A stretch of 64,000 nucleotides of DNA from Octopus vulgaris (Eukaryota). This document shows, one piece after another, positions 1-64,000 of the stretch (within the stretch, counting starts at the first letter, position 1; every line of letters starts with the position of its first letter). The notes under the pieces were generated by a model. The model was not told the DNA's origin, ran no database searches, and saw only the letters and a program-made list of their open reading frames with translations. The stretch is from contig OX597823.1 of NCBI GenBank assembly GCA_951406725.2, forward strand, positions 102,548,001 through 102,612,000, read 5' to 3'. The translations under genes and the position numbers were made by a program.

Positions 1-125
1 CTCTCTCTCTCTCTCTCTCTCTTCATAGTAGTATGCAGACATAAATCTTCATGTAATATCTATTGGCTCAATCTAAAAGTTAATGAGGGTGATACGTAAT
101 CTCACTACAAGATGCAATTGACTGT

Positions 126-161
<36 letters not shown>

Positions 162-760
162 CCTCTCTCCCCTTCCTTCTTCCAACTCTCATAGTTTGCT
201 CCAATAATGACTAGAATGTGATTCTCAGTTACAGAAGAAAACAAAATTGCTGGAGGAGAATTGTAGTAAATTTCATATGATTTTGTTTGTGTGTGATAAA
301 AAAATATTTTTAGCACAAAAGTAAGTAATCTTTTTATTTTCCCTTTAGTCAGTGCAAGAGTGCACATGTAGCTTTGGAGAAGAGAAAGGGACATAGAGAT
401 TTGCAATAAAAATATTTTTTCCATTTTTATAATTTGACAATTTTTACCTGCAACTTCACATGCATTTATGCAGTTTTTTTGTTTTCCCCACCTCTTTCCC
501 TCCCTCTTCCTTTACTATCTTTCCCTCGTTCTCTCCTTCATCAGTTGTGCAGCTGGCTGTTCAGTAAAACTTTCAGTGTTTGCTAGAATTCATGATGATC
601 CAAATCCGTCTCTTATTTTGTATACATACATACCTACATACAAGCAATATATGTATTGTCTTTACCAGTTGCTTTACCAAATCAATTAATCTTATATTTG
701 TTACTATTGTTTTTATTTTTAAATATTCAACATCAAAAATCAATGGAAATTGTAGTTGTG

Positions 761-1072
761 ATCCCTGTGCCAGTGGCACGTAAAAAGCACCATCCGAACG
801 TGGCCGATGCCGGTGCCGCCTTGACTGGCTTTCGTGCCAGTGGCACATAAAAAGCACTAACGATTGTAGCCGTTGCCAGCCTCGCCTGGCACGTAAAAAG
901 CACCCACTACACTCACGGAGTGGTTGGCGTTAAGAAGGGCATCCAGCTGTAGAAACACTGCCAGATCAAGACTGGAGCCTGGTGCAGCCTCCTGGCTTCC
1001 CAGACCCTGGTCGAACCGTCCAACTCATGCTAGCATGGAAAACGGACTTTAAACGATGATGATGATGATGAT
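761..1072 (+). mobile_element. 5'-truncated RTE-LINE 3' end (or its SINE partner) with (GAT)n tail
   Basis: Same ...GGAGTGGTTGGCGTTAGGAAGGGCATCCAGCTGTAGAAA...CATGCTAGCATGG...(GAT)n-type block as the sequence downstream of the RTE ORF end at 57059-57970. Other copies at ~9511-9745(-), 9815-10020(+), 22084-22293(+), 24831-24986(+), 28320-28495(+), 30219-30456(-), 44601-44850(-). Confidence 0.75.
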
Positions 1073-1844
1073 TATACTGCTCTGATAAAAAGTTTGTAAA
1101 ATAGATTCTTTTTTTTTTTTTATTGTATTTTTGGAAACAAAATTTTTGCCAATAATTACATCAATTCATTGATTATTCTTATTCACTTTATTCTTTAATT
1201 ATTTGGTTACAAACAAACCTATCATATTCTTATGTATTCTTCGCTGATCTCTGTTGTTTTTATAGACTCTGTATATTTTTCTTCAGATGAAAAGGTTGTT
1301 GTTGCTCTTTTTGTTGTTATTTTATCTTTTGATTAACCCTGGTTGATCAAACTTATGACTGAAAGCATTTCAGCTGTGATCACTCCATCTTTTAGGGGCT
1401 ATCTACGATTTACATTATCAAATGTGCCCTTCTCTTTTGTTAAGATAGCAGGATGTGCTTTGAAGAAGATTTTTATTGCTTCTTCTAACTGAGCAACCAT
1501 ACAGAGCATCAAACCCCAAAACCTGTTTGCACTACTGACCAATTTCATACAAGGCAATTTTTCCACAAACTGGAGGACCATGTGCTAAACAAAACACTAT
1601 AAAGTACATTATATATAATTCAATTATTACATATCTCATACAAAAACACCTTGCAGATTGCAAAAATCAATTAAATAGGAATGGAGTTTTAAATTTTTAT
1701 TCTTTCTCTGCAACCCAGTACCAAATTATCCACAGTTCAGTTCTGGTCTCTGGCTCAGTGATTGGGGACTCTTGACATAGAGGTTTGCAGAATTACAAGT
1801 TCTCATAGCATGTAGAAATTCCTCTAAATAGTAGAAGATATTAT

Positions 1845-2107
1845 AGTTCTATATTTAAGAGATGAGGAATTATGTACATTATTTAAATTCAATGGATATT
1901 TGTCCTCATCTTGTTTGTTGTTAACATAACATTTCGGCTGATACACCCTCCAGCCTTCTTCAGGTGTCTTGGGGGAAATTTCGAACCTGGGTTCTCATTC
2001 CTAAGGTATTTTTCGATGCTATTATTATTATTGTTCAGGCATAGTGGTTAAGAGCATGGGCTCCTAACCCCAAGATTCCGAGTTCAATTTCAAGCAGTGA
2101 CCTGAAC

Positions 2108-2138
<31 letters not shown>

Positions 2139-2184
2139 GCATCGAAAAATACCTTAGGAATGAGAACCCAGGTTCAAAATTTCC
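1845..2184. mobile_element. Fold-back repeat with tRNA-like head and hammerhead-like motif (non-autonomous PLE or retrozyme-like)
   Basis: Inverted arms 1974-2039 and 2101-2184. The loop has A/B-box-like TAGTGGTTAAGAGC and GAGTTCAATT. Hammerhead-like motif on the - strand at 1923-1968. Confidence 0.6.
1923..1968 (-). ncRNA. Minimal type I hammerhead ribozyme-like motif (decayed)
   Basis: Minus strand reads GACAC-CTGAAGA-A-GGCTG(GAGGGTGTAT)CAGCC-GAAA-TGTT-ATGTT. Confidence 0.55.
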
Positions 2185-3406
2185 TCTTGCTGGAATATAG
2201 CAGCTAAATCTTCAAATCAAACCATAGCATCTTAAAAATGCGAAGATGCATTGGGCTAGAAAGACCTAGAAGCTCTTAAAAGGGCAAGAAAGCCCCAGCT
2301 TCACTCTATTGATTATAGACTTGTTCAATCACAATTGATCTAGTAGATAAACACCAGCAACTATAAAATTCACTGCATTTTTAACCTAGAGTGTATGTTT
2401 GAAATGTGACACATGACTACACCATTGCTGTTTATTTTGTATTTTCTACACTGTAGCCTTGTGGCCTGATGTTTCTTCTTAAGAAATGATATTCAATTTA
2501 ATTTTGTGTTCATTACATATCATTTCAATACCCATAGTACATCATTGCTATTAGCTTCTTCAATTGGTACATTCTCCAACCATTTTCTACACACACACAC
2601 ACACACACACACACTTGTTGATTACACTATCTACCATATGATATAATCCATTTTGTGTATGTCAATATACTTGATCTTGCTGAGAAGATTGCTTGAGGTT
2701 AAAATCTAAGTTAATGAGAATGTATGATTAGCAACTGGGCTACTGTGAGTCGAAGTCTCTTTAGATTCTCCATTCAGTTTTATACAAAATGCATTCGTCT
2801 GTGTAAGACTGAATTATACAACATGCTCTCGTGTAGTATATAATTCACTCCATCATTTCTCTAACAAAGTGACATTGGATTCTGTATATAACAGTATATT
2901 TATTAGCCATACACGTGTGTGTCTTTGTGTGTGTAATAAAAACTGACTCTTTAATGTCTCATTGTTGAATAACTTACTCCTGTTAGTCTTTATAGCAAGA
3001 TTATGTATGTTTACATGTAAAACAAAATGCATGTAAAATGTTTATTTACACAAAATGGATATCTGATACAATAGTTGACTGATGGTAGTATTGGTAAAAT
3101 GTTGAATAATGAAATACCTTTGATGTTTTGTTATGTTCTGTGATCAATTCACTTCTTAGGTCCTTCTAAGATAGATGAAATAAGTACCAATGAGTGACTC
3201 AGCTATTCTGTGAAAGGCAATGCTCCAGCATGGCAACAGTCCAATGACTAAAGCCAGTAAAGTAATAAAAGAATACCTTGTGTTATTTATAATACAATAT
3301 TCCAGTTCTTATGATTTTATGGGGTAGCAATGTACTGGTTTTAATGGAATTTCAACACACTAGGAGAAATAAAGCCCTCTAGATGTTTTTCTCCAAGTTT
3401 GTATAT

Positions 3407-3553
3407 GTAGCTTGCTTACCAACCACATAGTTCCGGGTTCAGTCCCACTGCGTGGCACCTTGGGCAAATGTCTTCTACTTTAGCCTCGGGCCGACCAAAG
3501 CCTTGTGAGTGGATTTGGTAGACAGAAACTGAAAAAAGTCCGTCATATATATG

Positions 3554-3592
<39 letters not shown>

Positions 3593-3812
3593 TTGTGTGT
3601 CTGTGTTTGTCCCCCCCGCCCCCAACATTGCTTAACAACCGATGCTGGTGTGTTTACGTCCCCGTAACTTAGTGGCTCGGCAAAAGAGACCAATAGAATA
3701 AGTACTAGGCTTACAAAGAATAAGTCCTGGGGTTAATTTGATTGACTAAAGGCGGTGCTCCAGCATGGCCACAGGCAAATGACTGAAACAAGTAAAAGAG
3801 TTAAAGAGAAAG
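3407..3812 (+). mobile_element. tRNA-derived SINE family A (5'-truncated copy)
   Basis: GGTTCAGTCCC B-box-like head, internal (TA)n(TG)n tract, tail GGCGGTGCTCCAGCATGGCC...GACTGAAACAAGTAAAAGAG. Confidence 0.85.
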
Positions 3813-5205
3813 AGAGGTAATGTTTCTTTACTTTACCATCGTTTTTCTGTCTCTAGAAAGACAATATATGTTATACAAATGGCATCATTTATTACAGATT
3901 CATTTGTCATTGATTCAGGATGACATGGCAGGCTTAATTATGAACAGTAGTATGCTTATCATGGATTGATCTGTGATAACTCTTGTTAATGATCAGTTAA
4001 AGAATGCTTGTGCTGCAAAATCTGCCCAGCAACTATCCACAATTCTCAGCTACCCAGAATGCATTGACTATCATTTGTGCTTACATAACTATGCTGCAAG
4101 GGTGTGCATTTTTATGTGCACTTGTGCTTCTCAGTATACAAGCAGTCAACAGAAAAAGTACAGAGATGCCTGATCCTAACAAACAACAGAGATGAGTGTC
4201 TTCTTCACTGGAAAAGATAGACTATCAAATAAATATGTGATGGTGGAAGCTTCATGGCTTATGGGACTAACATTTGTTCCATTTACAAAGTGTGTGCAGA
4301 GGATTCATTTATCAGGTGTTTTTTTGTTGTTTTTTTTCTTTTTTGTAGTCAAATCCACAAGGGTAGATGTATATGCAATCTTATAATTCTAGCATTACTT
4401 GGACGGATTTTTTTTTTATTTAGGTTTCTGGTGTTTTTGTTGTCCTGAAAGATCTTGATGGAGAGATCTTTCCTTTGAGATGCTTGGTTTTAGAGATGTT
4501 TCCTCTTCCTTCACATTTCAATCCTTCTATATCAAATCATTTGCCTTGAACTTCTTTAACATCCTGGTCATGTTGCTGAGGTGTATGTACTACCATGTCT
4601 CACCTGTTAATAGTAATATTGAATATAGCTGCTTCATAATGGATGAGAGTAAAGCTATTTTAGACATGGTCAGGGTAAAAAAAAGGAAGAAAAAAGTAAC
4701 TGAAATATGCCAAGAAATTAATCTCTCAGTCGGATCAGAGCAGGTAATTACAAGAAGCTAAAAGAATAAAAAATTTTATAGCAGAATAGCTTATGAAAGT
4801 ACTACCAGAAACAAGGACTATCACACTAACAACCAATACAGGCAGCTCAAGCATCATATATATATATATATATAACTGTTTTGAGAAAGAATATGATTAA
4901 TCAGAAATTCTCTCACAAAGTTAAGATTTGCACTTAGAAGTGCTCAAGAGGAACTTGAGACAAAACATAAAAATATATATAATATGAAGAAATGTAAGAG
5001 CAGTTAATTTAATCCATAAGCATGACTCTGATTTCAGTTGAATTTAAAGAACAAGTATATACATGATACATTAAAAATATATAAATACATAGACATTTTT
5101 TTATAAATCTATAAATAAATAAATATATTAAAAATATATATATATATAAGATAAAAGTTTTTTTTTTTAATTTTAGACATAAATATATTAAAACATACAT
5201 GTATA

Positions 5206-5368
5206 GGCGCAGGAGTGGCTGGGTGGTAAGTAGCTTGCTAACCAACCACATGGTTCCGGGTTCAGTCCCACTGCGTGGCATCTTGGGCAAGTGTCTTCTG
5301 CTATAGCCCCGGGCCGACCAATGCCTTGTGAGTGGATTTGGTAGACAGAAACTGAAAGAAGCCTGTCG

Positions 5369-5403
<35 letters not shown>

Positions 5404-5580
5404 TTGTGTGCTGGTGTGTTTACATCCCCGTCACTTAGTGGTTCGGCAAAAAGAGACCGATAGAATAAGTACTGGGCTTACAAAGAATAAGTCCCGGGGT
5501 CGATTTGCTCGACTAAAGGCGGTGCTCCAGCATGGCCGCAGTCAAATGACTGAAACAAGTAAAAGAAAGAAAAAAAGAAA
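5206..5580 (+). mobile_element. tRNA-derived SINE family A, near full length
   Basis: Starts GGCGCAGGAGTGGCTGGGTGGTAAG (A box) then GGTTCAGTCC (B box); collinear with copies at 3407, 43731 and 62535. Confidence 0.88.
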
Positions 5581-6517
5581 TATGTAAATATATTGAAGAA
5601 GGCCTGAAGTAGTGATGAAGGCGAAATAAAAGATACAAAGAAAAAAGAGATTTAAAAGTCAGGATAGTTGAAAATTGTTAAAATAGGGAACCAACGGCCG
5701 TTGCTAGAGGTTAATTGCTGGTAAAAATAAGAGGACATAGCACTCACTATTTAGCAATTCCCCCTTCTTCAGGTTTTACATTGGCAAGTTGACAATGACA
5801 AGTACTAGAGGGTTAGGTTTTTTTTTTATAGACAAGAGGCATGGGTGGGGGAAGAAAGAGAATGAAATATATCCCAATAAAATATTCATGACAATGAATA
5901 AAAGTTTGTCTTAAAATGGATCTTAGTTCAATTCTAATCAGGGTCACTAAAGTGTAAAAACGTTGTGTAACTTTAATGTTTCCATGAAAAAAACCCACAT
6001 CTGACAATTTGTTAAGTAGTGATAGATTATGCATTTGAATAATAATGAGTACTTCCCTTTAACATAATTTACACTTACCTAAGTTAGCGTTATATGAGGG
6101 AGCTTTGGATTCAATGGACCATTTTAGTGTATTCTTTCTGTTTTCTGATTTGAGCTTGTGGTTATACTTAGCAAGCATGGTAGCCATTTTATATTTAGGA
6201 TTTTTAAAGAATTGATATGAGTTCAATATCTACACTTAAAATCTATGGTACTACTGATGTATATTTTACGTTGTGCATCTGGTGTGGATACCTGGCATTT
6301 ATAAATAACATATCGCACACGATATCCTGCAAGAGGATAGGAATCATTCACCCAACAATTGCATCTTTTTCTTCTTTTTTGCTGTTTCATTTTTAATTGA
6401 GGTAAATTTGGAGCCAGGATATTAGTTTGTTGGCTGATAATGTTATTTAAATTATGAGTATCAGTTTCAGATTGGGCAGTCATACTGGAGCTAAAAGTTG
6501 CATGTGTTTTATTTATA

Positions 6518-6563
<46 letters not shown>

Positions 6564-6564
<1 letters not shown>

Positions 6565-6900
6565 TAGCACTATGACCCGGCGTTGCCAGGTCATAATGCT
6601 AGTGCATACATATACAGCTGCGTGTGTGCGCACATACACGCAAGTACTGTCCAAATCTCTGACCAATCACATACAGCTAGCTGGCATTTTGATTGGGTTT
6701 TGGATAGAAAATTCACAGACAAGTCACTTCTATTGATTTTTTAATGGCTTTGCGGGGTGACTGGGGAAATGTAAAGATGTGCACGACCACCCTTGGACGG
6801 TTTTGAATGACCATAAAATGTGTGAGCCCTCTAACTGAAAAATTGTGGATTTGTATAAAGGACACACACACAGACAGACATTTTGCCTTTTATATATATA
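6564..6900 (-). mobile_element. Non-autonomous Helitron-like element
   Basis: Minus strand ends in the GC-rich hairpin GACCTGGC-AAC-GCCGGGTC followed by ATAGTG-CTAG|T. Its 5' part has TATATATAAAAGGCAAAATGTCTGTCTGTGTG; inserted in (TA)n. Confidence 0.7.
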
Positions 6901-6981
6901 ACTTATAAAATAAGGGCAAAAGAAAAATTCTAATGCCTTTTGGCATTAGAATTTTTCTTTTGCCCTTATTTTATAAGTTAT
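6898..6981. repeat. Perfect 40-bp-arm palindrome with TTTT loop
   Basis: ATAACTTATAAAATAAGGGCAAAAGAAAAATTCTAATGCC-TTTT-exact reverse complement. Confidence 0.95.
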
Positions 6982-7065
6982 TTATATATTTAACCTTTAA
7001 AGGTATTTTTTTAATATGCAGGCCATTGATAAAATTTTTTTTTGAAAAAATGTTATCCTACATTA

Positions 7066-7110
<45 letters not shown>

Positions 7111-8689
7111 TGTCAAAGTATAAATAAAGTACCACTAAAACTAATAACTGTCAGTATATAACACACAAAATCTTAATAAGGACTAGATAATAGCATTGGT
7201 CCATATAGTTTCATTGATTTGCATATTAAAATTAGTGAAGACTAATGTTGCTTATTTAATAATTCAGCTGTTACAGCTGATCAAATGCTTCATTAAAAAT
7301 CATCCCACCTGTACCAGTTTTAAAGAAAAAAAGAATAAATAAATGGATATCAACAGCAAACTGAAAAGTAGTTTAGAATCTCCAGAATGTTTACCATAAC
7401 CTTTTTCTGTGACAAGTTGGTGTGGTTTAGAACTTGGTGCTAACACTTCAAAAAGTAATCTTGGGATTGGCAGAGAATGAAAATACATTTTGTGATTTTG
7501 TTAGTGTATTGGGTCTTTTTTTTTTTTTTTGCCCATTAGATTCTTTGAAAGATTTTTCAATCTGGTTTGATTGGTTGGTTAACCACCAAGTTATTAGTAA
7601 ATGGAGTCCATGATCTATTTTTCATGTCCAGTTCAAAGAACCTCATTAACTGCATGAACTAATGACTTTTGGTGTCACATCAACATCGCTATTTTCCCTT
7701 TCATCTCCACAAATCGAAAATTCTTGTCTTGCCAATAATTATGTGTGTGTGTGTGTGTGTAAACTTTGTATTATACAATAATTTTACCATTTTCCCATTG
7801 TACATGAATTTTCATTATATTTTTATTTTTTTAATGTTGTGTTATATTCTATATATTACTTACAAAACCCTCTGTAATAAAACTGAGCATTTTCCTAATT
7901 TTTATGGTATAATGTGTGTTGTTGTTTAAATCCAGGTCAGTCTTGATTGAGCAGATTGACAATCAAAAGTGTTCCAGCTTTGAGCCTCCCATCTTTTTGT
8001 ATATTTTTGACTACATTGTCTAATGTAATTCTAGATGGTAGAATATCTTATGTAAGGAAATTTAGTTGTTATTTCTAGCAGATCTAATCAATTATATATA
8101 AACTGCATGCATGTTAGATGTGGTGCCAGTTTGTTTATTGTAATGGGGTTATCCAGAAACTGTCCTGTTATTATTTGGGGTTAAAACAATGAGCTAGCTA
8201 AGTAACCCAGTTCATTAAGTTGCTCCTTATCAACCCTTGGCCTGCAAGAAATAGCAACCCTATTTTTCTCAAATCACATAGTCTAAAAAAAAAGAAGGAA
8301 GAAGACATTGACTAGTGTAGACCTACATAGACTACCATACTGTAATAAAAGATGAGATGGTTACAGTTTGAATGCTTTCATCATAGGTCAAATCAGTCAG
8401 GGCAACTAAGTCCTGAACAATAACTGCCTATTTTATGCATTGACACAAGAGGTCACCTTCATAGGAATGAAACCACAATACCATAAATTCTAACCTTGCT
8501 CCTAACTAGCAGCCAATCTACTTTTGATTTACTTTCTGCTTCAACTCAACTATCTTATGCTAGTTAATTGAGTTTCACTAGTAAAAATAGAATTTATCAT
8601 GTTTTTTGTTTTAATAGATTTTATAAGAATGTTTTCACAAATAAATGACAAGTTTCACTGAATGTTTTCTTACTTTCTCTTTGATGTAG

Positions 8690-8823
8690 GGCCACGATGG
8701 GCTTCCTGGAATCTAGGCATATTTTTATGTATCCGCTGTGCGGGTATTCATCGCAACCTTGGTGTACATATATCCAAGGTGAAGTCAGTAAACTTAGATA
8801 CTTGGACTGCAGAACAACTAGCT
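8690..8823 (+). CDS. SMAP1: SMAP1/2-like ArfGAP, internal coding exon (zinc-finger half of the ArfGAP domain)
   Basis: Translates to [45 protein letters not shown] (ArfGAP CxxC..R motif). TAG acceptor at 8687-8689, GTGAGT donor at 8824; 134 nt. The first coding exon is not seen in the window. SMAP1 versus SMAP2 is not resolvable. Confidence 0.95.
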
Positions 8824-11440
8824 GTGAGTAAATCACCATTTTTTAAAATAATCTGTTGCTTATTTCCTACATACACACTTTTTTTTTCTTTTATGAATGT
8901 TTAAGGATGTCTGATTGCTTGTGAAATATTAATGTTAATAACTGCCCTGCCCTCAGAGTGTGACCTTGTATCTAATTTAGAAAATAGTATTACTAATATT
9001 ACTATACAAAAGCATAAATGTGCCTGATTTTGTCATGCAGAACAAAGCATAACAGATGTGTTATGAACTTGTTTCTTTTTTAATTAAATAAAATACCATA
9101 AAAAAATAAAGTGTTTTTACATTTAGTGATCATGTGGGAGGTGTGGTCATACTTTTGGTAACTTTGTTCACCATTCAGAACATCCATCCTGCAACCCTAT
9201 CCAGTCTCTACACTTATTGCCTGCTCTCCCTTAACTTCCTTCCTATTCATACTAATCATCGGTCACTCCTCCACTTTTGTTCATCAGGCATTATATTCAT
9301 CCTCCTACTATCACCCTGTCTTTAACACTCCCCACATGCTTGCAACCTCTTGTTCTGTTTCCCACTCCCACTCATCTTCTTATTGTTGGTTCATCCTGAC
9401 ACTTCCGGCTTCATCTCTCTTTCTAGCTGCACCCCAATTACTCTCATCCACTCATCTATGATGCAAGTGGCTTTGTATCTCCTCGGCAGCAAGAAACCTG
9501 TTCCTGCCCTCATCATCATCATCATCATCATCATACGTCTGCTTTCCATGCTAGCATGGGTTGGACGATTTGACTGAGGTTTGGCGAACCAGATGACTGC
9601 ACCAGGCTCCAATCTTGATCTGGCAGAGTTTCTACAGCTGGATGCCCTTCCTAATGCCAACCACTCCGAGAGTGTAGTGGGTGCTTTTATGTGCCACCGG
9701 CATGGAGGCCAGTCTTTTTACACATGCCACCGGCACAGGTGCCAACTTCTCATCAACTAGCATAAAACTACTTCCTCTCAACTGTACTCCCACTCAAAGG
9801 GGTTCTTCTCTTTCAAGTTATATGGCAACCTTGCTAGCATTGGTGCCACAAAAAAGTACATAGCACATTCTGTAAAGTGGTTGATGTTAGGGAGGGCATC
9901 CAACCATAGAAACCTGGCCAAAGCAGCAAATATTTGAGCATGACCCAATCCTCCAACACATCCAACCCTATTGAACCAATCCAATCCAATCCATGTCAGC
10001 ATAGAAGATAGATGATGATGGCGACTATTATTATTTCCCGTCAATTTCTATGTCACTGTTGATGATAGATGATTCTGAAGTACTTTCATGTTGGAAATAG
10101 TTTTGGGCAATGGCACTCTATTATGAGGAAAATATTGTTGGTTACATACATGTAAGTTGAGAAACCAATAAAATATCAATTTACTCTTTGTTGTTAACCA
10201 ACTGGCCCTAACTTTTACTTTTCTCTTTACTCTCATTTAAAATACATACTCATATCTCTGCACCATCAAGCATCCTTTACTCTGCTACTCAGTCCTGGCC
10301 CCACTTATTCCTACTCACTTTGTACCTTGAAGATCCACCCTGGCACCCCATCACAATTTTTATCGCTTTCCAGTTCCATCTGATCACTCCCACCCTCTCT
10401 GTGACTAGTCATGCAGCTCCTCTACAGTGCAAAGCATGTTCTGCTCTGGCCCTTTTCTGTCATGCTTTACCCCTCACTATTCTTCATCTCTGAACATAAA
10501 GTTGCTCTCTTGGGGTTTGTAGTCTTACCAGCTGCATGACGACCTCTCTAGCACTAGTAGCACAAAAAAAGCACCCAATACATGCTGTAAAGTGTTTGGC
10601 TTTAGGAAAAGCATCAGCCATAGAAATGATGCCAAAGCTGGCATTATAGTATGATGCACTCCTTGTCAAACATGGATGCTAAGTGATGTTTTATTATTCT
10701 TTATTTACACAGATAAAGACATTAAGAAGCAAATTCATAATTGGTTGTGTAGTTTAAGGAGTTACATCAGTTAGTACCTGTTGACCATTACATTGATCTT
10801 CATACCATGTTTTTAAATAAACCAGTTTACAATTGCTATCTTAGTCAAAGTAATTGTAATAAAACTTGATTTTGTTCATGTGTTATTATTGAGAAGTTAA
10901 GGACACCCAGCTATAAACACATAAACAATCCTAAATCACTCATCTCAGATTGACATAGAAATCAATGGGAACAGGAAATGAAAATGATAATGTTTTTGCC
11001 TTTATTTGGTATTTTATTTTTATAAAGAAACAAGTTCGTAACATGTCTTTTGTTTTCTTATGTGCATCAATATCAGGCTCATGTATATATTTGGAATAAT
11101 AATCTTGCTAACAATTGTTTCTAATACAGGCTCAAGGCCTGAAATTTGATGGAGAGGGTTAGTCATTATCATCTACCCCAGAACTTGACTGATGTTTCAT
11201 TTTATTGACCTTAAAAAGGATGAAGGGCAAAGTTGATTGCAGCAGGATTTGAGGTCAGCATATAGAGAGTTGAGAAAAATGCTGCTGTGCAGTTTATCCA
11301 ACATGCTAAGGATATTACCAGCTTTCCACCTTAACACCAGGTCACACATTGGGAATGGCTTAGTTACAGTATTCCCCAGTATTTTGACTGGTATTTTATT
11401 GTATTGACCTTAGAAGGGTAAAATGCAAAGTTGACTTTAA

Positions 11441-12560
11441 CCCTTTCGTTACCAAACCGCCCAAAGCCGCCTGAAAAAAATTTTGGTTAATGTGACCAAA
11501 CCGACCAAACCCGCCCGAATTTACCTATTCATATTTAAATGAGAATATCAGAGCAAATCTCTTTAGTACATTTCTTTAGTACATTCGTGAAAACACGTGA
11601 TTATGCTTCGTAAACAGTTCATCTACAGTTTTGTACAAAGATCGACGTGTAATTTTAATTCCCTGAATTTTGGGAGATTTTTTTCCACATTTTTTTCGGC
11701 ATCGATTTTTCTTCAACTTTGAAAATAGATAGGAGTTTCATGTTATCAAGCATTGATTCCAAATTGGAAAATTTGTGAAACAAATACTGGGTACTGTTGT
11801 GGATTTAGTTTTTATACAGGGAAACTAATGTTAGTCAGCATGGCTTAGGGTATGATGTGGTCTGGAAGTTATTGTTTGAAGCGATCAATGCGGAAACAAA
11901 CTTACGCAGAATGTAAACAAACACAAAATGGGGGTTCAAATTTCGGAAAATTTGTGAAGCAAATACTGGGTACTGCGTGGATTTAGTTTTTATACAGGGA
12001 AAATAATGTTAGTCAGCATGGCCTAGGGAACGATGTGGTCTGGAATTTATCACTTCCATACCATAACCAGGGCCGTATATTATTTTTTGACCGATTTCTT
12101 TAGTTCGGTCAAACTTACGGTGGATTCCAATATTTCATTTTATTCCACCTTTATGGTACACCTGTTGTGCAGTAAATTCAACTGATGATATAGTGATGTG
12201 CACAATTCTTCTTTATCAAAATTTTGTTGCATACCCATTTGAATATTAGCTGATGATTCATTTTCTATGGTGATGTTTAAACAAAATTTTAATATTTTTA
12301 CCTTTTGCTCATTTAAAAATTTTAATATTTTTACCTTTTGCTCGATTTACCTGTAATTAAAGTCACTTTGAGACAAAAGTTATGCAATAGAATTGATTAA
12401 GAACCCTTTCTTTAATTATGTTCCAAATATCACATTAATATGTTGATAAGTAAAAAAGTTACAGTTATTTAATGAAATAAGCCTAGATTCATGATTATTT
12501 TAGAATTTAATTGAAACTCATGAGGGATGTATTTTGGTCAGAAATATAGTGACAAAAGGG
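11441..12560. mobile_element. Non-autonomous piggyBac-like DNA transposon
   Basis: TTAA at 11437-11440 and 12561-12564; termini CCCTTTCGTTAC and GTGACAAAAGGG; internal ~105-bp direct duplication (~11766-11870 and ~11945-12048); interrupts a decayed family B SINE. Confidence 0.8.
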
Positions 12561-14203
12561 TTAATGGGATATTAAAGGCAGAATATAAAGAGTCACAGTG
12601 AACTACAAAACATTTTGTTTAGTGCTCTAGTGGATTGGTTCGTGCCAATCCACCACCTTAGCAATATTACTAATAACAATAATAAAACTCCCATTTGAAA
12701 ATATAGTTGCCACTGCTAGTATAAGCATGAACCTGGATGGGAAACTTCTGTTAGATAATAATATACTGTCAGCTGACTAGAAGTTAGGTATTGCTAAGAT
12801 AGAACCCCCTCCCAAGGAAGACATGCCACCTCACTAGAAATAACTAGTGAGGTCAAATCTGAAATGTTGGGCCTTGGAAATGAGCTAATATATGAGTGAG
12901 ACACAGTCTTTTTTTTTTTTTTAACAGTCATATTTCAATGCTATCTTGAGTAAGTAAAGTATGCAGGTACTGTCTAGAGTCCTAGGACACATAGGACTGG
13001 CATATAAAGGATAAGATCACAACATTCTTCCAAGACAGGACACTAGTCCATCACAAGCTTTTACTCATTTACAGCTGGAGCAATGTGAAATAAAGTGTTT
13101 TGCTCAAGAGCACAATGCACTGCCTGGTCTTGCGACCAACATCATAGCCACTATGCCATGTACCTTCACCATCTTGGTTAAGGCAAGGGTTTAATTGGAG
13201 AAGGATCCTTAAGGTTCTTCCTGTTGCCAAGTCATGCTTTCTCTTCTAGCAAGGGATATGTTTTTCCAGAAGCTTTTGAAAGTGCAGAGTGACTGGTCAT
13301 AATATTGACCAAGAATGTATATGTTCCTACAACTTCATTCAAATGGTGTCAAGTATAGAATATCCACATGTGTACCTATTTGCGCAATCACACATACATA
13401 CACACAGTTTCAGGATGAGTTTTACATCTGGATGCCTTTCCTATCATCAACTGCTTTAAATAGTCTTACAAGCTGCAGGGTGCTTTTTTTTTTGTGGCAC
13501 CAGCACTGCAGAGGTTGTCTAATACTCAGCAAGACTAAATAATCCTGTCACCCTTACTTTCTCACTACTTGATTTTCCAACCTCTTGTATGTATAAAACA
13601 CATACACATATATATATGATTGTGCCTATTTACAAATCCCTATCTTTAACTGATGCTCCCTAATTCCTTCCATTTGGGTAAGTAAAACAGCTTCTCTAAC
13701 TAAAGTTTCACTCTAATTTGATCTGTGTCAATTAATGCACGTATCTTGTGAAATAATATGCAGTCCAATAAAGTGTAGTGAAGGCAGCCCATCTTGGAAT
13801 AAATTCAATGAAATAAAAGTAATATTTCATTGTGGACAGCATTACTAGTTTAGGCTGGGGTACAGCTCTTTGTTCCAAAATAGAGTGCTCTGAGTTTGGA
13901 AAGACACGATGAACATCTTCATCTATTTTGACTGTGGTTACTAACAGAAGGATACTCTAAAAAGCCATCAGCTGCATAAAAAATAAATTTACATAGGATA
14001 ATAGGATTGTGAATACATGGAAAGGCCTTGTATTTCATCCCTGTGTAACACATACTAACAAGGAGAAACTAATGCAAAACTGAGGATGCTTATGGAGTTA
14101 GGATGATCATCTTACACTTGTATAAGTAATTATACAAGTGTATACAACTGTCAATCCAAAAAGTAAGTAAAATCTTCCAAATTAAGTAAAATACCTAAAG
14201 AAT

Positions 14204-14254
<51 letters not shown>

Positions 14255-14420
14255 TAGTTATCGCCATACTAATATGGTAGTCTATAAATATAAGACTAAA
14301 GCTGTCACTGATTAGCTCCAAGAGGCCATCGCCTCTAGCTAGCTATTCGACACACGAACCTGCGTCCATTACAAACCTTCGAACAGGGAGGTCAGCCGCT
14401 TCACCTTGCTAGTCAGACAT

Positions 14421-14461
14421 CTGCAGACATGTTTCAGGGTTGTTGCCCTTTATCAATGCAG
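14421..14461 (-). ncRNA. Minimal type I hammerhead ribozyme, U3:A8 core variant
   Basis: CTGCA-TTGATAA-AGGG(CAACAA)CCCT-GAAA-CATG-TC-TGCAG: 5-bp stem I, 4-bp stem II, palindromic ACATGT stem III, GUC cleavage triplet. Confidence 0.75.
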
Positions 14462-14800
14462 CGTAGTCAGACCCGCAGGTGTCGCTACTGACCGTCTGTT
14501 CGAAGATTTTATTTACCTAGTTACAGTGTTCAAAGGTTTGTAATGGACGCAGGTTATTGTGTCAAATAGCTAGCTAGAGGCGATGGCCTCTTGGAGCTAA
14601 TCAGCGACAGCTTTAGTCTTATATTTATAGACTACCATATTAGTATGGCGATAACTATTAATATCCAGTAACGCTGCCGTAAGAGACTTAGTAATTTTAA
14701 TATTTCTATTATTGAAAACAAGTGGATGTATTCCACTGTAACTAGGTAAATAAAATCTTTGAATAGACGGTCAGTAGCGACACCTGCGGGTCTGACTACG

Positions 14801-14841
14801 CTGCATTGATAAAGAGCAACAACCCTGAAACATGTCTGCAG
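14801..14841 (+). ncRNA. Minimal type I hammerhead ribozyme, U3:A8 core variant (second copy)
   Basis: CTGCA-TTGATAA-AGAG(CAACAA)CCCT-GAAA-CATG-TC-TGCAG; one stem II mismatch; predicted cleavage after C14836. Confidence 0.7.
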
Positions 14842-15068
14842 ATGTCTGACTAGCAAGGTGAAGCGGCTGACCTCCCCTGTTCGAAGGTTTGTAATGGACA
14901 CAGGTTCATGTGTCAAATAGCTAGCTAGAGGCGATGGCCTCTTGGAGCTAATCAGCGACAGCTTTAATCTTGTATTTATAGACTACCATATTAGTATGGC
15001 GATAACTATTAATATCCAGTAACGCTGCCGTAATCTCCTTTAGAGAGACTTAGTAATTTTAATACTTC

Positions 15069-15107
<39 letters not shown>

Positions 15108-15345
15108 GAGGGAATATTATTCCTAACTTACAGGGAAAAATTCAATTTAGAAATACGAAATCAAATTTCACAAAATATAATATATGTATAAAAATTAGAA
15201 AAAACCACCTTTTATCAATTCAAAATGAACAAAGAAATTACACCATCTAGAATATTACATATAATAGAAATATTAAATATAAAATAACAATAATATATCA
15301 ATGATTAAGCAAATTGCAAAATAATAAATAAAACGTATATATTTA

Positions 15346-15395
<50 letters not shown>

Positions 15396-17277
15396 GCTGG
15401 ACGTCCTGCAGTTTCTGTGTTCCAAATTACTCAAGGCATTTGATTGGTCCAATGCTTAATCTAGATGCTAAGCACTAAGACCTATCCCAAAATTATGTTG
15501 ATGTAGAGTGAACTTCTGTGCCACATATCTATGTCTATGTGTGAAAAATAGAAAAAGAAAATTTTCAAGGGGGAAAAACTCCCACATCATTTTTGTAGCT
15601 TACTGGTGAACCAGAACAACTTGTTTTACATCCAAATGCTTTTGGAAATAAATAGAATAAATTCTCATATATTATTATACATGCCTCCTTTACTCAGAAG
15701 TCAATGACAACAAGATTTCCAGGCTAAGTATTTTCACTTACTAGCTACACATAACTGCTGCTATGAGGTATTAAATAGCTTAATCTATAAATCTTCTTAA
15801 TTAAGTTATTAACACCTATAATTACTTGCTTGATTTCTTATTCTTGTTTTTTTGTTTTATATTTCTTGAAATGTCTAAAAAGAAAACTATTAATTGAAAT
15901 ATTTAGAAATAATAATGCAATTTAAGAATAGAATAAGTATTTATATGGAGAGCTTACTGCTAAAATTGCTATTCTATTGGCTAATTCCTTGCTGATTATC
16001 ACAGATGTAGTAAGTACCAAACAGTGAATTACAGGTAGTTGAGTGCATTGACTTAGCTCTGTGGCATTAAACTGTACAACACTAATGAATGATGATAATT
16101 GCCAAATGATAGTGATGTCTGTGTGTCTAGAGTCAATGAGTTCAACTTACTTCTTATAGACATTATGCTAATTGTGTTAGCCAAAGAAATGTTTGTGTGT
16201 CTTGGCGTCTGTCTTTTTATGGGCCTGAGAAAATTTTTTGTTTATTTTGTTTTTGTCATGAAAGTAATGACAGTGCCCATAAACTTCTGCAGGCCTTCTC
16301 ATACTGATCAGGTTTGAGGGATTGATGTCCAGCTTGATCTTTTGCAAGTTTATGTCTTGAATGGAAAACAGGAAGATAGAGAAAATTTCAGAGAGTTGCA
16401 GGTCTGTAAAGGAAAGAATAGAGCAAGTGCTCAGTGCAGGTTTAGTGAGCAACACCATAGAGTTGAGTATACAGCTGATTTGTTCAGTCATGCAGGAAAT
16501 ATTGTATTTGCAGAAGAAACAGGGAGCAGTATTAATGGCAAAACCAGGGTGGTGAGTGATAGTTTATTAAACATACAGTATCGTATTGTCTTCCTTGAGA
16601 TTTAGTCTACAACATATTATTCACTGCACCTTTTCATTGCCAACTCCGACACCTACGGTTGGCCTCCCAAATTGGATACTACAAAAACTGAGCAAAATTA
16701 ATGTTTGTACTCAGAAACTATTCAACAGCAACCAAATGAAAAAAAATTAAATTTTCCTTGCAAGGAAGTTGTCATGGCCCTGACCCTTTTGATCAAGGCC
16801 ATCCTTGTTCTGTGATATAAGCTTTCTACTTTAGAGTGATCTGCATTAAAACTTTCCCTCAAAATTTTGTCAATTTACGTTCTGAACACCAAAGGGGTTT
16901 TACTAAATTCTTCATTATTCTCAGAATTAACTGAAACAAGGGCCAACAGAAATATGATAGCAAAAAGGTGTTCAGTCAATATTAACATTACATGAGGCTC
17001 AGATTGTAATACTGAAGTAACATCTCCAGCAGCAGAAAAAGTGTCAACAACTGTCTGAATCAAGTTTGCAATCATGAAAAATTAATTTTAAGATAGCTAA
17101 TGAACTTGTGGAAAGTTATAAAATAAAAGCTGACATTGATCTCTCCAAAGAACATTGGAAAACTGTATTTAAGGCAACAGAATATTCCAAAAATAGTTTG
17201 ATGAGAAGGTTGCACATAGCTACTTGAAATGAAAAAACAAACCACAGAGGAAATAAACTACAGTGAGAGCCTGGCAT

Positions 17278-17700
17278 AGGTTATTTTCATAGTCAAGGAG
17301 CAATAAGTCCTCACCAAGTATCTTCTAGCAACACCACAAGTGTAGGTTATGCCAAACTAATATTGAAGACATTATGTATATGTCACTGCCAACTGTAAGA
17401 GAACATCTTTGAGACACTACCTTCTGAGGAGGTGTGATGTAGTAGCCAGAGCAATCTGGAATAGAGTGGGACATGAGTAACAACCAATAATGGTAGACAT
17501 ATTGAGACCAGTAGATCAAACAAATATTTGGTGGAATTTCCAGAATAAAAATAGCAATCAAACTGAAATGCAACCAGCTTGATATTGTTGTTAAGGACCA
17601 CAAAAAGAAAATCATACTTTGTTGTGAAGTCAGCTGATTACTTTTGGCAAGAAAAATAGAGGTGCCCAAAATAGACTTTCAGGTTTAGACACATCATTAT
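17278..17700 (+). mobile_element. Highly decayed RLE-type (R4/NeSL-like) non-LTR retrotransposon relic
   Basis: Broken frames give KCRLCQTNIEDI (zinc-knuckle start), DVVARAIWN, IWWNF and KLKCNQLDIVVKDHKKKIILCCEVS, resembling the NRPDIVV...IIDV restriction-like endonuclease motif. Confidence 0.55.
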
Positions 17701-20700
17701 TGGAATGACAAGATATGTACCAAGCCATCGGAATCAACATGTGGTTGAGTTTGGATTGTTGGTGAAGGACAAAAACTCCATAATTCATAGGCTATTGATG
17801 ATCATAATATCTAGGTTGAAATAAATCAGCAAGACTTTGCTAAGCGTTAACTGGTGCAGAAAAGATGTTAACAAAAATCTAAAGATCACCAAAGTTTTGA
17901 AGCAGAGAATAGGATTGGCGAAATAACTTGCAGATTCTTACTGTATCCATAGTTCAGTTTAAAACGATGAAGGTCAGTTGTTATGCAGAGTTGACATTCC
18001 AGAGGGTGCATTCTTGGGTAAAGTGTTCAATGTGAATTTTAGTTAATGAAATACTGTAGAAGTAGGTGACACACGGATGGATTTACATTGAGGTGATACT
18101 TTACATTCAACAAGTTTAGAAGAGTAGAAACCAATGTTGTAACTATAGAAAAGACAGACAGGATGCAAGAGACAGTGTAGTAGTTGTTGAATATTGATGT
18201 GGTAAGATTGTGTGTCAGGTATTGGGGTTGGGGCAAAGAGAGTATGCAGTTCAAAATCAGGATCATGTGTGATAGGGTGCTGTCTCAGATGTATACACAA
18301 TCGCTTGCACTTGAATACACATATAACGTGTTGCGGGTGTATGTGTCTATTCATTATGTGGAGATAGCATGGTCAAATGGTTAAGAAGTTCACTGTGAGG
18401 ATGTTTGGGGAAACACCTTTTACCAAAGCCTTATATCGTGTGAGTGAAATTGGGGAGACAGAAATTATGCAGAAGTCCTTTGCCTGGAATGTACTTTGTC
18501 ACACCCTGTATCACACTGATTCCAGTTGACGTCAAGGATATTATATATGTGGAATACTCAGCCACAATGCAAATTCAGTGAGTGTTGTCATAGATGTAAT
18601 AACTAGAAGGTAGAAAGCAGAAAGATAGTTCGAGGAGGAAATATTCATCCTTCCCCATTTCTTAGTATATTTGTATACTTTAAAAAGAGATCATGAACTG
18701 TCTGTATGTGAAACCCTTAAACAAGAGCACAGTGTTTACGTACCTTAATTATATCGTTAATTGTTTTAACTCACTATCATAGTTTTTGTGTTTATTTATC
18801 ACGGCATGATAAAATTGTTCAATTATGGAAGAGATAATCTTTTAATTTACTTTGCTCTTTATTCATTTATTTGTATATTTAATAATCTTTTACTTGAGAT
18901 AAGAACAAATTGTCATTAGGATATTTTACATTTCATATCTAAAGAAACATTGAGTATATAATTACATAGCAAATAATGTTTGCTTAACATTATCAAATCA
19001 ATATATTTCACAGTTGTATTTGTTTGTTTCAACCTGAAAATATGAAATTGTTTGACAAAACTTACGCTTTATTAGTGATTTGTTAATTTAATACCCTAGC
19101 TTTATTTATGTATTTATTTATTTATATATTTACTTATTTATTCACTTGACTACATGAATGGTTTCTTTTTACTATGAAATGTTGACCGCTGGCCAGCAAC
19201 CCAAGCAAGTTATCTTTTAAATAAAATTAAAGATCAAACTTATATTGTTTGTGATGTACTGGTGTACCACATAGCTAGCTGAACTACTGCACGTATACAA
19301 TGAGATATGTCACTGTATCACCACAAATCAATAACTGTTTCAACTTGGTGTGATTCACACACTGTTTAGTACAGGAAACTATGTATGTAGGGGATATATA
19401 GATGAAATTAGGCCAATTCTTGAGTTTGTGTAGGAAAGCACGAAAATTTACCAGAAATACATTGAAGATTAATACAAACAACAATATGCTGGATATTGTC
19501 GTATCATCTAGTAAAAAGAAAGACTCAGATTAACAACCCACCAATTAATTTTTACTAACAGTACTTCTGTCTATGTGTATGTGGAGAGAGAGTGAGAGAG
19601 CAATTATCGGTGGTGTAACAATTATCTTTTACTAGTATATTTAAGCCATCAAAAGTGATGGTATTTTAAAAGACATCAGTTAAAAATGATATATAATAAA
19701 TGCATTCATTATATTTTATATAGTATAATTTTATTATTTATGAATTCCTATTGAGGTAAAACAATAAAAACTTTTATATTTAAATGTTGATATATTTTTT
19801 CATACATATAATGAAAGTTTTTGTTTTTTTTTTATATTCATGACTTATACCAAGGAATGCAAAAAATGTTTGCTGTGTCTACTGCCCACCATTTATTTAC
19901 TTTGATGCTTGTGTGAATAGTATCACCTACAAAATCCCTTGAAAATTTACAAAGAAGGCCTCCTAAAAGAGTCAAACAGAGAGAGCCAATATAGTCCTTT
20001 ATGTTAATTCTACCACTGAAACATGTAATAAAAAGATTATGTAAATATTGATAGTGAGGCAGAAAAGAAATATATATATAATCTAGAAGGTACACTTGCA
20101 CCTTTCTTTCTGTTGTATTTTTGCCAATAATGCTGACAAAGTGAGCTACCTGCTTTTATCAAGCAATTAGGCCTTTCAACTCATATAATTACTGGCAGCT
20201 GGCTTTCTGAAGCACATATACATTATATAAAGCATTAATACAAATTATATTTTCTGCGTTCTTTATATAACTTTCTGCATGGGACAAACAAATAAATTAA
20301 AAAGTTGGAAAACTATTAGGGCATGAGATATTTCCATTTACTTCTGGTGTTTCAGTATTTATTATGTGTATGTATGCAAGTATATATGTGCGTGTCTGAA
20401 TATGTGTTGGTGTGTGAGATTCTCTACTTTCACAATCTCTTTCTTTTCCCTCCCATCATTTGCCTCTCTTTCTTTCTCCCTCCCCCTTTTTTTTTCATGC
20501 CTTCTCCTGTCAATCTTCACTCCACCTTACCTAGCACACTTACACCTTTCACTCAGCTCATCCTCTTTGAAGATGACTCTTTTTTTCTGTCTCCTTTTTC
20601 CTACTGCTATGCTTTAGTAAGGGAGAAAAGATATATATATATACATATATGAATAAAAAATGGAGTTAACGCAGGTGTAAACAAATATTTTTACTTTCAA

Positions 20701-20830
20701 CACATGTTTCGAAAATTCCACTGATACTATTCAAAAGAATAAATGGTATAAACAATGCAATCTTCTCTTCGGGTAAGTGAAAAAAACGAAACTCATCAAT
20801 ACGACATTTTAGCAAAAAAGTAATTACGCT

Positions 20831-21544
20831 ATGAATACTAGTAAAAATATTTGGTTAATAATTCCTTACGGGAGACAAATTAAATCTAATCTCCCACTGC
20901 TGTTTCGTCAAGCTATTGCTAGGAATTTTCCAAACAATTCTAGATATTATTCTATAATTAATTCACATAAGGTTAGGATAGGTTTTTCAAACACAAAAAA
21001 TCTCTTGCAAATTATATCTTCTCATAATAGCAAACTGTTAAATATTAATACATTTACTAATACTAACATTAATTTAGCTAATACCATCCAACCCTCTAGA
21101 AATATTAATAACAAGGTTATTGTATCTGAAGGCAATTCCAGTAGAATTAAATTTATGTCAAGTAACTCTAAGATTAAAAATTCTATATACCAGTGTATAA
21201 TCACTACTCGTAATAAAGTACGATTTTACATTGGAAGCACATCGTTAGAGTTATCTAAAAGAATTTCTATCCTTCACTCAACATTTAGGGATAGAAATAA
21301 ACGGAATAGTACCGGTCTCAGCAAACTGATTTGGGATTTAAAAGACCACAATGAACAATTTCATTTAGAATGGTTGATCCTCTCAATTTCGATACCATAT
21401 GACAAAGGCAAGAAATTCTGTCTTCTCTGCAATTCTGAGCTATTTTTCATTATTTTTTCTAAAAATACTCTAGTAAACACGGTTATAGAGCGAGCATACA
21501 GATGTAAGCATTGGCAAAAACATACAATTAGTGCATATAAGTAG
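20831..21544 (+). CDS. PLE linker plus GIY-YIG endonuclease fragment (no RT)
   Basis: SIYQC...FYIGST...KRI...H...STGLSKLIWDLK...CLLCNSE...N...RCKH; stop-free for 237 codons. Confidence 0.8.
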   Translation: MNTSKNIWLIIPYGRQIKSNLPLLFRQAIARNFPNNSRYYSIINSHKVRIGFSNTKNLLQIISSHNSKLLNINTFTNTNINLANTIQPSRNINNKVIVSEGNSSRIKFMSSNSKIKNSIYQCIITTRNKVRFYIGSTSLELSKRISILHSTFRDRNKRNSTGLSKLIWDLKDHNEQFHLEWLILSISIPYDKGKKFCLLCNSELFFIIFSKNTLVNTVIERAYRCKHWQKHTISAYK

Positions 21545-21745
21545 TCTCTATCATTATATATAATTTAAACTTTAATTTCCTTTATATTTAACATTCACTA
21601 TTAATATCCCTACTCTTTCTGTTAGCTACTTATGACGTTATATCATATAACGTTTTTTTAAACAATATTAATAGCGTTCTGTCTATCGCTATACAAATCC
21701 ACCATTTTTTGCTAAAATGTCGTATTGACGAGTTTCGTTTTTTTC

Positions 21746-21831
21746 ACTTTCCCGAAGAGAAGATTGCATTGTTTATACCATTTATTCTTTTGAATAGTAT
21801 CAGTGGAATTTTCGAAACATGTGTCGAAAGT
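21746..21831 (+). ncRNA. Type I hammerhead ribozyme-like motif in pLTR (U4C core, long stem II); inverted copy at 20693-20778
   Basis: ACTTTC-CCGAAGA-[GAAGATTGCATTG...TATTC TTTT GAATA...CAGTGGAATTTTC]-GAAA-CATGTG-TC-GAAAGT, with a 6-bp perfect stem I. Confidence 0.7.
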
Positions 21832-22026
21832 AAAAATATTTGTTTACACCTGCGTTAACTCCATTTTTTATTCATATTATTCAAATATTCAACGTAAATA
21901 CGAAGTTTCTACCTTTATAAACAAGGAGTTACAACTACTTTACTTGTGAGATTTTTGCTGCCCTGGTAACTATTTATTTATTTTTACGTGTTAATTGTTA
22001 ACAAGGTAAAAATACACTCATCTATT

Positions 22027-22086
<60 letters not shown>

Positions 22087-22591
22087 TGCCAGCCTCGTCT
22101 GGCACCTGTGTCGGTGGCACATAAAATCACCCACTACACTCTCGGAGTGGTTGGCGTTAGGAAGGGCATCCAGCTGTAGAAACACTGCCAGATCTGACTG
22201 GCCTGGTGCAGCCTTCGGGCTTGCCAGACCCCAGTTGAACCGTCCAACCCATGCTAGCATGGAAAGCGGACATTAAACAATGATGATGATGATATATATA
22301 TGTATATATATATATATATATACCACCAAGTAAGTTAGGGGTTGTGGATCCAGCCCACTAAGGGATAATATTTATCCAATATACTGTTGGTATAATACCC
22401 AATTATTAATACATAAGTGTTTTTAATTGCAATGCAATAAACTCACTTATTGTATTTAATGGGTGAAGGTAAAGAAATATTTTATCATTAATTTATATTA
22501 CAAATAAGAAAATGGAGAAACACATTAGTTGGTTTAGGATATTAAAATGTTGACTTGAACCAATTAATATGCTTCTCCATTTTCTTATTTG

Positions 22592-22646
<55 letters not shown>

Positions 22647-22664
22647 TACACATACACACACACA

Positions 22665-22878
22665 CAAGGGGGTACTGAAGAGTTCCTGGCTTTAAGTGTA
22701 TCATGAAAGGCTTGGTTGGAGGGCCAACCTTCCAAGTTCTTTTACAAGGCTTAGAAAAACTGAAGGACTGCTGCAATATGTGTGTGAATTTGAGAAGGGA
22801 ACATATTTAATAAAATCATTAATTGATCCTTTTGTATTTTCTTTTACCCAAAGCTGGGAACTTTTCAGCACCCCTTTG
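22665..22878 (+). mobile_element. Mariner-derived MITE (~210 bp)
   Basis: Imperfect TIRs CAAGGGGGTACTGAAGAGTTCCTGGCTTT and AAAGCTGGGAACTTTTCAGCACCCCTTTG; internal LEKLKDCCNMCVNLRREHI* resembles a mariner transposase C-terminus. Confidence 0.6.
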
Positions 22879-23537
22879 TGCGCGCACACACACACACGTA
22901 AATACACAATGAAGTTTATTATAGTAGTTTAGTTACAGTTTCAAATAAAATAATAGTTCCATTCATTATCTCTATGATTGGGGACTTTTTTTATGGACTC
23001 CAAAATATATTTTGAAAATTTAGTTTCTTTCTTTTCTGTTTTTTTTTTCTTAAGCATTTCTTCTAATCATATTTACTAGCTATGTGAATTCAAGTTCCTT
23101 GCTTGAAAATTACTTTCTCAATGTTACAAATTTACTTTAAAATAGTTGTTTGGTGCTTTTTGAAACTGATCGATTCAGCCTATAATGAAAGATGTTCCAA
23201 TTGTGACCAACCAGTGTCAGTAACTACATTGTCCAGTATGCTTTGTATTTGTCCCCTGTTTTATCTACTCCGCATTTCGTTAAAACAGTCCTTCCTGCAA
23301 AGCAAATTAAATAAAAATTTGGGATTTTTTCTGGAGGGTGAAAGTGGTAACAAAAACAGGACAGTGAGAACAAAACAGTAAAAACAAAAGGAAGATTTGG
23401 CAACTATTTCCAACAAGTTGAATGACCATGTAGAAACACCTTTGTTGACCACCAAGAAAAACCCAACATAAAATGATATCTCATAATGGAGAAAATACTG
23501 TGAAATAGCAATGTATCAAACTAAGTCTGTCAGAAAA

Positions 23538-23540
<3 letters not shown>

Positions 23541-23627
<87 letters not shown>
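23541..23627. repeat. (CT)n microsatellite
   Basis: About 43 CT units; shorter (CT)n at 1-22 and 128-158. Confidence 0.95.
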
Positions 23628-23630
<3 letters not shown>

Positions 23631-26089
23631 TGCTTGCTTGCTTTCTTTCTCTCTCTAATTCCCTACTCCCTATATGTATAATATGGTGTGTGTTTATGTA
23701 TTACACTATTTCATTCCTTCAGAGATGTGGTTTGTGTAAGAGACAATGTCAGTACTTCTCTGAAGTGGTTGGCAGAAGAGGAAGGGCTGGCAGTGTTTCA
23801 CTTACGTATATAGACATACTTACGAAAGCTCCATTAGAACAAGGATTGTTGTTGTTGTTTATATTTGTTGTTCTTATTCCTTCCTTTGTGATGATTCCCT
23901 TTCTACATAAGTTTTATATGTTATCCAATAACTAAAATTGCTTTGCCTTCATGCAGTCATATGTAATAAATATAATGTCACTGTAGGAATCTAGAAAGCT
24001 TACATGTGAATATATTCAGATAAAGCAGCACCACCACTGTGAGAATTTTAAAAGCAAGGGTACTTATTATTGATATCAGTATCATCTCCAAAGGAGCAAA
24101 GCGGGCAGTCTGTCTTAGCTGTTGAAAGCCATAAATGGCTGATTTGTTAGGATGAAGGCCACTAGTTAAGGTTTCAGTTTGTATTCTAGTGTCAATGCTC
24201 TACTATCTGCAGCAAAGATATTTAACACTTTCTGTGCAATAAAGGTTATTGAATCAGCTTGACCAGACAGACCTGACAGCTACAACCATCCCATTTTTTC
24301 CCAGGCAATTGTTAGTGTAGGACTACATTATCCAATGTACCTTCCCTTTTTCTTGATGATAGGGTTTAATTTGAAGGAAATTTAGCTGTTACTTCCAGTA
24401 AGTTGAATGACTATGTATAGGGTCGCTTTTTTTGGTTCATCTATCCATCTATATGTGTATACTATGGAAAGGTACAAATCGCTGAGGTGTTGTATAACTA
24501 AAGTTTCTCTGGTTTGAAATGCTAAACACAGATCCATCCACTAGCGCAAAGTTCTTCACCTTTTTATAATTCTATGTCTCCTTCACAGATTGCTGCAATC
24601 AACATCCCTACAACTAGTCCTATTAGACTTCAAAATACATCAGTTGTTTGTTTTTACTTTCATCACCGTTGTTTTAATGTTCACTTCTTCATTCTTGCAT
24701 GATATGGATGGAGTTTATTGGGGCAGATACTCTATCACCAGATGCCTTTCTTGTTACCAACCTCTACTTGTTTCCAAGTAAAGTAATCGTACCCTTTGGA
24801 CAGGCATGTTTCTTCAGAATATTGGGAGCTACACTCTGTTGGCGTTAGGAAGGGCATCCAGCTGTAGAAACTCTGCCAGATCAAGATTGGAGCCTAGTGC
24901 AGCCATCTGGTTCGCCAGCCCTCAGTCCAAATCATCCAACCCGTGCTAGCATAGAAGGCAGACGTTAAACGATGATGATGATGATGAATGACACTGCATG
25001 TATGACAGTGACACATATTTACAACTTTTGTGTTATGTCAAGACAAGGAGATACAAAATATACACACTCACTCACACATATATACTTATGAAGGGCTCTT
25101 TCAGTTTCCATCTGCCAAATCCACACGCAAGGCTTTGGTTAGCTTGGGGCTATAGTGGAAGACACTTGCCCAAGGTGCCATGTACTGGGATTAAACCCCC
25201 AAATCATTTGGTTAGGAAATAAACTTCTTAACCACACTGCCAAGCCTGTACACATACACTTCATATATGGGAATCCAGGTACAGAAATCATAAGGAATTT
25301 GTCATGTATATTTAGAGAAAATGATAGTAGATTTAGACTGTCATACTCCCAAACTTTGAATCCCATACCTCCAAGGAAAATGGGGACCAGATTCAGAATC
25401 ACTGGATTACTACAACTAATTAGAGGAAGGGAGATGTCTCTCAACCATTAAATTCTATGAACTATGCTCTAAAAACTTAATATTTGTTGCCTCATACACC
25501 AGAAAGAAAAAAATCTAAGAGATGATTTCTTTCAAGTTTTTTGTCCTTACTCATTGCCTTAGACTTACCTTTTTCTCCATCAGTACCATCACCTTAATTG
25601 ATTGAGTTATAATTAAGTGAATGAACATCTGAAGCATTTAAGTCAGTGGTTAAATCTTGGTTGCTTTGGGTGCCAAATCTTGAGTGCTATGGTAGACATC
25701 CTGTCTGCTCACTAAATATGGAATGATGAGAGCTGTGGTATATTGTGATTAGTGAAAGACAGCATGCCTGACATTAATTAGAAAATAAACTTGAACATTG
25801 TTTTACAAATGATGTATTTTTAAATGACAGTTTCCTGTGTTCATAAATAGTGTAGAAAATGTTAAATAGATAGAAACAGTGCATAAATGTATATAAATTC
25901 ACCATGGTTTGACTAGCTGCTTCCATGCCAAAATCTATTCAATGGAAGTTGCTCAACAATAGAAACTTTATGATGTTTCATTGTATTATACATATTGAGT
26001 ACTTTAAGCTAGAAATATATACTGTAGCTATTTATTTGAATTCTTTTCCAGTTTTTTGTAATATTGTTTCTTTTTTATATTTTTTTCAG

Positions 26090-26175
26090 ATGTTAATGGA
26101 AATGGGAAACAGTCGTGCAAGAGCTGTTTATGAAGCTAACATTCCCGATAATTTCCGAAGACCGCAGACAGATTC
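26090..26175 (+). CDS. SMAP1: SMAP1/2-like ArfGAP, next coding exon
   Basis: MLMEMGNSRARAVYEANIPDNFRRPQTD(S). Polypyrimidine tract plus CAG acceptor; phase 0 start matches the previous exon; 86 nt; followed by GTATCCTTTT. Confidence 0.95.
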
Positions 26176-26243
26176 GTATCCTTTTTTTTTTTTGTGAAAA
26201 ACACTCAGACTGAAAGCGTATTTCTCAATTTTAATTTCAATTA

Positions 26244-27428
26244 CGAGGGACGTTCAATAAGTAATGCCTCTGACCCACTTGAAATTTTGCATGTGCAATC
26301 ATTTATATCTCTATAGAGTAAGTGGCAAATTACAGCTCTGAATTAATTGTGGTTTCTGATTTACAGGTGTTTGAACCGAGTCAAGTGTGAAATGGAGCCT
26401 GTTGAGTGTCGAGCAGTGATCCGGTTTTTGTATTTGAAAGGACGCACACCACTGGAGACTTTTGATGAAATGAAAGTAACTTATGGTGATGATGCCCCAT
26501 CATATGACCTTGTAAAACGCTGGCATCGTGAATTCAAACATGGTCGGAACTCTGTGGAAACAGCTCCCAGATCTGGTCGCCCCCTTCTGTCATTGATGAG
26601 GCATCTGTCTGTCAAGTTGAGGCTGCCATTTTGGAAGATCGACGCATAATTATTTGCCAAATAGCCCATGAGGTCAAGATTAGTACTGGGTCTGTGGAAA
26701 CTATCATTCATGACCATTTGCATATGCAAAAGGTGTCTGCCAGATGGATTCCCAGGTTGCTCACGCCTTTCCAGAAGCAAGAACGCGTCGAGTGCTCGAG
26801 GGTGAATTTGGAGATGTGCCAAGAAGATGAGTCAAAATTTTTCAAAAGACTGATTACACAGGATGAAACCTGGGTCCATCACGATGATCCAGAGACCAAA
26901 GCCCAGTCAATGCAGTGGAAGCACCGTGACTCACCCCCTCCAAAGAAGGCAAGGGTGCAGCCCTCCGCTGGCAAGGTCATGCTCACAGTCTTCTGGGACC
27001 AGGACGGAGTAGTGATGACAGATTTCCTGGCAAAGGGTACCATCCTCCTCCTGCAGGACAACGCTCCGGTCCACAACTCGCTTGTCGCCAGATCAGAAGC
27101 ACAGGCATATGGTTATGAACTCCTCCCCATCCCCCCTACTTTCCTGACCTTGCACCCTCTGATTTTCACCTCTTCCCAATCATGAAGTTGTTTTTGAAAG
27201 GAAAGCGTTTCCCAGATGATGCAGCCTTGATTTCTGAAGTCACGTTGAGGTTGGAGGACAAAGCTGGGTTCTTCTACAAAAACGGTCTCCAGAGCCGCAT
27301 CAAACGATGGAAGAAATGCGTAACTCTGGGTGGTTCCTATGTAGAAAAAGACTAATAACTGTGCCAAGTTTCGTTGCTCTACTGCTATGGGAAGTGGGTC
27401 AGGGGCATTACTTATTGAACGCCCCTCG
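26244..27428 (+). mobile_element. Mariner (Tc1/mariner) transposon, defective
   Basis: 37-bp TIRs CGAGGGACGTTCAATAAGTAATGCCTCTGACCCACTT (2 mismatches between ends) with TA on both sides. Confidence 0.95.
26392..27355 (+). pseudogene. Mariner transposase pseudogene (frameshifts and internal deletion)
   Basis: MEPVECRAVIRFL...RSGRP; WIPRLL; ITQDETW; QDNAPVH; PYFPDLAPSDFHLF across frames; a segment is missing between KGT and ILLLQDNA. Confidence 0.92.
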
Positions 27429-27965
27429 TACAAACACTATTTAAAACTAAACCATCACACATATAAAACTGGTACATTCTCACAAAAGGATAAGATATTG
27501 GGCTATTGGCTGTTGCATCATGAATTTGTATACCGCTGTATGGCTATAGTTGAACCACTGTACGGCTATAGTTGAAGACACTTGTCTGAGGTGCCACACA
27601 GTGGCACTGAACCCAAAACCATGTGATTGGGGAGCTAACTTCTTAACCACACAGGCATGTGTTTGTGTATGAGTGTGTGTATACAAATATACATACTCAT
27701 ACACACACACATACATATATGTGTGTGTGTATGTGTGTATATATATATCATCATCGTTTAATTTCTGTCATCCATGTATGTATAGGTAGGATGGTTGACT
27801 GGAGCCGACCATGTCTGTTTTGGCAGAGTTTTTACAGCTGGATGCCCTTCCTAACACCAACCACTCTGCAGGATGGACTGAATGCTTTTTACGTGGTACC
27901 AGCACAGACAAGGTCAATTTTGGCATGATTTTTACAGCTGAATGCCCTGCCAAATGCCAACCACT

Positions 27966-28011
<46 letters not shown>

Positions 28012-28065
28012 ACACACACAGAAGATTTGTCAGGCCAAGTGAGATTATAGTTGTGGCCTTTTTTG

Positions 28066-28312
28066 GTGTCATGTAAATGGCACCCGTGAAATCAGTGATG
28101 GCCATTGCCAGTGCCATGTAAATAGCAGCTGTGAAATTGGAGTTGGGCCATCGCAATGGCACCCATGAATCGTAGTCATTGGCAGTGCCATGTAAATGGC
28201 ACCTGTGAATTGTTGTGGCCATGGTCAGTGCCATCTAAATGGCACCCATGAATTGTAGCAATGGTCATTGCCAGTGCCATGTAAATAGCACCTGTGAATC
28301 GTAGTCAAGGTC
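28066..28312 (+). repeat. Degenerate tandem repeat, ~6 units of 37-46 bp with a GTGCCATGTAAATGGCAC hairpin core
   Basis: Cores near 28067, 28110, 28147, 28185, 28228 and 28274; runs directly into an RTE-type tail. Confidence 0.8.
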
Positions 28313-28500
28313 ATTGCTGCCAGTGGCACATAAAAGCACCCATTACACTCCTGGAGCAGTTGGCGTTAGGAAGGGCGTCCAACTGTAGAAACCTTGCCAA
28401 GTCAGACTGGGGCCTGGTGTAGCTCTCTGGCTTATCAGCTTCAATCAAACTGTGTAACCCATGCCAGCATTGAAAGTGGACATTAAATGATGATATATAT

Positions 28501-28727
28501 ATTTCTTTACTACCCACAAGGGATATAGAAGGGACAATCAAAGACAGACAAAGGGATTGAGTCGATTATATCGACCCTAGTGCTAAACTGGTACTTAATT
28601 TATCAACCCTGAAAGGATGAAAGGCAAAATCGACCTTGGTGGAATTTGAACTTGGAACTTTACGACAGACGAAATACGGCTACGCATTTCGCCCGACATG
28701 CTAACGTTTCTGCCAGCTCGCCACCTT
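28501..28727 (-). mobile_element. tRNA-derived SINE family B
   Basis: Reverse complement of the 37463-37693 copy; flanked by duplicated TGATGATATATAT; inserted in an RTE (GAT)n tail. Confidence 0.85.
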
Positions 28728-30923
28728 TGATGATGATATATATCATTATCATCATTTAATGCATGTTCTCCATGCTGCCATTAAATAATGATATATACAC
28801 ACACACACACAGTCAGGAATTTTTGCTATTTGTATTTTCCATAGGTAGTGACACTCTTTAATTAACTGGATGTGTTTTCATTACAATATAAAAGTATATT
28901 TTGTCAGTATTCAAGTAAGTTGTTTTGGTTTTGAAGTTTGATAATTTGGGTCATATTTATAAATGCTGGATTATTTGCATACAAAAATATAATAAAAGAA
29001 GAGATAGGAGGAGCTATTCAATAAATGAAAGAAATCAATGGCCTGAAAAAATTCCATGTCATTGATCTCTTTCATTTAATTTTCAGTTACTATTGCTAAC
29101 TTTGTTTGTATTTTATAGAGAGAGGGTTATTTCTAAACTCTGTGTTCTTATATGCAACCATTTAACCACATAAGGTACACATTGACAATCAGGCTAAGTT
29201 GTGTCTGTATTATCATGCAGAATAACTGAAGTTGCTGCTTGTGGTGTAATTGGAGACTAGTGTGCACACACAAGTTTTCCTTTTTTTAAGCAAGGAATCA
29301 TTAGAGAAGATTAACAGGACAGCACAGATTAAAGCTAATGTGACAATTGGTACTTGAATTATTTTAGTGTGTGTTTTATGTTTATTGAGCATGACAGCAT
29401 GTCTGTAATGGTGATATAATATTTGTACTGGTGTGATATTAATATTTGGATGTTTGTAGTTAGTTGTACATGCAAATGTGTGTCTGTTTGGATTGGAACA
29501 TACAGTGGACAGGAGAGTGTTAACACATGTCAACTCTAAACAGTTACATGGCGTGAAATGAACAGACATAGCTCACAGATTTGTGTTTCAGTTATATTGT
29601 GTCTCTGCCTAGCAAAGGATTGGGTATTTCACATTTTAGTACTTATTTGGCATCACTGATTTGATGCCGATTTATTTGACATCAGACGTTTTAATATTTC
29701 TCTCATTTAATGATTCTCTTATTCTGTCTCTCTCTCTCTCTAGCACTCTCTTTCTTTCTCCCTATTTATGTGTGTGAGCATATTTCTCTTTTTTGTGTAT
29801 ATACCTGTGTGTCTGCTCTTAGCGCCAAAAAGTATTGCCACCAAAACAGGTTCAATGTCCAATCAGCTCTGCCAAATCGCCAGCATCCAAACATCTCAGC
29901 CTGCTATGGTTCATACTGTACCCTCTGGCATGGACATGCATTGATGTAGTGTGTAAGGGGATGTGTGATAGCCTGAACATTGTCTCTTCTGTTCAATCTA
30001 TTTCTGTATGCCTACAGATACGGGTGGGGACTTATGGAGGAATGCAAGGTGACCTCACTCAGAGTGCACTATTTGCTGTTCTGTATAGAGGGTTTCTGAA
30101 TCTGATATGCACGTTTTGAATGGTTGGAAAAATTTTAGGTTTGTAGGAGAAAAAAGACTGAGTTGAAGCTAGGCTATCATTATCCTTCATCAATTTTATT
30201 ATATTGTTTATTTATGTGATCATCATCATCATCGTTTATCGTCCGCTTTCCATTCTAGCATGGGTTGGACGATTTGACTGAGGTCTGGTGAACCAGATGG
30301 CTGCACCAGGCTCCAATCTTTATCTGGCAGAGTTTCTACAGCTGGATGCCCTTCCTAACGCCAACCACTTCAGGCGGTACTGGCAATGACCTTGCTGGAA
30401 TCTTTTTACACATGCCACCGGCACAGGTGCCAGTAAGGCGACGTTGGTAACGATCGGTTTTATTATTTCCACTAAATCTGGTGCAGTGAATGCTTTCAGT
30501 GTGTTCCCTCATCTGATATTTTTCTGATTCTTCCAAGTATAAAGCAAGGTCACCAGAATGCATTTCAAGCTTCATCTAATATGTAGATCTCACATGTGGA
30601 ACCTTGGCGCAGGTAGTGATGGTATGGAGATTTGTGTGTGTTTAGATGGAAGATTTCTGTTCCCACTGGCAAGAAAGGAGCTTTCTGTTCTTTTTGAAGA
30701 TTGTTTACATGTGAAATTGGAATGTGTAATTAATTTTACGTACATGTAAATAATTGTTTAATGAAAGGGAAAGCAGTCAATAATCAGTATGAATTTAAAT
30801 TAAATTTAATGATTTTCTTCCTATTCGATTTTTGTTTTGTCCTCAGCCTACAAACATTTATAATGAGTTACTTTAAATGATTAACTTTCATCTGATCGTT
30901 ATTATACTTTGACTAAGTTGTGG

Positions 30924-31014
30924 TGCATTGGAAGCTTTTATCAGGGCTAAATATGAACACAAGCGTTATATAGCTCGTGAGTGGGTTCAACCAAAGCCAA
31001 CAGTACCAAAGCAG
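30924..31014 (+). CDS. SMAP1: SMAP1/2-like ArfGAP, exon encoding the end of the ArfGAP domain (start is 30924 or 30918)
   Basis: (S)ALEAFIRAKYEHKRYIAREWVQPKPTVPKQ with the FIRxKY motif; CAG|GTAATT donor at 31015; frame continues the phase-2 end of the previous exon. Not in the ORF track. No further exon was recognised downstream. Confidence 0.9.
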
Positions 31015-32852
31015 GTAATTTCACCATTTTCTCTTTTTTATGCTCAGTAAATCTTCTTAAAAGAAAGATGCTTTCAAATATACTATTATTATTATTTATT
31101 CATTGAATTGGCAGTTTTAGAATTTATACCATATTTTTCAGTATGCAAGTCAATGTAATGTATAATGTAAACATGTAGCGTAAACATTCAACCATTGTCA
31201 TTGTCTTTCCAAATCCTTCTGCATTTCACATGAAATTTTTGACCCTCCAAGTTGCCCTGGTGTATAAAGTCAACTTAGCTTTTTTTGCTTGTAAATTTTG
31301 GTCTGTAACTTTTGACTTGTAAGCAGAAGAAGATGGTAAATGTGAAACGGCCGATTTGATGACATTCTACAAGTTTGTCTCTATGTTTCATGGCCATGCA
31401 TTTTATTGTGGCTTTTATGAGACAAACTTTCTATGCTTCAGCTTGGAGATATGTTGGGCATTGGCTCCAATAAATTAAGCTAAATGTCCAGATTTGTTTT
31501 TAACAACCCCGACTTATAAAAAAGACCAAATTAAAACAATATAGTTATTTGGTTTGTTAGCTCAGTGTATTTTAAGTGAAAGAAGAAAGTTGTGATGTCT
31601 CGTAAATGTAATTACTATTCAGTACAGTATTCAAAAATGTAATAGCAATCCTGGTTAGTTTGCCAGTTCTTAACAGCGAACATAGGTCTGTTGATAGCAT
31701 ACAACAGGAAGCAGGTATTAATGTCTTTCTAGCATAACACAATTGAAAAAAGAGTATTAAAAGGGAACACTATCACTGACATTTTATTCTCTGAGCATTA
31801 AAACTTCTGTTTCTTTTTATGTTTGTACTTCATTTAGTTCTTGTTTAGTAAGATGAATCCTACTAAATTTTTTCGTTGTTGTAAGCTGTGTTATATTTCT
31901 GTTTTTTTTTTTTTTTTTCCTTCATGCCTTTACCTTAAACGTGAGAGACAATATATTATACAAGCTTTGGTAGCATGATACTCCTCAATAAAATGTAACT
32001 AATGGAGCCAAACACTACAGTTTGTTTCCATGGCGTCCAAGACAAATTTCTACTACAGCTCTGATATTTAAAGTATTGTGTTTGTCACAGAACTTCATCC
32101 TAGCATTTTGTGACACCAACTTTAAAAATCTAAGCCGTTGAACTAGTTTATATGACATTTGGTCCAAACAGTTGAGATGGAGAAATTGGCCCTGTCTCAT
32201 TTTATTTCTATCATTTATTGATTACAGAATGAAAACTTTCCTAGATTAGTATTCATTCATTAAGAATCAACTATTAACTCTTTGATGAGGGTGCAATACT
32301 AAGACAGATGTTAGAAGAAATATTTTCCAATTTCTGCTTAAACAGAGTGACACTAACTTTTATCTTATTTTCTTTGAAAATGTGACTTCTTTTATTATAT
32401 TTAATTATTTATATGTAGTTTTCTCCAAATTATATCATGGTATTTCTTAAAAGAATATTTCTTTTAATTGTAGGTATTTGATGTTGTTAATGTTTCTTTT
32501 GAGATTGTATATTAATATAACAGATGTTCTTAAAAGACACATGCGCTAGGAATAGGGATATGTAAGTGGAAACCACTCTTTGGAAGCAGGAATTTTTTTA
32601 GTGATTTGAATAAAGTATTTTCATTCTGTTCTTTATAAATACACAGGTTACTGACAAATATATTTTTGAAATATTAAATTCAAATTATATGAGGGAATGT
32701 TGTTTAGAGGTTAAGGTGTTGAACAGTAACTTGTAAGATCGTGGTTTCAATTCCTAACTGAGTGGTATGTTGCATTCTTGAGGGAAACACTTCATTTCAT
32801 GTAGCAACAACAGCTGGGCTTTTTTAAACTCTGGGACAGACTTGGTGGAGAG

Positions 32853-33094
32853 TATTTATTTTTTTATTGCCCACAAGGGGCTAAACATAGAGGGGACAAA
32901 CAAGGACAGACAAGAGGATTAAGTCGATTACATCGACCCCAGTGATTAACTGGTACTTATTTAATCAACCCCATAAGGATGTAAGGCAAAGTTGACCTCA
33001 GCGGAATTTGAACTCGGAATGTAACGGCAGATGAAATACCGCTAAGCATTTCACCCGGCATGCTAACATTTCTGCCAGCTCCTCACTGCCTTAA
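32853..33094 (-). mobile_element. tRNA-derived SINE family B
   Basis: Full-length reverse copy with a 9-bp TSD GGTGGAGAG (32844-32852 and 33095-33103). Confidence 0.88.
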
Positions 33095-35181
33095 GGTGGA
33101 GAGCATTGTTCTCTCAGTTCTTTATACACCACAGAAAACTGGATCAGCTAAATCTAGCCCTGACAGATTTATTAGATACAAAACTATTTTAAATATTAAT
33201 TTTTGGCTGGCTTTGATTACTATATTGTCTATAGTAATCTTAACATAGGAAATGGGGGAAAAAAATTATTGTTGCATTAACATTTAAGCCAAAAGTGAAT
33301 CTCTGAAAAATTAATACGGTACTTAAAGATGACTAAAGAATTTGCCAGAAGTTCTCTTTCACTGAAATAGAATTCAAACAACAAAAATTATACTCTTGGA
33401 ATGCTAAAACTTTAATTTTTGTTAAATTTATTTCATATTCTTTAAACAAAAATGCAAAAAACAAAAAATTCTTTTAAATAATTTGTGGATTATGATAATA
33501 TTATTCTTTTACAATTGAATAATCGTTGAAAAATGTAAGCTCTGTAATGTCTCATTCCTAGTCATCCTAACATAATTTTACATAATATCTATTTAAAAAT
33601 TTTTTTGAGATAAGTGGGGTTTTTTTTTTTCTAAATTAACCTTTACTTCCCATTTTTTCTTTGTGTTATTTCTTTATTCTTTCTTTTGGTTGGTATTCTA
33701 TTAATTTTTCAATATTTCACTGAATTCTTCAGATTCAATGTTTTAATTTTGACAGATTGTTACAGTATTTTGCAGAGTAAAAATAAAAATAAAGTAATTA
33801 TTGCAAAATAGGTTTGAATATTGTTCACTTTATTGAAATTATTTTGAAAACCTTGTTATAACAAGTTATTACGAGTCAGTTTTAAACCAAGTCTGGGGTC
33901 TTTTGTGTTTATAGGGAAGAATATAATATAAAATAATTTGTATCGCTGTGAAAAAGTCATGCAATTTTTTTCTGCATAATGTCCTGTTGACATTGTAATT
34001 ATAATTAGAAATTCTAGATTTTGCATTGGCAATTCAGCATATTCCACCAATATCAGGAGCTTTGAGTCTATTCATTTCGCTTCTCAGTCTTTGACATTGT
34101 TGGTGTCTTATTGTTTGCAGTTCTGCAAGTTTCATTGTCTGTATTTCATTGTATGACACTTTTCATTTGTAGAGCAAGTCTGGCCTAGTTACCAGTTCCT
34201 TCATTGTTTCAGTGGCCTCTATTGTACTCCTGGCATACTTATTTTTTTCCATCTCTGTTATTATTACATGGCCAACACTTCTGTCAGCCAATCTTTTTAC
34301 ATGTGTACTCAATATCAAAGCTCTGTATAATTTGCTGAGATGGTGACAATTGTAAATGAAGACCTATTTGACAAAATGATAGTGATTATGATGATGAAAC
34401 TAGAATATACACATTGCATTATCTAGAGATGTATTTGATTCTCAGAGTGCAAAATATTAACCAATCTAATTTCTGTTTGATCTAAATCTAAATGGTGGGA
34501 TATGAAAGGTTTAGTCCACTTTCATACAAAAGTACTAACCAAGACTTAACAAACTTTAACAGAGTACATACACAAATAACTATTCACACATAAAACTCAT
34601 TCTACCACTTAACATGAGGATCCTACACAGCTAACAACCTAAACTTTAGCCACTGGACTACATACAAACGACTCCTGTCCACTCTCCCACCAGACAGATT
34701 AAATTTAGAGTGTTCACTCTACTCTGTCAGCCTTCTTTTTAGACACAAAATATACTGTCACATGACACTAACACATGTACAAAAGGGTCTAAACTTAATT
34801 ATGTGCTCATTCTCTACAAACACTTCTCCAAACAATCAATGCTCTGAATGTTTTCTGTCATGTTCAGTCAACTGTATCAGCCTTAATTTACAATGCCAAA
34901 CATTGTTATGGGGAACCTACAAAAATTTCTAAGACCAGCCATGTGACCTCTATCAATCATATCTTATTCAAAACCTATACTAATTTGAGCCATGAACTCC
35001 CTATAAAAATAGGGCAAGCTTCAAACACTAGTCGAAGCAAGACAGCTGCCATATCTTTCTATTTTATTTCAACTGTTTGAAAATCAATGTAAACTGTGAA
35101 ACTGGTTAAAGCTTCAAATATATTAATAAAAAATATTTCAATTATTCTCAGTGCATTTTCAACTTCTGTTTTCCTTATATA

Positions 35182-36024
35182 CAAGGTCTAATCAATAAGT
35201 ATCCAGAATGTTGCCATAGCAATGAAGCTAAAGCATGCAGAGTGAAGCCACTTGAACTCTGCTGTGTCTGCGCATAAAGTTTTAATGTTCCAGCTCCCTT
35301 CCACTGTTTACAGCAGTGCTTGGAAGGAAGGTGTGTAGTGTGTGATCATCGCATTGACCATGAGAGAGAATGTTGTCATGGTGATACCTGCTCAGAGGCC
35401 TATGCAAAGTTGCCAAAAGTATATGGAGAGGAATGTATGAGTGGTTCAGACATTTCCAAGATGGCTGAAAAGATGTTAATATTGACGAATGTTCAGGGAA
35501 ACCTGCAACCAGCAGAACTGAGAAAAACGTTGCAGATGTGCGTACAGCTGTGTGTGGGGAAATCGTCGAATCACCGTCCGTGATTTATCAGATGTGCAGA
35601 TTAGTTACAGTTCACTTGAGTCCATTATCACTGAAGATTTGGGTATGAGACACATGTCTGCCAAGTTTGTGCCAAAATTGCTTTCAGCTAACCAAAGAGA
35701 CACTCGGGTTTCAGTTGCACAAGATCTCTTTGATAGTGTCAAGAATGATGAAAACTTTTTGGAAACTTTGAGCAGGAATCGTCAAGCTTTTGGCAAAATT
35801 TAATGCAGATTCTCTGCTCAACTTTGTCATGGTCAATGTGACAATCACATGCTACACACCTTCCTTCCAAGCACTGCTGTAAACAGCAGAAGTGAACTAG
35901 GATGTTGAAACTTCGTGCACATACACAGCAGAGTTCAAGGTCAATCTGTGCCAAGCAGCTTCACTTTGTATGCGTCAGCTTCATTACTATGGCAACAGTC
36001 CGGATACTTATTGATCAGACCACG
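35182..36024. mobile_element. Mariner-derived MITE with ~180-200-bp inverted ends
   Basis: TA on both sides; ends CAAGGTCTAATCAATAAGTATCC and GGATACTTATTGATCAGACCACG; internal RRITVRDL...EDLGMRHMSAKFVPKLLS on +, and EQRICIKFCQKL on -. Confidence 0.85.
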
Positions 36025-36044
36025 TATACATGTATATATATATG

Positions 36045-36385
36045 TTTTACTTCTTTCAATCATCTGACTGCGGCCATGCTGGAGCATCACCTTGAAGGGG
36101 TTTTTTGTTGAACAAACGACCCCAGGACTTATTTTTTTAAGCCTACTATTTATTCTATCAGTCTCTTTTGCCAATCACTAAGTTACAGAGACATAAATAC
36201 ACCAACACTGGTTGTCAAACAGTGATGGGTGGACACATAGATATATGTGTGTGTTTGTGTGTATACAGAATGGGCTTCTTTCAGTTTCTGTCTACCAAAT
36301 CCACTGACAAGACTTTGGTTGGCCTGAGGCTATAGTAGAAGACACATGCCCAAGGTGTCATGTAGTGGGACCAAACTTCTTGCCA
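36045..36385 (-). mobile_element. tRNA-derived SINE family A, diverged copy
   Basis: Reverse complement of the family A body and tail. Further fragments at ~25090-25245, 27565-27655 and 38660-38750. Confidence 0.75.
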
Positions 36386-36393
36386 CACAGAGA

Positions 36394-36607
36394 GAGAATG
36401 GAATTCACAAGACTTTATTATTCACCACAATTGTTTCAATGCATCATACATCACAGCCTCTCAGTTGAGATGCTGCACAAACAGTTGTGGTGCATCATTG
36501 GTGCAGATGTGTCTCGTCAGGTGACCTGACAAAAAGTCCCTCATTTTTTAATCTCCAATGCACAATGAGTTGAAATGATAAAAAAAAGTCTTGTGAATTC
36601 CATTTTC
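36394..36607. mobile_element. Small PLE-like fold-back relic with degenerate hammerhead on the - strand (36422-36524)
   Basis: Inverted ends GAGAATGGAATTCACAAGACTTT and AAAGTCTTGTGAATTCCATTTTC; minus strand reads TCAC-CTGACGA-(~75 nt)-GAAA-CAATTG-TG-GTGA. Confidence 0.5.
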
Positions 36608-37462
36608 TTTCTCTTTCTCTCATATTTTATAAACTCTAAGGGCATAAAGGAATTCCTGAAGTAAACCCAGTGGCACTTAGATCCATACTGTTGATGTCAT
36701 CAGGTAGCCAAACAGTAAACAGGCTTTAAATGGCATACTACAAGGTGTACACTCAAATTTAAAATTATTACTTTTATATGAACATAGTTTATATAAGAAA
36801 GAATATACTCTATATGTTTGAGGATGAATATTCCTGTTGTATTTGTATGAATTAAATATGTATTCTGAGAAATGACCTGTGGTGGAATGAAAAGATGATC
36901 ATTATTATTATAGTTTCTTGTCCAGATGGTAAGGACATTTCCACCCAAGGTTGTCAGATCTCTGTGAATGTACATACTTGAAGATATTTGCCAAGAATGC
37001 AGGTGGAAGTTATCTCCTTGCTTTCTGAATCCTTATATGTATTTGGAGAACAATGAAAATTATTGGTATCCTTAGATACTTCTTTCTGTATTCACCAGCT
37101 TCTCTTTCCTTACCTAGACATGAGTATGATTGTCAGGAGAACAGCTGTATTACATAATTAAGTTTGTCTTTCCTTGTACTCTATTATCACACTACAAGCA
37201 CACACACACACACACACACACAGCTGCCATTCATAAAATTAATTGTTAACATCTGTTATTGCTTAATTTCATACCAGCCTTGATCCAGTAGATCTATGAT
37301 CATCTGCATTTTTTTCAGTTGTGAACTTGTTCAATCTGGCTAACTAATAATAGTTTATATATGCCTGTATATTACCTCCCAGTCTTTCTTTCGACTGCTA
37401 TTGTCTGTATTAGTCTGCACCCTTCATTTAGTACTTTCATTGATAGTGATAAGAACCATAAA

Positions 37463-37693
37463 CGCGGTGAGCTGGCAGAATCGTTAGCACACTGGGTGAA
37501 ATGCTTAGTGGTATTTCGTCTGCCACTACGTTCTGAGTTCAAATTCCGCCGAGGTCAACTTTGCCTTTCATCCTTTTGGGGTCGATAAATTAACTACCAG
37601 TTACGCCCTGGGGTCGATGTAATCGACTGAATCCCTTTGTCTGTCCTTGTTTGTCCCCTCTATGTTTAGCCCCTTGTGGGCAATAAAGAAATA
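37463..37693 (+). mobile_element. tRNA-derived SINE family B with a conserved central domain (Meta/Nin-like)
   Basis: GAGCTGGCAGAA...GAGTTCAAAT head; GCCTTTCATCCTTTTGGGGTCGATAAATT central block; 15-bp TSD AGTGATAAGAACCAT at 37445-37459 and 37694-37708. Confidence 0.9.
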
Positions 37694-40600
37694 AGTGATA
37701 AGAACCATTCAAATGTTGACATGCATATAGATATATCCAGCAACAGCAGATTGTGTCTCATTATCAAAATATCATTAATTATTATCGATTTCAACATTAA
37801 AAATTGTTTGTCTTCTACCGAAAGCCAAATGAAATGTTCTCAAAAGTGGAATGGCTTATAGTCGTAGTTTCAAACTGATTTCGAAATGTGAAGAGAAAGA
37901 ATATATATTCTTTGTGTTTGTTTCTGTGATTTACTTTACATTTTGCTGCTAGAATTGTATGTTTACATTTGTTTGTTAAATCTACATATGGTGCTAAATT
38001 ATTGATTCTTGTGGTATTAGTCCTGTTTAAAAGAAATAATCTGTCTTTTGTCAATGTATGAGTATATGTACACACATGTATACATGCATAAATGAAAATC
38101 AGATCAATTACTATTCCACTGTCATTTGGGCTGGTTGGTTCTACAAAATAGTTTCTCTGCAGGTGTCCTTGTATATTTGAAAACCTTTGTCCAGGAAACT
38201 ACCTCTCTGTTGTTGCTTAACTTCTTTTTCCTTTTTTAATTTAATACATATTATGCATTTTGTAAAAAAAAGAATAGCATCGTTATAGATTTTGAACAGA
38301 CCAAGCACTGGTCTACTGCATTTCTAATAGCATGAGTAACAAGGAAATATCTTTGTGAGTTGAGTGGAATAAATGCTGCAGGGTATTTTTCTTTGGCATA
38401 CCAGTTTGTTGGCAATTTTCTCACAAATTTGTGAGATATACATATATATATTATGGAGATGTACTTGCATAGCAAGTGACCTGATCTGAGATCGTGTGCT
38501 GGAACGAAAACAATTGCAGCGTAGAAGGTGTTTATAAGCCATTTAAGAAACACACAAAATCCGTTAGATTCACTTCAACATTTAAATATATATAGTTTGC
38601 TGATATACAATTATCTATATTACACACTCACTCACTCTTTTGTGCACACACACACACACAAAACAGGCTTTTGTACAGTTTCTGTTTATTAAGTTTTTAC
38701 TCACAAAGCATTGATCAAACTAAAGATTTGGTAAAAGACACATGCCCCAAAACTAATTTTATCATTTCTCTATTATTTATTTATTTATAGCTTTCTAAAT
38801 AAATCCACCATAAATACATTACACTCATGTCCAGCTGTTCTCTTACTGCTGTTCATAATAAGCTTGTTTTCTAAATGTTTCATCTATGTACTACTAAATA
38901 TGGTTTCCTCTATTTAGCTGTGTGGTTTGTATGAGTCTAACTCTTATTCAGTCCTTTTCTAACATTTTACCATTTTAGACTTCCTTTTTTTTTACCCTAA
39001 TCACACCAGCCACTCTGAATTCTTCTTTCTTGAATTTGTCATTTTAATAATATCAACCTTGTTTTGAATATTTTGATGTGATCTTGTTACAAATATTTTT
39101 TTTAATAATTTTGTTTTATTGTTTTCTTGAAATGATTTAAATTTTGATTTCAATGATTATTTTTTTATTTTATTCCAAAAATACGATTCTAAAAAGAACC
39201 CACTTCATTTTATAACTGTAAACCAAATATTTCAGTACACCTCTCTGTTTTATTCATGTTTTTATTGGCAAATCTTTTATCTTTTGTTCTAATAATTTTA
39301 TTTGAGATTTATTCTCCATAGTGCCCTACTAGTTATAAATAGCCAAGAATCTGACATGGAAAAGATTGTAGGAATCTGTTTATTTGTGCAACCAAAAGAG
39401 TTTTCTTCTCTCTCATAATCCTGTTTCTAAGTAGAGTGTCCATTGTGTGAATGCACTGCTTCCTTTTGGTCAGTGTTGTTGGTCAGTTCAGTTTGGCTGT
39501 TCCCAGTCAAAATGTTATGTCTTAACTTATCTTTTCATGTTTTACTACTGCGTTGTTTATTAAGTACTGCTTTGTGATAATTTATCTACTCATTATTTGT
39601 GAGAACATAGTACTTTGTATGGAGTATTAGTTATTAAGAGTAACCATTGGAAAACCAATTATAGCAGTGACTCAGTCAATTTCAAGCGGTATTTGAAGAA
39701 GGAATTTTTGTATTCCAAAATATTATTATTATATCAGACAATGGATAATTAAATTATAACAGTTCTTATAGTCCACTCTACATTGTTGTGCCATTCAAGA
39801 CACATTATATTTTAGTTATTAAATGCTTTTAATTAAAACTTCATTGTGGTTAACTCAAGATTAACCAGCTTAAAAGCTTCAGATATTAATACTGTCTTCT
39901 GTCAATGTTACTTCACCTAAAACAAGCCAATGAGGTTACTTCTATGTGGTCGTTTGACTTCATAGAAATACTAGCCCAACCTCTTACACTGCTAATGTCT
40001 TACATAAGGAAATGATTCATTAGATAATATGCTTTGACATGCCACTAAAAAAAGACAGCATAGTCATGGCTGCAACGCATAAAGTCTGCTTTTCAGTCAG
40101 AATTTTCCTCGAGTTGAACATTACTAAAGATCTTTGCTAATCATTTGCATAAGATGTTAACATTAATTTTAGATAATCTACTAATCCCAATATGTCTTCC
40201 AAGTAGAAATATTTTAATTTTAAGTATGTGTGTTATATGAGCAGTTAAAGTGACACACAGATTGGTGTGATGGAATTTGTATTTATCACTGGAAAATTCC
40301 AAGATTCTAGTTCTAAGGTTAAAATTTCACTTTATCCTTTAGAATTACAAAAAAAAAAAAGAAACATCTCCTAATTAGTGCAAATTAGCTTTTAAAAATC
40401 TTGATAGAGACAAGTTTGTTGAAGAGAAAATACTAATCTCAAACAAATCTGTACAAAAGAAAAAAATTCATACAACACTAAGACTAAAGTAATTACTCAA
40501 AACTGCAAGCATTTATTGGTATTGAAATGAGAAAACCACTCTAAAACTGTTTGTTACCTTGTCTTGAACTATAACAAGTTGTTTATGGGCCTTAGGGAGC

Positions 40601-40844
40601 TGCTACATACTCACTCAGCCTGTTAGGAGCAACAACTAAATTTCCCTCTAATCAGCTTGGAAAAGCATAGTATACTGTAGAGAATGGCATCACAGATATT
40701 CTTTAGAGCACAGTGATTAATGCTAGAATGTCTTTGATCATGGGTTTGTTCAGTGAAAGTTAGTCTTGTGCTACACTACAACAGTATGACAAAACAAAAA
40801 TGATAAAAAGATTATTTAGATAATGCGGAAGAGGAAAGGTGAGG

Positions 40845-41313
40845 ACAGCTGCATCAGGAAGTGCTGATCTCTAATTGTGGAGGGAACATGTGGAAGGGGT
40901 AGACCCAAGAAGACATGGGATGAAGTGGTAAGAAAGGACCTTCAGACTTTAGGCCTCACAGAGGAGATGACAAGGGACCAAGATTTCTGATGGTCTACTG
41001 TGCTTGAGAAGATAGGTCAAGCTTGGGTAAAACTGTGGCTGTCCATGTGTGCAGGCATGTCCTCTACATCCTTCTCTCAGCTGAGTGATCCTAATCTTGT
41101 GGGCTGATGTGTGCTGGTGCCCTGTCAAAGCAGTTGTGTCAGTGCCACGTAAAAGCACCCATGTTGGTGCCCTGTAAAAGCACACAGTACACTCTATAAA
41201 GTGGCTGGCATTAGGAAGGGCTGTAGATACCATGCTGAAACAGAAGAATGGAGTCCGGGCAGCTCTTCAGCAAACTAGTATGGGAAACAGATGTTAAATG
41301 ATGATGATGATGA
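40845..41313 (+). mobile_element. RTE-clade LINE 3' fragment, decayed
   Basis: EGTCGRGRPKKTWDEVVRKDLQTLGLTEEMTRDQD followed by a diverged 3' UTR and (GAT)n. Confidence 0.8.
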
Positions 41314-43730
41314 TTGCAGGAGCACATTCCATATCTGCTGTCTCTTTAAAACCATGCAGGCCTTTAAACTAGGTGGCCATCCAATCACAAAGCATTTTGG
41401 ACACATCATCAACCATCTCTCTTACCTGAACCAAAAACAAAACATAAATGGCCACAATATTTCCATTTTGAGTGCAAACTCTTTGCTGGGTTGCCAACCA
41501 CTCTCAGTGAACCCTAAGAATTCCAAATGATCATGTACCAAGTGCATACAACCTGTTTTAACTCAAACTTTTAAAGGTACTCAAACAAACTGTATTACAG
41601 AATTATCCTATCTCTATTGCACCCCACCTAGACATCAAGTAAATTTTGACTTTTAGTATTTCCTAAATAATTTGCTGCAGCTTGGGCTTACTATCCCACT
41701 AATGCATTGTTGAGTGCTCATTCTCACTGTTCACCACTATGTATGTGTATATGCAGGGAAATGTTACCTTACTTGGAAATAGGCCAGGGTTGGTTACAGG
41801 TAGAAAATTTATCTCAACAATTTCCATCTGATGCATGAAAAAATGGCTGTTAAACTGATGAGGCTGATATCTGTATATGTCCGTTATTTGCTTGGCAATG
41901 TTTAAGCAACTCAATTCAGGACATGTTAACTCATATTTGGTACTTATATATAATCTTGGTGACTGTATGTTCTACGGAATCAAATGGCATTAATAAATAC
42001 AAATAACTTTGTCCATTTTGATTTGAACAGTCGAACAATGATGATGATGATTGATTTGATTTCTCAGAAAAGTTTTTTAAAAAATGAAAAAAAGAAAAAA
42101 TTAGCTGTTAAAGTTTTAATAGCTTTAGTAAGTTTTCCAGACCTTTAAACCAAACTAAATAATTTAGAAGCAGCCTATACATGCTAAGAACCCCACACAT
42201 GTTGATATAAAGTGTTTAGCATTTTAGTTTAAATTGACTTTCAACATTTCATCCACATACTAACGAAGGTTATCTCATTTTCATCAAGGAGCACAACGTT
42301 CTTATTTTTTTAAATGGTTTATTGAAGAATATCATCTGTCATATTGAACATGTTGGGCAATTACATGAAGAATCTGTCATTAAAAAAGAAATTAGTTGTT
42401 AGGAATATCAACTGCTGAAATGAAAGCGTAAAATTTAGAGATGTTAATTTTATATCATAGACAAATTATTGGCATTCGCATGAACATTAGCACTCGACAA
42501 GAAGTCACCTTAAATTCCATTCTCATTGATTTTCACCCCTGTTCTAAGAACATATAATTAACTGACCATATTCTGTAGTACTTTTTCTGCCAAGAGTTTG
42601 TTCAATTTCACTTAATTGCTTTTATCTTTTGAGAGAAATAAACTAGAAAGGAATTCAACTAAACGGATTTGTACTCTCTGTTCAACAGAGAGATTACCTT
42701 TGTCTTGGAATGACTAGAACAACCATCTTTAGCCATAGAATATTTGGAAATTATCTGAAGATATTTGCTTGTATTGCCACATTAAGAATTGGTATTGCTT
42801 CTTTTTTTTTTTCTTTTTCTTTACCAAGAATGAACATTGTGAATGTTTTTGTGCTTTTGGACACACTGAATTCTATCAGAGATACTGTAAACTGTTTACT
42901 ACTAATTTTGATTATTTTGTTCACTCTTACATTATTCCACTAGGTTTCATTTAGAAAAGCTTTGTCTTTGAGCCCCTAAATACGAGATGTTATGAAGTCA
43001 AATTAGACAGACAAGCCACTTCTTTTCACACTCCTCCATTGGTTTCATTGTACACTGCTCCTTTCTTTGACCTCTTTCTGTTTTCTTATTCTCTTGTTTT
43101 TATCCTAATCTTTCTCTTCTTCAGTCTGAATTTATGAAGTAATATGTATTCATTCTGGGAATATTTCTAAGGACATTTATTAACAAATTTTCTTGTAAAT
43201 CCCAACTGATTTTTGTTTCTTTTTCATACCAGTTTCCAGTTGTTTTTCTTTTCATATTTCTCTGTTCCTACGACATGTCTTAGCTTTTTCTTTCAGTGTC
43301 AGTTATTTCTCACAGTGGTGTCTTCTGAAACTATCTATCCTGTATTGTGGGTTGCATGTCTGCCTTCTTATCTTCGAGATCTTTCCTTCTCTCTTCAACA
43401 ATTGCCCAACTCTGGTTTCTGGGGGCCTGACTATTTGAATGTTTCCCTAACTTTTGACTTTCAGTCTCTCAATTTTTTTTTATTTTTTATTCACTCTTCT
43501 GTCAACATCAGGTGAAAAAAGAGGTAAGGGAGGTAAGACTGTTTACTTACTGCTGCTGCTGCTGGTTTATATAAGTTGATGTTATCCTTGTTTTCTTTCA
43601 TACTATGTTACTATATATCCTGGTTAACTGAGTATTAGTTAAAAAAAACAAAAAATAATAATAAAATGAAAGTTTCCGAATTAAATAAATCAATTTCTAA
43701 ATTCTGTAGATAAACAAAACTTATAATGTC

Positions 43731-44131
43731 TTACTCTTTACTCTCTTTTACTCTTTTACTTGTTTCAGTCATTTGACTGTGGCCATGCTGGAGCACCGCC
43801 TTTAGTCGAGCAAATCGACCCCAGGACTTATTCTTTGTAAGCCCAGTACTTATCCTATCGGTCTCTTTTGCCGAACCGCTAAGTGACGGGGACGTAAACA
43901 CACCAGCATCGGTTGTCAAGCAATGCTAGGGGGACAAACACACACACATACACATATATACATATATACGACAGGCTTCTTTCAGTTTCCGTCTACCAAA
44001 TCCACTCACAAGGCATTGGTCGGCCTGGGGCTAAAGCAGAAGACACTTGCCCAAGATGCCATGCAGTGGAACTGAACCCGGAACCATGTGGTTGGTTAGC
44101 AAGCTACTTACCACACAGCCACTCCTGCGCC
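43731..44131 (-). mobile_element. tRNA-derived SINE family A, full length
   Basis: Reverse complement of 5206-5580, including head, internal microsatellite and tail. Confidence 0.9.
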
Positions 44132-44367
44132 TATCTTAGTTCAGATACTTTTTTTTTTTAACACCTGGAATGAATTATTAGTATGGTACTTGTGTAATTG
44201 CTAACTGTTATTAACAAGCCTAGTCATTAACAAATACATGAATATGGCATGTCATTAGTTGATAGTGAAAGACATTTTAATGAGAGAACAATGCTGATAA
44301 TAATAATAACAATAATGATGATAATGATAATAATAATAATAATAATAAGCAATGATGATAATAATGG

Positions 44368-45175
44368 TTTCAAGTTTTGGCACAGGGCCAGCAGTTTTTG
44401 AGAGGAGGGTGAAGTCTACTACATTAACCCCTGTACTTGTCTGGAACTTATTTTATTGATCCCAAAAGGGTTGAGGGGAAAGTTGACCTCAGTTAAATTT
44501 TAATTCAGGATGTAAAAATGGATGGAAAGCTGCTAAACATTTTGTCTGGCATACTGTTCTGCCAGCTCATTGCCTTTGATAATAACAATAATAATAGATA
44601 TCATCATTATCATCAACATTTATCATCCATTTTCCATGCTGGCATGGGCTGGACAGCTTGACAGGAACTGGCAAGGCCATAGACCGGAGCAGTATCCATA
44701 GTTTGTTTTTGCCTGATTTCTATGGCTGGATGCCCTTCCTAATGCCAACCACTTTACAGAGTATACTGGGTGCTTTTGATGTGGCACCATCACCAGTACT
44801 TTTTATGTGGTTCCAGCATTCACACGAATGCTTTTACAGGCACCTTGATTTTAGGATCTCAATTTTGTTGTAGTAGACAGGGGATCTTGAGGACAGTAAT
44901 GCACCCCATACCTTTGACATCTCCTTCATAGGGTTCAGCAGTTTGAGATGATGATGATAATAATAATAATAATTGTTTCTAATTTAGGTACAAAGCCTGC
45001 AGTTTTGATGGGAGAAAGGGGCTAGTCAATTATATTAATCCCAGTACTTAACTGGTACTTTATTTTATAAAAAGTAAATTTGTCCCCAGCGGAATTTGAA
45101 CTCAGAACATAAATAGCCAGAGGAGATACTGCAAAGCATTTCATCTGACATACTAACGATTCTTTCAATCCACTT
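44368..45175 (-). mobile_element. Two reverse-strand family B-like SINE copies (44368-44580, 44975-45175) around an RTE fragment
   Basis: AAAGTTGACCTC...TTTGAACTCAG...CTGCCAGCTC blocks next to (AAT)n tracts. Similar copies at ~11120-11330. Confidence 0.7.
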
Positions 45176-45544
45176 AATAATAATTCTTTTATACAAACAC
45201 ATTAAACATATTCAAATATCTTATTTGAAAACCAATACGTGACTACCTTCTTTGCCTTTATAGAAAGCATAACAATAATGTAATAATATAGATAAGGTGC
45301 TTACAGCAGGAATCAAAAACCTGATATTAAGATATAAGCAACCAATTTGATAAAACAAAGGAACTGTCCAGAGACAGTTTTTGATTACACCACAGAGCAC
45401 CTCTGATAAATCCATGGTTCCAGTTCCCCCAATGGGCTTTTTTCATTTTTCTGTCTTAAGTTGGTGCTTATAATATTTAATATCATTTACATTAACTTCC
45501 GATCTGTTATTTCTAACTGCAGTCATTTCTGTATTATTATCAAT

Positions 45545-47122
45545 AGCATACTGGACAAAATGCTTAACAACGTTTCTTCTGACTCTTCACATTCTGAGTT
45601 CAAATGCCACTGAGGTCGACTTTGTCTTTCATCCTTTTGGGGCTGATAAATTAAGTACCAGTGAAACACTGGGATCAATGTAATCTACTTGTCCCATCCC
45701 CACGAATTTCAAGCCTTGTGCCTATAGTAGAAAGGATTATTATTATTATTATTAAGGCAAGCTGGCAGAATTGTTCACATGTCAGACAAAATACTTAGTG
45801 ACATTGCTTCCAGCTCTTTATGTTTTTGAGTTCAAGTTCTGTCATGGTCGATTTTGCCTTTCATTCTTTTAGAGTCAATAAAATAAGTGCCAGTCAAGTA
45901 CTGGGATTGATGTAATCAACTTGTTCCCTACCCTCAAAATTGCTGACATTGTGCCAAAATTTGAAATTATTATTATTATTATTTGGATGGTGGATTGGCA
46001 GAATCATTGGACTATTGGATTGAAATGTTTTGCAGTATTTGTTCTGACTCTTAATGTCCCGAGTTCAAATCTCACCAAGGTTAACTGTGTCTTTTCACCC
46101 TTCCAGTGCCAAGAAAATCAAGTACCAGTCAAATACTGGAGTCAGTGGTATGAACTAAACACTCTCCTTTCATGAAAGTTACAGCTGATCTCAGAGCCAG
46201 AACAAATATATTGCAACACTTTTTTTGTGTTATACTCTAATAATTCTGTTAAATCATTAAATGATATAAATTACATTTAGGAAAAAAAAATAAATAAAAA
46301 TGGCAGTTGATGGTAGAATTCCAAAAGTGACGAACAAAAATGCAACATCTTGTTTCATAGCTCTGCATTCTGTTCAAATTCAACCAGACTTGCCTTTCCC
46401 TTTAATCCATCCAAAGTTAATATAATAAAGTACCAGTCAGATACAGGGGATCAATTGTAAATTGACTTTAATTGTCCTGAAAAATTGATGGCTTTGTTTT
46501 TGTGTCAGAAATTATTATTAACTGAATTTTACATTTTGAGTTCAAATCCTGCTGAGGTCAACATTGAATGTCTTCCCTCCATAAAGTACCAGTCAAGTAT
46601 TGAAGTGTATAGTATCAACTACTACTCTCTCCCTTTAAGTTGCTGGTCTTGTGCCTAAATCAGAAACCATATTATCATTAAGAGGGTGAGCTGGCAGAAC
46701 CGTTAGCACACTGGGCAAAATGCTTAGCTGTATTTCGTCTGCCACTACATTCTCAGTTCAAATTCTGCCAAGGTCAACTTTGCCTTTCATCCTTTCGGGG
46801 TCGATAAATTAAGTGGCAATCAAGTACTGAGGTTGGTGTGGTCAACTATCCCCCTCCCCACAAATTCCAGGCCTTGTGCCTTTAGTAGAAAAGATTATTA
46901 TTATTATTAAGGCTGCAAGCTGGCAGAATCGTTAGCATGCTGGGCAAAATGCTTAGTGGCATTTCATCTGTCTTTACATTCTGAGTTCAAATTCCATCAA
47001 GGTCAACTTTGTCTTTCATCCTTTCGGGGTTGATAAATTAAGTACCAGTGAAACACTGAGGTTAATGTAATCGACTAGTCTCCTCCCCTAAAATTTCAGG
47101 CCTTGTGCCTTTAGTAGAAAGG

Positions 47123-47158
<36 letters not shown>

Positions 47159-47900
47159 TTATTATCGTTATTATTATTATGGCTTAGCAGAATCATTGTA
47201 ATATTGATCAAAATGCTTTAGGGTATTTGCTCTGGCGCTCCATGTTCCAACTTCAAATCCCCCAGGAATCAATAAGGAACCAGTGAAGTACTGCAATTGA
47301 TGTAACTGAGTAACCTCCTCTCAAAATTGCTGGCCTTTACCTAAATGAGAAGCAATTATGATTCAAGATCTTTCTATCCTGAGCTCAAATCCCATCAAGG
47401 TCAACTTTGCTTTTCACCCTTTCAGGGGTCAATAAAATAAAGTACCAGTCAAGTACTGGGGTTGATGTAATCTTGCTCCCCCCCCTCAACCGTGTACAGA
47501 AATTAGAAACCATGAGCTGGTAGAATCGTGAGCATGTTGGGCAAAATACTTAGCATTTTTTTCTGGCTCTTTACATTCTGAGTTCAAATTCCACTGAGGT
47601 TGACTTTACCTTTCATCCTTCTGGAAGTCAATAAATTAAGTACCAGTTGAACACTCAGGTCAATGTATTTGACTAGAACCCCCTCCTGCCAGATTTCAGG
47701 CCCTGAGCCTCTAGTAGAAAGGACTATTATTATTAAGGTGGTGAACTGACTTTTGGTATTTTTTCCAGCTTCATGTTCTGAGTTTAAACCTCGCCGAAGA
47801 CAACTTTCCCTTTCATCTTTTAGAAGTCAATAAAATAAGTTCTAGTTGAAACTCTGGGATCAATTTAATTAACTTGCCCATCCCCTCAAAATTACTGGTT
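45545..47900 (+). repeat. Head-to-tail array of about 11 diverged family B-like SINE copies separated by (ATT)n
   Basis: Recurring CTGAGTTCAAAT...GGTCAACTTTGCCTTTCATCC...AAGTACCAGT...GGCCTTGTGCC-type blocks every ~150-230 bp. Confidence 0.85.
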
Positions 47901-50109
47901 TTTGTAATCCCTAGCCTGGCAATGCGACCAAGGAGCTATGCTGGTTTGAAATAAACACTGCAGGCTCAGAAGTGCTACCAAGCAGGACTGTCCAAGGTGC
48001 TTGCAAAGCACCTTACTGCATGCATTTGTGCAGTGTCAACCATTGCTGATTTGTGAAGTTATGTTGAACAGCTGCTATCATGTGTGGGATGGATCTATCA
48101 GCTGAACCTATTGTGAGGATTACCTCGCCACTCACCTCTAACAAGGCAGGGCAGGCCTGTTTCTCTGTGTAGTCACTATGACAAAAAAGGTTATGTGGTG
48201 GATGAAACTAAAAGGATTGAGAAAAGACATCTCCCTCTTCAGTCAAGCACAGTGAGATTGGAGAGACAAATGTGCTTTCAGTAAATTTCTAAAAAGATAG
48301 GTCACTGTGGCAAAAATGCTTAGGGTAAATGGCCCTACTCTAGACATGCACATGTAAATTGGAGAACAACAGTTGGGCGAAGATGTATCTGTGGGCTGCC
48401 TTGATCTACCCAACTTGGAGTTTCTCCTTTATCAAGGACACTGCATCATCCGTTATCACACAATTGTATACTTTGTGCACTTTTATCTCATTTCACTGTT
48501 TTTTCCCCATTTCTTTCTCCTCATCTTCTATGTGGAACCTCACAAATTGTCGACTGCCCTTGTAATGTACCCCTTCTCTATGCTCTTATAGCTAATAAAG
48601 AAAATATTATTATTAACATCAACGATGAGGAGAGCAATTTGAAGCACATGACTGAGACTGTAAAATGTAATTTTTCATACTGTATACTATTACACACCTA
48701 ACCAGGATATAATGATAACAAATTGGTGGTGGTGGTGGTGGTGGTTGATGCATGTTGTAACTTCTTACTATATCAACTGGTTATTGTCTGTACTACTGGT
48801 CAATGGTGCATGGTTCTATTCTACTCAGTGGCAAGGGCTTTTTTGTTTCTTTTTTTTTATATGTTTTTTTTTATTTTGTCCTCTGCGAAACTGGGAACCC
48901 CTACTCAATCAGTTCAGATTGATTCCACATATCATCCTATCCTATGCTGTAATATTCATTGTTAGTCAGAGGAGTGAAAAATAAGGTTCTGAAAGTTGTT
49001 AGTAATGTTTCGAATAGCCACATTACAGATTCTAGATTTCTTTAAAAAATTATTATATAATTTATAATAATAAAAAAAAAGGCCTTTTTTGAAAATAAAT
49101 TTTTTTTGTTCGAACCACTGCTGAATTTCTATTTATTTATTGTTTTCAACTTACCTAATATCTTCATTTGCTAATTCAATCCTGTCAATTTAAACTATTT
49201 GTTTAAAGCACTTAGTGTACGAAAATATTTTTGTGTTTACAAATATTGTCTATTTTATGGAAAACTATACAACATAAAATAGAGGGAAGGTTGTGGCACT
49301 TAGCAAATGTTGATGTCTTTCTGTAAGCACTCAATTTTTGTTTGTTTTTTTCATTTTTACTTTCATTATTATTATTCACACTTCCCTGTTAGACCTTTTT
49401 TGCATGAAACAATGTTTCAAATTTACCTTAAATTGCCCTTTTTTTTTTTTTAGTTATTATAATTGATCTTTTAATTTCATTTTCAATGTACCAAATGAAC
49501 TTGTTCTTTTGAATTTTGTTTCCAAGTTGGAGCAATCTTTTCAAAGATTTAAAAATAGTAAATAGTTAAATTTGACAAAAATGTTAATAAACTGCACCAA
49601 GTTTTATAACTTCAACAATTTGCATCCTTCATGTTACAATTGATTTAAATCTAATTAAATTAACATAAGGCTTTTTTTTTTGTTTATTTTTCTGTCAGTC
49701 AGAAGAATCAATCCATTTTGTATTATCCTAAAACCTTTTGTTACTATTTTGGTCAGTTCTTCATCTTAAAACGTTTACAAAATAATTTAGAAGATATCAA
49801 ATGTTTTGGTCGTCATTGGTTTTATATTAATAATTGTGCTATTCCCTTGTGAGCAGTTTTATTTAATTTCTTTCCCTTTTTTATGTTGTTGTTGATGTTT
49901 ATTTTCATTTTTTAAAACTTGACTCTATCTGAAATAAATTGTTGCTTAGCATTGTTGTAATCATCTATATAAATTGAAATAGCAGAATAGCTGAACACCA
50001 GAAACTCTGTGAGTGTGTATAATGTAGTCAATTATGTGAATAAACAAATTAAATATAACAGCTTGGATTTGATACACAAAATATTTATATATATATATAT
50101 ATATATAAA

Positions 50110-51762
50110 GGGAAAGTTTACGAAAATAAACAAAAGACAAAGGCAGGTGGAGTACAAACAAACAAATATATTAGTAGAGCACTCAGGAATAGAAAGATAC
50201 ACAGAAAAAAACAAGGAGAGAAAAAAAATGTGTGTAGGAGCTAACAATCTATCATGGCGTCCTGACTTCGGACAATGGTCAAACGCGAGAGGGATAGTAG
50301 GGGAGATAACAGGGTCAAGTGACTTCCAATACGAAGGTGCCCCCAACACAAAGGTGCGTGTGATCTGGACGTGTGTGTGTGGGTGGTGTGTTGTGATGTG
50401 ATGTGTAATGTTGTATGGTGTGGTGTTGTGGGGAGGTGGGGGAGGCGAGAGTGGGGAAAGCACAGGTGGGGTGTGGGTAGATAGAGGGTGGGGAAGGGGT
50501 GGGAAGGTGGAGTAGGGGTGAAAAGATGTAGGAGTGAAGAGAAGTAGGAGGAGGGGAGGAGGTTAGATGAAAAGAGGGGAGAGTTGAGCCCAAATGGCGT
50601 AAAAGAGCGAAGAGAGAAGATTAATCCCTGTTCACAGCGCAAGCGGGAATCCGGATGGCCTCTGTCCAAGGACAATCCGAACACAGACAGGTGTTGCAAG
50701 GAGTGACCGGGGGAGCAGAAATGGCGTGAGACTGGAGTGTCATTGGCGAGGCGGATGTCTTGGAGGTGTTCTGTGAACCGGTCAGTCAAGCGGCGTCCCG
50801 TTTGTCCGATGTACAGGGAATGGCAGAGAGAGCAGGAGATGCAATAGATGATATTGCTGGAGGTGCAGGTGAAGGAGTTGATGATGCAATAGGGTCGATG
50901 ATGGGTGCCAGTGAGGAGGGTGGTGTTGGAGAGGTAAGGGCAAGTGCAGCAGGGGAATGAGCCAGGTTGGGAGGTAGGGTTGGGGAAGAAGCTGTGGACC
51001 AAGATGTCTCGTAGGTTATGGGCTCATTTGAAGGAGAGGAGAGGTTGGTTAGGGAAGAGGTGTGAAGTGGAGAGGTCAGACTGGAGATGCCGGAAAGCTC
51101 GAAGAATGGTGTGTTGGAGAGGTACAGTGGTGGGGTGGTAAGTGAGGGGAAAAGGGAGGCGGGAGACTGCAGGGCAGGTTCGAGGAAGAGAGCAGATGCA
51201 CGGTCTACGGAACGTGCTCTGGCAAGGGCGGTGTGGATAGTGGTGAGGGGATATCCACGTAGGATGAAGTGGCAAGCCATGAGTTGAGACTGAGTCTCAA
51301 AGTCATGGTTGTCACTACAGAGCCTACATAGATGGAGGAATTGGGAATAGGGGATGGAAAGCTTGGTGTGTTTGGGGTGGGAGGAAGAGAAGTTTAGGTA
51401 TGAGTGTGAGTCTGTGTGTTTGTAGTGAATGGAGGTGGTAAGAGTGGAGTAATGAATGCTGACCAAAATATCAAGAAAGGAGACAGAGGTGTTGGAGATA
51501 GTGCAGGAGAAGTGGAGGGCAAGATGGAAGGATTTAACAAAAGAGAGGAAGGAGTCTAGATGTTCGCGGGAGAGTGAGGTGGCACTGATACAGACATCAA
51601 TATAACGACCGTATAGTTCAGGAGTGGGACCAGTGAAACTAGAGAATATTTGGGCCGCAACATAGCCAACGAACAGGTTTGCATAGTTGGGGCCCATTCT
51701 CGTTCCCACGGCCACTCCTGAGTTTTGTTGGTAGAACTCACCCACGAACGAGAGACAGCAAA
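50110..51762 (-). mobile_element. Penelope-like retroelement, 5'-truncated and frameshifted (RT C-half plus GIY-YIG)
   Basis: FYQQNSGVAVGTRMGPNYANLFV; GRYIDV (YIDD site mutated); VSFLDI; HYKHTDSHSYLNFSSSHP; then CTSSNIIYCISCSLCHSLYIGQTGRRLTDRFTEH. Confidence 0.92.
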
Positions 51763-51772
51763 GACTCAAGAT

Positions 51773-52018
51773 TTTCAGACAAATATTTAAGTGTGAATAT
51801 ATAGATATTTCTGTCAATAGATCGAATTACACAGAATACAAATAACAGAGATTTAAAGGGGAAGAGGTAAGGTGTTATAAGTCCCCTAGAAACAGCTGTT
51901 GGACTTATAACAGCTTACCTCTTCCCCTTTAATTCTCTTTGTCATTTATACTCTGTGTAAATTTGATCTAGTGATATAAATATCTATATGCTTATACTTA
52001 AATATTCATCATCTGAAA
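51773..52018. repeat. Imperfect ~110-bp-arm fold-back abutting the PLE 5' truncation
   Basis: ...TAAAGGGGAAGAGGTAAGGTGTTATAAGTCC-(CCTAGAAACAGCTGTT)-GGACTTATAACAGCTTACCTCTTCCCCTTTA... Confidence 0.8.
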
Positions 52019-52361
52019 GTCTTTGCTTTCTTTCTGTTTGCATGTATATATATATATTGGATATCAAACCCAAGCTGTTATATTTAATTTGTTTATCCAC
52101 ATAATTGCCCCCATATCTACTTGCTTTGAATCCTCTTATAGCCACTTTTTTACTCTGTGGAATTGGTCCTTCATAAAGACATCAGAGCCTAAGTTCGAAT
52201 CATTTGAGCATTACTGAGTGTTTTCTATACCGTGAATCCCTGGACCTCATCTGTTGACTATCTATATAATGTAGTCATTGATTATGACCAATCAGAATGT
52301 TAACATTAGTATCACGTCTATTTTTGTTCTTAGCAACACAGGTGACTTGTCAGTTCTGCTG

Positions 52362-53964
<1,603 letters not shown>

Positions 53965-56597
53965 CATACCTGACAACATTTTAATGATGGGAGATTTCAA
54001 CCTTCCCGGGGTTGACTGGTCTACAAACAGTCTGCCGCCAGGTTCTTCTCTCTCAACCCCTGACAGGGAGGCAGTGGAATCGCTTCTTGACTTCATGGAT
54101 GACTTCTTCTTGTCCCAACTGGTACTCGAACCAACGAGATGTCACAAAAACGTCTTAGACTTAATTTTCAGCAATCACACTGATACTATCCACAATATTG
54201 CAGTGGAGAAAACCCTACTCTCCGACCATGACATGGTTCTCTGTGATCTGAGATTTCACTGGCCAAAATGCAAAACAAATGTCATCCCTCCTGTTCATCC
54301 ATTTGACACTATGGATTTCCACAATGCAAACTGGGAAGCGATCAATAATGATCTTGCACAAGTCGATTGGTCCTTCGCGCACACATACACACCCACTAAC
54401 ATCAAAAAGTCCTGGCAGTCACTTGTAGACACCATCACGAACATATGTGCAAGACACACCCCATTAAGATCTGCAAACAAATCTAAGTGTCGAATCCCTA
54501 GAAATAGAAAATCTCTCATAAGGAAAATTAAAAGAATCAACAAAAAGATCAACATGCTGAAATACTGTCAACAGCAACACACCAACCTGACTGCCATCTC
54601 GTCGCTAGAGATTAAAAAACATAAACTCCAAAACAACATGATGTCTATCATCAATAGTCAGCGAAGAGCTGAAGAGGCCTGGGCCATTGAGAAGATCAAA
54701 CTCAATCCCAAAGTGTTCTTTTCATTTGCAAAAAAACACAGAGTCACTGGTTCTACTGTTGGCCCTCTGATTGATGAAAATGGTATTCTTCAAGACAATG
54801 CCAAAACCATGGGAGAAATATTGCAGAAACAATATTGCTCTGTTTTCAGCAATCCTGATATGACTGATCTGGGCTGTATCAGTGATGTTACTCCCCAATA
54901 CACTTTATCGGACATAACATTTGGCGCTCCTGATGTCTTAGCAGCAATAAAGGAAATGAAGCATAATTCAGCAGTAGGTCCCGATAGGTTCCCTGCTTGT
55001 GTCTTGAAGATGTGTCAAAACCAACTTGCACCCCCTCTAGCCAATCTGTGGCGGAACTCATTGGATGCTGGATATATACCAGAAGACCTTCTATCCCAGT
55101 CTGTTGTCCCAGTTTTCAAAAAAGGAAACAAATCGCTTGCCGTGAATTACCGTCCAATCTCACTCACCTCTCATATCATCAAGGTATTTGAGAGGGTGCT
55201 GAGATCGCGTATGACTCACTTCCTTGAGAGTCATAATATGCTGAACCCCAACCAGCATGGATTCCGTAATGGGAGAGATTGCCTGACGCAGCTACTGCAT
55301 CATTTTGATGACATTTTGAGAGCCTTGGGAGAGGGTTCCAACACTGATGTCATCTACCTTGATTTCAGCAAGGCCTTTGACAGGGTTGATCATAAGATCC
55401 TTCTGAGAAAGCTGTCCAATATTGGTGTCACTGGAAAGCTGCTGCAATGGATCAAGTGCTTCCTCTCTAACAGAACCCAACATGTTGTAGTCGAAGGAGT
55501 CAAATCCAGCCCAGCCAAAGTCAGCAGTGGTGTCCCACAAGGCACTGTGTTGGGCCCACTTCTCTTCATCATCTACATAAATGATATTACTGACACCATC
55601 AAACACAGCAACATCAGAACCTTCGCTGATGATTCCAAGCTCCAGAAGGTCATCAATGGCGTGGATGACCGAATAAACCTTCAGTCAGACCTACTAGCTG
55701 TTGTCCAATGGGCGGAAAAGAATAACATGTTGCTAAATGAAGACAAATTCGAACTGATCCACTTTGGAAGGGAGGACGCTCTGAAACTCCCATACTCTCT
55801 TCCTTCTGGAGAAATTCTCATGGCATCCAACAACATCAGAGACCTGGGAGTAACAGTGGACAACAACATAAGCTGGGCTACACATATAAGCAGCAAAGTT
55901 GACATGGCCCGCAGAATGTGTTCCTGGATTCTCAGAACCTTCCAGTCGAGAGATTCCCACGCTATTATCCTTCTCTTCTCCACTTTTGCCCGACCCCACC
56001 TTGAATACTGCTGTCCACTGTGGTCTCCCTACACAAAACAAAATATTATGAGAATTGAAGCTCCCCAAAGGTCAATCACAAAAAAGATAGATGGCATGTC
56101 AGACCTTGACTACTGGGGTAGACTAGAGAAGCTGAAATTGTATTCACTCCAACGACGCCGTGAACGCTACATTATCTGTATGATGTGGAAAATATTCCAT
56201 CAGCACTGTCCGAATGATGTTGGCATCACCTTCAAAATGCATCCAAGGCTTGGACCACGTGCCATCCGTCCACAACAAAAATCTAAATCGCATCACATAA
56301 CGACAATACGGCACAACTATTTCACCTCAATTGGACCCGCTCTCTTCAACATTACACCAGGACACGTCAAAAAAGAAACTGACCACACAAAATTCAAGAA
56401 GTCTTTGGACAAATTCCTTCAAACAGTACCGGACAAACCATCCACACCCGGATATGTCTCCGCAAACAATAACTCTCTGCTCGAATGGGCCTTGGTGCCC
56501 AAATCCTGAACTGAAAGACTTCGCCAGGTGGTGCTATTAAGTTAGACATGGCCTGGGCCAATACTGGCCAAAAACCTTTCTAAGTTATTCTAAGTTA
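53965..56597 (+). mobile_element. CR1-like LINE, 5'-truncated, ORF2 uninterrupted to the stop at 56509
   Basis: APE C-terminus (MGDFNLP, LDLIF, SDH); RT ([38 protein letters not shown]); [11 protein letters not shown]; short 3' UTR ending (TTCTAAGTTA)x2. Confidence 0.93.
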
Positions 56598-56725
56598 TAT
56601 ATATGTATATTTATGTATATATATATGTATATTTATGTATATATATATATGTATATTTATATATATATATGTATATTTATATATATATATGTGTGTGTTT
56701 ATATTTATATATATATATATGTATG

Positions 56726-56797
<72 letters not shown>

Positions 56798-56832
56798 ATT
56801 TATATATATATATATGTATATTTATATATATA

Positions 56833-56872
<40 letters not shown>

Positions 56873-57023
56873 GTATATTTATATATATATATATGTATAT
56901 TTATATATATATATATGTATATTTATATATATATGTATATTTATATATATATATATATATATATGTATATGTATATGTATATTTATATGTATATGTATAT
57001 TTATATATTTATTTGTATATGTA

Positions 57024-57058
<35 letters not shown>

Positions 57059-57063
<5 letters not shown>

Positions 57064-57969
57064 AGAGAGACGATTGCGCTGGTATGGTCATGTGGCGAGA
57101 ATGGATGAAGATAGGTGTGTGAGAAAGTGCCAATCCCTAGCAGTTGAGGGAACCCATGGAAGAGGTAGACCCAGGAAAACCTGGGACGAGGTGGTGAAGC
57201 ACGACCTTCGGACGTTAGGTCTCATCATGGAAATGACTAGAGACCGAGACCTATGGAAGTATGCTGTGCGTGAGAAGACCCGGCAAGACTAGTGGAGCCA
57301 TATCCCGTGGCCCCTACCTGGGACGTGGTCAGTCCACCTGTGCATACCTTCCTTATTGTGACACTTGAGAAGACCTGTTGAGGCAAGTGAAAATCAAAAT
57401 CAAAACCAAATCAAAATAGATGTACATCAATGGAATTTGTATCCTATTTGTATCCTTTTATGGTACCAGTGCCGGTGGCACATAAGAAAACCATCTGAAC
57501 GTGACCGTAGCCAGTACCGCATCGACTGGCCTCCGTGCTGAGGGCACGTAACAAATACCATCCGAGCGTGGCCGTTCACCAGCCTCGTCTGGCACCTGTG
57601 CCGGTGACACATAAGAAAACACCATCCGAGCGTGGCCGTCTGCCAGCCTCATCTGGCACCTGTGTCGGTGGCACATAAAAAACACCATCCGAGCGTGGCT
57701 GTCTGCCAGCCTCGTCTGGCACCTGTATCGGTGGCACATAAAAAACACCATCCGAGCGTGGCCGTCTGCCAGCCTCATCTGGCATCTGTGTTGGTGGCAC
57801 ATAAAATCACCCTCTACACTCTCGGAGTGGTTGGCGTTAGGAAGGGCATCCAGCTGTAGAAACACTGCCAGATCTGACTGGCCTGGTGCAGCCTTCGGGC
57901 TTGCCAGACCCCAGTTGAACCATCCAACCCATGCTAGCATGGAAAGCAGACGTTAAACGATGATGATGA

Positions 57970-57970
<1 letters not shown>
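57059..57970 (+). mobile_element. RTE-clade LINE 3' end with long 3' UTR
   Basis: [14 protein letters not shown]...[17 protein letters not shown]...RDRDLWK* (stop at 57292); the UTR has four ~63-bp tandem units and a (GAT)n tail. Confidence 0.88.
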
Positions 57971-58020
<50 letters not shown>

Positions 58021-58021
58021 G

Positions 58022-60165
58022 TAGCCATATGCTACAAATGTGTCCCAGAGAGAAAGGCCACTGTACACAAGAACAAAATACCCAGAGAGAGGAAAATTTT
58101 AATGAGACGGCGTACAAAAATTTGAAATCGCCTAAACAAACAAATTGAAAGCAGTGAAAAGTCCCGCCTGAAAATAAAACTGTTGGAAATTGAAAATTGT
58201 CTGCAACTCTCCCATGAGAAGGAAAGAGCAGACAAAGAAGCCTGGGCTATAGACAACATAAAAACTAACCCCAGAGCTTTCTACAGGTATGCCAAAGAAA
58301 CAGCTACGGTGCACTGTAGGGCCACTCCTTGAAAAGGATGGCACACTCACAGGAAAACCAATGAGGGTAAGTGAAATACTGAATGAACAATTCAAGAGTG
58401 TTTTCGCTCCACCCCTTGGGCATTTCCAAATCAGCAATCCAACTGACTTCTTTACCACTGCAGATATAGAATCAGAGGCGGCGACGATAAATTACATTGA
58501 TATAAAGGAAGACGATGTAATAAAGGCTATAGATGAAATGAAAACAGACTCAGCTATTGGCCCCGATGGATTCCCGGCAATCCTCCTAAAAGTATGTAAG
58601 AGAGTCCTAGCAAGACCACTGCAGTTCCTCTTTCAGAGCTTCCTTGCAGCTGGCAAACTTCCAAGAAAACTGAAGGAAGGTAAAATATGCCCTATTCATA
58701 AAGGAGGTAGCAGAGCGGAGGCCAAGAACTACAGACCTATCTCTCTGACCTCACACATCAGCAAGGTCATTGAAGAAAATGACTTGCTGCCTGACACCCA
58801 ACATGGTTTCCAACCAGGAAGAAGCTGCTTAACTCAGCTCCTGCAGCACTATGACTGGGTGCTGAAACAACTGCTCAACCACTCAAATGTGGAAGTCATG
58901 TATCTCGACTTCGCAAAGGCCTTCGATAAAGTCGATCATGGAATGATATGTCACAAACTGCGTGATCTTGGCATAGTTGGAAAACTAGGAGAATGGCTTC
59001 ATGACTTTCTGAAGAATAGAAGTCAGGTGGTAGCAGCCAATGGGGCTACTTCCATTAGCACGCAAATAGTGAGCGGTGTTCCACAGGGCACTGTTTTAGG
59101 ACCACTACTGTTCATAATGGCCCTCTCAGACATGCCCTCAGCCACGCAGAGAGCCACGATCACAAGTTATGCAGATGATACAAAAGTTTCACAGGCAATA
59201 CAGAACCCTGAAGACACTAAGCACCTGCAATGTGAGCTGGACGAAATATACAAGTGGGCTGAAAAGAATAGCATGCAGTTCAATGCTGAAAAGTTTCAAG
59301 CTTTATACTATCAGCATGCAAAACTGAATGAAATACCCAATGAATACACTGGACCCGGAGGGATTGCAATCCCAGAGGCACAATCAGTGCGTGACCTGGG
59401 TATTCACATGAGTGATGACGCGACCTTTCATGTACATGTTGCTAAACTGACAATGAAATGTAGACGGCTGGCTGGATGGATTCTTAGAACCTTTAGAACA
59501 AGAGAACAAGAAACCATGATGGTCCTCTGGAAGACACTTGTCCTAAGCCACTTTGACTATTGCTCTCAGCTATGGTCACCATCCAGTGTCAAGTTGATCA
59601 CAGAACTTGAAGCGATCCAACGAAGCTACACGAAGAAGATAGCCTCTGTGCAGCATATGAGCTACTGGGAGAGACTCAAGAGATTAAAGCTCTATTCCCT
59701 GGAGTGTAGGCGAGAAAGATATGCCATAATATATATCTGGAAGATCCTGGAAGGTCTTGTCCCAGACTTTGGCATCGAGAGTCACAAAAATGCCAGAACC
59801 GGACGCCACTGCGTAGTACCAAGGACTCCAAATTTGCCATCAAGATGTAGGACAAGATATTGTGATAGCCTGGGCTTCAGAGGCCCACGGCTCTTTAATA
59901 TCCTCCCGAAGAACCTGAGAGACCTGCATGGTGTAGATGCGGATGTCTTTAAAGTAGGACTGGATCTCTTCCTGTCAGGTGTCCCGGATGAACCAACTTC
60001 ACGGCAGGAGGGGCAGATGAGGGCAGCTGCATCGAACTCTCTCATGCATCAGATGGCGTTTGCTAAAAAGTATCCGTGAGGTAAAACCGTGTAGCAAACC
60101 AAATGGCGGTGCCCCAGCATGGCCACAGCTCATTAGCTGAAACTGGAAAAACAAAATCAAAATCA
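58022..60165 (+). mobile_element. Second CR1-like LINE family, 5'-truncated, defective RT ORF (58289-60079)
   Basis: [46 protein letters not shown]. Frameshift near 58290 and a short deletion after HISKVI relative to the neighbouring LINE. Confidence 0.92.
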
Positions 60166-60169
60166 TATG

Positions 60170-60206
<37 letters not shown>

Positions 60207-60212
60207 GTATAC

Positions 60213-60487
<275 letters not shown>

Positions 60488-60498
60488 GTATATATGTA

Positions 60499-60603
<105 letters not shown>

Positions 60604-60724
60604 GTATGTATATATATATGTATATATATATATATATATGTATATGTATGTATATATATATGTATATATATATATATATATATGTGTATATATATATGTA
60701 TATATATATATATATGTGTATATA

Positions 60725-60789
<65 letters not shown>

Positions 60790-60810
60790 ATATATATATA
60801 TATATATATA

Positions 60811-61458
60811 TGCAGTTCCTCTTTCAGAGCTTCCTTGCAGCTGGCAAACTTCCAAGAAAACTGAAGGAAGGTAAAATATGCCCTATTCAGAACTTGAGGC
60901 GATCCAACGAAGCTACACGAAGAAGATAGCCTCTATGCAGAATGTAAGCTACTGGGAAAGACTCAAGAGATTAAAATTATATTCCCTGGAGCGTAGGCAG
61001 GAAAGATATGCCATAATATACATCTGGAAGATCCTGGAGGGAAGTGTCCTGAACTTTGGCATCGAGAGTTACGCAAACGCCAGAACTGGGCGCCACTGCG
61101 TGGTGCCTAGGACTCCAAACTTGCCATCAAGATGTAGGACAAGATTCTGTGATAGCCTGGGCTTCCGAGGCCCACAGCTCTTCAATATCCTCCCGATGAA
61201 CCTGAGAGACCTGCATGGGGTGGATACAGATGTCTTTAAAATGGAGCTGGATCTCTTCCTGTCAGGTGTCCCAGATGAACCAACTTCACGGCAGGAGGTG
61301 CAGATGAGGGCAGCTGCATCGAACTCTCTCATGCACCAAATAGCAGTTGCTAGAAAGCCTCCATGAAGTGAAACCAAGTAGCAACACCAAATGGCGGTGC
61401 CCCAGCATGGCCACAGCTCATAAGCTGAAACTGGAATCAATCAATCAATCAATCAATC
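60811..61458 (+). mobile_element. Internally deleted copy of the second CR1-like family
   Basis: First 79 nt match 58620-58698, then the sequence jumps to the equivalent of ~59601; ends in (ATCA)n. Confidence 0.9.
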
Positions 61459-61523
61459 ATATATGTATGTGTATATATATATATATGTATGTATATATAT
61501 ATGTATACATATATATATATATG

Positions 61524-61588
<65 letters not shown>

Positions 61589-62375
61589 CATCATCATCAT
61601 CATCATCATTTAGCGTCCGTTTTCCATGCTAGCATGGGTTGGACGGTTCAACTGGGGTCTGGGAAGCCCGAAGGCTGCACCAGGCCAGTCAGATCTGGCA
61701 GTGTTTCTACAGCTGGATGCCCTTCCTAACGCCAACCACTCCGAGAGTGTAGTGGGTGATTTTATGTGCCACCGACACAGGTGCCAGACGAGGCTGGCAG
61801 ACGGCCACGCTCGGATGGTGTTTTTATGTGCCACCGACACAGGTGCCAGATGAGGCTGGCGGACGGCCACGATCGGATGGTGTTTGTTACGTCCCCAAAG
61901 CACGGATGCCAGTCTATGCGGTACTGGCTACAACCACGTTCGGATGATTTTCTTGTGTGCCACCGGCACTGGTACCACAAAGATACAAATTCCATTGATG
62001 TTCATCTATTTTGATTTGTTTTGATTTGATTTGATTTTCACTTGCCTCAACAGGTCTTCACAAGTGTCACAAGAAGGAAGGTATGCACAGGTGGACTGAC
62101 TACGTCCCAGGTAGGGGCCACGGGTTATGGCCTGACTAGTCTTGCCGGGTCTTCGGATGGTGTTTTTATGTGCCACCGACACAGGTGCCAGATGAGGCTG
62201 GCGAACGGCCACGATCGGATGGTTTTCTTGTGTGCCACCGGTACTGGAACCACAAAGATACAAATTCCATTGATGTTCATCTATTTTGATTTGGTTTGAT
62301 TTTCACTTGCCTCAACAGGTCTTCACAAGTTTGGTTTGATTTTCACTTGCCTCAACAGATCTTCACAAGTGTCAC
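61589..62375 (-). mobile_element. RTE-clade LINE 3' UTR, reverse copy with local duplications
   Basis: Reverse complement of ~57275-57970, followed by re-duplicated sub-blocks at 62154-62375. Confidence 0.85.
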
Positions 62376-62420
62376 ACGTGTCACACACTTGCCTCTGCCT
62401 CATATATATATATATGTATG

Positions 62421-62454
<34 letters not shown>

Positions 62455-62490
62455 TGTATGTATATGTATATATATATATATATGTATATA

Positions 62491-62533
<43 letters not shown>

Positions 62534-62534
62534 A

Positions 62535-62908
62535 TGGCTGTGTGGTAAGTAGCTTGCTAACCAACCACATGGTTCCGGGTTCAGTCCCACTGCGTGGCAC
62601 CTTGGGCAAGTGTCTTCTTCTATAGCCCCGGGCCGACCAATGCCTTGTGAGTGGATTTGGTAGACGGAAACTGAAAGAAGCCTGTCGTATGTATATATAT
62701 ATATATGTGTGTGTGTGTGTCTGTGTTCGTGCCCCTAGCATTGCTTGACAACCGATGCTGGTGTGTTTACGTCCCCGTCACTTAACGGTTCGGCAAAAGA
62801 GACCGATAGAATAAGTACTGGGCTTAATAAGTCCCAGGGTCGATTTGCTCGACTAAAGGCGGTGCTCCAGCATGGCCACAGTCAAATGACTGAAACAAGT
62901 AAAAGAGT
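62535..62908 (+). mobile_element. tRNA-derived SINE family A
   Basis: Collinear with 5206-5580. Confidence 0.88.
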
Positions 62909-62919
62909 TTATATATATG

Positions 62920-62990
<71 letters not shown>

Positions 62991-63007
62991 GTATATATGT
63001 ATATATG

Positions 63008-63038
<31 letters not shown>

Positions 63039-63039
63039 G

Positions 63040-63071
<32 letters not shown>

Positions 63072-63667
63072 TGTATATCTTTCTTCTCCTCCCTCGTCCA
63101 CCTTCTCTCTCTTTTCATCTGTCCCTTTCTCCTGTCTTTTGTTCTCACGTGACCGCTAGCCGCTGTTGAGCGCTCTTTTCGTTCCAGCAGCCGCCGAAGC
63201 AACACGTATTTGTTCGTCTCCCTGCGGCCATTAGGCACAACTTCATAAGCCAGCCCCATACTCAACTCGTCCTGTCGAAAGACCCTTGTCCTACGTCCTG
63301 GTTTTGTTTTGTTGTTTATTTTTTATTTTTACCGTTATTGTTTTTACGTTTTTGTATTCTTATTGGTGTCACGTATTCTGTATTTTTGTTCGTGTACTTC
63401 GTTCGTTTTCCGTCCTCGTGTTGTATACATTCGAAGCTTTCTTCCAGGGGATCTAATGCGCTTGGCTTAGATTTCCCTTGGCGGGCTGCCCATATCGGAG
63501 CAATCTCAAGATTAATCAGCCGAAATTGCTAAGATGATCTGGTTCTTGACTGATGACTGAGGGCTTCGAATGTCCCGTCCTGTGGTTCTTGTGTCGTCTC
63601 TGTGGTGTTTCATGTTCTTGTCCATGTCTGTAATTATTTTTACTGTTTACCTATGTATATATATATG

Positions 63668-63770
<103 letters not shown>

Positions 63771-63779
63771 GTATATATG

Positions 63780-63812
<33 letters not shown>

Positions 63813-63895
63813 GTATATATGTATATGTATATATGTATATGTATATATGTATATGTATATATATATATGTATATATATATGTATATATGTATATG

Positions 63896-64000
<105 letters not shown>

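Follow-up and report, generated by a model that had tools for sequence, protein, structure and literature searches.

A 362-bp hammerhead-bearing repeat family of Octopus vulgaris that probably depends on a Penelope-like reverse transcriptase for its copying

What kind of repeat carries two hammerhead ribozymes with a U3:A8 pair in the core, is that core kept by selection, and how does the repeat move? The question was raised by an insertion at 14248-15074 of a 64,000-nt stretch of Octopus vulgaris DNA (assembly GCA_951406725.2, contig OX597823.1, positions 102,548,001 to 102,612,000), which is called the window here and to which all coordinates refer. An initial annotation of the window had described a repeat of about 350 bp, present as one inverted and about 1.5 tandem copies; that layout stands, and the unit length is corrected to 362 bp. 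The insertion consists of an inverted arm, half a unit and one full unit, with (TA)n target tracts on the left (14206-14251) and right (15072-15103). The inverted arm (14248-14528, minus strand) spans u22-303 of the unit, is 96% identical to the full unit and has its 3' end at the inner (u303) priming site. It is followed on the plus strand by a 5'-truncated direct unit (14527-14712; u166-362 with an 11-bp gap), which lacks the hammerhead, and then by the full non-coding unit, u1-362 (14713-15074). The 362-bp unit folds with a z-score of -5.7. A long hairpin is predicted at 14753-14888 (+), where u41-54 pairs with u163-176 and the hammerhead lies at the tip. Two further hairpins at 14895-14948 (+) covary and are conserved across related families, which makes them a candidate protein-binding structure. 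In the 2.8 Gb of genome searched (227 contigs), the repeat family was found to be dispersed, with hundreds of copies.

Both window hammerheads, at 14421-14461 (-) and 14801-14841 (+), read CUGCA-UUGAUAA-stem II-GAAA-CAUG-UC-UGCAG, exactly as had been claimed for them. They are minimal type I hammerheads with a 3:8 pair, U4, G5, A6 and A9, then G12, A13, A14 and A15.1, and U16.1 and H17. The minus-strand copy has the U3:A8 pair and an intact stem II, and its predicted cut falls at 14426/14425. In the plus-strand copy, U3 is 14806, A8 is 14811, the palindromic stem III ACAUGU occupies 14830-14835 and the cut is predicted at 14836/14837. This copy carries a G>A change at 14815 that breaks stem II, a variant shared by 3/40 and 3/34 family copies, and thus the two hammerheads of the window are unequal in intactness. 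An Rfam scan of 12000-18000 gave no hammerhead match. In folding predictions, the palindromic stem III pairs between the two strands of a cofold, and the minimum-energy fold of the monomer mispairs the hammerhead core. The hammerhead of the 362-bp family is likely a self-cutting RNA. The initial annotation had also taken the agreement of the two window copies as evidence for selection. Both copies, however, come from one insertion event, and their agreement is not independent evidence.

Whether U3:A8 is a family state was judged from the genomic copies. An exact 34-nt pattern that accepts both letters at position 3 and both at position 8 had 179 genomic matches and 0 control matches, so the motif is not a chance one; a looser pattern had 724 against 31 in the control and also caught other families. 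Among the 100 matches listed of the 179, 98 were U3:A8, one was U3·G8, one was C3·A8 and none was C3:G8. Three sets of loci gave U3:A8 in 40/40, 33/34 and 22/23 copies. The 40-copy set was selected through a motif at a distance of 180 nt, without regard to the core, so that U3:A8 is the family consensus and not a private mutation. A sister subfamily, 81% identical to the window family, is younger: it has 1,385 motif matches, its copies are 98-100% alike, and the U3:A8 pair is present in 22/23 of them. Its stem III has changed from ACAUGU to ACGCGU with the palindrome preserved. Sister arrays reach up to 5 units in the fetched loci (L148-L177; G000:C1:162.62 Mb), and the match list of the subfamily shows a longer series of matches spaced by 362 bp. 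More distant related retrozymes are about 64% alike.

Covariation was examined in a MAFFT alignment of 20 units, two from the window and 18 chosen as family representatives. RNAalifold recovered stems I and II unprompted, together with the two downstream hairpins. The named structure had 93.9% of its cells paired compared to 26-49% in slid controls, a comparison to be read with the caveat that related sequences can beat shuffle controls without any structure. Two-sided changes were seen in 17 of 27 pairs. The 3:8 pair was C-G in 11 units, U-A in seven and U-G in two, and was unpaired in none, while G5, A6, A9, G12, A13, A14 and A15.1 were invariant in 20/20. Stem III was self-complementary along its whole length in 12/20 units and over at least 75% of it in 18/20. 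A tree built without the core columns required U3:A8 to have arisen at least twice, and U3·G8 units sit next to one of these origins. The earlier proposal that compensation at 3:8 reflects selection is thus supported on other grounds than those first given: the stems show covariation and all 20 related units retain a 3:8 pair, which points to selection on the ribozyme.

The core swap itself is not new. "U3-A8 instead of C3-G8" was described in about 1,300 hammerheads of Schistosoma Penelope-like elements (PLEs), with a descriptor built for them (Cervera and de la Pena, PMC4209133), and part of another report gives the swap as present in nature and active in vitro (Perreault et al., PMC3088659). 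Being a published variant, the flagged swap adds little. As far as that part of the literature goes, the octopus hammerheads share the minimal type I fold, the palindromic stem III and the U3-A8 pair with metazoan PLE hammerheads, including those of Schistosoma mansoni Cercyon, which likewise occur as opposite-strand pairs 100-700 bp apart (PMC4209133). They differ from these in a stem II of 3-4 bp, a stem I of 5-6 bp and the surrounding 362-bp unit, which is non-coding and has no known parent with an ORF. Related retrozyme families also contain U4C cores (CCGAUGA and CCGACGA; L212, L217, L265, L270) and C3·A8 at two junctions. The U4C change is reported to lower hammerhead activity in vitro. 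Together, these young related retrozymes with C3:G8, U3·G8, U3:A8 and U4C cores form a natural panel on whether cleavage by minimal hammerheads is required. A separate small hammerhead-like family, C(U/C)GA(C/U)GA-AGAGCUCCGCUC-GAAACGUU, was seen in the flanks of L013, L060 and L104 and is unrelated to the unit.

Mobilisation was examined through the ends of the insertions. In 104 de-duplicated insertions, a set biased to copies that contain the core, 137/167 3'-type ends fell at u303 or u362, and 123/167 ran into (TA)n. The inverted insertions of this core-biased set paired u303 with u362 in 43 cases and did otherwise in two. Two further sets, of 64 and 21 insertions, were chosen by 3' motifs. 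In these, u303 was paired with u362 in 37/37 classifiable inverted insertions (23 + 14) and like was never paired with like (p ~1e-11); 10 more inverted insertions had one end elsewhere. The window copy obeys the same rule. Its u303 (15015) and u362 (15074) bound a 59-nt tail of PLE type at 15016-15074 (+). A tail at one insertion end has been described for PLEs (PMC8557442), and part of a study of an anole PLE places its tail between two internal reverse transcriptase (RT) start sites (PMC11167929). The family thus has a one-end tail, partial tandems, inverted 5'-truncated copies and a microsatellite target, which is the insertion signature of PLEs. It also has the non-coding unit (362 bp, in a class of 170-400 nt), type I hammerhead and tandem arrays of non-LTR retrozymes. 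From this anatomy, we consider it quite probable that the 362-bp family is a non-autonomous retrozyme of PLE (non-LTR) type, copied in trans by a Penelope-like RT, and that the window copy is one intronic insertion of it.

A different possibility would be a SINE-like repeat moved by a LINE that targets microsatellites, or else a minisatellite that has spread through DNA recombination, the ribozyme being a decayed one. LINEs can also show (TA)n targets and 5' truncation. Neither a SINE nor a minisatellite would be expected to have two fixed 3' ends separated by 59 nt, a strict pairing of u303 with u362, copies longer than one unit and compensatory changes; this reading is largely refuted already and we give it almost no weight.

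In the available text on animal non-LTR retrozymes, mussel repeats of 350-390 bp (PMC7229834) and axolotl Rtz_331/353 (bioRxiv 2026.07.22.740005) are alike in unit size, tandem arrays, type I hammerhead, lack of an ORF and proposed PLE mobilisation. In contrast to them, the octopus family has a non-canonical core and is known from genome sequence rather than from circular RNA, and its u303/u362 pairing is direct genomic support for PLE-type priming. The anole PLE Poseidon PAc, as partly described in PMC11167929, shares the AT-rich target, the internal RT start sites that bound the tail and the usability of uncut RNA as template. PAc is autonomous and its tail is 30-40 nt, compared to 59 nt here; its start sites showed no strand difference in vitro, whereas one site per end was used in every classifiable octopus inversion. 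With this strict pairing, the way in which PLE inversions arise can be read cleanly from genomic sequence, and a direct prediction follows for the in vitro PLE system. The 362-bp family is most probably a PLE-type non-LTR retrozyme of a known kind, and its interest lies in the end pairing and in the L1/Tx1-like targeting described below.

A partner enzyme was looked for in the genome. Two protein searches both gave one very active family with RT and GIY-YIG domains (6 + 30 loci), and no autonomous PLE with a pLTR homologous to the unit was found there. Apart from the TTAT-(AT)n 3' junction, this family showed no homology to the unit, and its own hammerhead is of the U3·G8 type. A 13-nt reverse-complement match between the unit and this PLE (E=0.58) was judged to be chance. 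Seven loci with divergent hammerhead-like matches had neither unit nor PLE protein matches. A widely spaced hammerhead pair at L061 was considered as two pLTRs and is in fact the unit with Tx1-like inserts. Since no ORF with RT and GIY-YIG lies in the unit or is joined to it, the family was not classed as an autonomous PLE. The copies might still be solo pseudo-LTRs of an autonomous PLE that the searches missed: the partner searches scored the best 40-150 candidates, and Xenopus retrozymes are homologous to PLE pLTRs according to part of a recent preprint (bioRxiv 2026.07.22.740005). We regard this as very unlikely, as copies that reach upstream of u1 always continue into u362 of another unit, none of the screened loci had an RT or GIY-YIG frame joined to a unit, and the sole ORF found in units belongs to the Tx1-like insert.

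The active PLE family has frames of more than 1,000 codons elsewhere, and its pLTR, which terminates in (TA)n, contains the hammerhead-like motif with U3·G8. A broken copy of it lies in the window at 50244-51826 (-), and the family is also present at L142-L147. GIY-YIG-like fragments of other PLE types were recognised by eye at 20813-21541 (+) and 6226-6666 (-); the first had no Pfam GIY-YIG match.

Mobilisation of the retrozyme by a PLE could proceed as follows. The unit would be transcribed from an internal snRNA-type promoter, with a PSE-like motif and a start near u61-65. Two hammerheads would dimerise by way of their palindromic stem III and cleave after u124, perhaps with the aid of protein. 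Unit-length RNA would be freed from arrays in this way and may be circularised by a host ligase. The PLE RT-endonuclease would nick both (TA)n strands and prime at u362 on one and at u303 on the other, and such opposite-strand priming would yield the inverted-plus-tandem layout of the window copy. Reading of the RT past the cleavage site would imply a circle or an uncut multimer as template.

The state of the template can be judged from the cDNA arms. These crossed the cleavage site in 43/101 and 16/37 cases, and the longest arm was 5 units. Stops of the 5' end at the cleavage site numbered 3/101 and 1/37. A linear cut template was considered, and the 5' pile-up expected of it at the cleavage site was not seen. 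The crossing arms and the lack of a pile-up therefore suggest that the template is circular or uncut. The 5' stops clustered instead at u160-172, in 14/101 (several from one complex locus) and 8/37 cases. This stop zone is the foot of the predicted long hairpin that carries the ribozyme, and the partial unit of the window (14527-14712) begins inside it, at u166. A circle joined at 14836/14837 is identical in sequence to the genomic tandem, so junction reads alone are not proof of circles. No run containing the unit was labelled as RNA. Contigs from runs that we guessed to be RNA cover the unit; they carry no level, strand or circle information and were excluded from the evidence.

These arms also bear on whether cleavage matters. 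Another possible explanation is that the family is moved by a PLE but retains the hammerhead fold as a module for binding or folding, with cleavage rare or dispensable. The readthrough of the cut site without a stop pile-up would agree with this, as would the U4C and some C3·A8 cores tolerated in related families. In the accessible part of the PAc study, hammerhead mutants did not block insertion in vitro (PMC11167929). Two further results count against the cycle set out above: published minimal hammerheads cleave weakly (PMC4209133, in part), and 8/9 Xenopus retrozyme dimers were without cleavage in vitro in the part of the preprint available (bioRxiv 2026.07.22.740005). Against a mere binding or folding module stand the invariant core residues in all 20 units and the compensatory changes that kept both the 3:8 pair and the stem III palindrome. 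Since that is the pattern expected of catalysis by dimers, we think a fold with rare or dispensable cleavage unlikely.

The position of the window copy in a host gene was considered next. An exon encoding ArfGAP (SMAP-like; Pfam ArfGap E=2e-21) lies at 8689-8820 (+), and the next exon was found at about 26090 (+) with a weak match (E=0.09). The insertion therefore lies in an intron with one hammerhead on its sense strand, as the initial annotation had it. The host gene is presumably SMAP, a name given from motifs. The plus-strand hammerhead could in principle act on this gene by cutting the intron of the ArfGAP/SMAP pre-mRNA from its sense-strand position. We find this hardly credible: stem II is mismatched, no partner ribozyme is present on the same strand, and the prediction for the pre-mRNA has 40/41 nt of the plus-strand hammerhead base-paired to the inverted arm. 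The same three features suggest that the window copy is most likely inert. Two consecutive hammerhead-bearing units are the mark of an "active" retrozyme in part of the preprint cited above (bioRxiv 2026.07.22.740005). Such pairs were found at other loci of the family; at 14248-15074, the partial unit lacks a hammerhead and there is no tandem ribozyme pair. The window locus is thus unable to release unit-length RNA by double cleavage. Its arms at 14248-14528 and 14734-15015 would give about 280 bp of 96% paired intronic RNA, a possible substrate for A-to-I editing.

A second mobile element was found to insert ahead of the hammerhead. At two loci, a 1.7-kb insert with a 445-aa CCHC ORF lies inside the unit and is flanked by a 14-17-bp duplication of u59-75; the empty target in the window is 14771-14787 (+). 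This ORF1-only element (L092 at G000:C1:121.03 Mb, L061, L178-L281) has at least 150 matches, forms head-to-tail arrays of its own that also lie ahead of its autonomous relatives (L208, L222), and has relatives with APE, RT and zinc finger. The ORF1-like protein had no usable match in Pfam, the Atlas or a homologue search. The element was labelled L1/Tx1-like from its CCHC ORF1, an ORF2 with APE, RT and zinc finger in its relatives, its duplications and its target preference. In the partial descriptions available, Keno (U2), Tx1 and Tx1-Mar share with it the APE-RT-zinc finger, the CCHC ORF1, duplications of 10-21 bp, repeat or U2 targets and tandem re-insertion (PMC4494074; PMC4640811).

The 3' end of the element followed by a hammerhead-like core had 73 matches against 0 in the control. 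With no hammerhead condition, there were 185 matches against 3, from a pattern that misses about a quarter of ends. Among 100 of the 185 listed and classified by eye, about 54 ran into a hammerhead (4 degenerate), 12 into a short retrozyme-like spacer with a further copy behind it, 4 into the spacer alone, 1 into U2 and 28 into other sequence; 1 was ambiguous. The fetched loci gave 38 junctions of different sequence, each situated 21-38 nt ahead of the hammerhead core; most junction loci had been picked by a pattern allowing 23-53 nt. These junctions span C3:G8, U3:A8, U3·G8 and U4C retrozyme families. In 9/20 element-hammerhead loci fetched for the purpose, a duplication of 10-17 nt was seen at 1.6-1.75 kb. 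Since the PLE route later multiplied some of the composites, the copies outnumber the insertion events. The use of an equivalent position in diverged retrozymes suggests that position, and not one sequence, sets the target.

Other landing sites were compared. An autonomous 5.5-kb APE-RT relative sits at the start of U2 snRNA genes (L379, L380, L381, L382, L372, L299). Its insertions duplicate about -7 to +14 around the start (5 junctions, with 1 more of the ORF1-only type), unlike Keno and Utopia, which cut U2 at nucleotide 38/39 according to part of PMC4640811. The 3' end of this relative was also found at a retrozyme site. None of 20 U1 loci carried an insertion at its start. The 20 "other" sites examined gave no support to a general targeting of start sites by the element: they were mostly short truncated copies outside any hammerhead unit and had no clear promoter context. 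The same landing position in diverged retrozymes, together with the U2 start, suggests promoter-guided targeting in an L1/Tx1-type element. A literature search, with Repbase, Dfam and supplements outside its scope, gave no report of the 362-bp family or of Tx1-like targeting of retrozymes or the U2 start.

In this genome, U1 and U2 genes have ATCAGT in common at 57-60 nt upstream (L384-L403, L378-L382), which is a candidate PSE. Similar motifs are found at the matching distance, about 57 nt upstream, in retrozyme units. A PSE matrix made from five U1/U2 promoters had its best score 53-59 nt upstream of the target in 11/12 retrozyme loci (chance 0.16 each), loci that are related and hence not independent; the 12th was shifted by a local duplication. 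In the window, the putative promoter element is 14716-14726 (+), which resembles the ATCAGTG of U1/U2 genes, and a TATA-like tract that may belong to it lies at 14747-14755 (+), about 26-30 nt before the start predicted near u61-65. The motif is absent from the inverted arm. The window family's PSE-like motif is weak (PWM 6.0, tied with u239) and is stronger in related families; its overlap with a conserved hairpin was counted against the promoter reading. A precedent, described in part of PMC2220036 (citing Coats et al. 1994), is newt satellite 2, whose hammerhead repeat contains a Pol II promoter of snRNA type; the octopus promoter differs in being proposed from a motif and an insertion hotspot.

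The insertion point of the element probably marks the retrozyme transcription start, and the second retrotransposon likely lands at a start site of the snRNA-gene type. A wider scheme can be put forward tentatively, at somewhat less than even chances. A retrozyme superfamily would run on PSE promoters, and the L1/Tx1-like element would home by position, use retrozymes and U2 genes as landing pads or borrowed promoters and then become Penelope cargo, a chain of three tiers of parasites. Within this scheme, homing on start sites would probably work through the snRNA transcription machinery.

Elsewhere in the window, we noted a fragment of a mariner-type transposase, pieces of LINEs and very long microsatellite tracts rich in (TA) (26532-27352, 55295-61363, 52275-57289).

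Follow-up and report, generated by a model that had tools for sequence, protein, structure and literature searches.

Our analyses show that positions 26176–30923 of the window (the whole stretch of 64,000 nucleotides of Octopus vulgaris DNA analysed here) are an ancient minor intron of SMAP, a membrane-traffic gene; the intron is of U12 type and ends in GG. RNA contigs join 26175 to 30924, the GG is present in two genomes, the intron lies at the position of orthologous minor introns, and the 11-nt spacing between its branch-like A and its end is common to orthologues that end in AG. We consider it highly probable (about 0.92) that this GT-GG intron derives from an AG-to-GG change at its 3' end, that its cut is set by the distance from the branch site, and that an AG nearer to this site is skipped. 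The features on which this reading rests are collected in Table 1.

Table 1. Coordinates of the SMAP minor intron, its splice signals and the neighbouring features in the window
Feature	Position	Strand	Length and basis
SMAP coding exon for residues 40-84 (zinc-finger half of ArfGAP)	8690..8823	+	tblastn with Octopus SMAP, identical; ordinary AG/GT borders
SMAP coding exon before the minor intron, residues 85-113	26090..26175	+	86 nt; tblastn
U12-type intron, GT-GG	26176..30923	+	4,748 nt; RNA contig join; junction without slide
U12-type 5' splice site GTATCCTTTT	26176..26185	+	motif and codon phase as in the human/mouse SMAP1 and SMAP2 minor introns and 7 invertebrate loci
Degenerate mariner-type DNA transposon	26242..27430	+	39-nt inverted ends, TA at both ends; Pfam Transposase_1, E 3e-15
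U12 branch-site match TACTTTGAC	30905..30913	+	7/9 positions of TTCCTTRAC; A30912 as predicted branch point
In-frame AG	30916..30917	+	5 nt past the branch-like A; unused in the contigs examined; used in public model P0007
GG 3' splice site	30922..30923	+	11 nt past the branch-like A; pieces of X13, X20 and X8 start at 30924; X16 without G change
SMAP coding exon after the minor intron, completing the ArfGAP domain	30924..31014	+	91 nt; tblastn and RNA contigs; followed by an ordinary GTAATT donor
Alternative SMAP micro-exon	43512..43532	+	12 nt (VKKE) or 21 nt (VKKEVRE) via two donors; isoforms P0020, P0009, P0011

An ArfGAP gene of the SMAP subfamily

The first-pass annotation of this DNA, made from the letters alone, had named the gene SMAP, and every comparison that we made agrees with this name. 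By tblastn, the exons at 8690–8823, 26090–26175 and 30924–31014 are identical to Octopus SMAP, and the two that flank the minor intron also match human SMAP1 and SMAP2. The exon stretch 8692–8823, used as a protein query, is 100% identical to cephalopod SMAP proteins (among the 120 matches listed of 3,475), Pfam places an ArfGap domain at residues 19–130, and the best PDB matches are 2crr (human SMAP1) and 2iqj (human SMAP2). Exon identity, domain and structural matches together assign the gene to the SMAP subfamily of ArfGAPs. The exon upstream of the minor intron ends in phase 2, inside a Ser codon, and the junction falls at residue 113, within the domain. Past 31014, de novo exon scans found no SMAP exon in the window and tblastn added only the micro-exon at 43512, which implies that exon 1 and the 3' exons fall outside the window.

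Transcripts join the exons at GG

Four of 24 listed runs were compared with positions 30700–31250. Every run was available as contigs, so that rare joins and proportions are invisible, and, the comparison being limited to this interval, a join shows up as the loose ends of contigs and not in the table of joints. No RNA contig covered 30700–30923, an observation that says nothing about intron retention.

A contig on 30924–31014 was present both in X13 (organism A, study P8, guessed to be RNA, depth 391) and in X20 (an RNA library of study P11, depth 29). In both, the loose end before 30924 corresponds to window positions 26146–26175, that is, to the last 30 nt of the upstream exon, and the loose end behind 31014 continues into the next SMAP exon, skipping the micro-exon at 43512. 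This match of the loose ends shows that 26175 is spliced to 30924. In a further run, X8 (organism A, study P5, guessed to be RNA, depth 3.8), a piece starts at 30924. The junction can slide by 0 nt to the left and 0 nt to the right; a slide as the source of an apparent GG was thus rejected, and the intron ends are GT and GG, with a transcript join that is unambiguous in X13 and X20. The GT-GG boundary, proposed as probable in the first-pass annotation, is therefore borne out by transcripts, and the contrary case that it had named, junctions all at 30918, did not occur, as the contigs of X13 and X20 join at 30924.

GG is genuine genomic sequence

A single base separates this acceptor from an ordinary TAG, and one might suppose that the G at 30922 reflects an error of assembly or an allele private to one animal, and that the transcripts come from chromosomes with the ordinary form. 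We find this very improbable. The DNA run X16, from the related organism D, provides one contig over 30700–31216 that carries 26 other letters in 517 positions, along with 41 gap letters. Its changes of G comprise 10 G>A, 1 G>C and 1 G>T, none of them at 30917, 30922 or 30923; those listed near the branch site are C30897T and A30904G (11 non-G changes were left unitemised, so that an A, C or T of the branch site may differ in organism D). The GG is hence kept in the DNA of organism D, which argues against an assembly error and shows, on this contig, a real genome sequence and not a private allele; an A at 30922, which would have made the acceptor canonical and which the first-pass annotation had set against its own proposal, was not encountered. 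X20, which shares with organism D the silent exon variant G31011A, has its splice junction at 30924, and this hints, weakly, at a GG join in the lineage of organism D too. The Gly of the public model P0007 also needs GG in the assembly from which it was predicted, although the window itself may come from that assembly, so that the two are perhaps not independent. What speaks for an error or allele is that the best DNA runs share 0.96, not 1.00, of sampled words with the window and that heterozygous sites collapse in contigs. A second gene copy in organism D was considered as well and rejected, the acceptor being covered by a single contig.

Protein spacing and the competing AG

Both acceptors keep the reading frame, with 59 open codons over the two exons for the GG form and 61 for the AG form, which agrees with the earlier claim that splicing at AG would remain in frame and insert Cys-Gly. 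The same annotation had held that the GG form has the spacing of SMAP homologues, and counting supports it. The downstream motif was missing from 55 of 120 listed homologues, most of these 55 being fragments or read-through models, and 3 others were unmeasurable; in the 62 that could be counted, the spacing is that of the GG form in 59 and two residues longer in 3. P0007, from O. vulgaris, reads DSCGALEA, exactly the AG form, whereas the Saccostrea models P0058 and P0060 read DSKSSLEA, a different two-residue insertion at the junction, and occur alongside P0057, a Saccostrea model of normal form. Four models, P0009, P0020 (O. sinensis), P0011 (O. bimaculoides) and P0024 (Argonauta), contain the complete peptide of the GG form. 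Aligned with human SMAP1 (2crr) and SMAP2 (2iqj), the AG form of P0007 opens a two-residue gap.

That P0007 holds the 61-residue peptide of the AG form could be taken to mean that splicing really takes place chiefly at the canonical AG and that octopus SMAP carries the Cys-Gly insertion, the more so as GT-AG accounts for 74% of conserved animal minor introns in the data of Larue and Roy (2023; PMC10639083). We regard this as extremely improbable, because both contigs whose letters are shown have the junction at 30924 and another begins at this base, because the insertion is missing in 59 of the 62 measured homologues and in both human structures, and because annotation limited to canonical borders often mis-maps non-canonical U12 introns, as described by Sheth et al. 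(2006; PMC1557818). P0007 is probably mis-annotated in this way, and would be a product of canonical-only annotation.

A more accommodating possibility, already raised in the first-pass annotation as two isoforms 6 nt apart, which would supplement the GG reading and not replace it, is a tandem acceptor in which GG is the main site and the AG at 30916–30917 is also used, at more than about 5% in some tissue, yielding an isoform with the additional Cys-Gly. Such an isoform would be in frame, corresponds to what P0007 carries and would be hidden by contigs if it were minor; the Saccostrea models with two more residues at the same junction, beside a normal one, offer a parallel, and the choice of U12 3' sites has been called error-prone (Turunen et al. 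2013; PMC3584512). We nevertheless consider it unlikely, as a distance of 5 nt is far under both the optimum of 11–13 nt given by the same authors and the 9–13 nt of the orthologues described below. Among the pieces and loose ends listed for the three RNA-type runs X13, X20 and X8, none lies at 30918 (contigs drop rare forms), and the listed models of O. sinensis, O. bimaculoides and Argonauta are without the insertion. More speculatively, GG and the AG 6 nt upstream might form a regulated tandem acceptor producing a minor SMAP isoform with Cys-Gly, its ratio depending on the tissue or on A-to-I editing, which is heavy in cephalopods, of the AAG at 30915–30917. We hold this to be quite improbable; if it were true, the loop before the last ArfGAP helix would be altered, and the oyster models with the additional Lys-Ser would point to a recurrent two-residue switch at the SMAP minor intron in molluscs.

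Splice signals of a minor intron

Read from the window, the donor consists of exonic TC followed by GTATCCTTTT, with GT at 26176–26177. As a motif alone it is not beyond chance, RTATCCTT having 6 occurrences in the window, both strands counted, against 7.5 expected; the observation is real because this donor directly follows the last base of a SMAP coding exon, in the phase of the vertebrate minor intron, and is joined in RNA. The window thus has an RTATCCTT 5' splice site at an exon border revealed by transcripts. The branch-site match, scored as a count of consensus positions and not with a weight matrix, is imperfect (7/9 against TTCCTTRAC) and has its A 11 nt before the end of the intron, within the interval of roughly 10–15 nt expected for a match to TCCTTRAC; a second candidate, with 6/9, lies farther upstream, 33 nt before the AG. 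The share of pyrimidines before the GG is 0.56, versus 0.72–0.89 at three U2 acceptors of the same SMAP gene, and by this measure the GG acceptor has no distinct polypyrimidine tract. Our rereading of the window returned the same donor, branch-like A, AG and GG that the first-pass annotation had located, as well as its spacings of 5 and 11 nt. Its assignment to the U12 type stands on the donor consensus, the branch match, the low pyrimidine content and the U12-type orthologous position.

Orthologous introns in other animals

Olthof et al. (2019; PMC6717393) list SMAP1 and SMAP2 among the minor-intron genes of human and mouse, with the last three exonic bases and donors TCA and GTATCCTTT for SMAP1, and CCC and GTATCTTTT for SMAP2. 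From these exonic bases and from the protein alignment we infer that the octopod intron interrupts the same codon as the vertebrate ones, after the Asp of RPQxD, in the same phase 2. Similarities thus extend to family, codon, phase and, in SMAP1, the U12 donor. The branch site is weaker in the octopod (TACTTTGAC) than in the vertebrate genes (TTCCTTAAG and ATCCTTAAT), and the octopod intron ends in GG, whereas the rows of Olthof et al. used for comparison do not include the 3' dinucleotides of the vertebrate introns.

A pattern scan of metagenome contigs added 41 loci. After removal of 8 duplicates, 9 loci that lack an intron at this site and 1 that was too short, 23 with an intron remained. 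All 23 introns end in AG. Ten of them have a U12-like branch site, whose A lies 9, 11, 11, 11, 11, 11, 12, 12, 12 and 13 nt from the end; seven of these ten show a GTATCC donor, the donor of the other three not having been found. Three loci (L025, L029 and L031) have CTTTGAC followed by 11 nt, as in the window. Nine of the ten are probably close kin, being of one peptide type, and hence do not amount to ten independent tests. The orthologous position is accordingly of U12 type in human and mouse SMAP1 and SMAP2, in the rows cited above, and in invertebrate loci. In two loci, L022 and L024, an AG likewise follows the branch A by 5 nt; its use would shift the frame by 7 nt, and presumably it is skipped there too. 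The other 13 loci comprise ten short introns with a GTATGT donor, one (L007) with GTAAGT and two (L005 and L013) with a variant branch site, TCCTTATC, outside the branch rule that we used. To judge from their motifs, the eleven introns with GTATGT or GTAAGT look like conversions to the U2 type, and L005 and L013, the latter with the donor GTATCCTT, are probably U12 introns as well.

These putative conversions bear on the idea that the join at 30924, though correct, is the work of the major spliceosome or relies on another branch site. With a U2-like intron at eleven orthologous loci, conversion seems to happen at this position, and the octopod branch site is imperfect. The donor, however, matches the U12 consensus in full, pyrimidines are less frequent before the GG than at the three U2 acceptors measured in the same gene, and all 11 converted loci end in AG. 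U2-type acceptors are strongly dependent on AG. We therefore see only a very slight chance of this arrangement, and favour splicing of a GT-GG intron by the minor spliceosome.

Proposed placement of the 3' splice site by distance

In the mechanism that we propose, the second-to-last base of the intron in the octopod lineage is G where the other animals examined have A. The minor spliceosome would bind the donor GTATCCTT and, as branch site, CTTTGAC, with A30912 as the putative branch point, and would place the 3' cut about 11 nt past it, the A at −2 being hardly needed. Cutting after G30923 would then give the standard SMAP sequence, and the AG at 30916–30917, only 5 nt from the branch A, would be too close to reach and be passed over, so that distance would be the reason for its omission. 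As to its history, the GG acceptor itself would have been AG in the ancestor and have undergone an A-to-G change at −2, which could be tolerated because the minor spliceosome would measure from the branch site. Turunen et al. (PMC3584512) give 11–13 nt as the optimum between branch site and 3' end and describe U12 introns as devoid of a pyrimidine tract; Lin et al. (2010; PMC2831892) note the strong conservation of A at −2.

Minor introns of the rare GT-GG subtype have been published before, as has the distance rule, and the octopod SMAP intron is an added example. Sheth et al. (PMC1557818) reported 5 human and 3 mouse U12 introns with GT-GG borders, among them that of ARAF in both species and that of SLC12A7, which is GT-GG in human and GT-AG in mouse. 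In Table S1 of Larue and Roy (PMC10639083), 159 GT-GG introns make up 0.216% of conserved animal minor introns; as this data set includes O. sinensis, the octopod SMAP intron may already be among them. The SMAP case resembles those of ARAF and SLC12A7 in its U12 donor and branch site, in departing from GT-AG by one base at −2, in having orthologues that end in AG and in being prone to mis-mapping. It differs from them in coming from a mollusc and in that a canonical AG, in frame and 6 nt before the GG, is bypassed. For BANP, Parada et al. (2014; PMC4176328) also describe a GG acceptor that arose from an AG and has been retained in different species; that GG is an alternative site, not called U12-type in the text concerned, whereas the octopod SMAP GG is the form found in contigs. 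Our literature search found no paper on a GT-GG intron of octopus or of SMAP, although subscription papers, databases and supplements may hold one; a text search for "SMAP" in the available parts of PMC1557818, PMC4176328, PMC2831892 and a supplement gave no match.

The gene is conserved, and the GG join occurs in what seem to be two or more octopod taxa. It would provide a clean natural case in which the minor spliceosome chooses its 3' site by branch distance, GG at 11 nt prevailing over an in-frame AG at 5 nt, and the SMAP intron could serve as a ready-made reporter for the choice of U12 3' sites. It also flags a probable error in the public O. vulgaris SMAP model.

A transposon within the intron

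The intron contains a degenerate mariner-type element that begins 66 nt past the donor. Any contribution of this element to the splice signals was rejected; it lies outside them and is a passenger.

Apparent conversion of the orthologous intron in invertebrate loci

Among the invertebrate metagenome-contig loci that match the SMAP junction pattern, one group (L002, L003, L008, L010, L014, L015, L018, L021, L030 and L038) has GTATGT donors and introns of only 48–67 nt before the pattern match. The orthologous intron of another locus, L007, is 313 nt long and has a GTAAGT donor, while retaining an 8/9 match to the U12 branch site 22 nt from its end. Judged from these sequences, the intron looks to have been converted from U12- to U2-type in the ten GTATGT loci and in L007. 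The peptide upstream of the intron in L037 is identical to that of L007, yet L037 retains the full U12 intron. In L005 and L013, the end of the intron before the pattern match carries the variant branch site TCCTTATC, and the donor of L013 is of the U12-type.

Protein models and transcripts at the SMAP junction

Two oyster models (P0058 and P0060, Saccostrea) have an additional Lys-Ser at the junction. Of the Elysia homologue models (P0025, P0073), that of E. chlorotica continues across the U12 donor (DSYPFF), and that of E. marginata lacks residues there; the SMAP minor intron is thus often mis-modelled.

In X8, a run from organism A, the reference match of a 2,505-nt contig begins at 30924 and extends into the next SMAP intron, of U2-type, within 31015–31250. 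If the remaining 542 letters of this contig correspond to spliced 5' exons, then either splicing takes out the minor intron ahead of the major intron downstream of it, or there is a 3' end inside the intron. X13, a presumed RNA run from the same organism, has an intronic contig within 31015–31250 (depth 2.3). Sampled sequence words were present in seven RNA-type runs of organism A at shares of 0.33–0.58, more than expected from the exon alone. The alternative micro-exon is skipped in the contigs of X13 and of X20, an RNA library from another study.

Probable repeats and transposon remnants

Features in the window
Feature	Positions	Strand	Remarks
Long frame	20813–21544	+	Resembles retroelement remnant by eye; inside SMAP intron
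Degenerate mariner element	26242–27430		Starts 66 nt downstream of U12 donor
Alternative micro-exon	43512–43532		Two donors 9 nt apart, giving VKKE or VKKEVRE; agrees with Octopus isoform models
Long frame	50241–51826	-	Resembles retroelement remnant by eye; inside SMAP intron
Long frame	54067–56139	+	Resembles retroelement remnant by eye; inside SMAP intron
Long frame	58464–59231	+	Resembles retroelement remnant by eye; inside SMAP intron

The transposase of the mariner element is broken up across several frames, and the two long frames searched, out of four, had no match in Pfam. The segment at 52001–54000, probably made up of simple repeats, has a very low GC content (0.118) and adjoins a strongly G-skewed segment (50001–52000).
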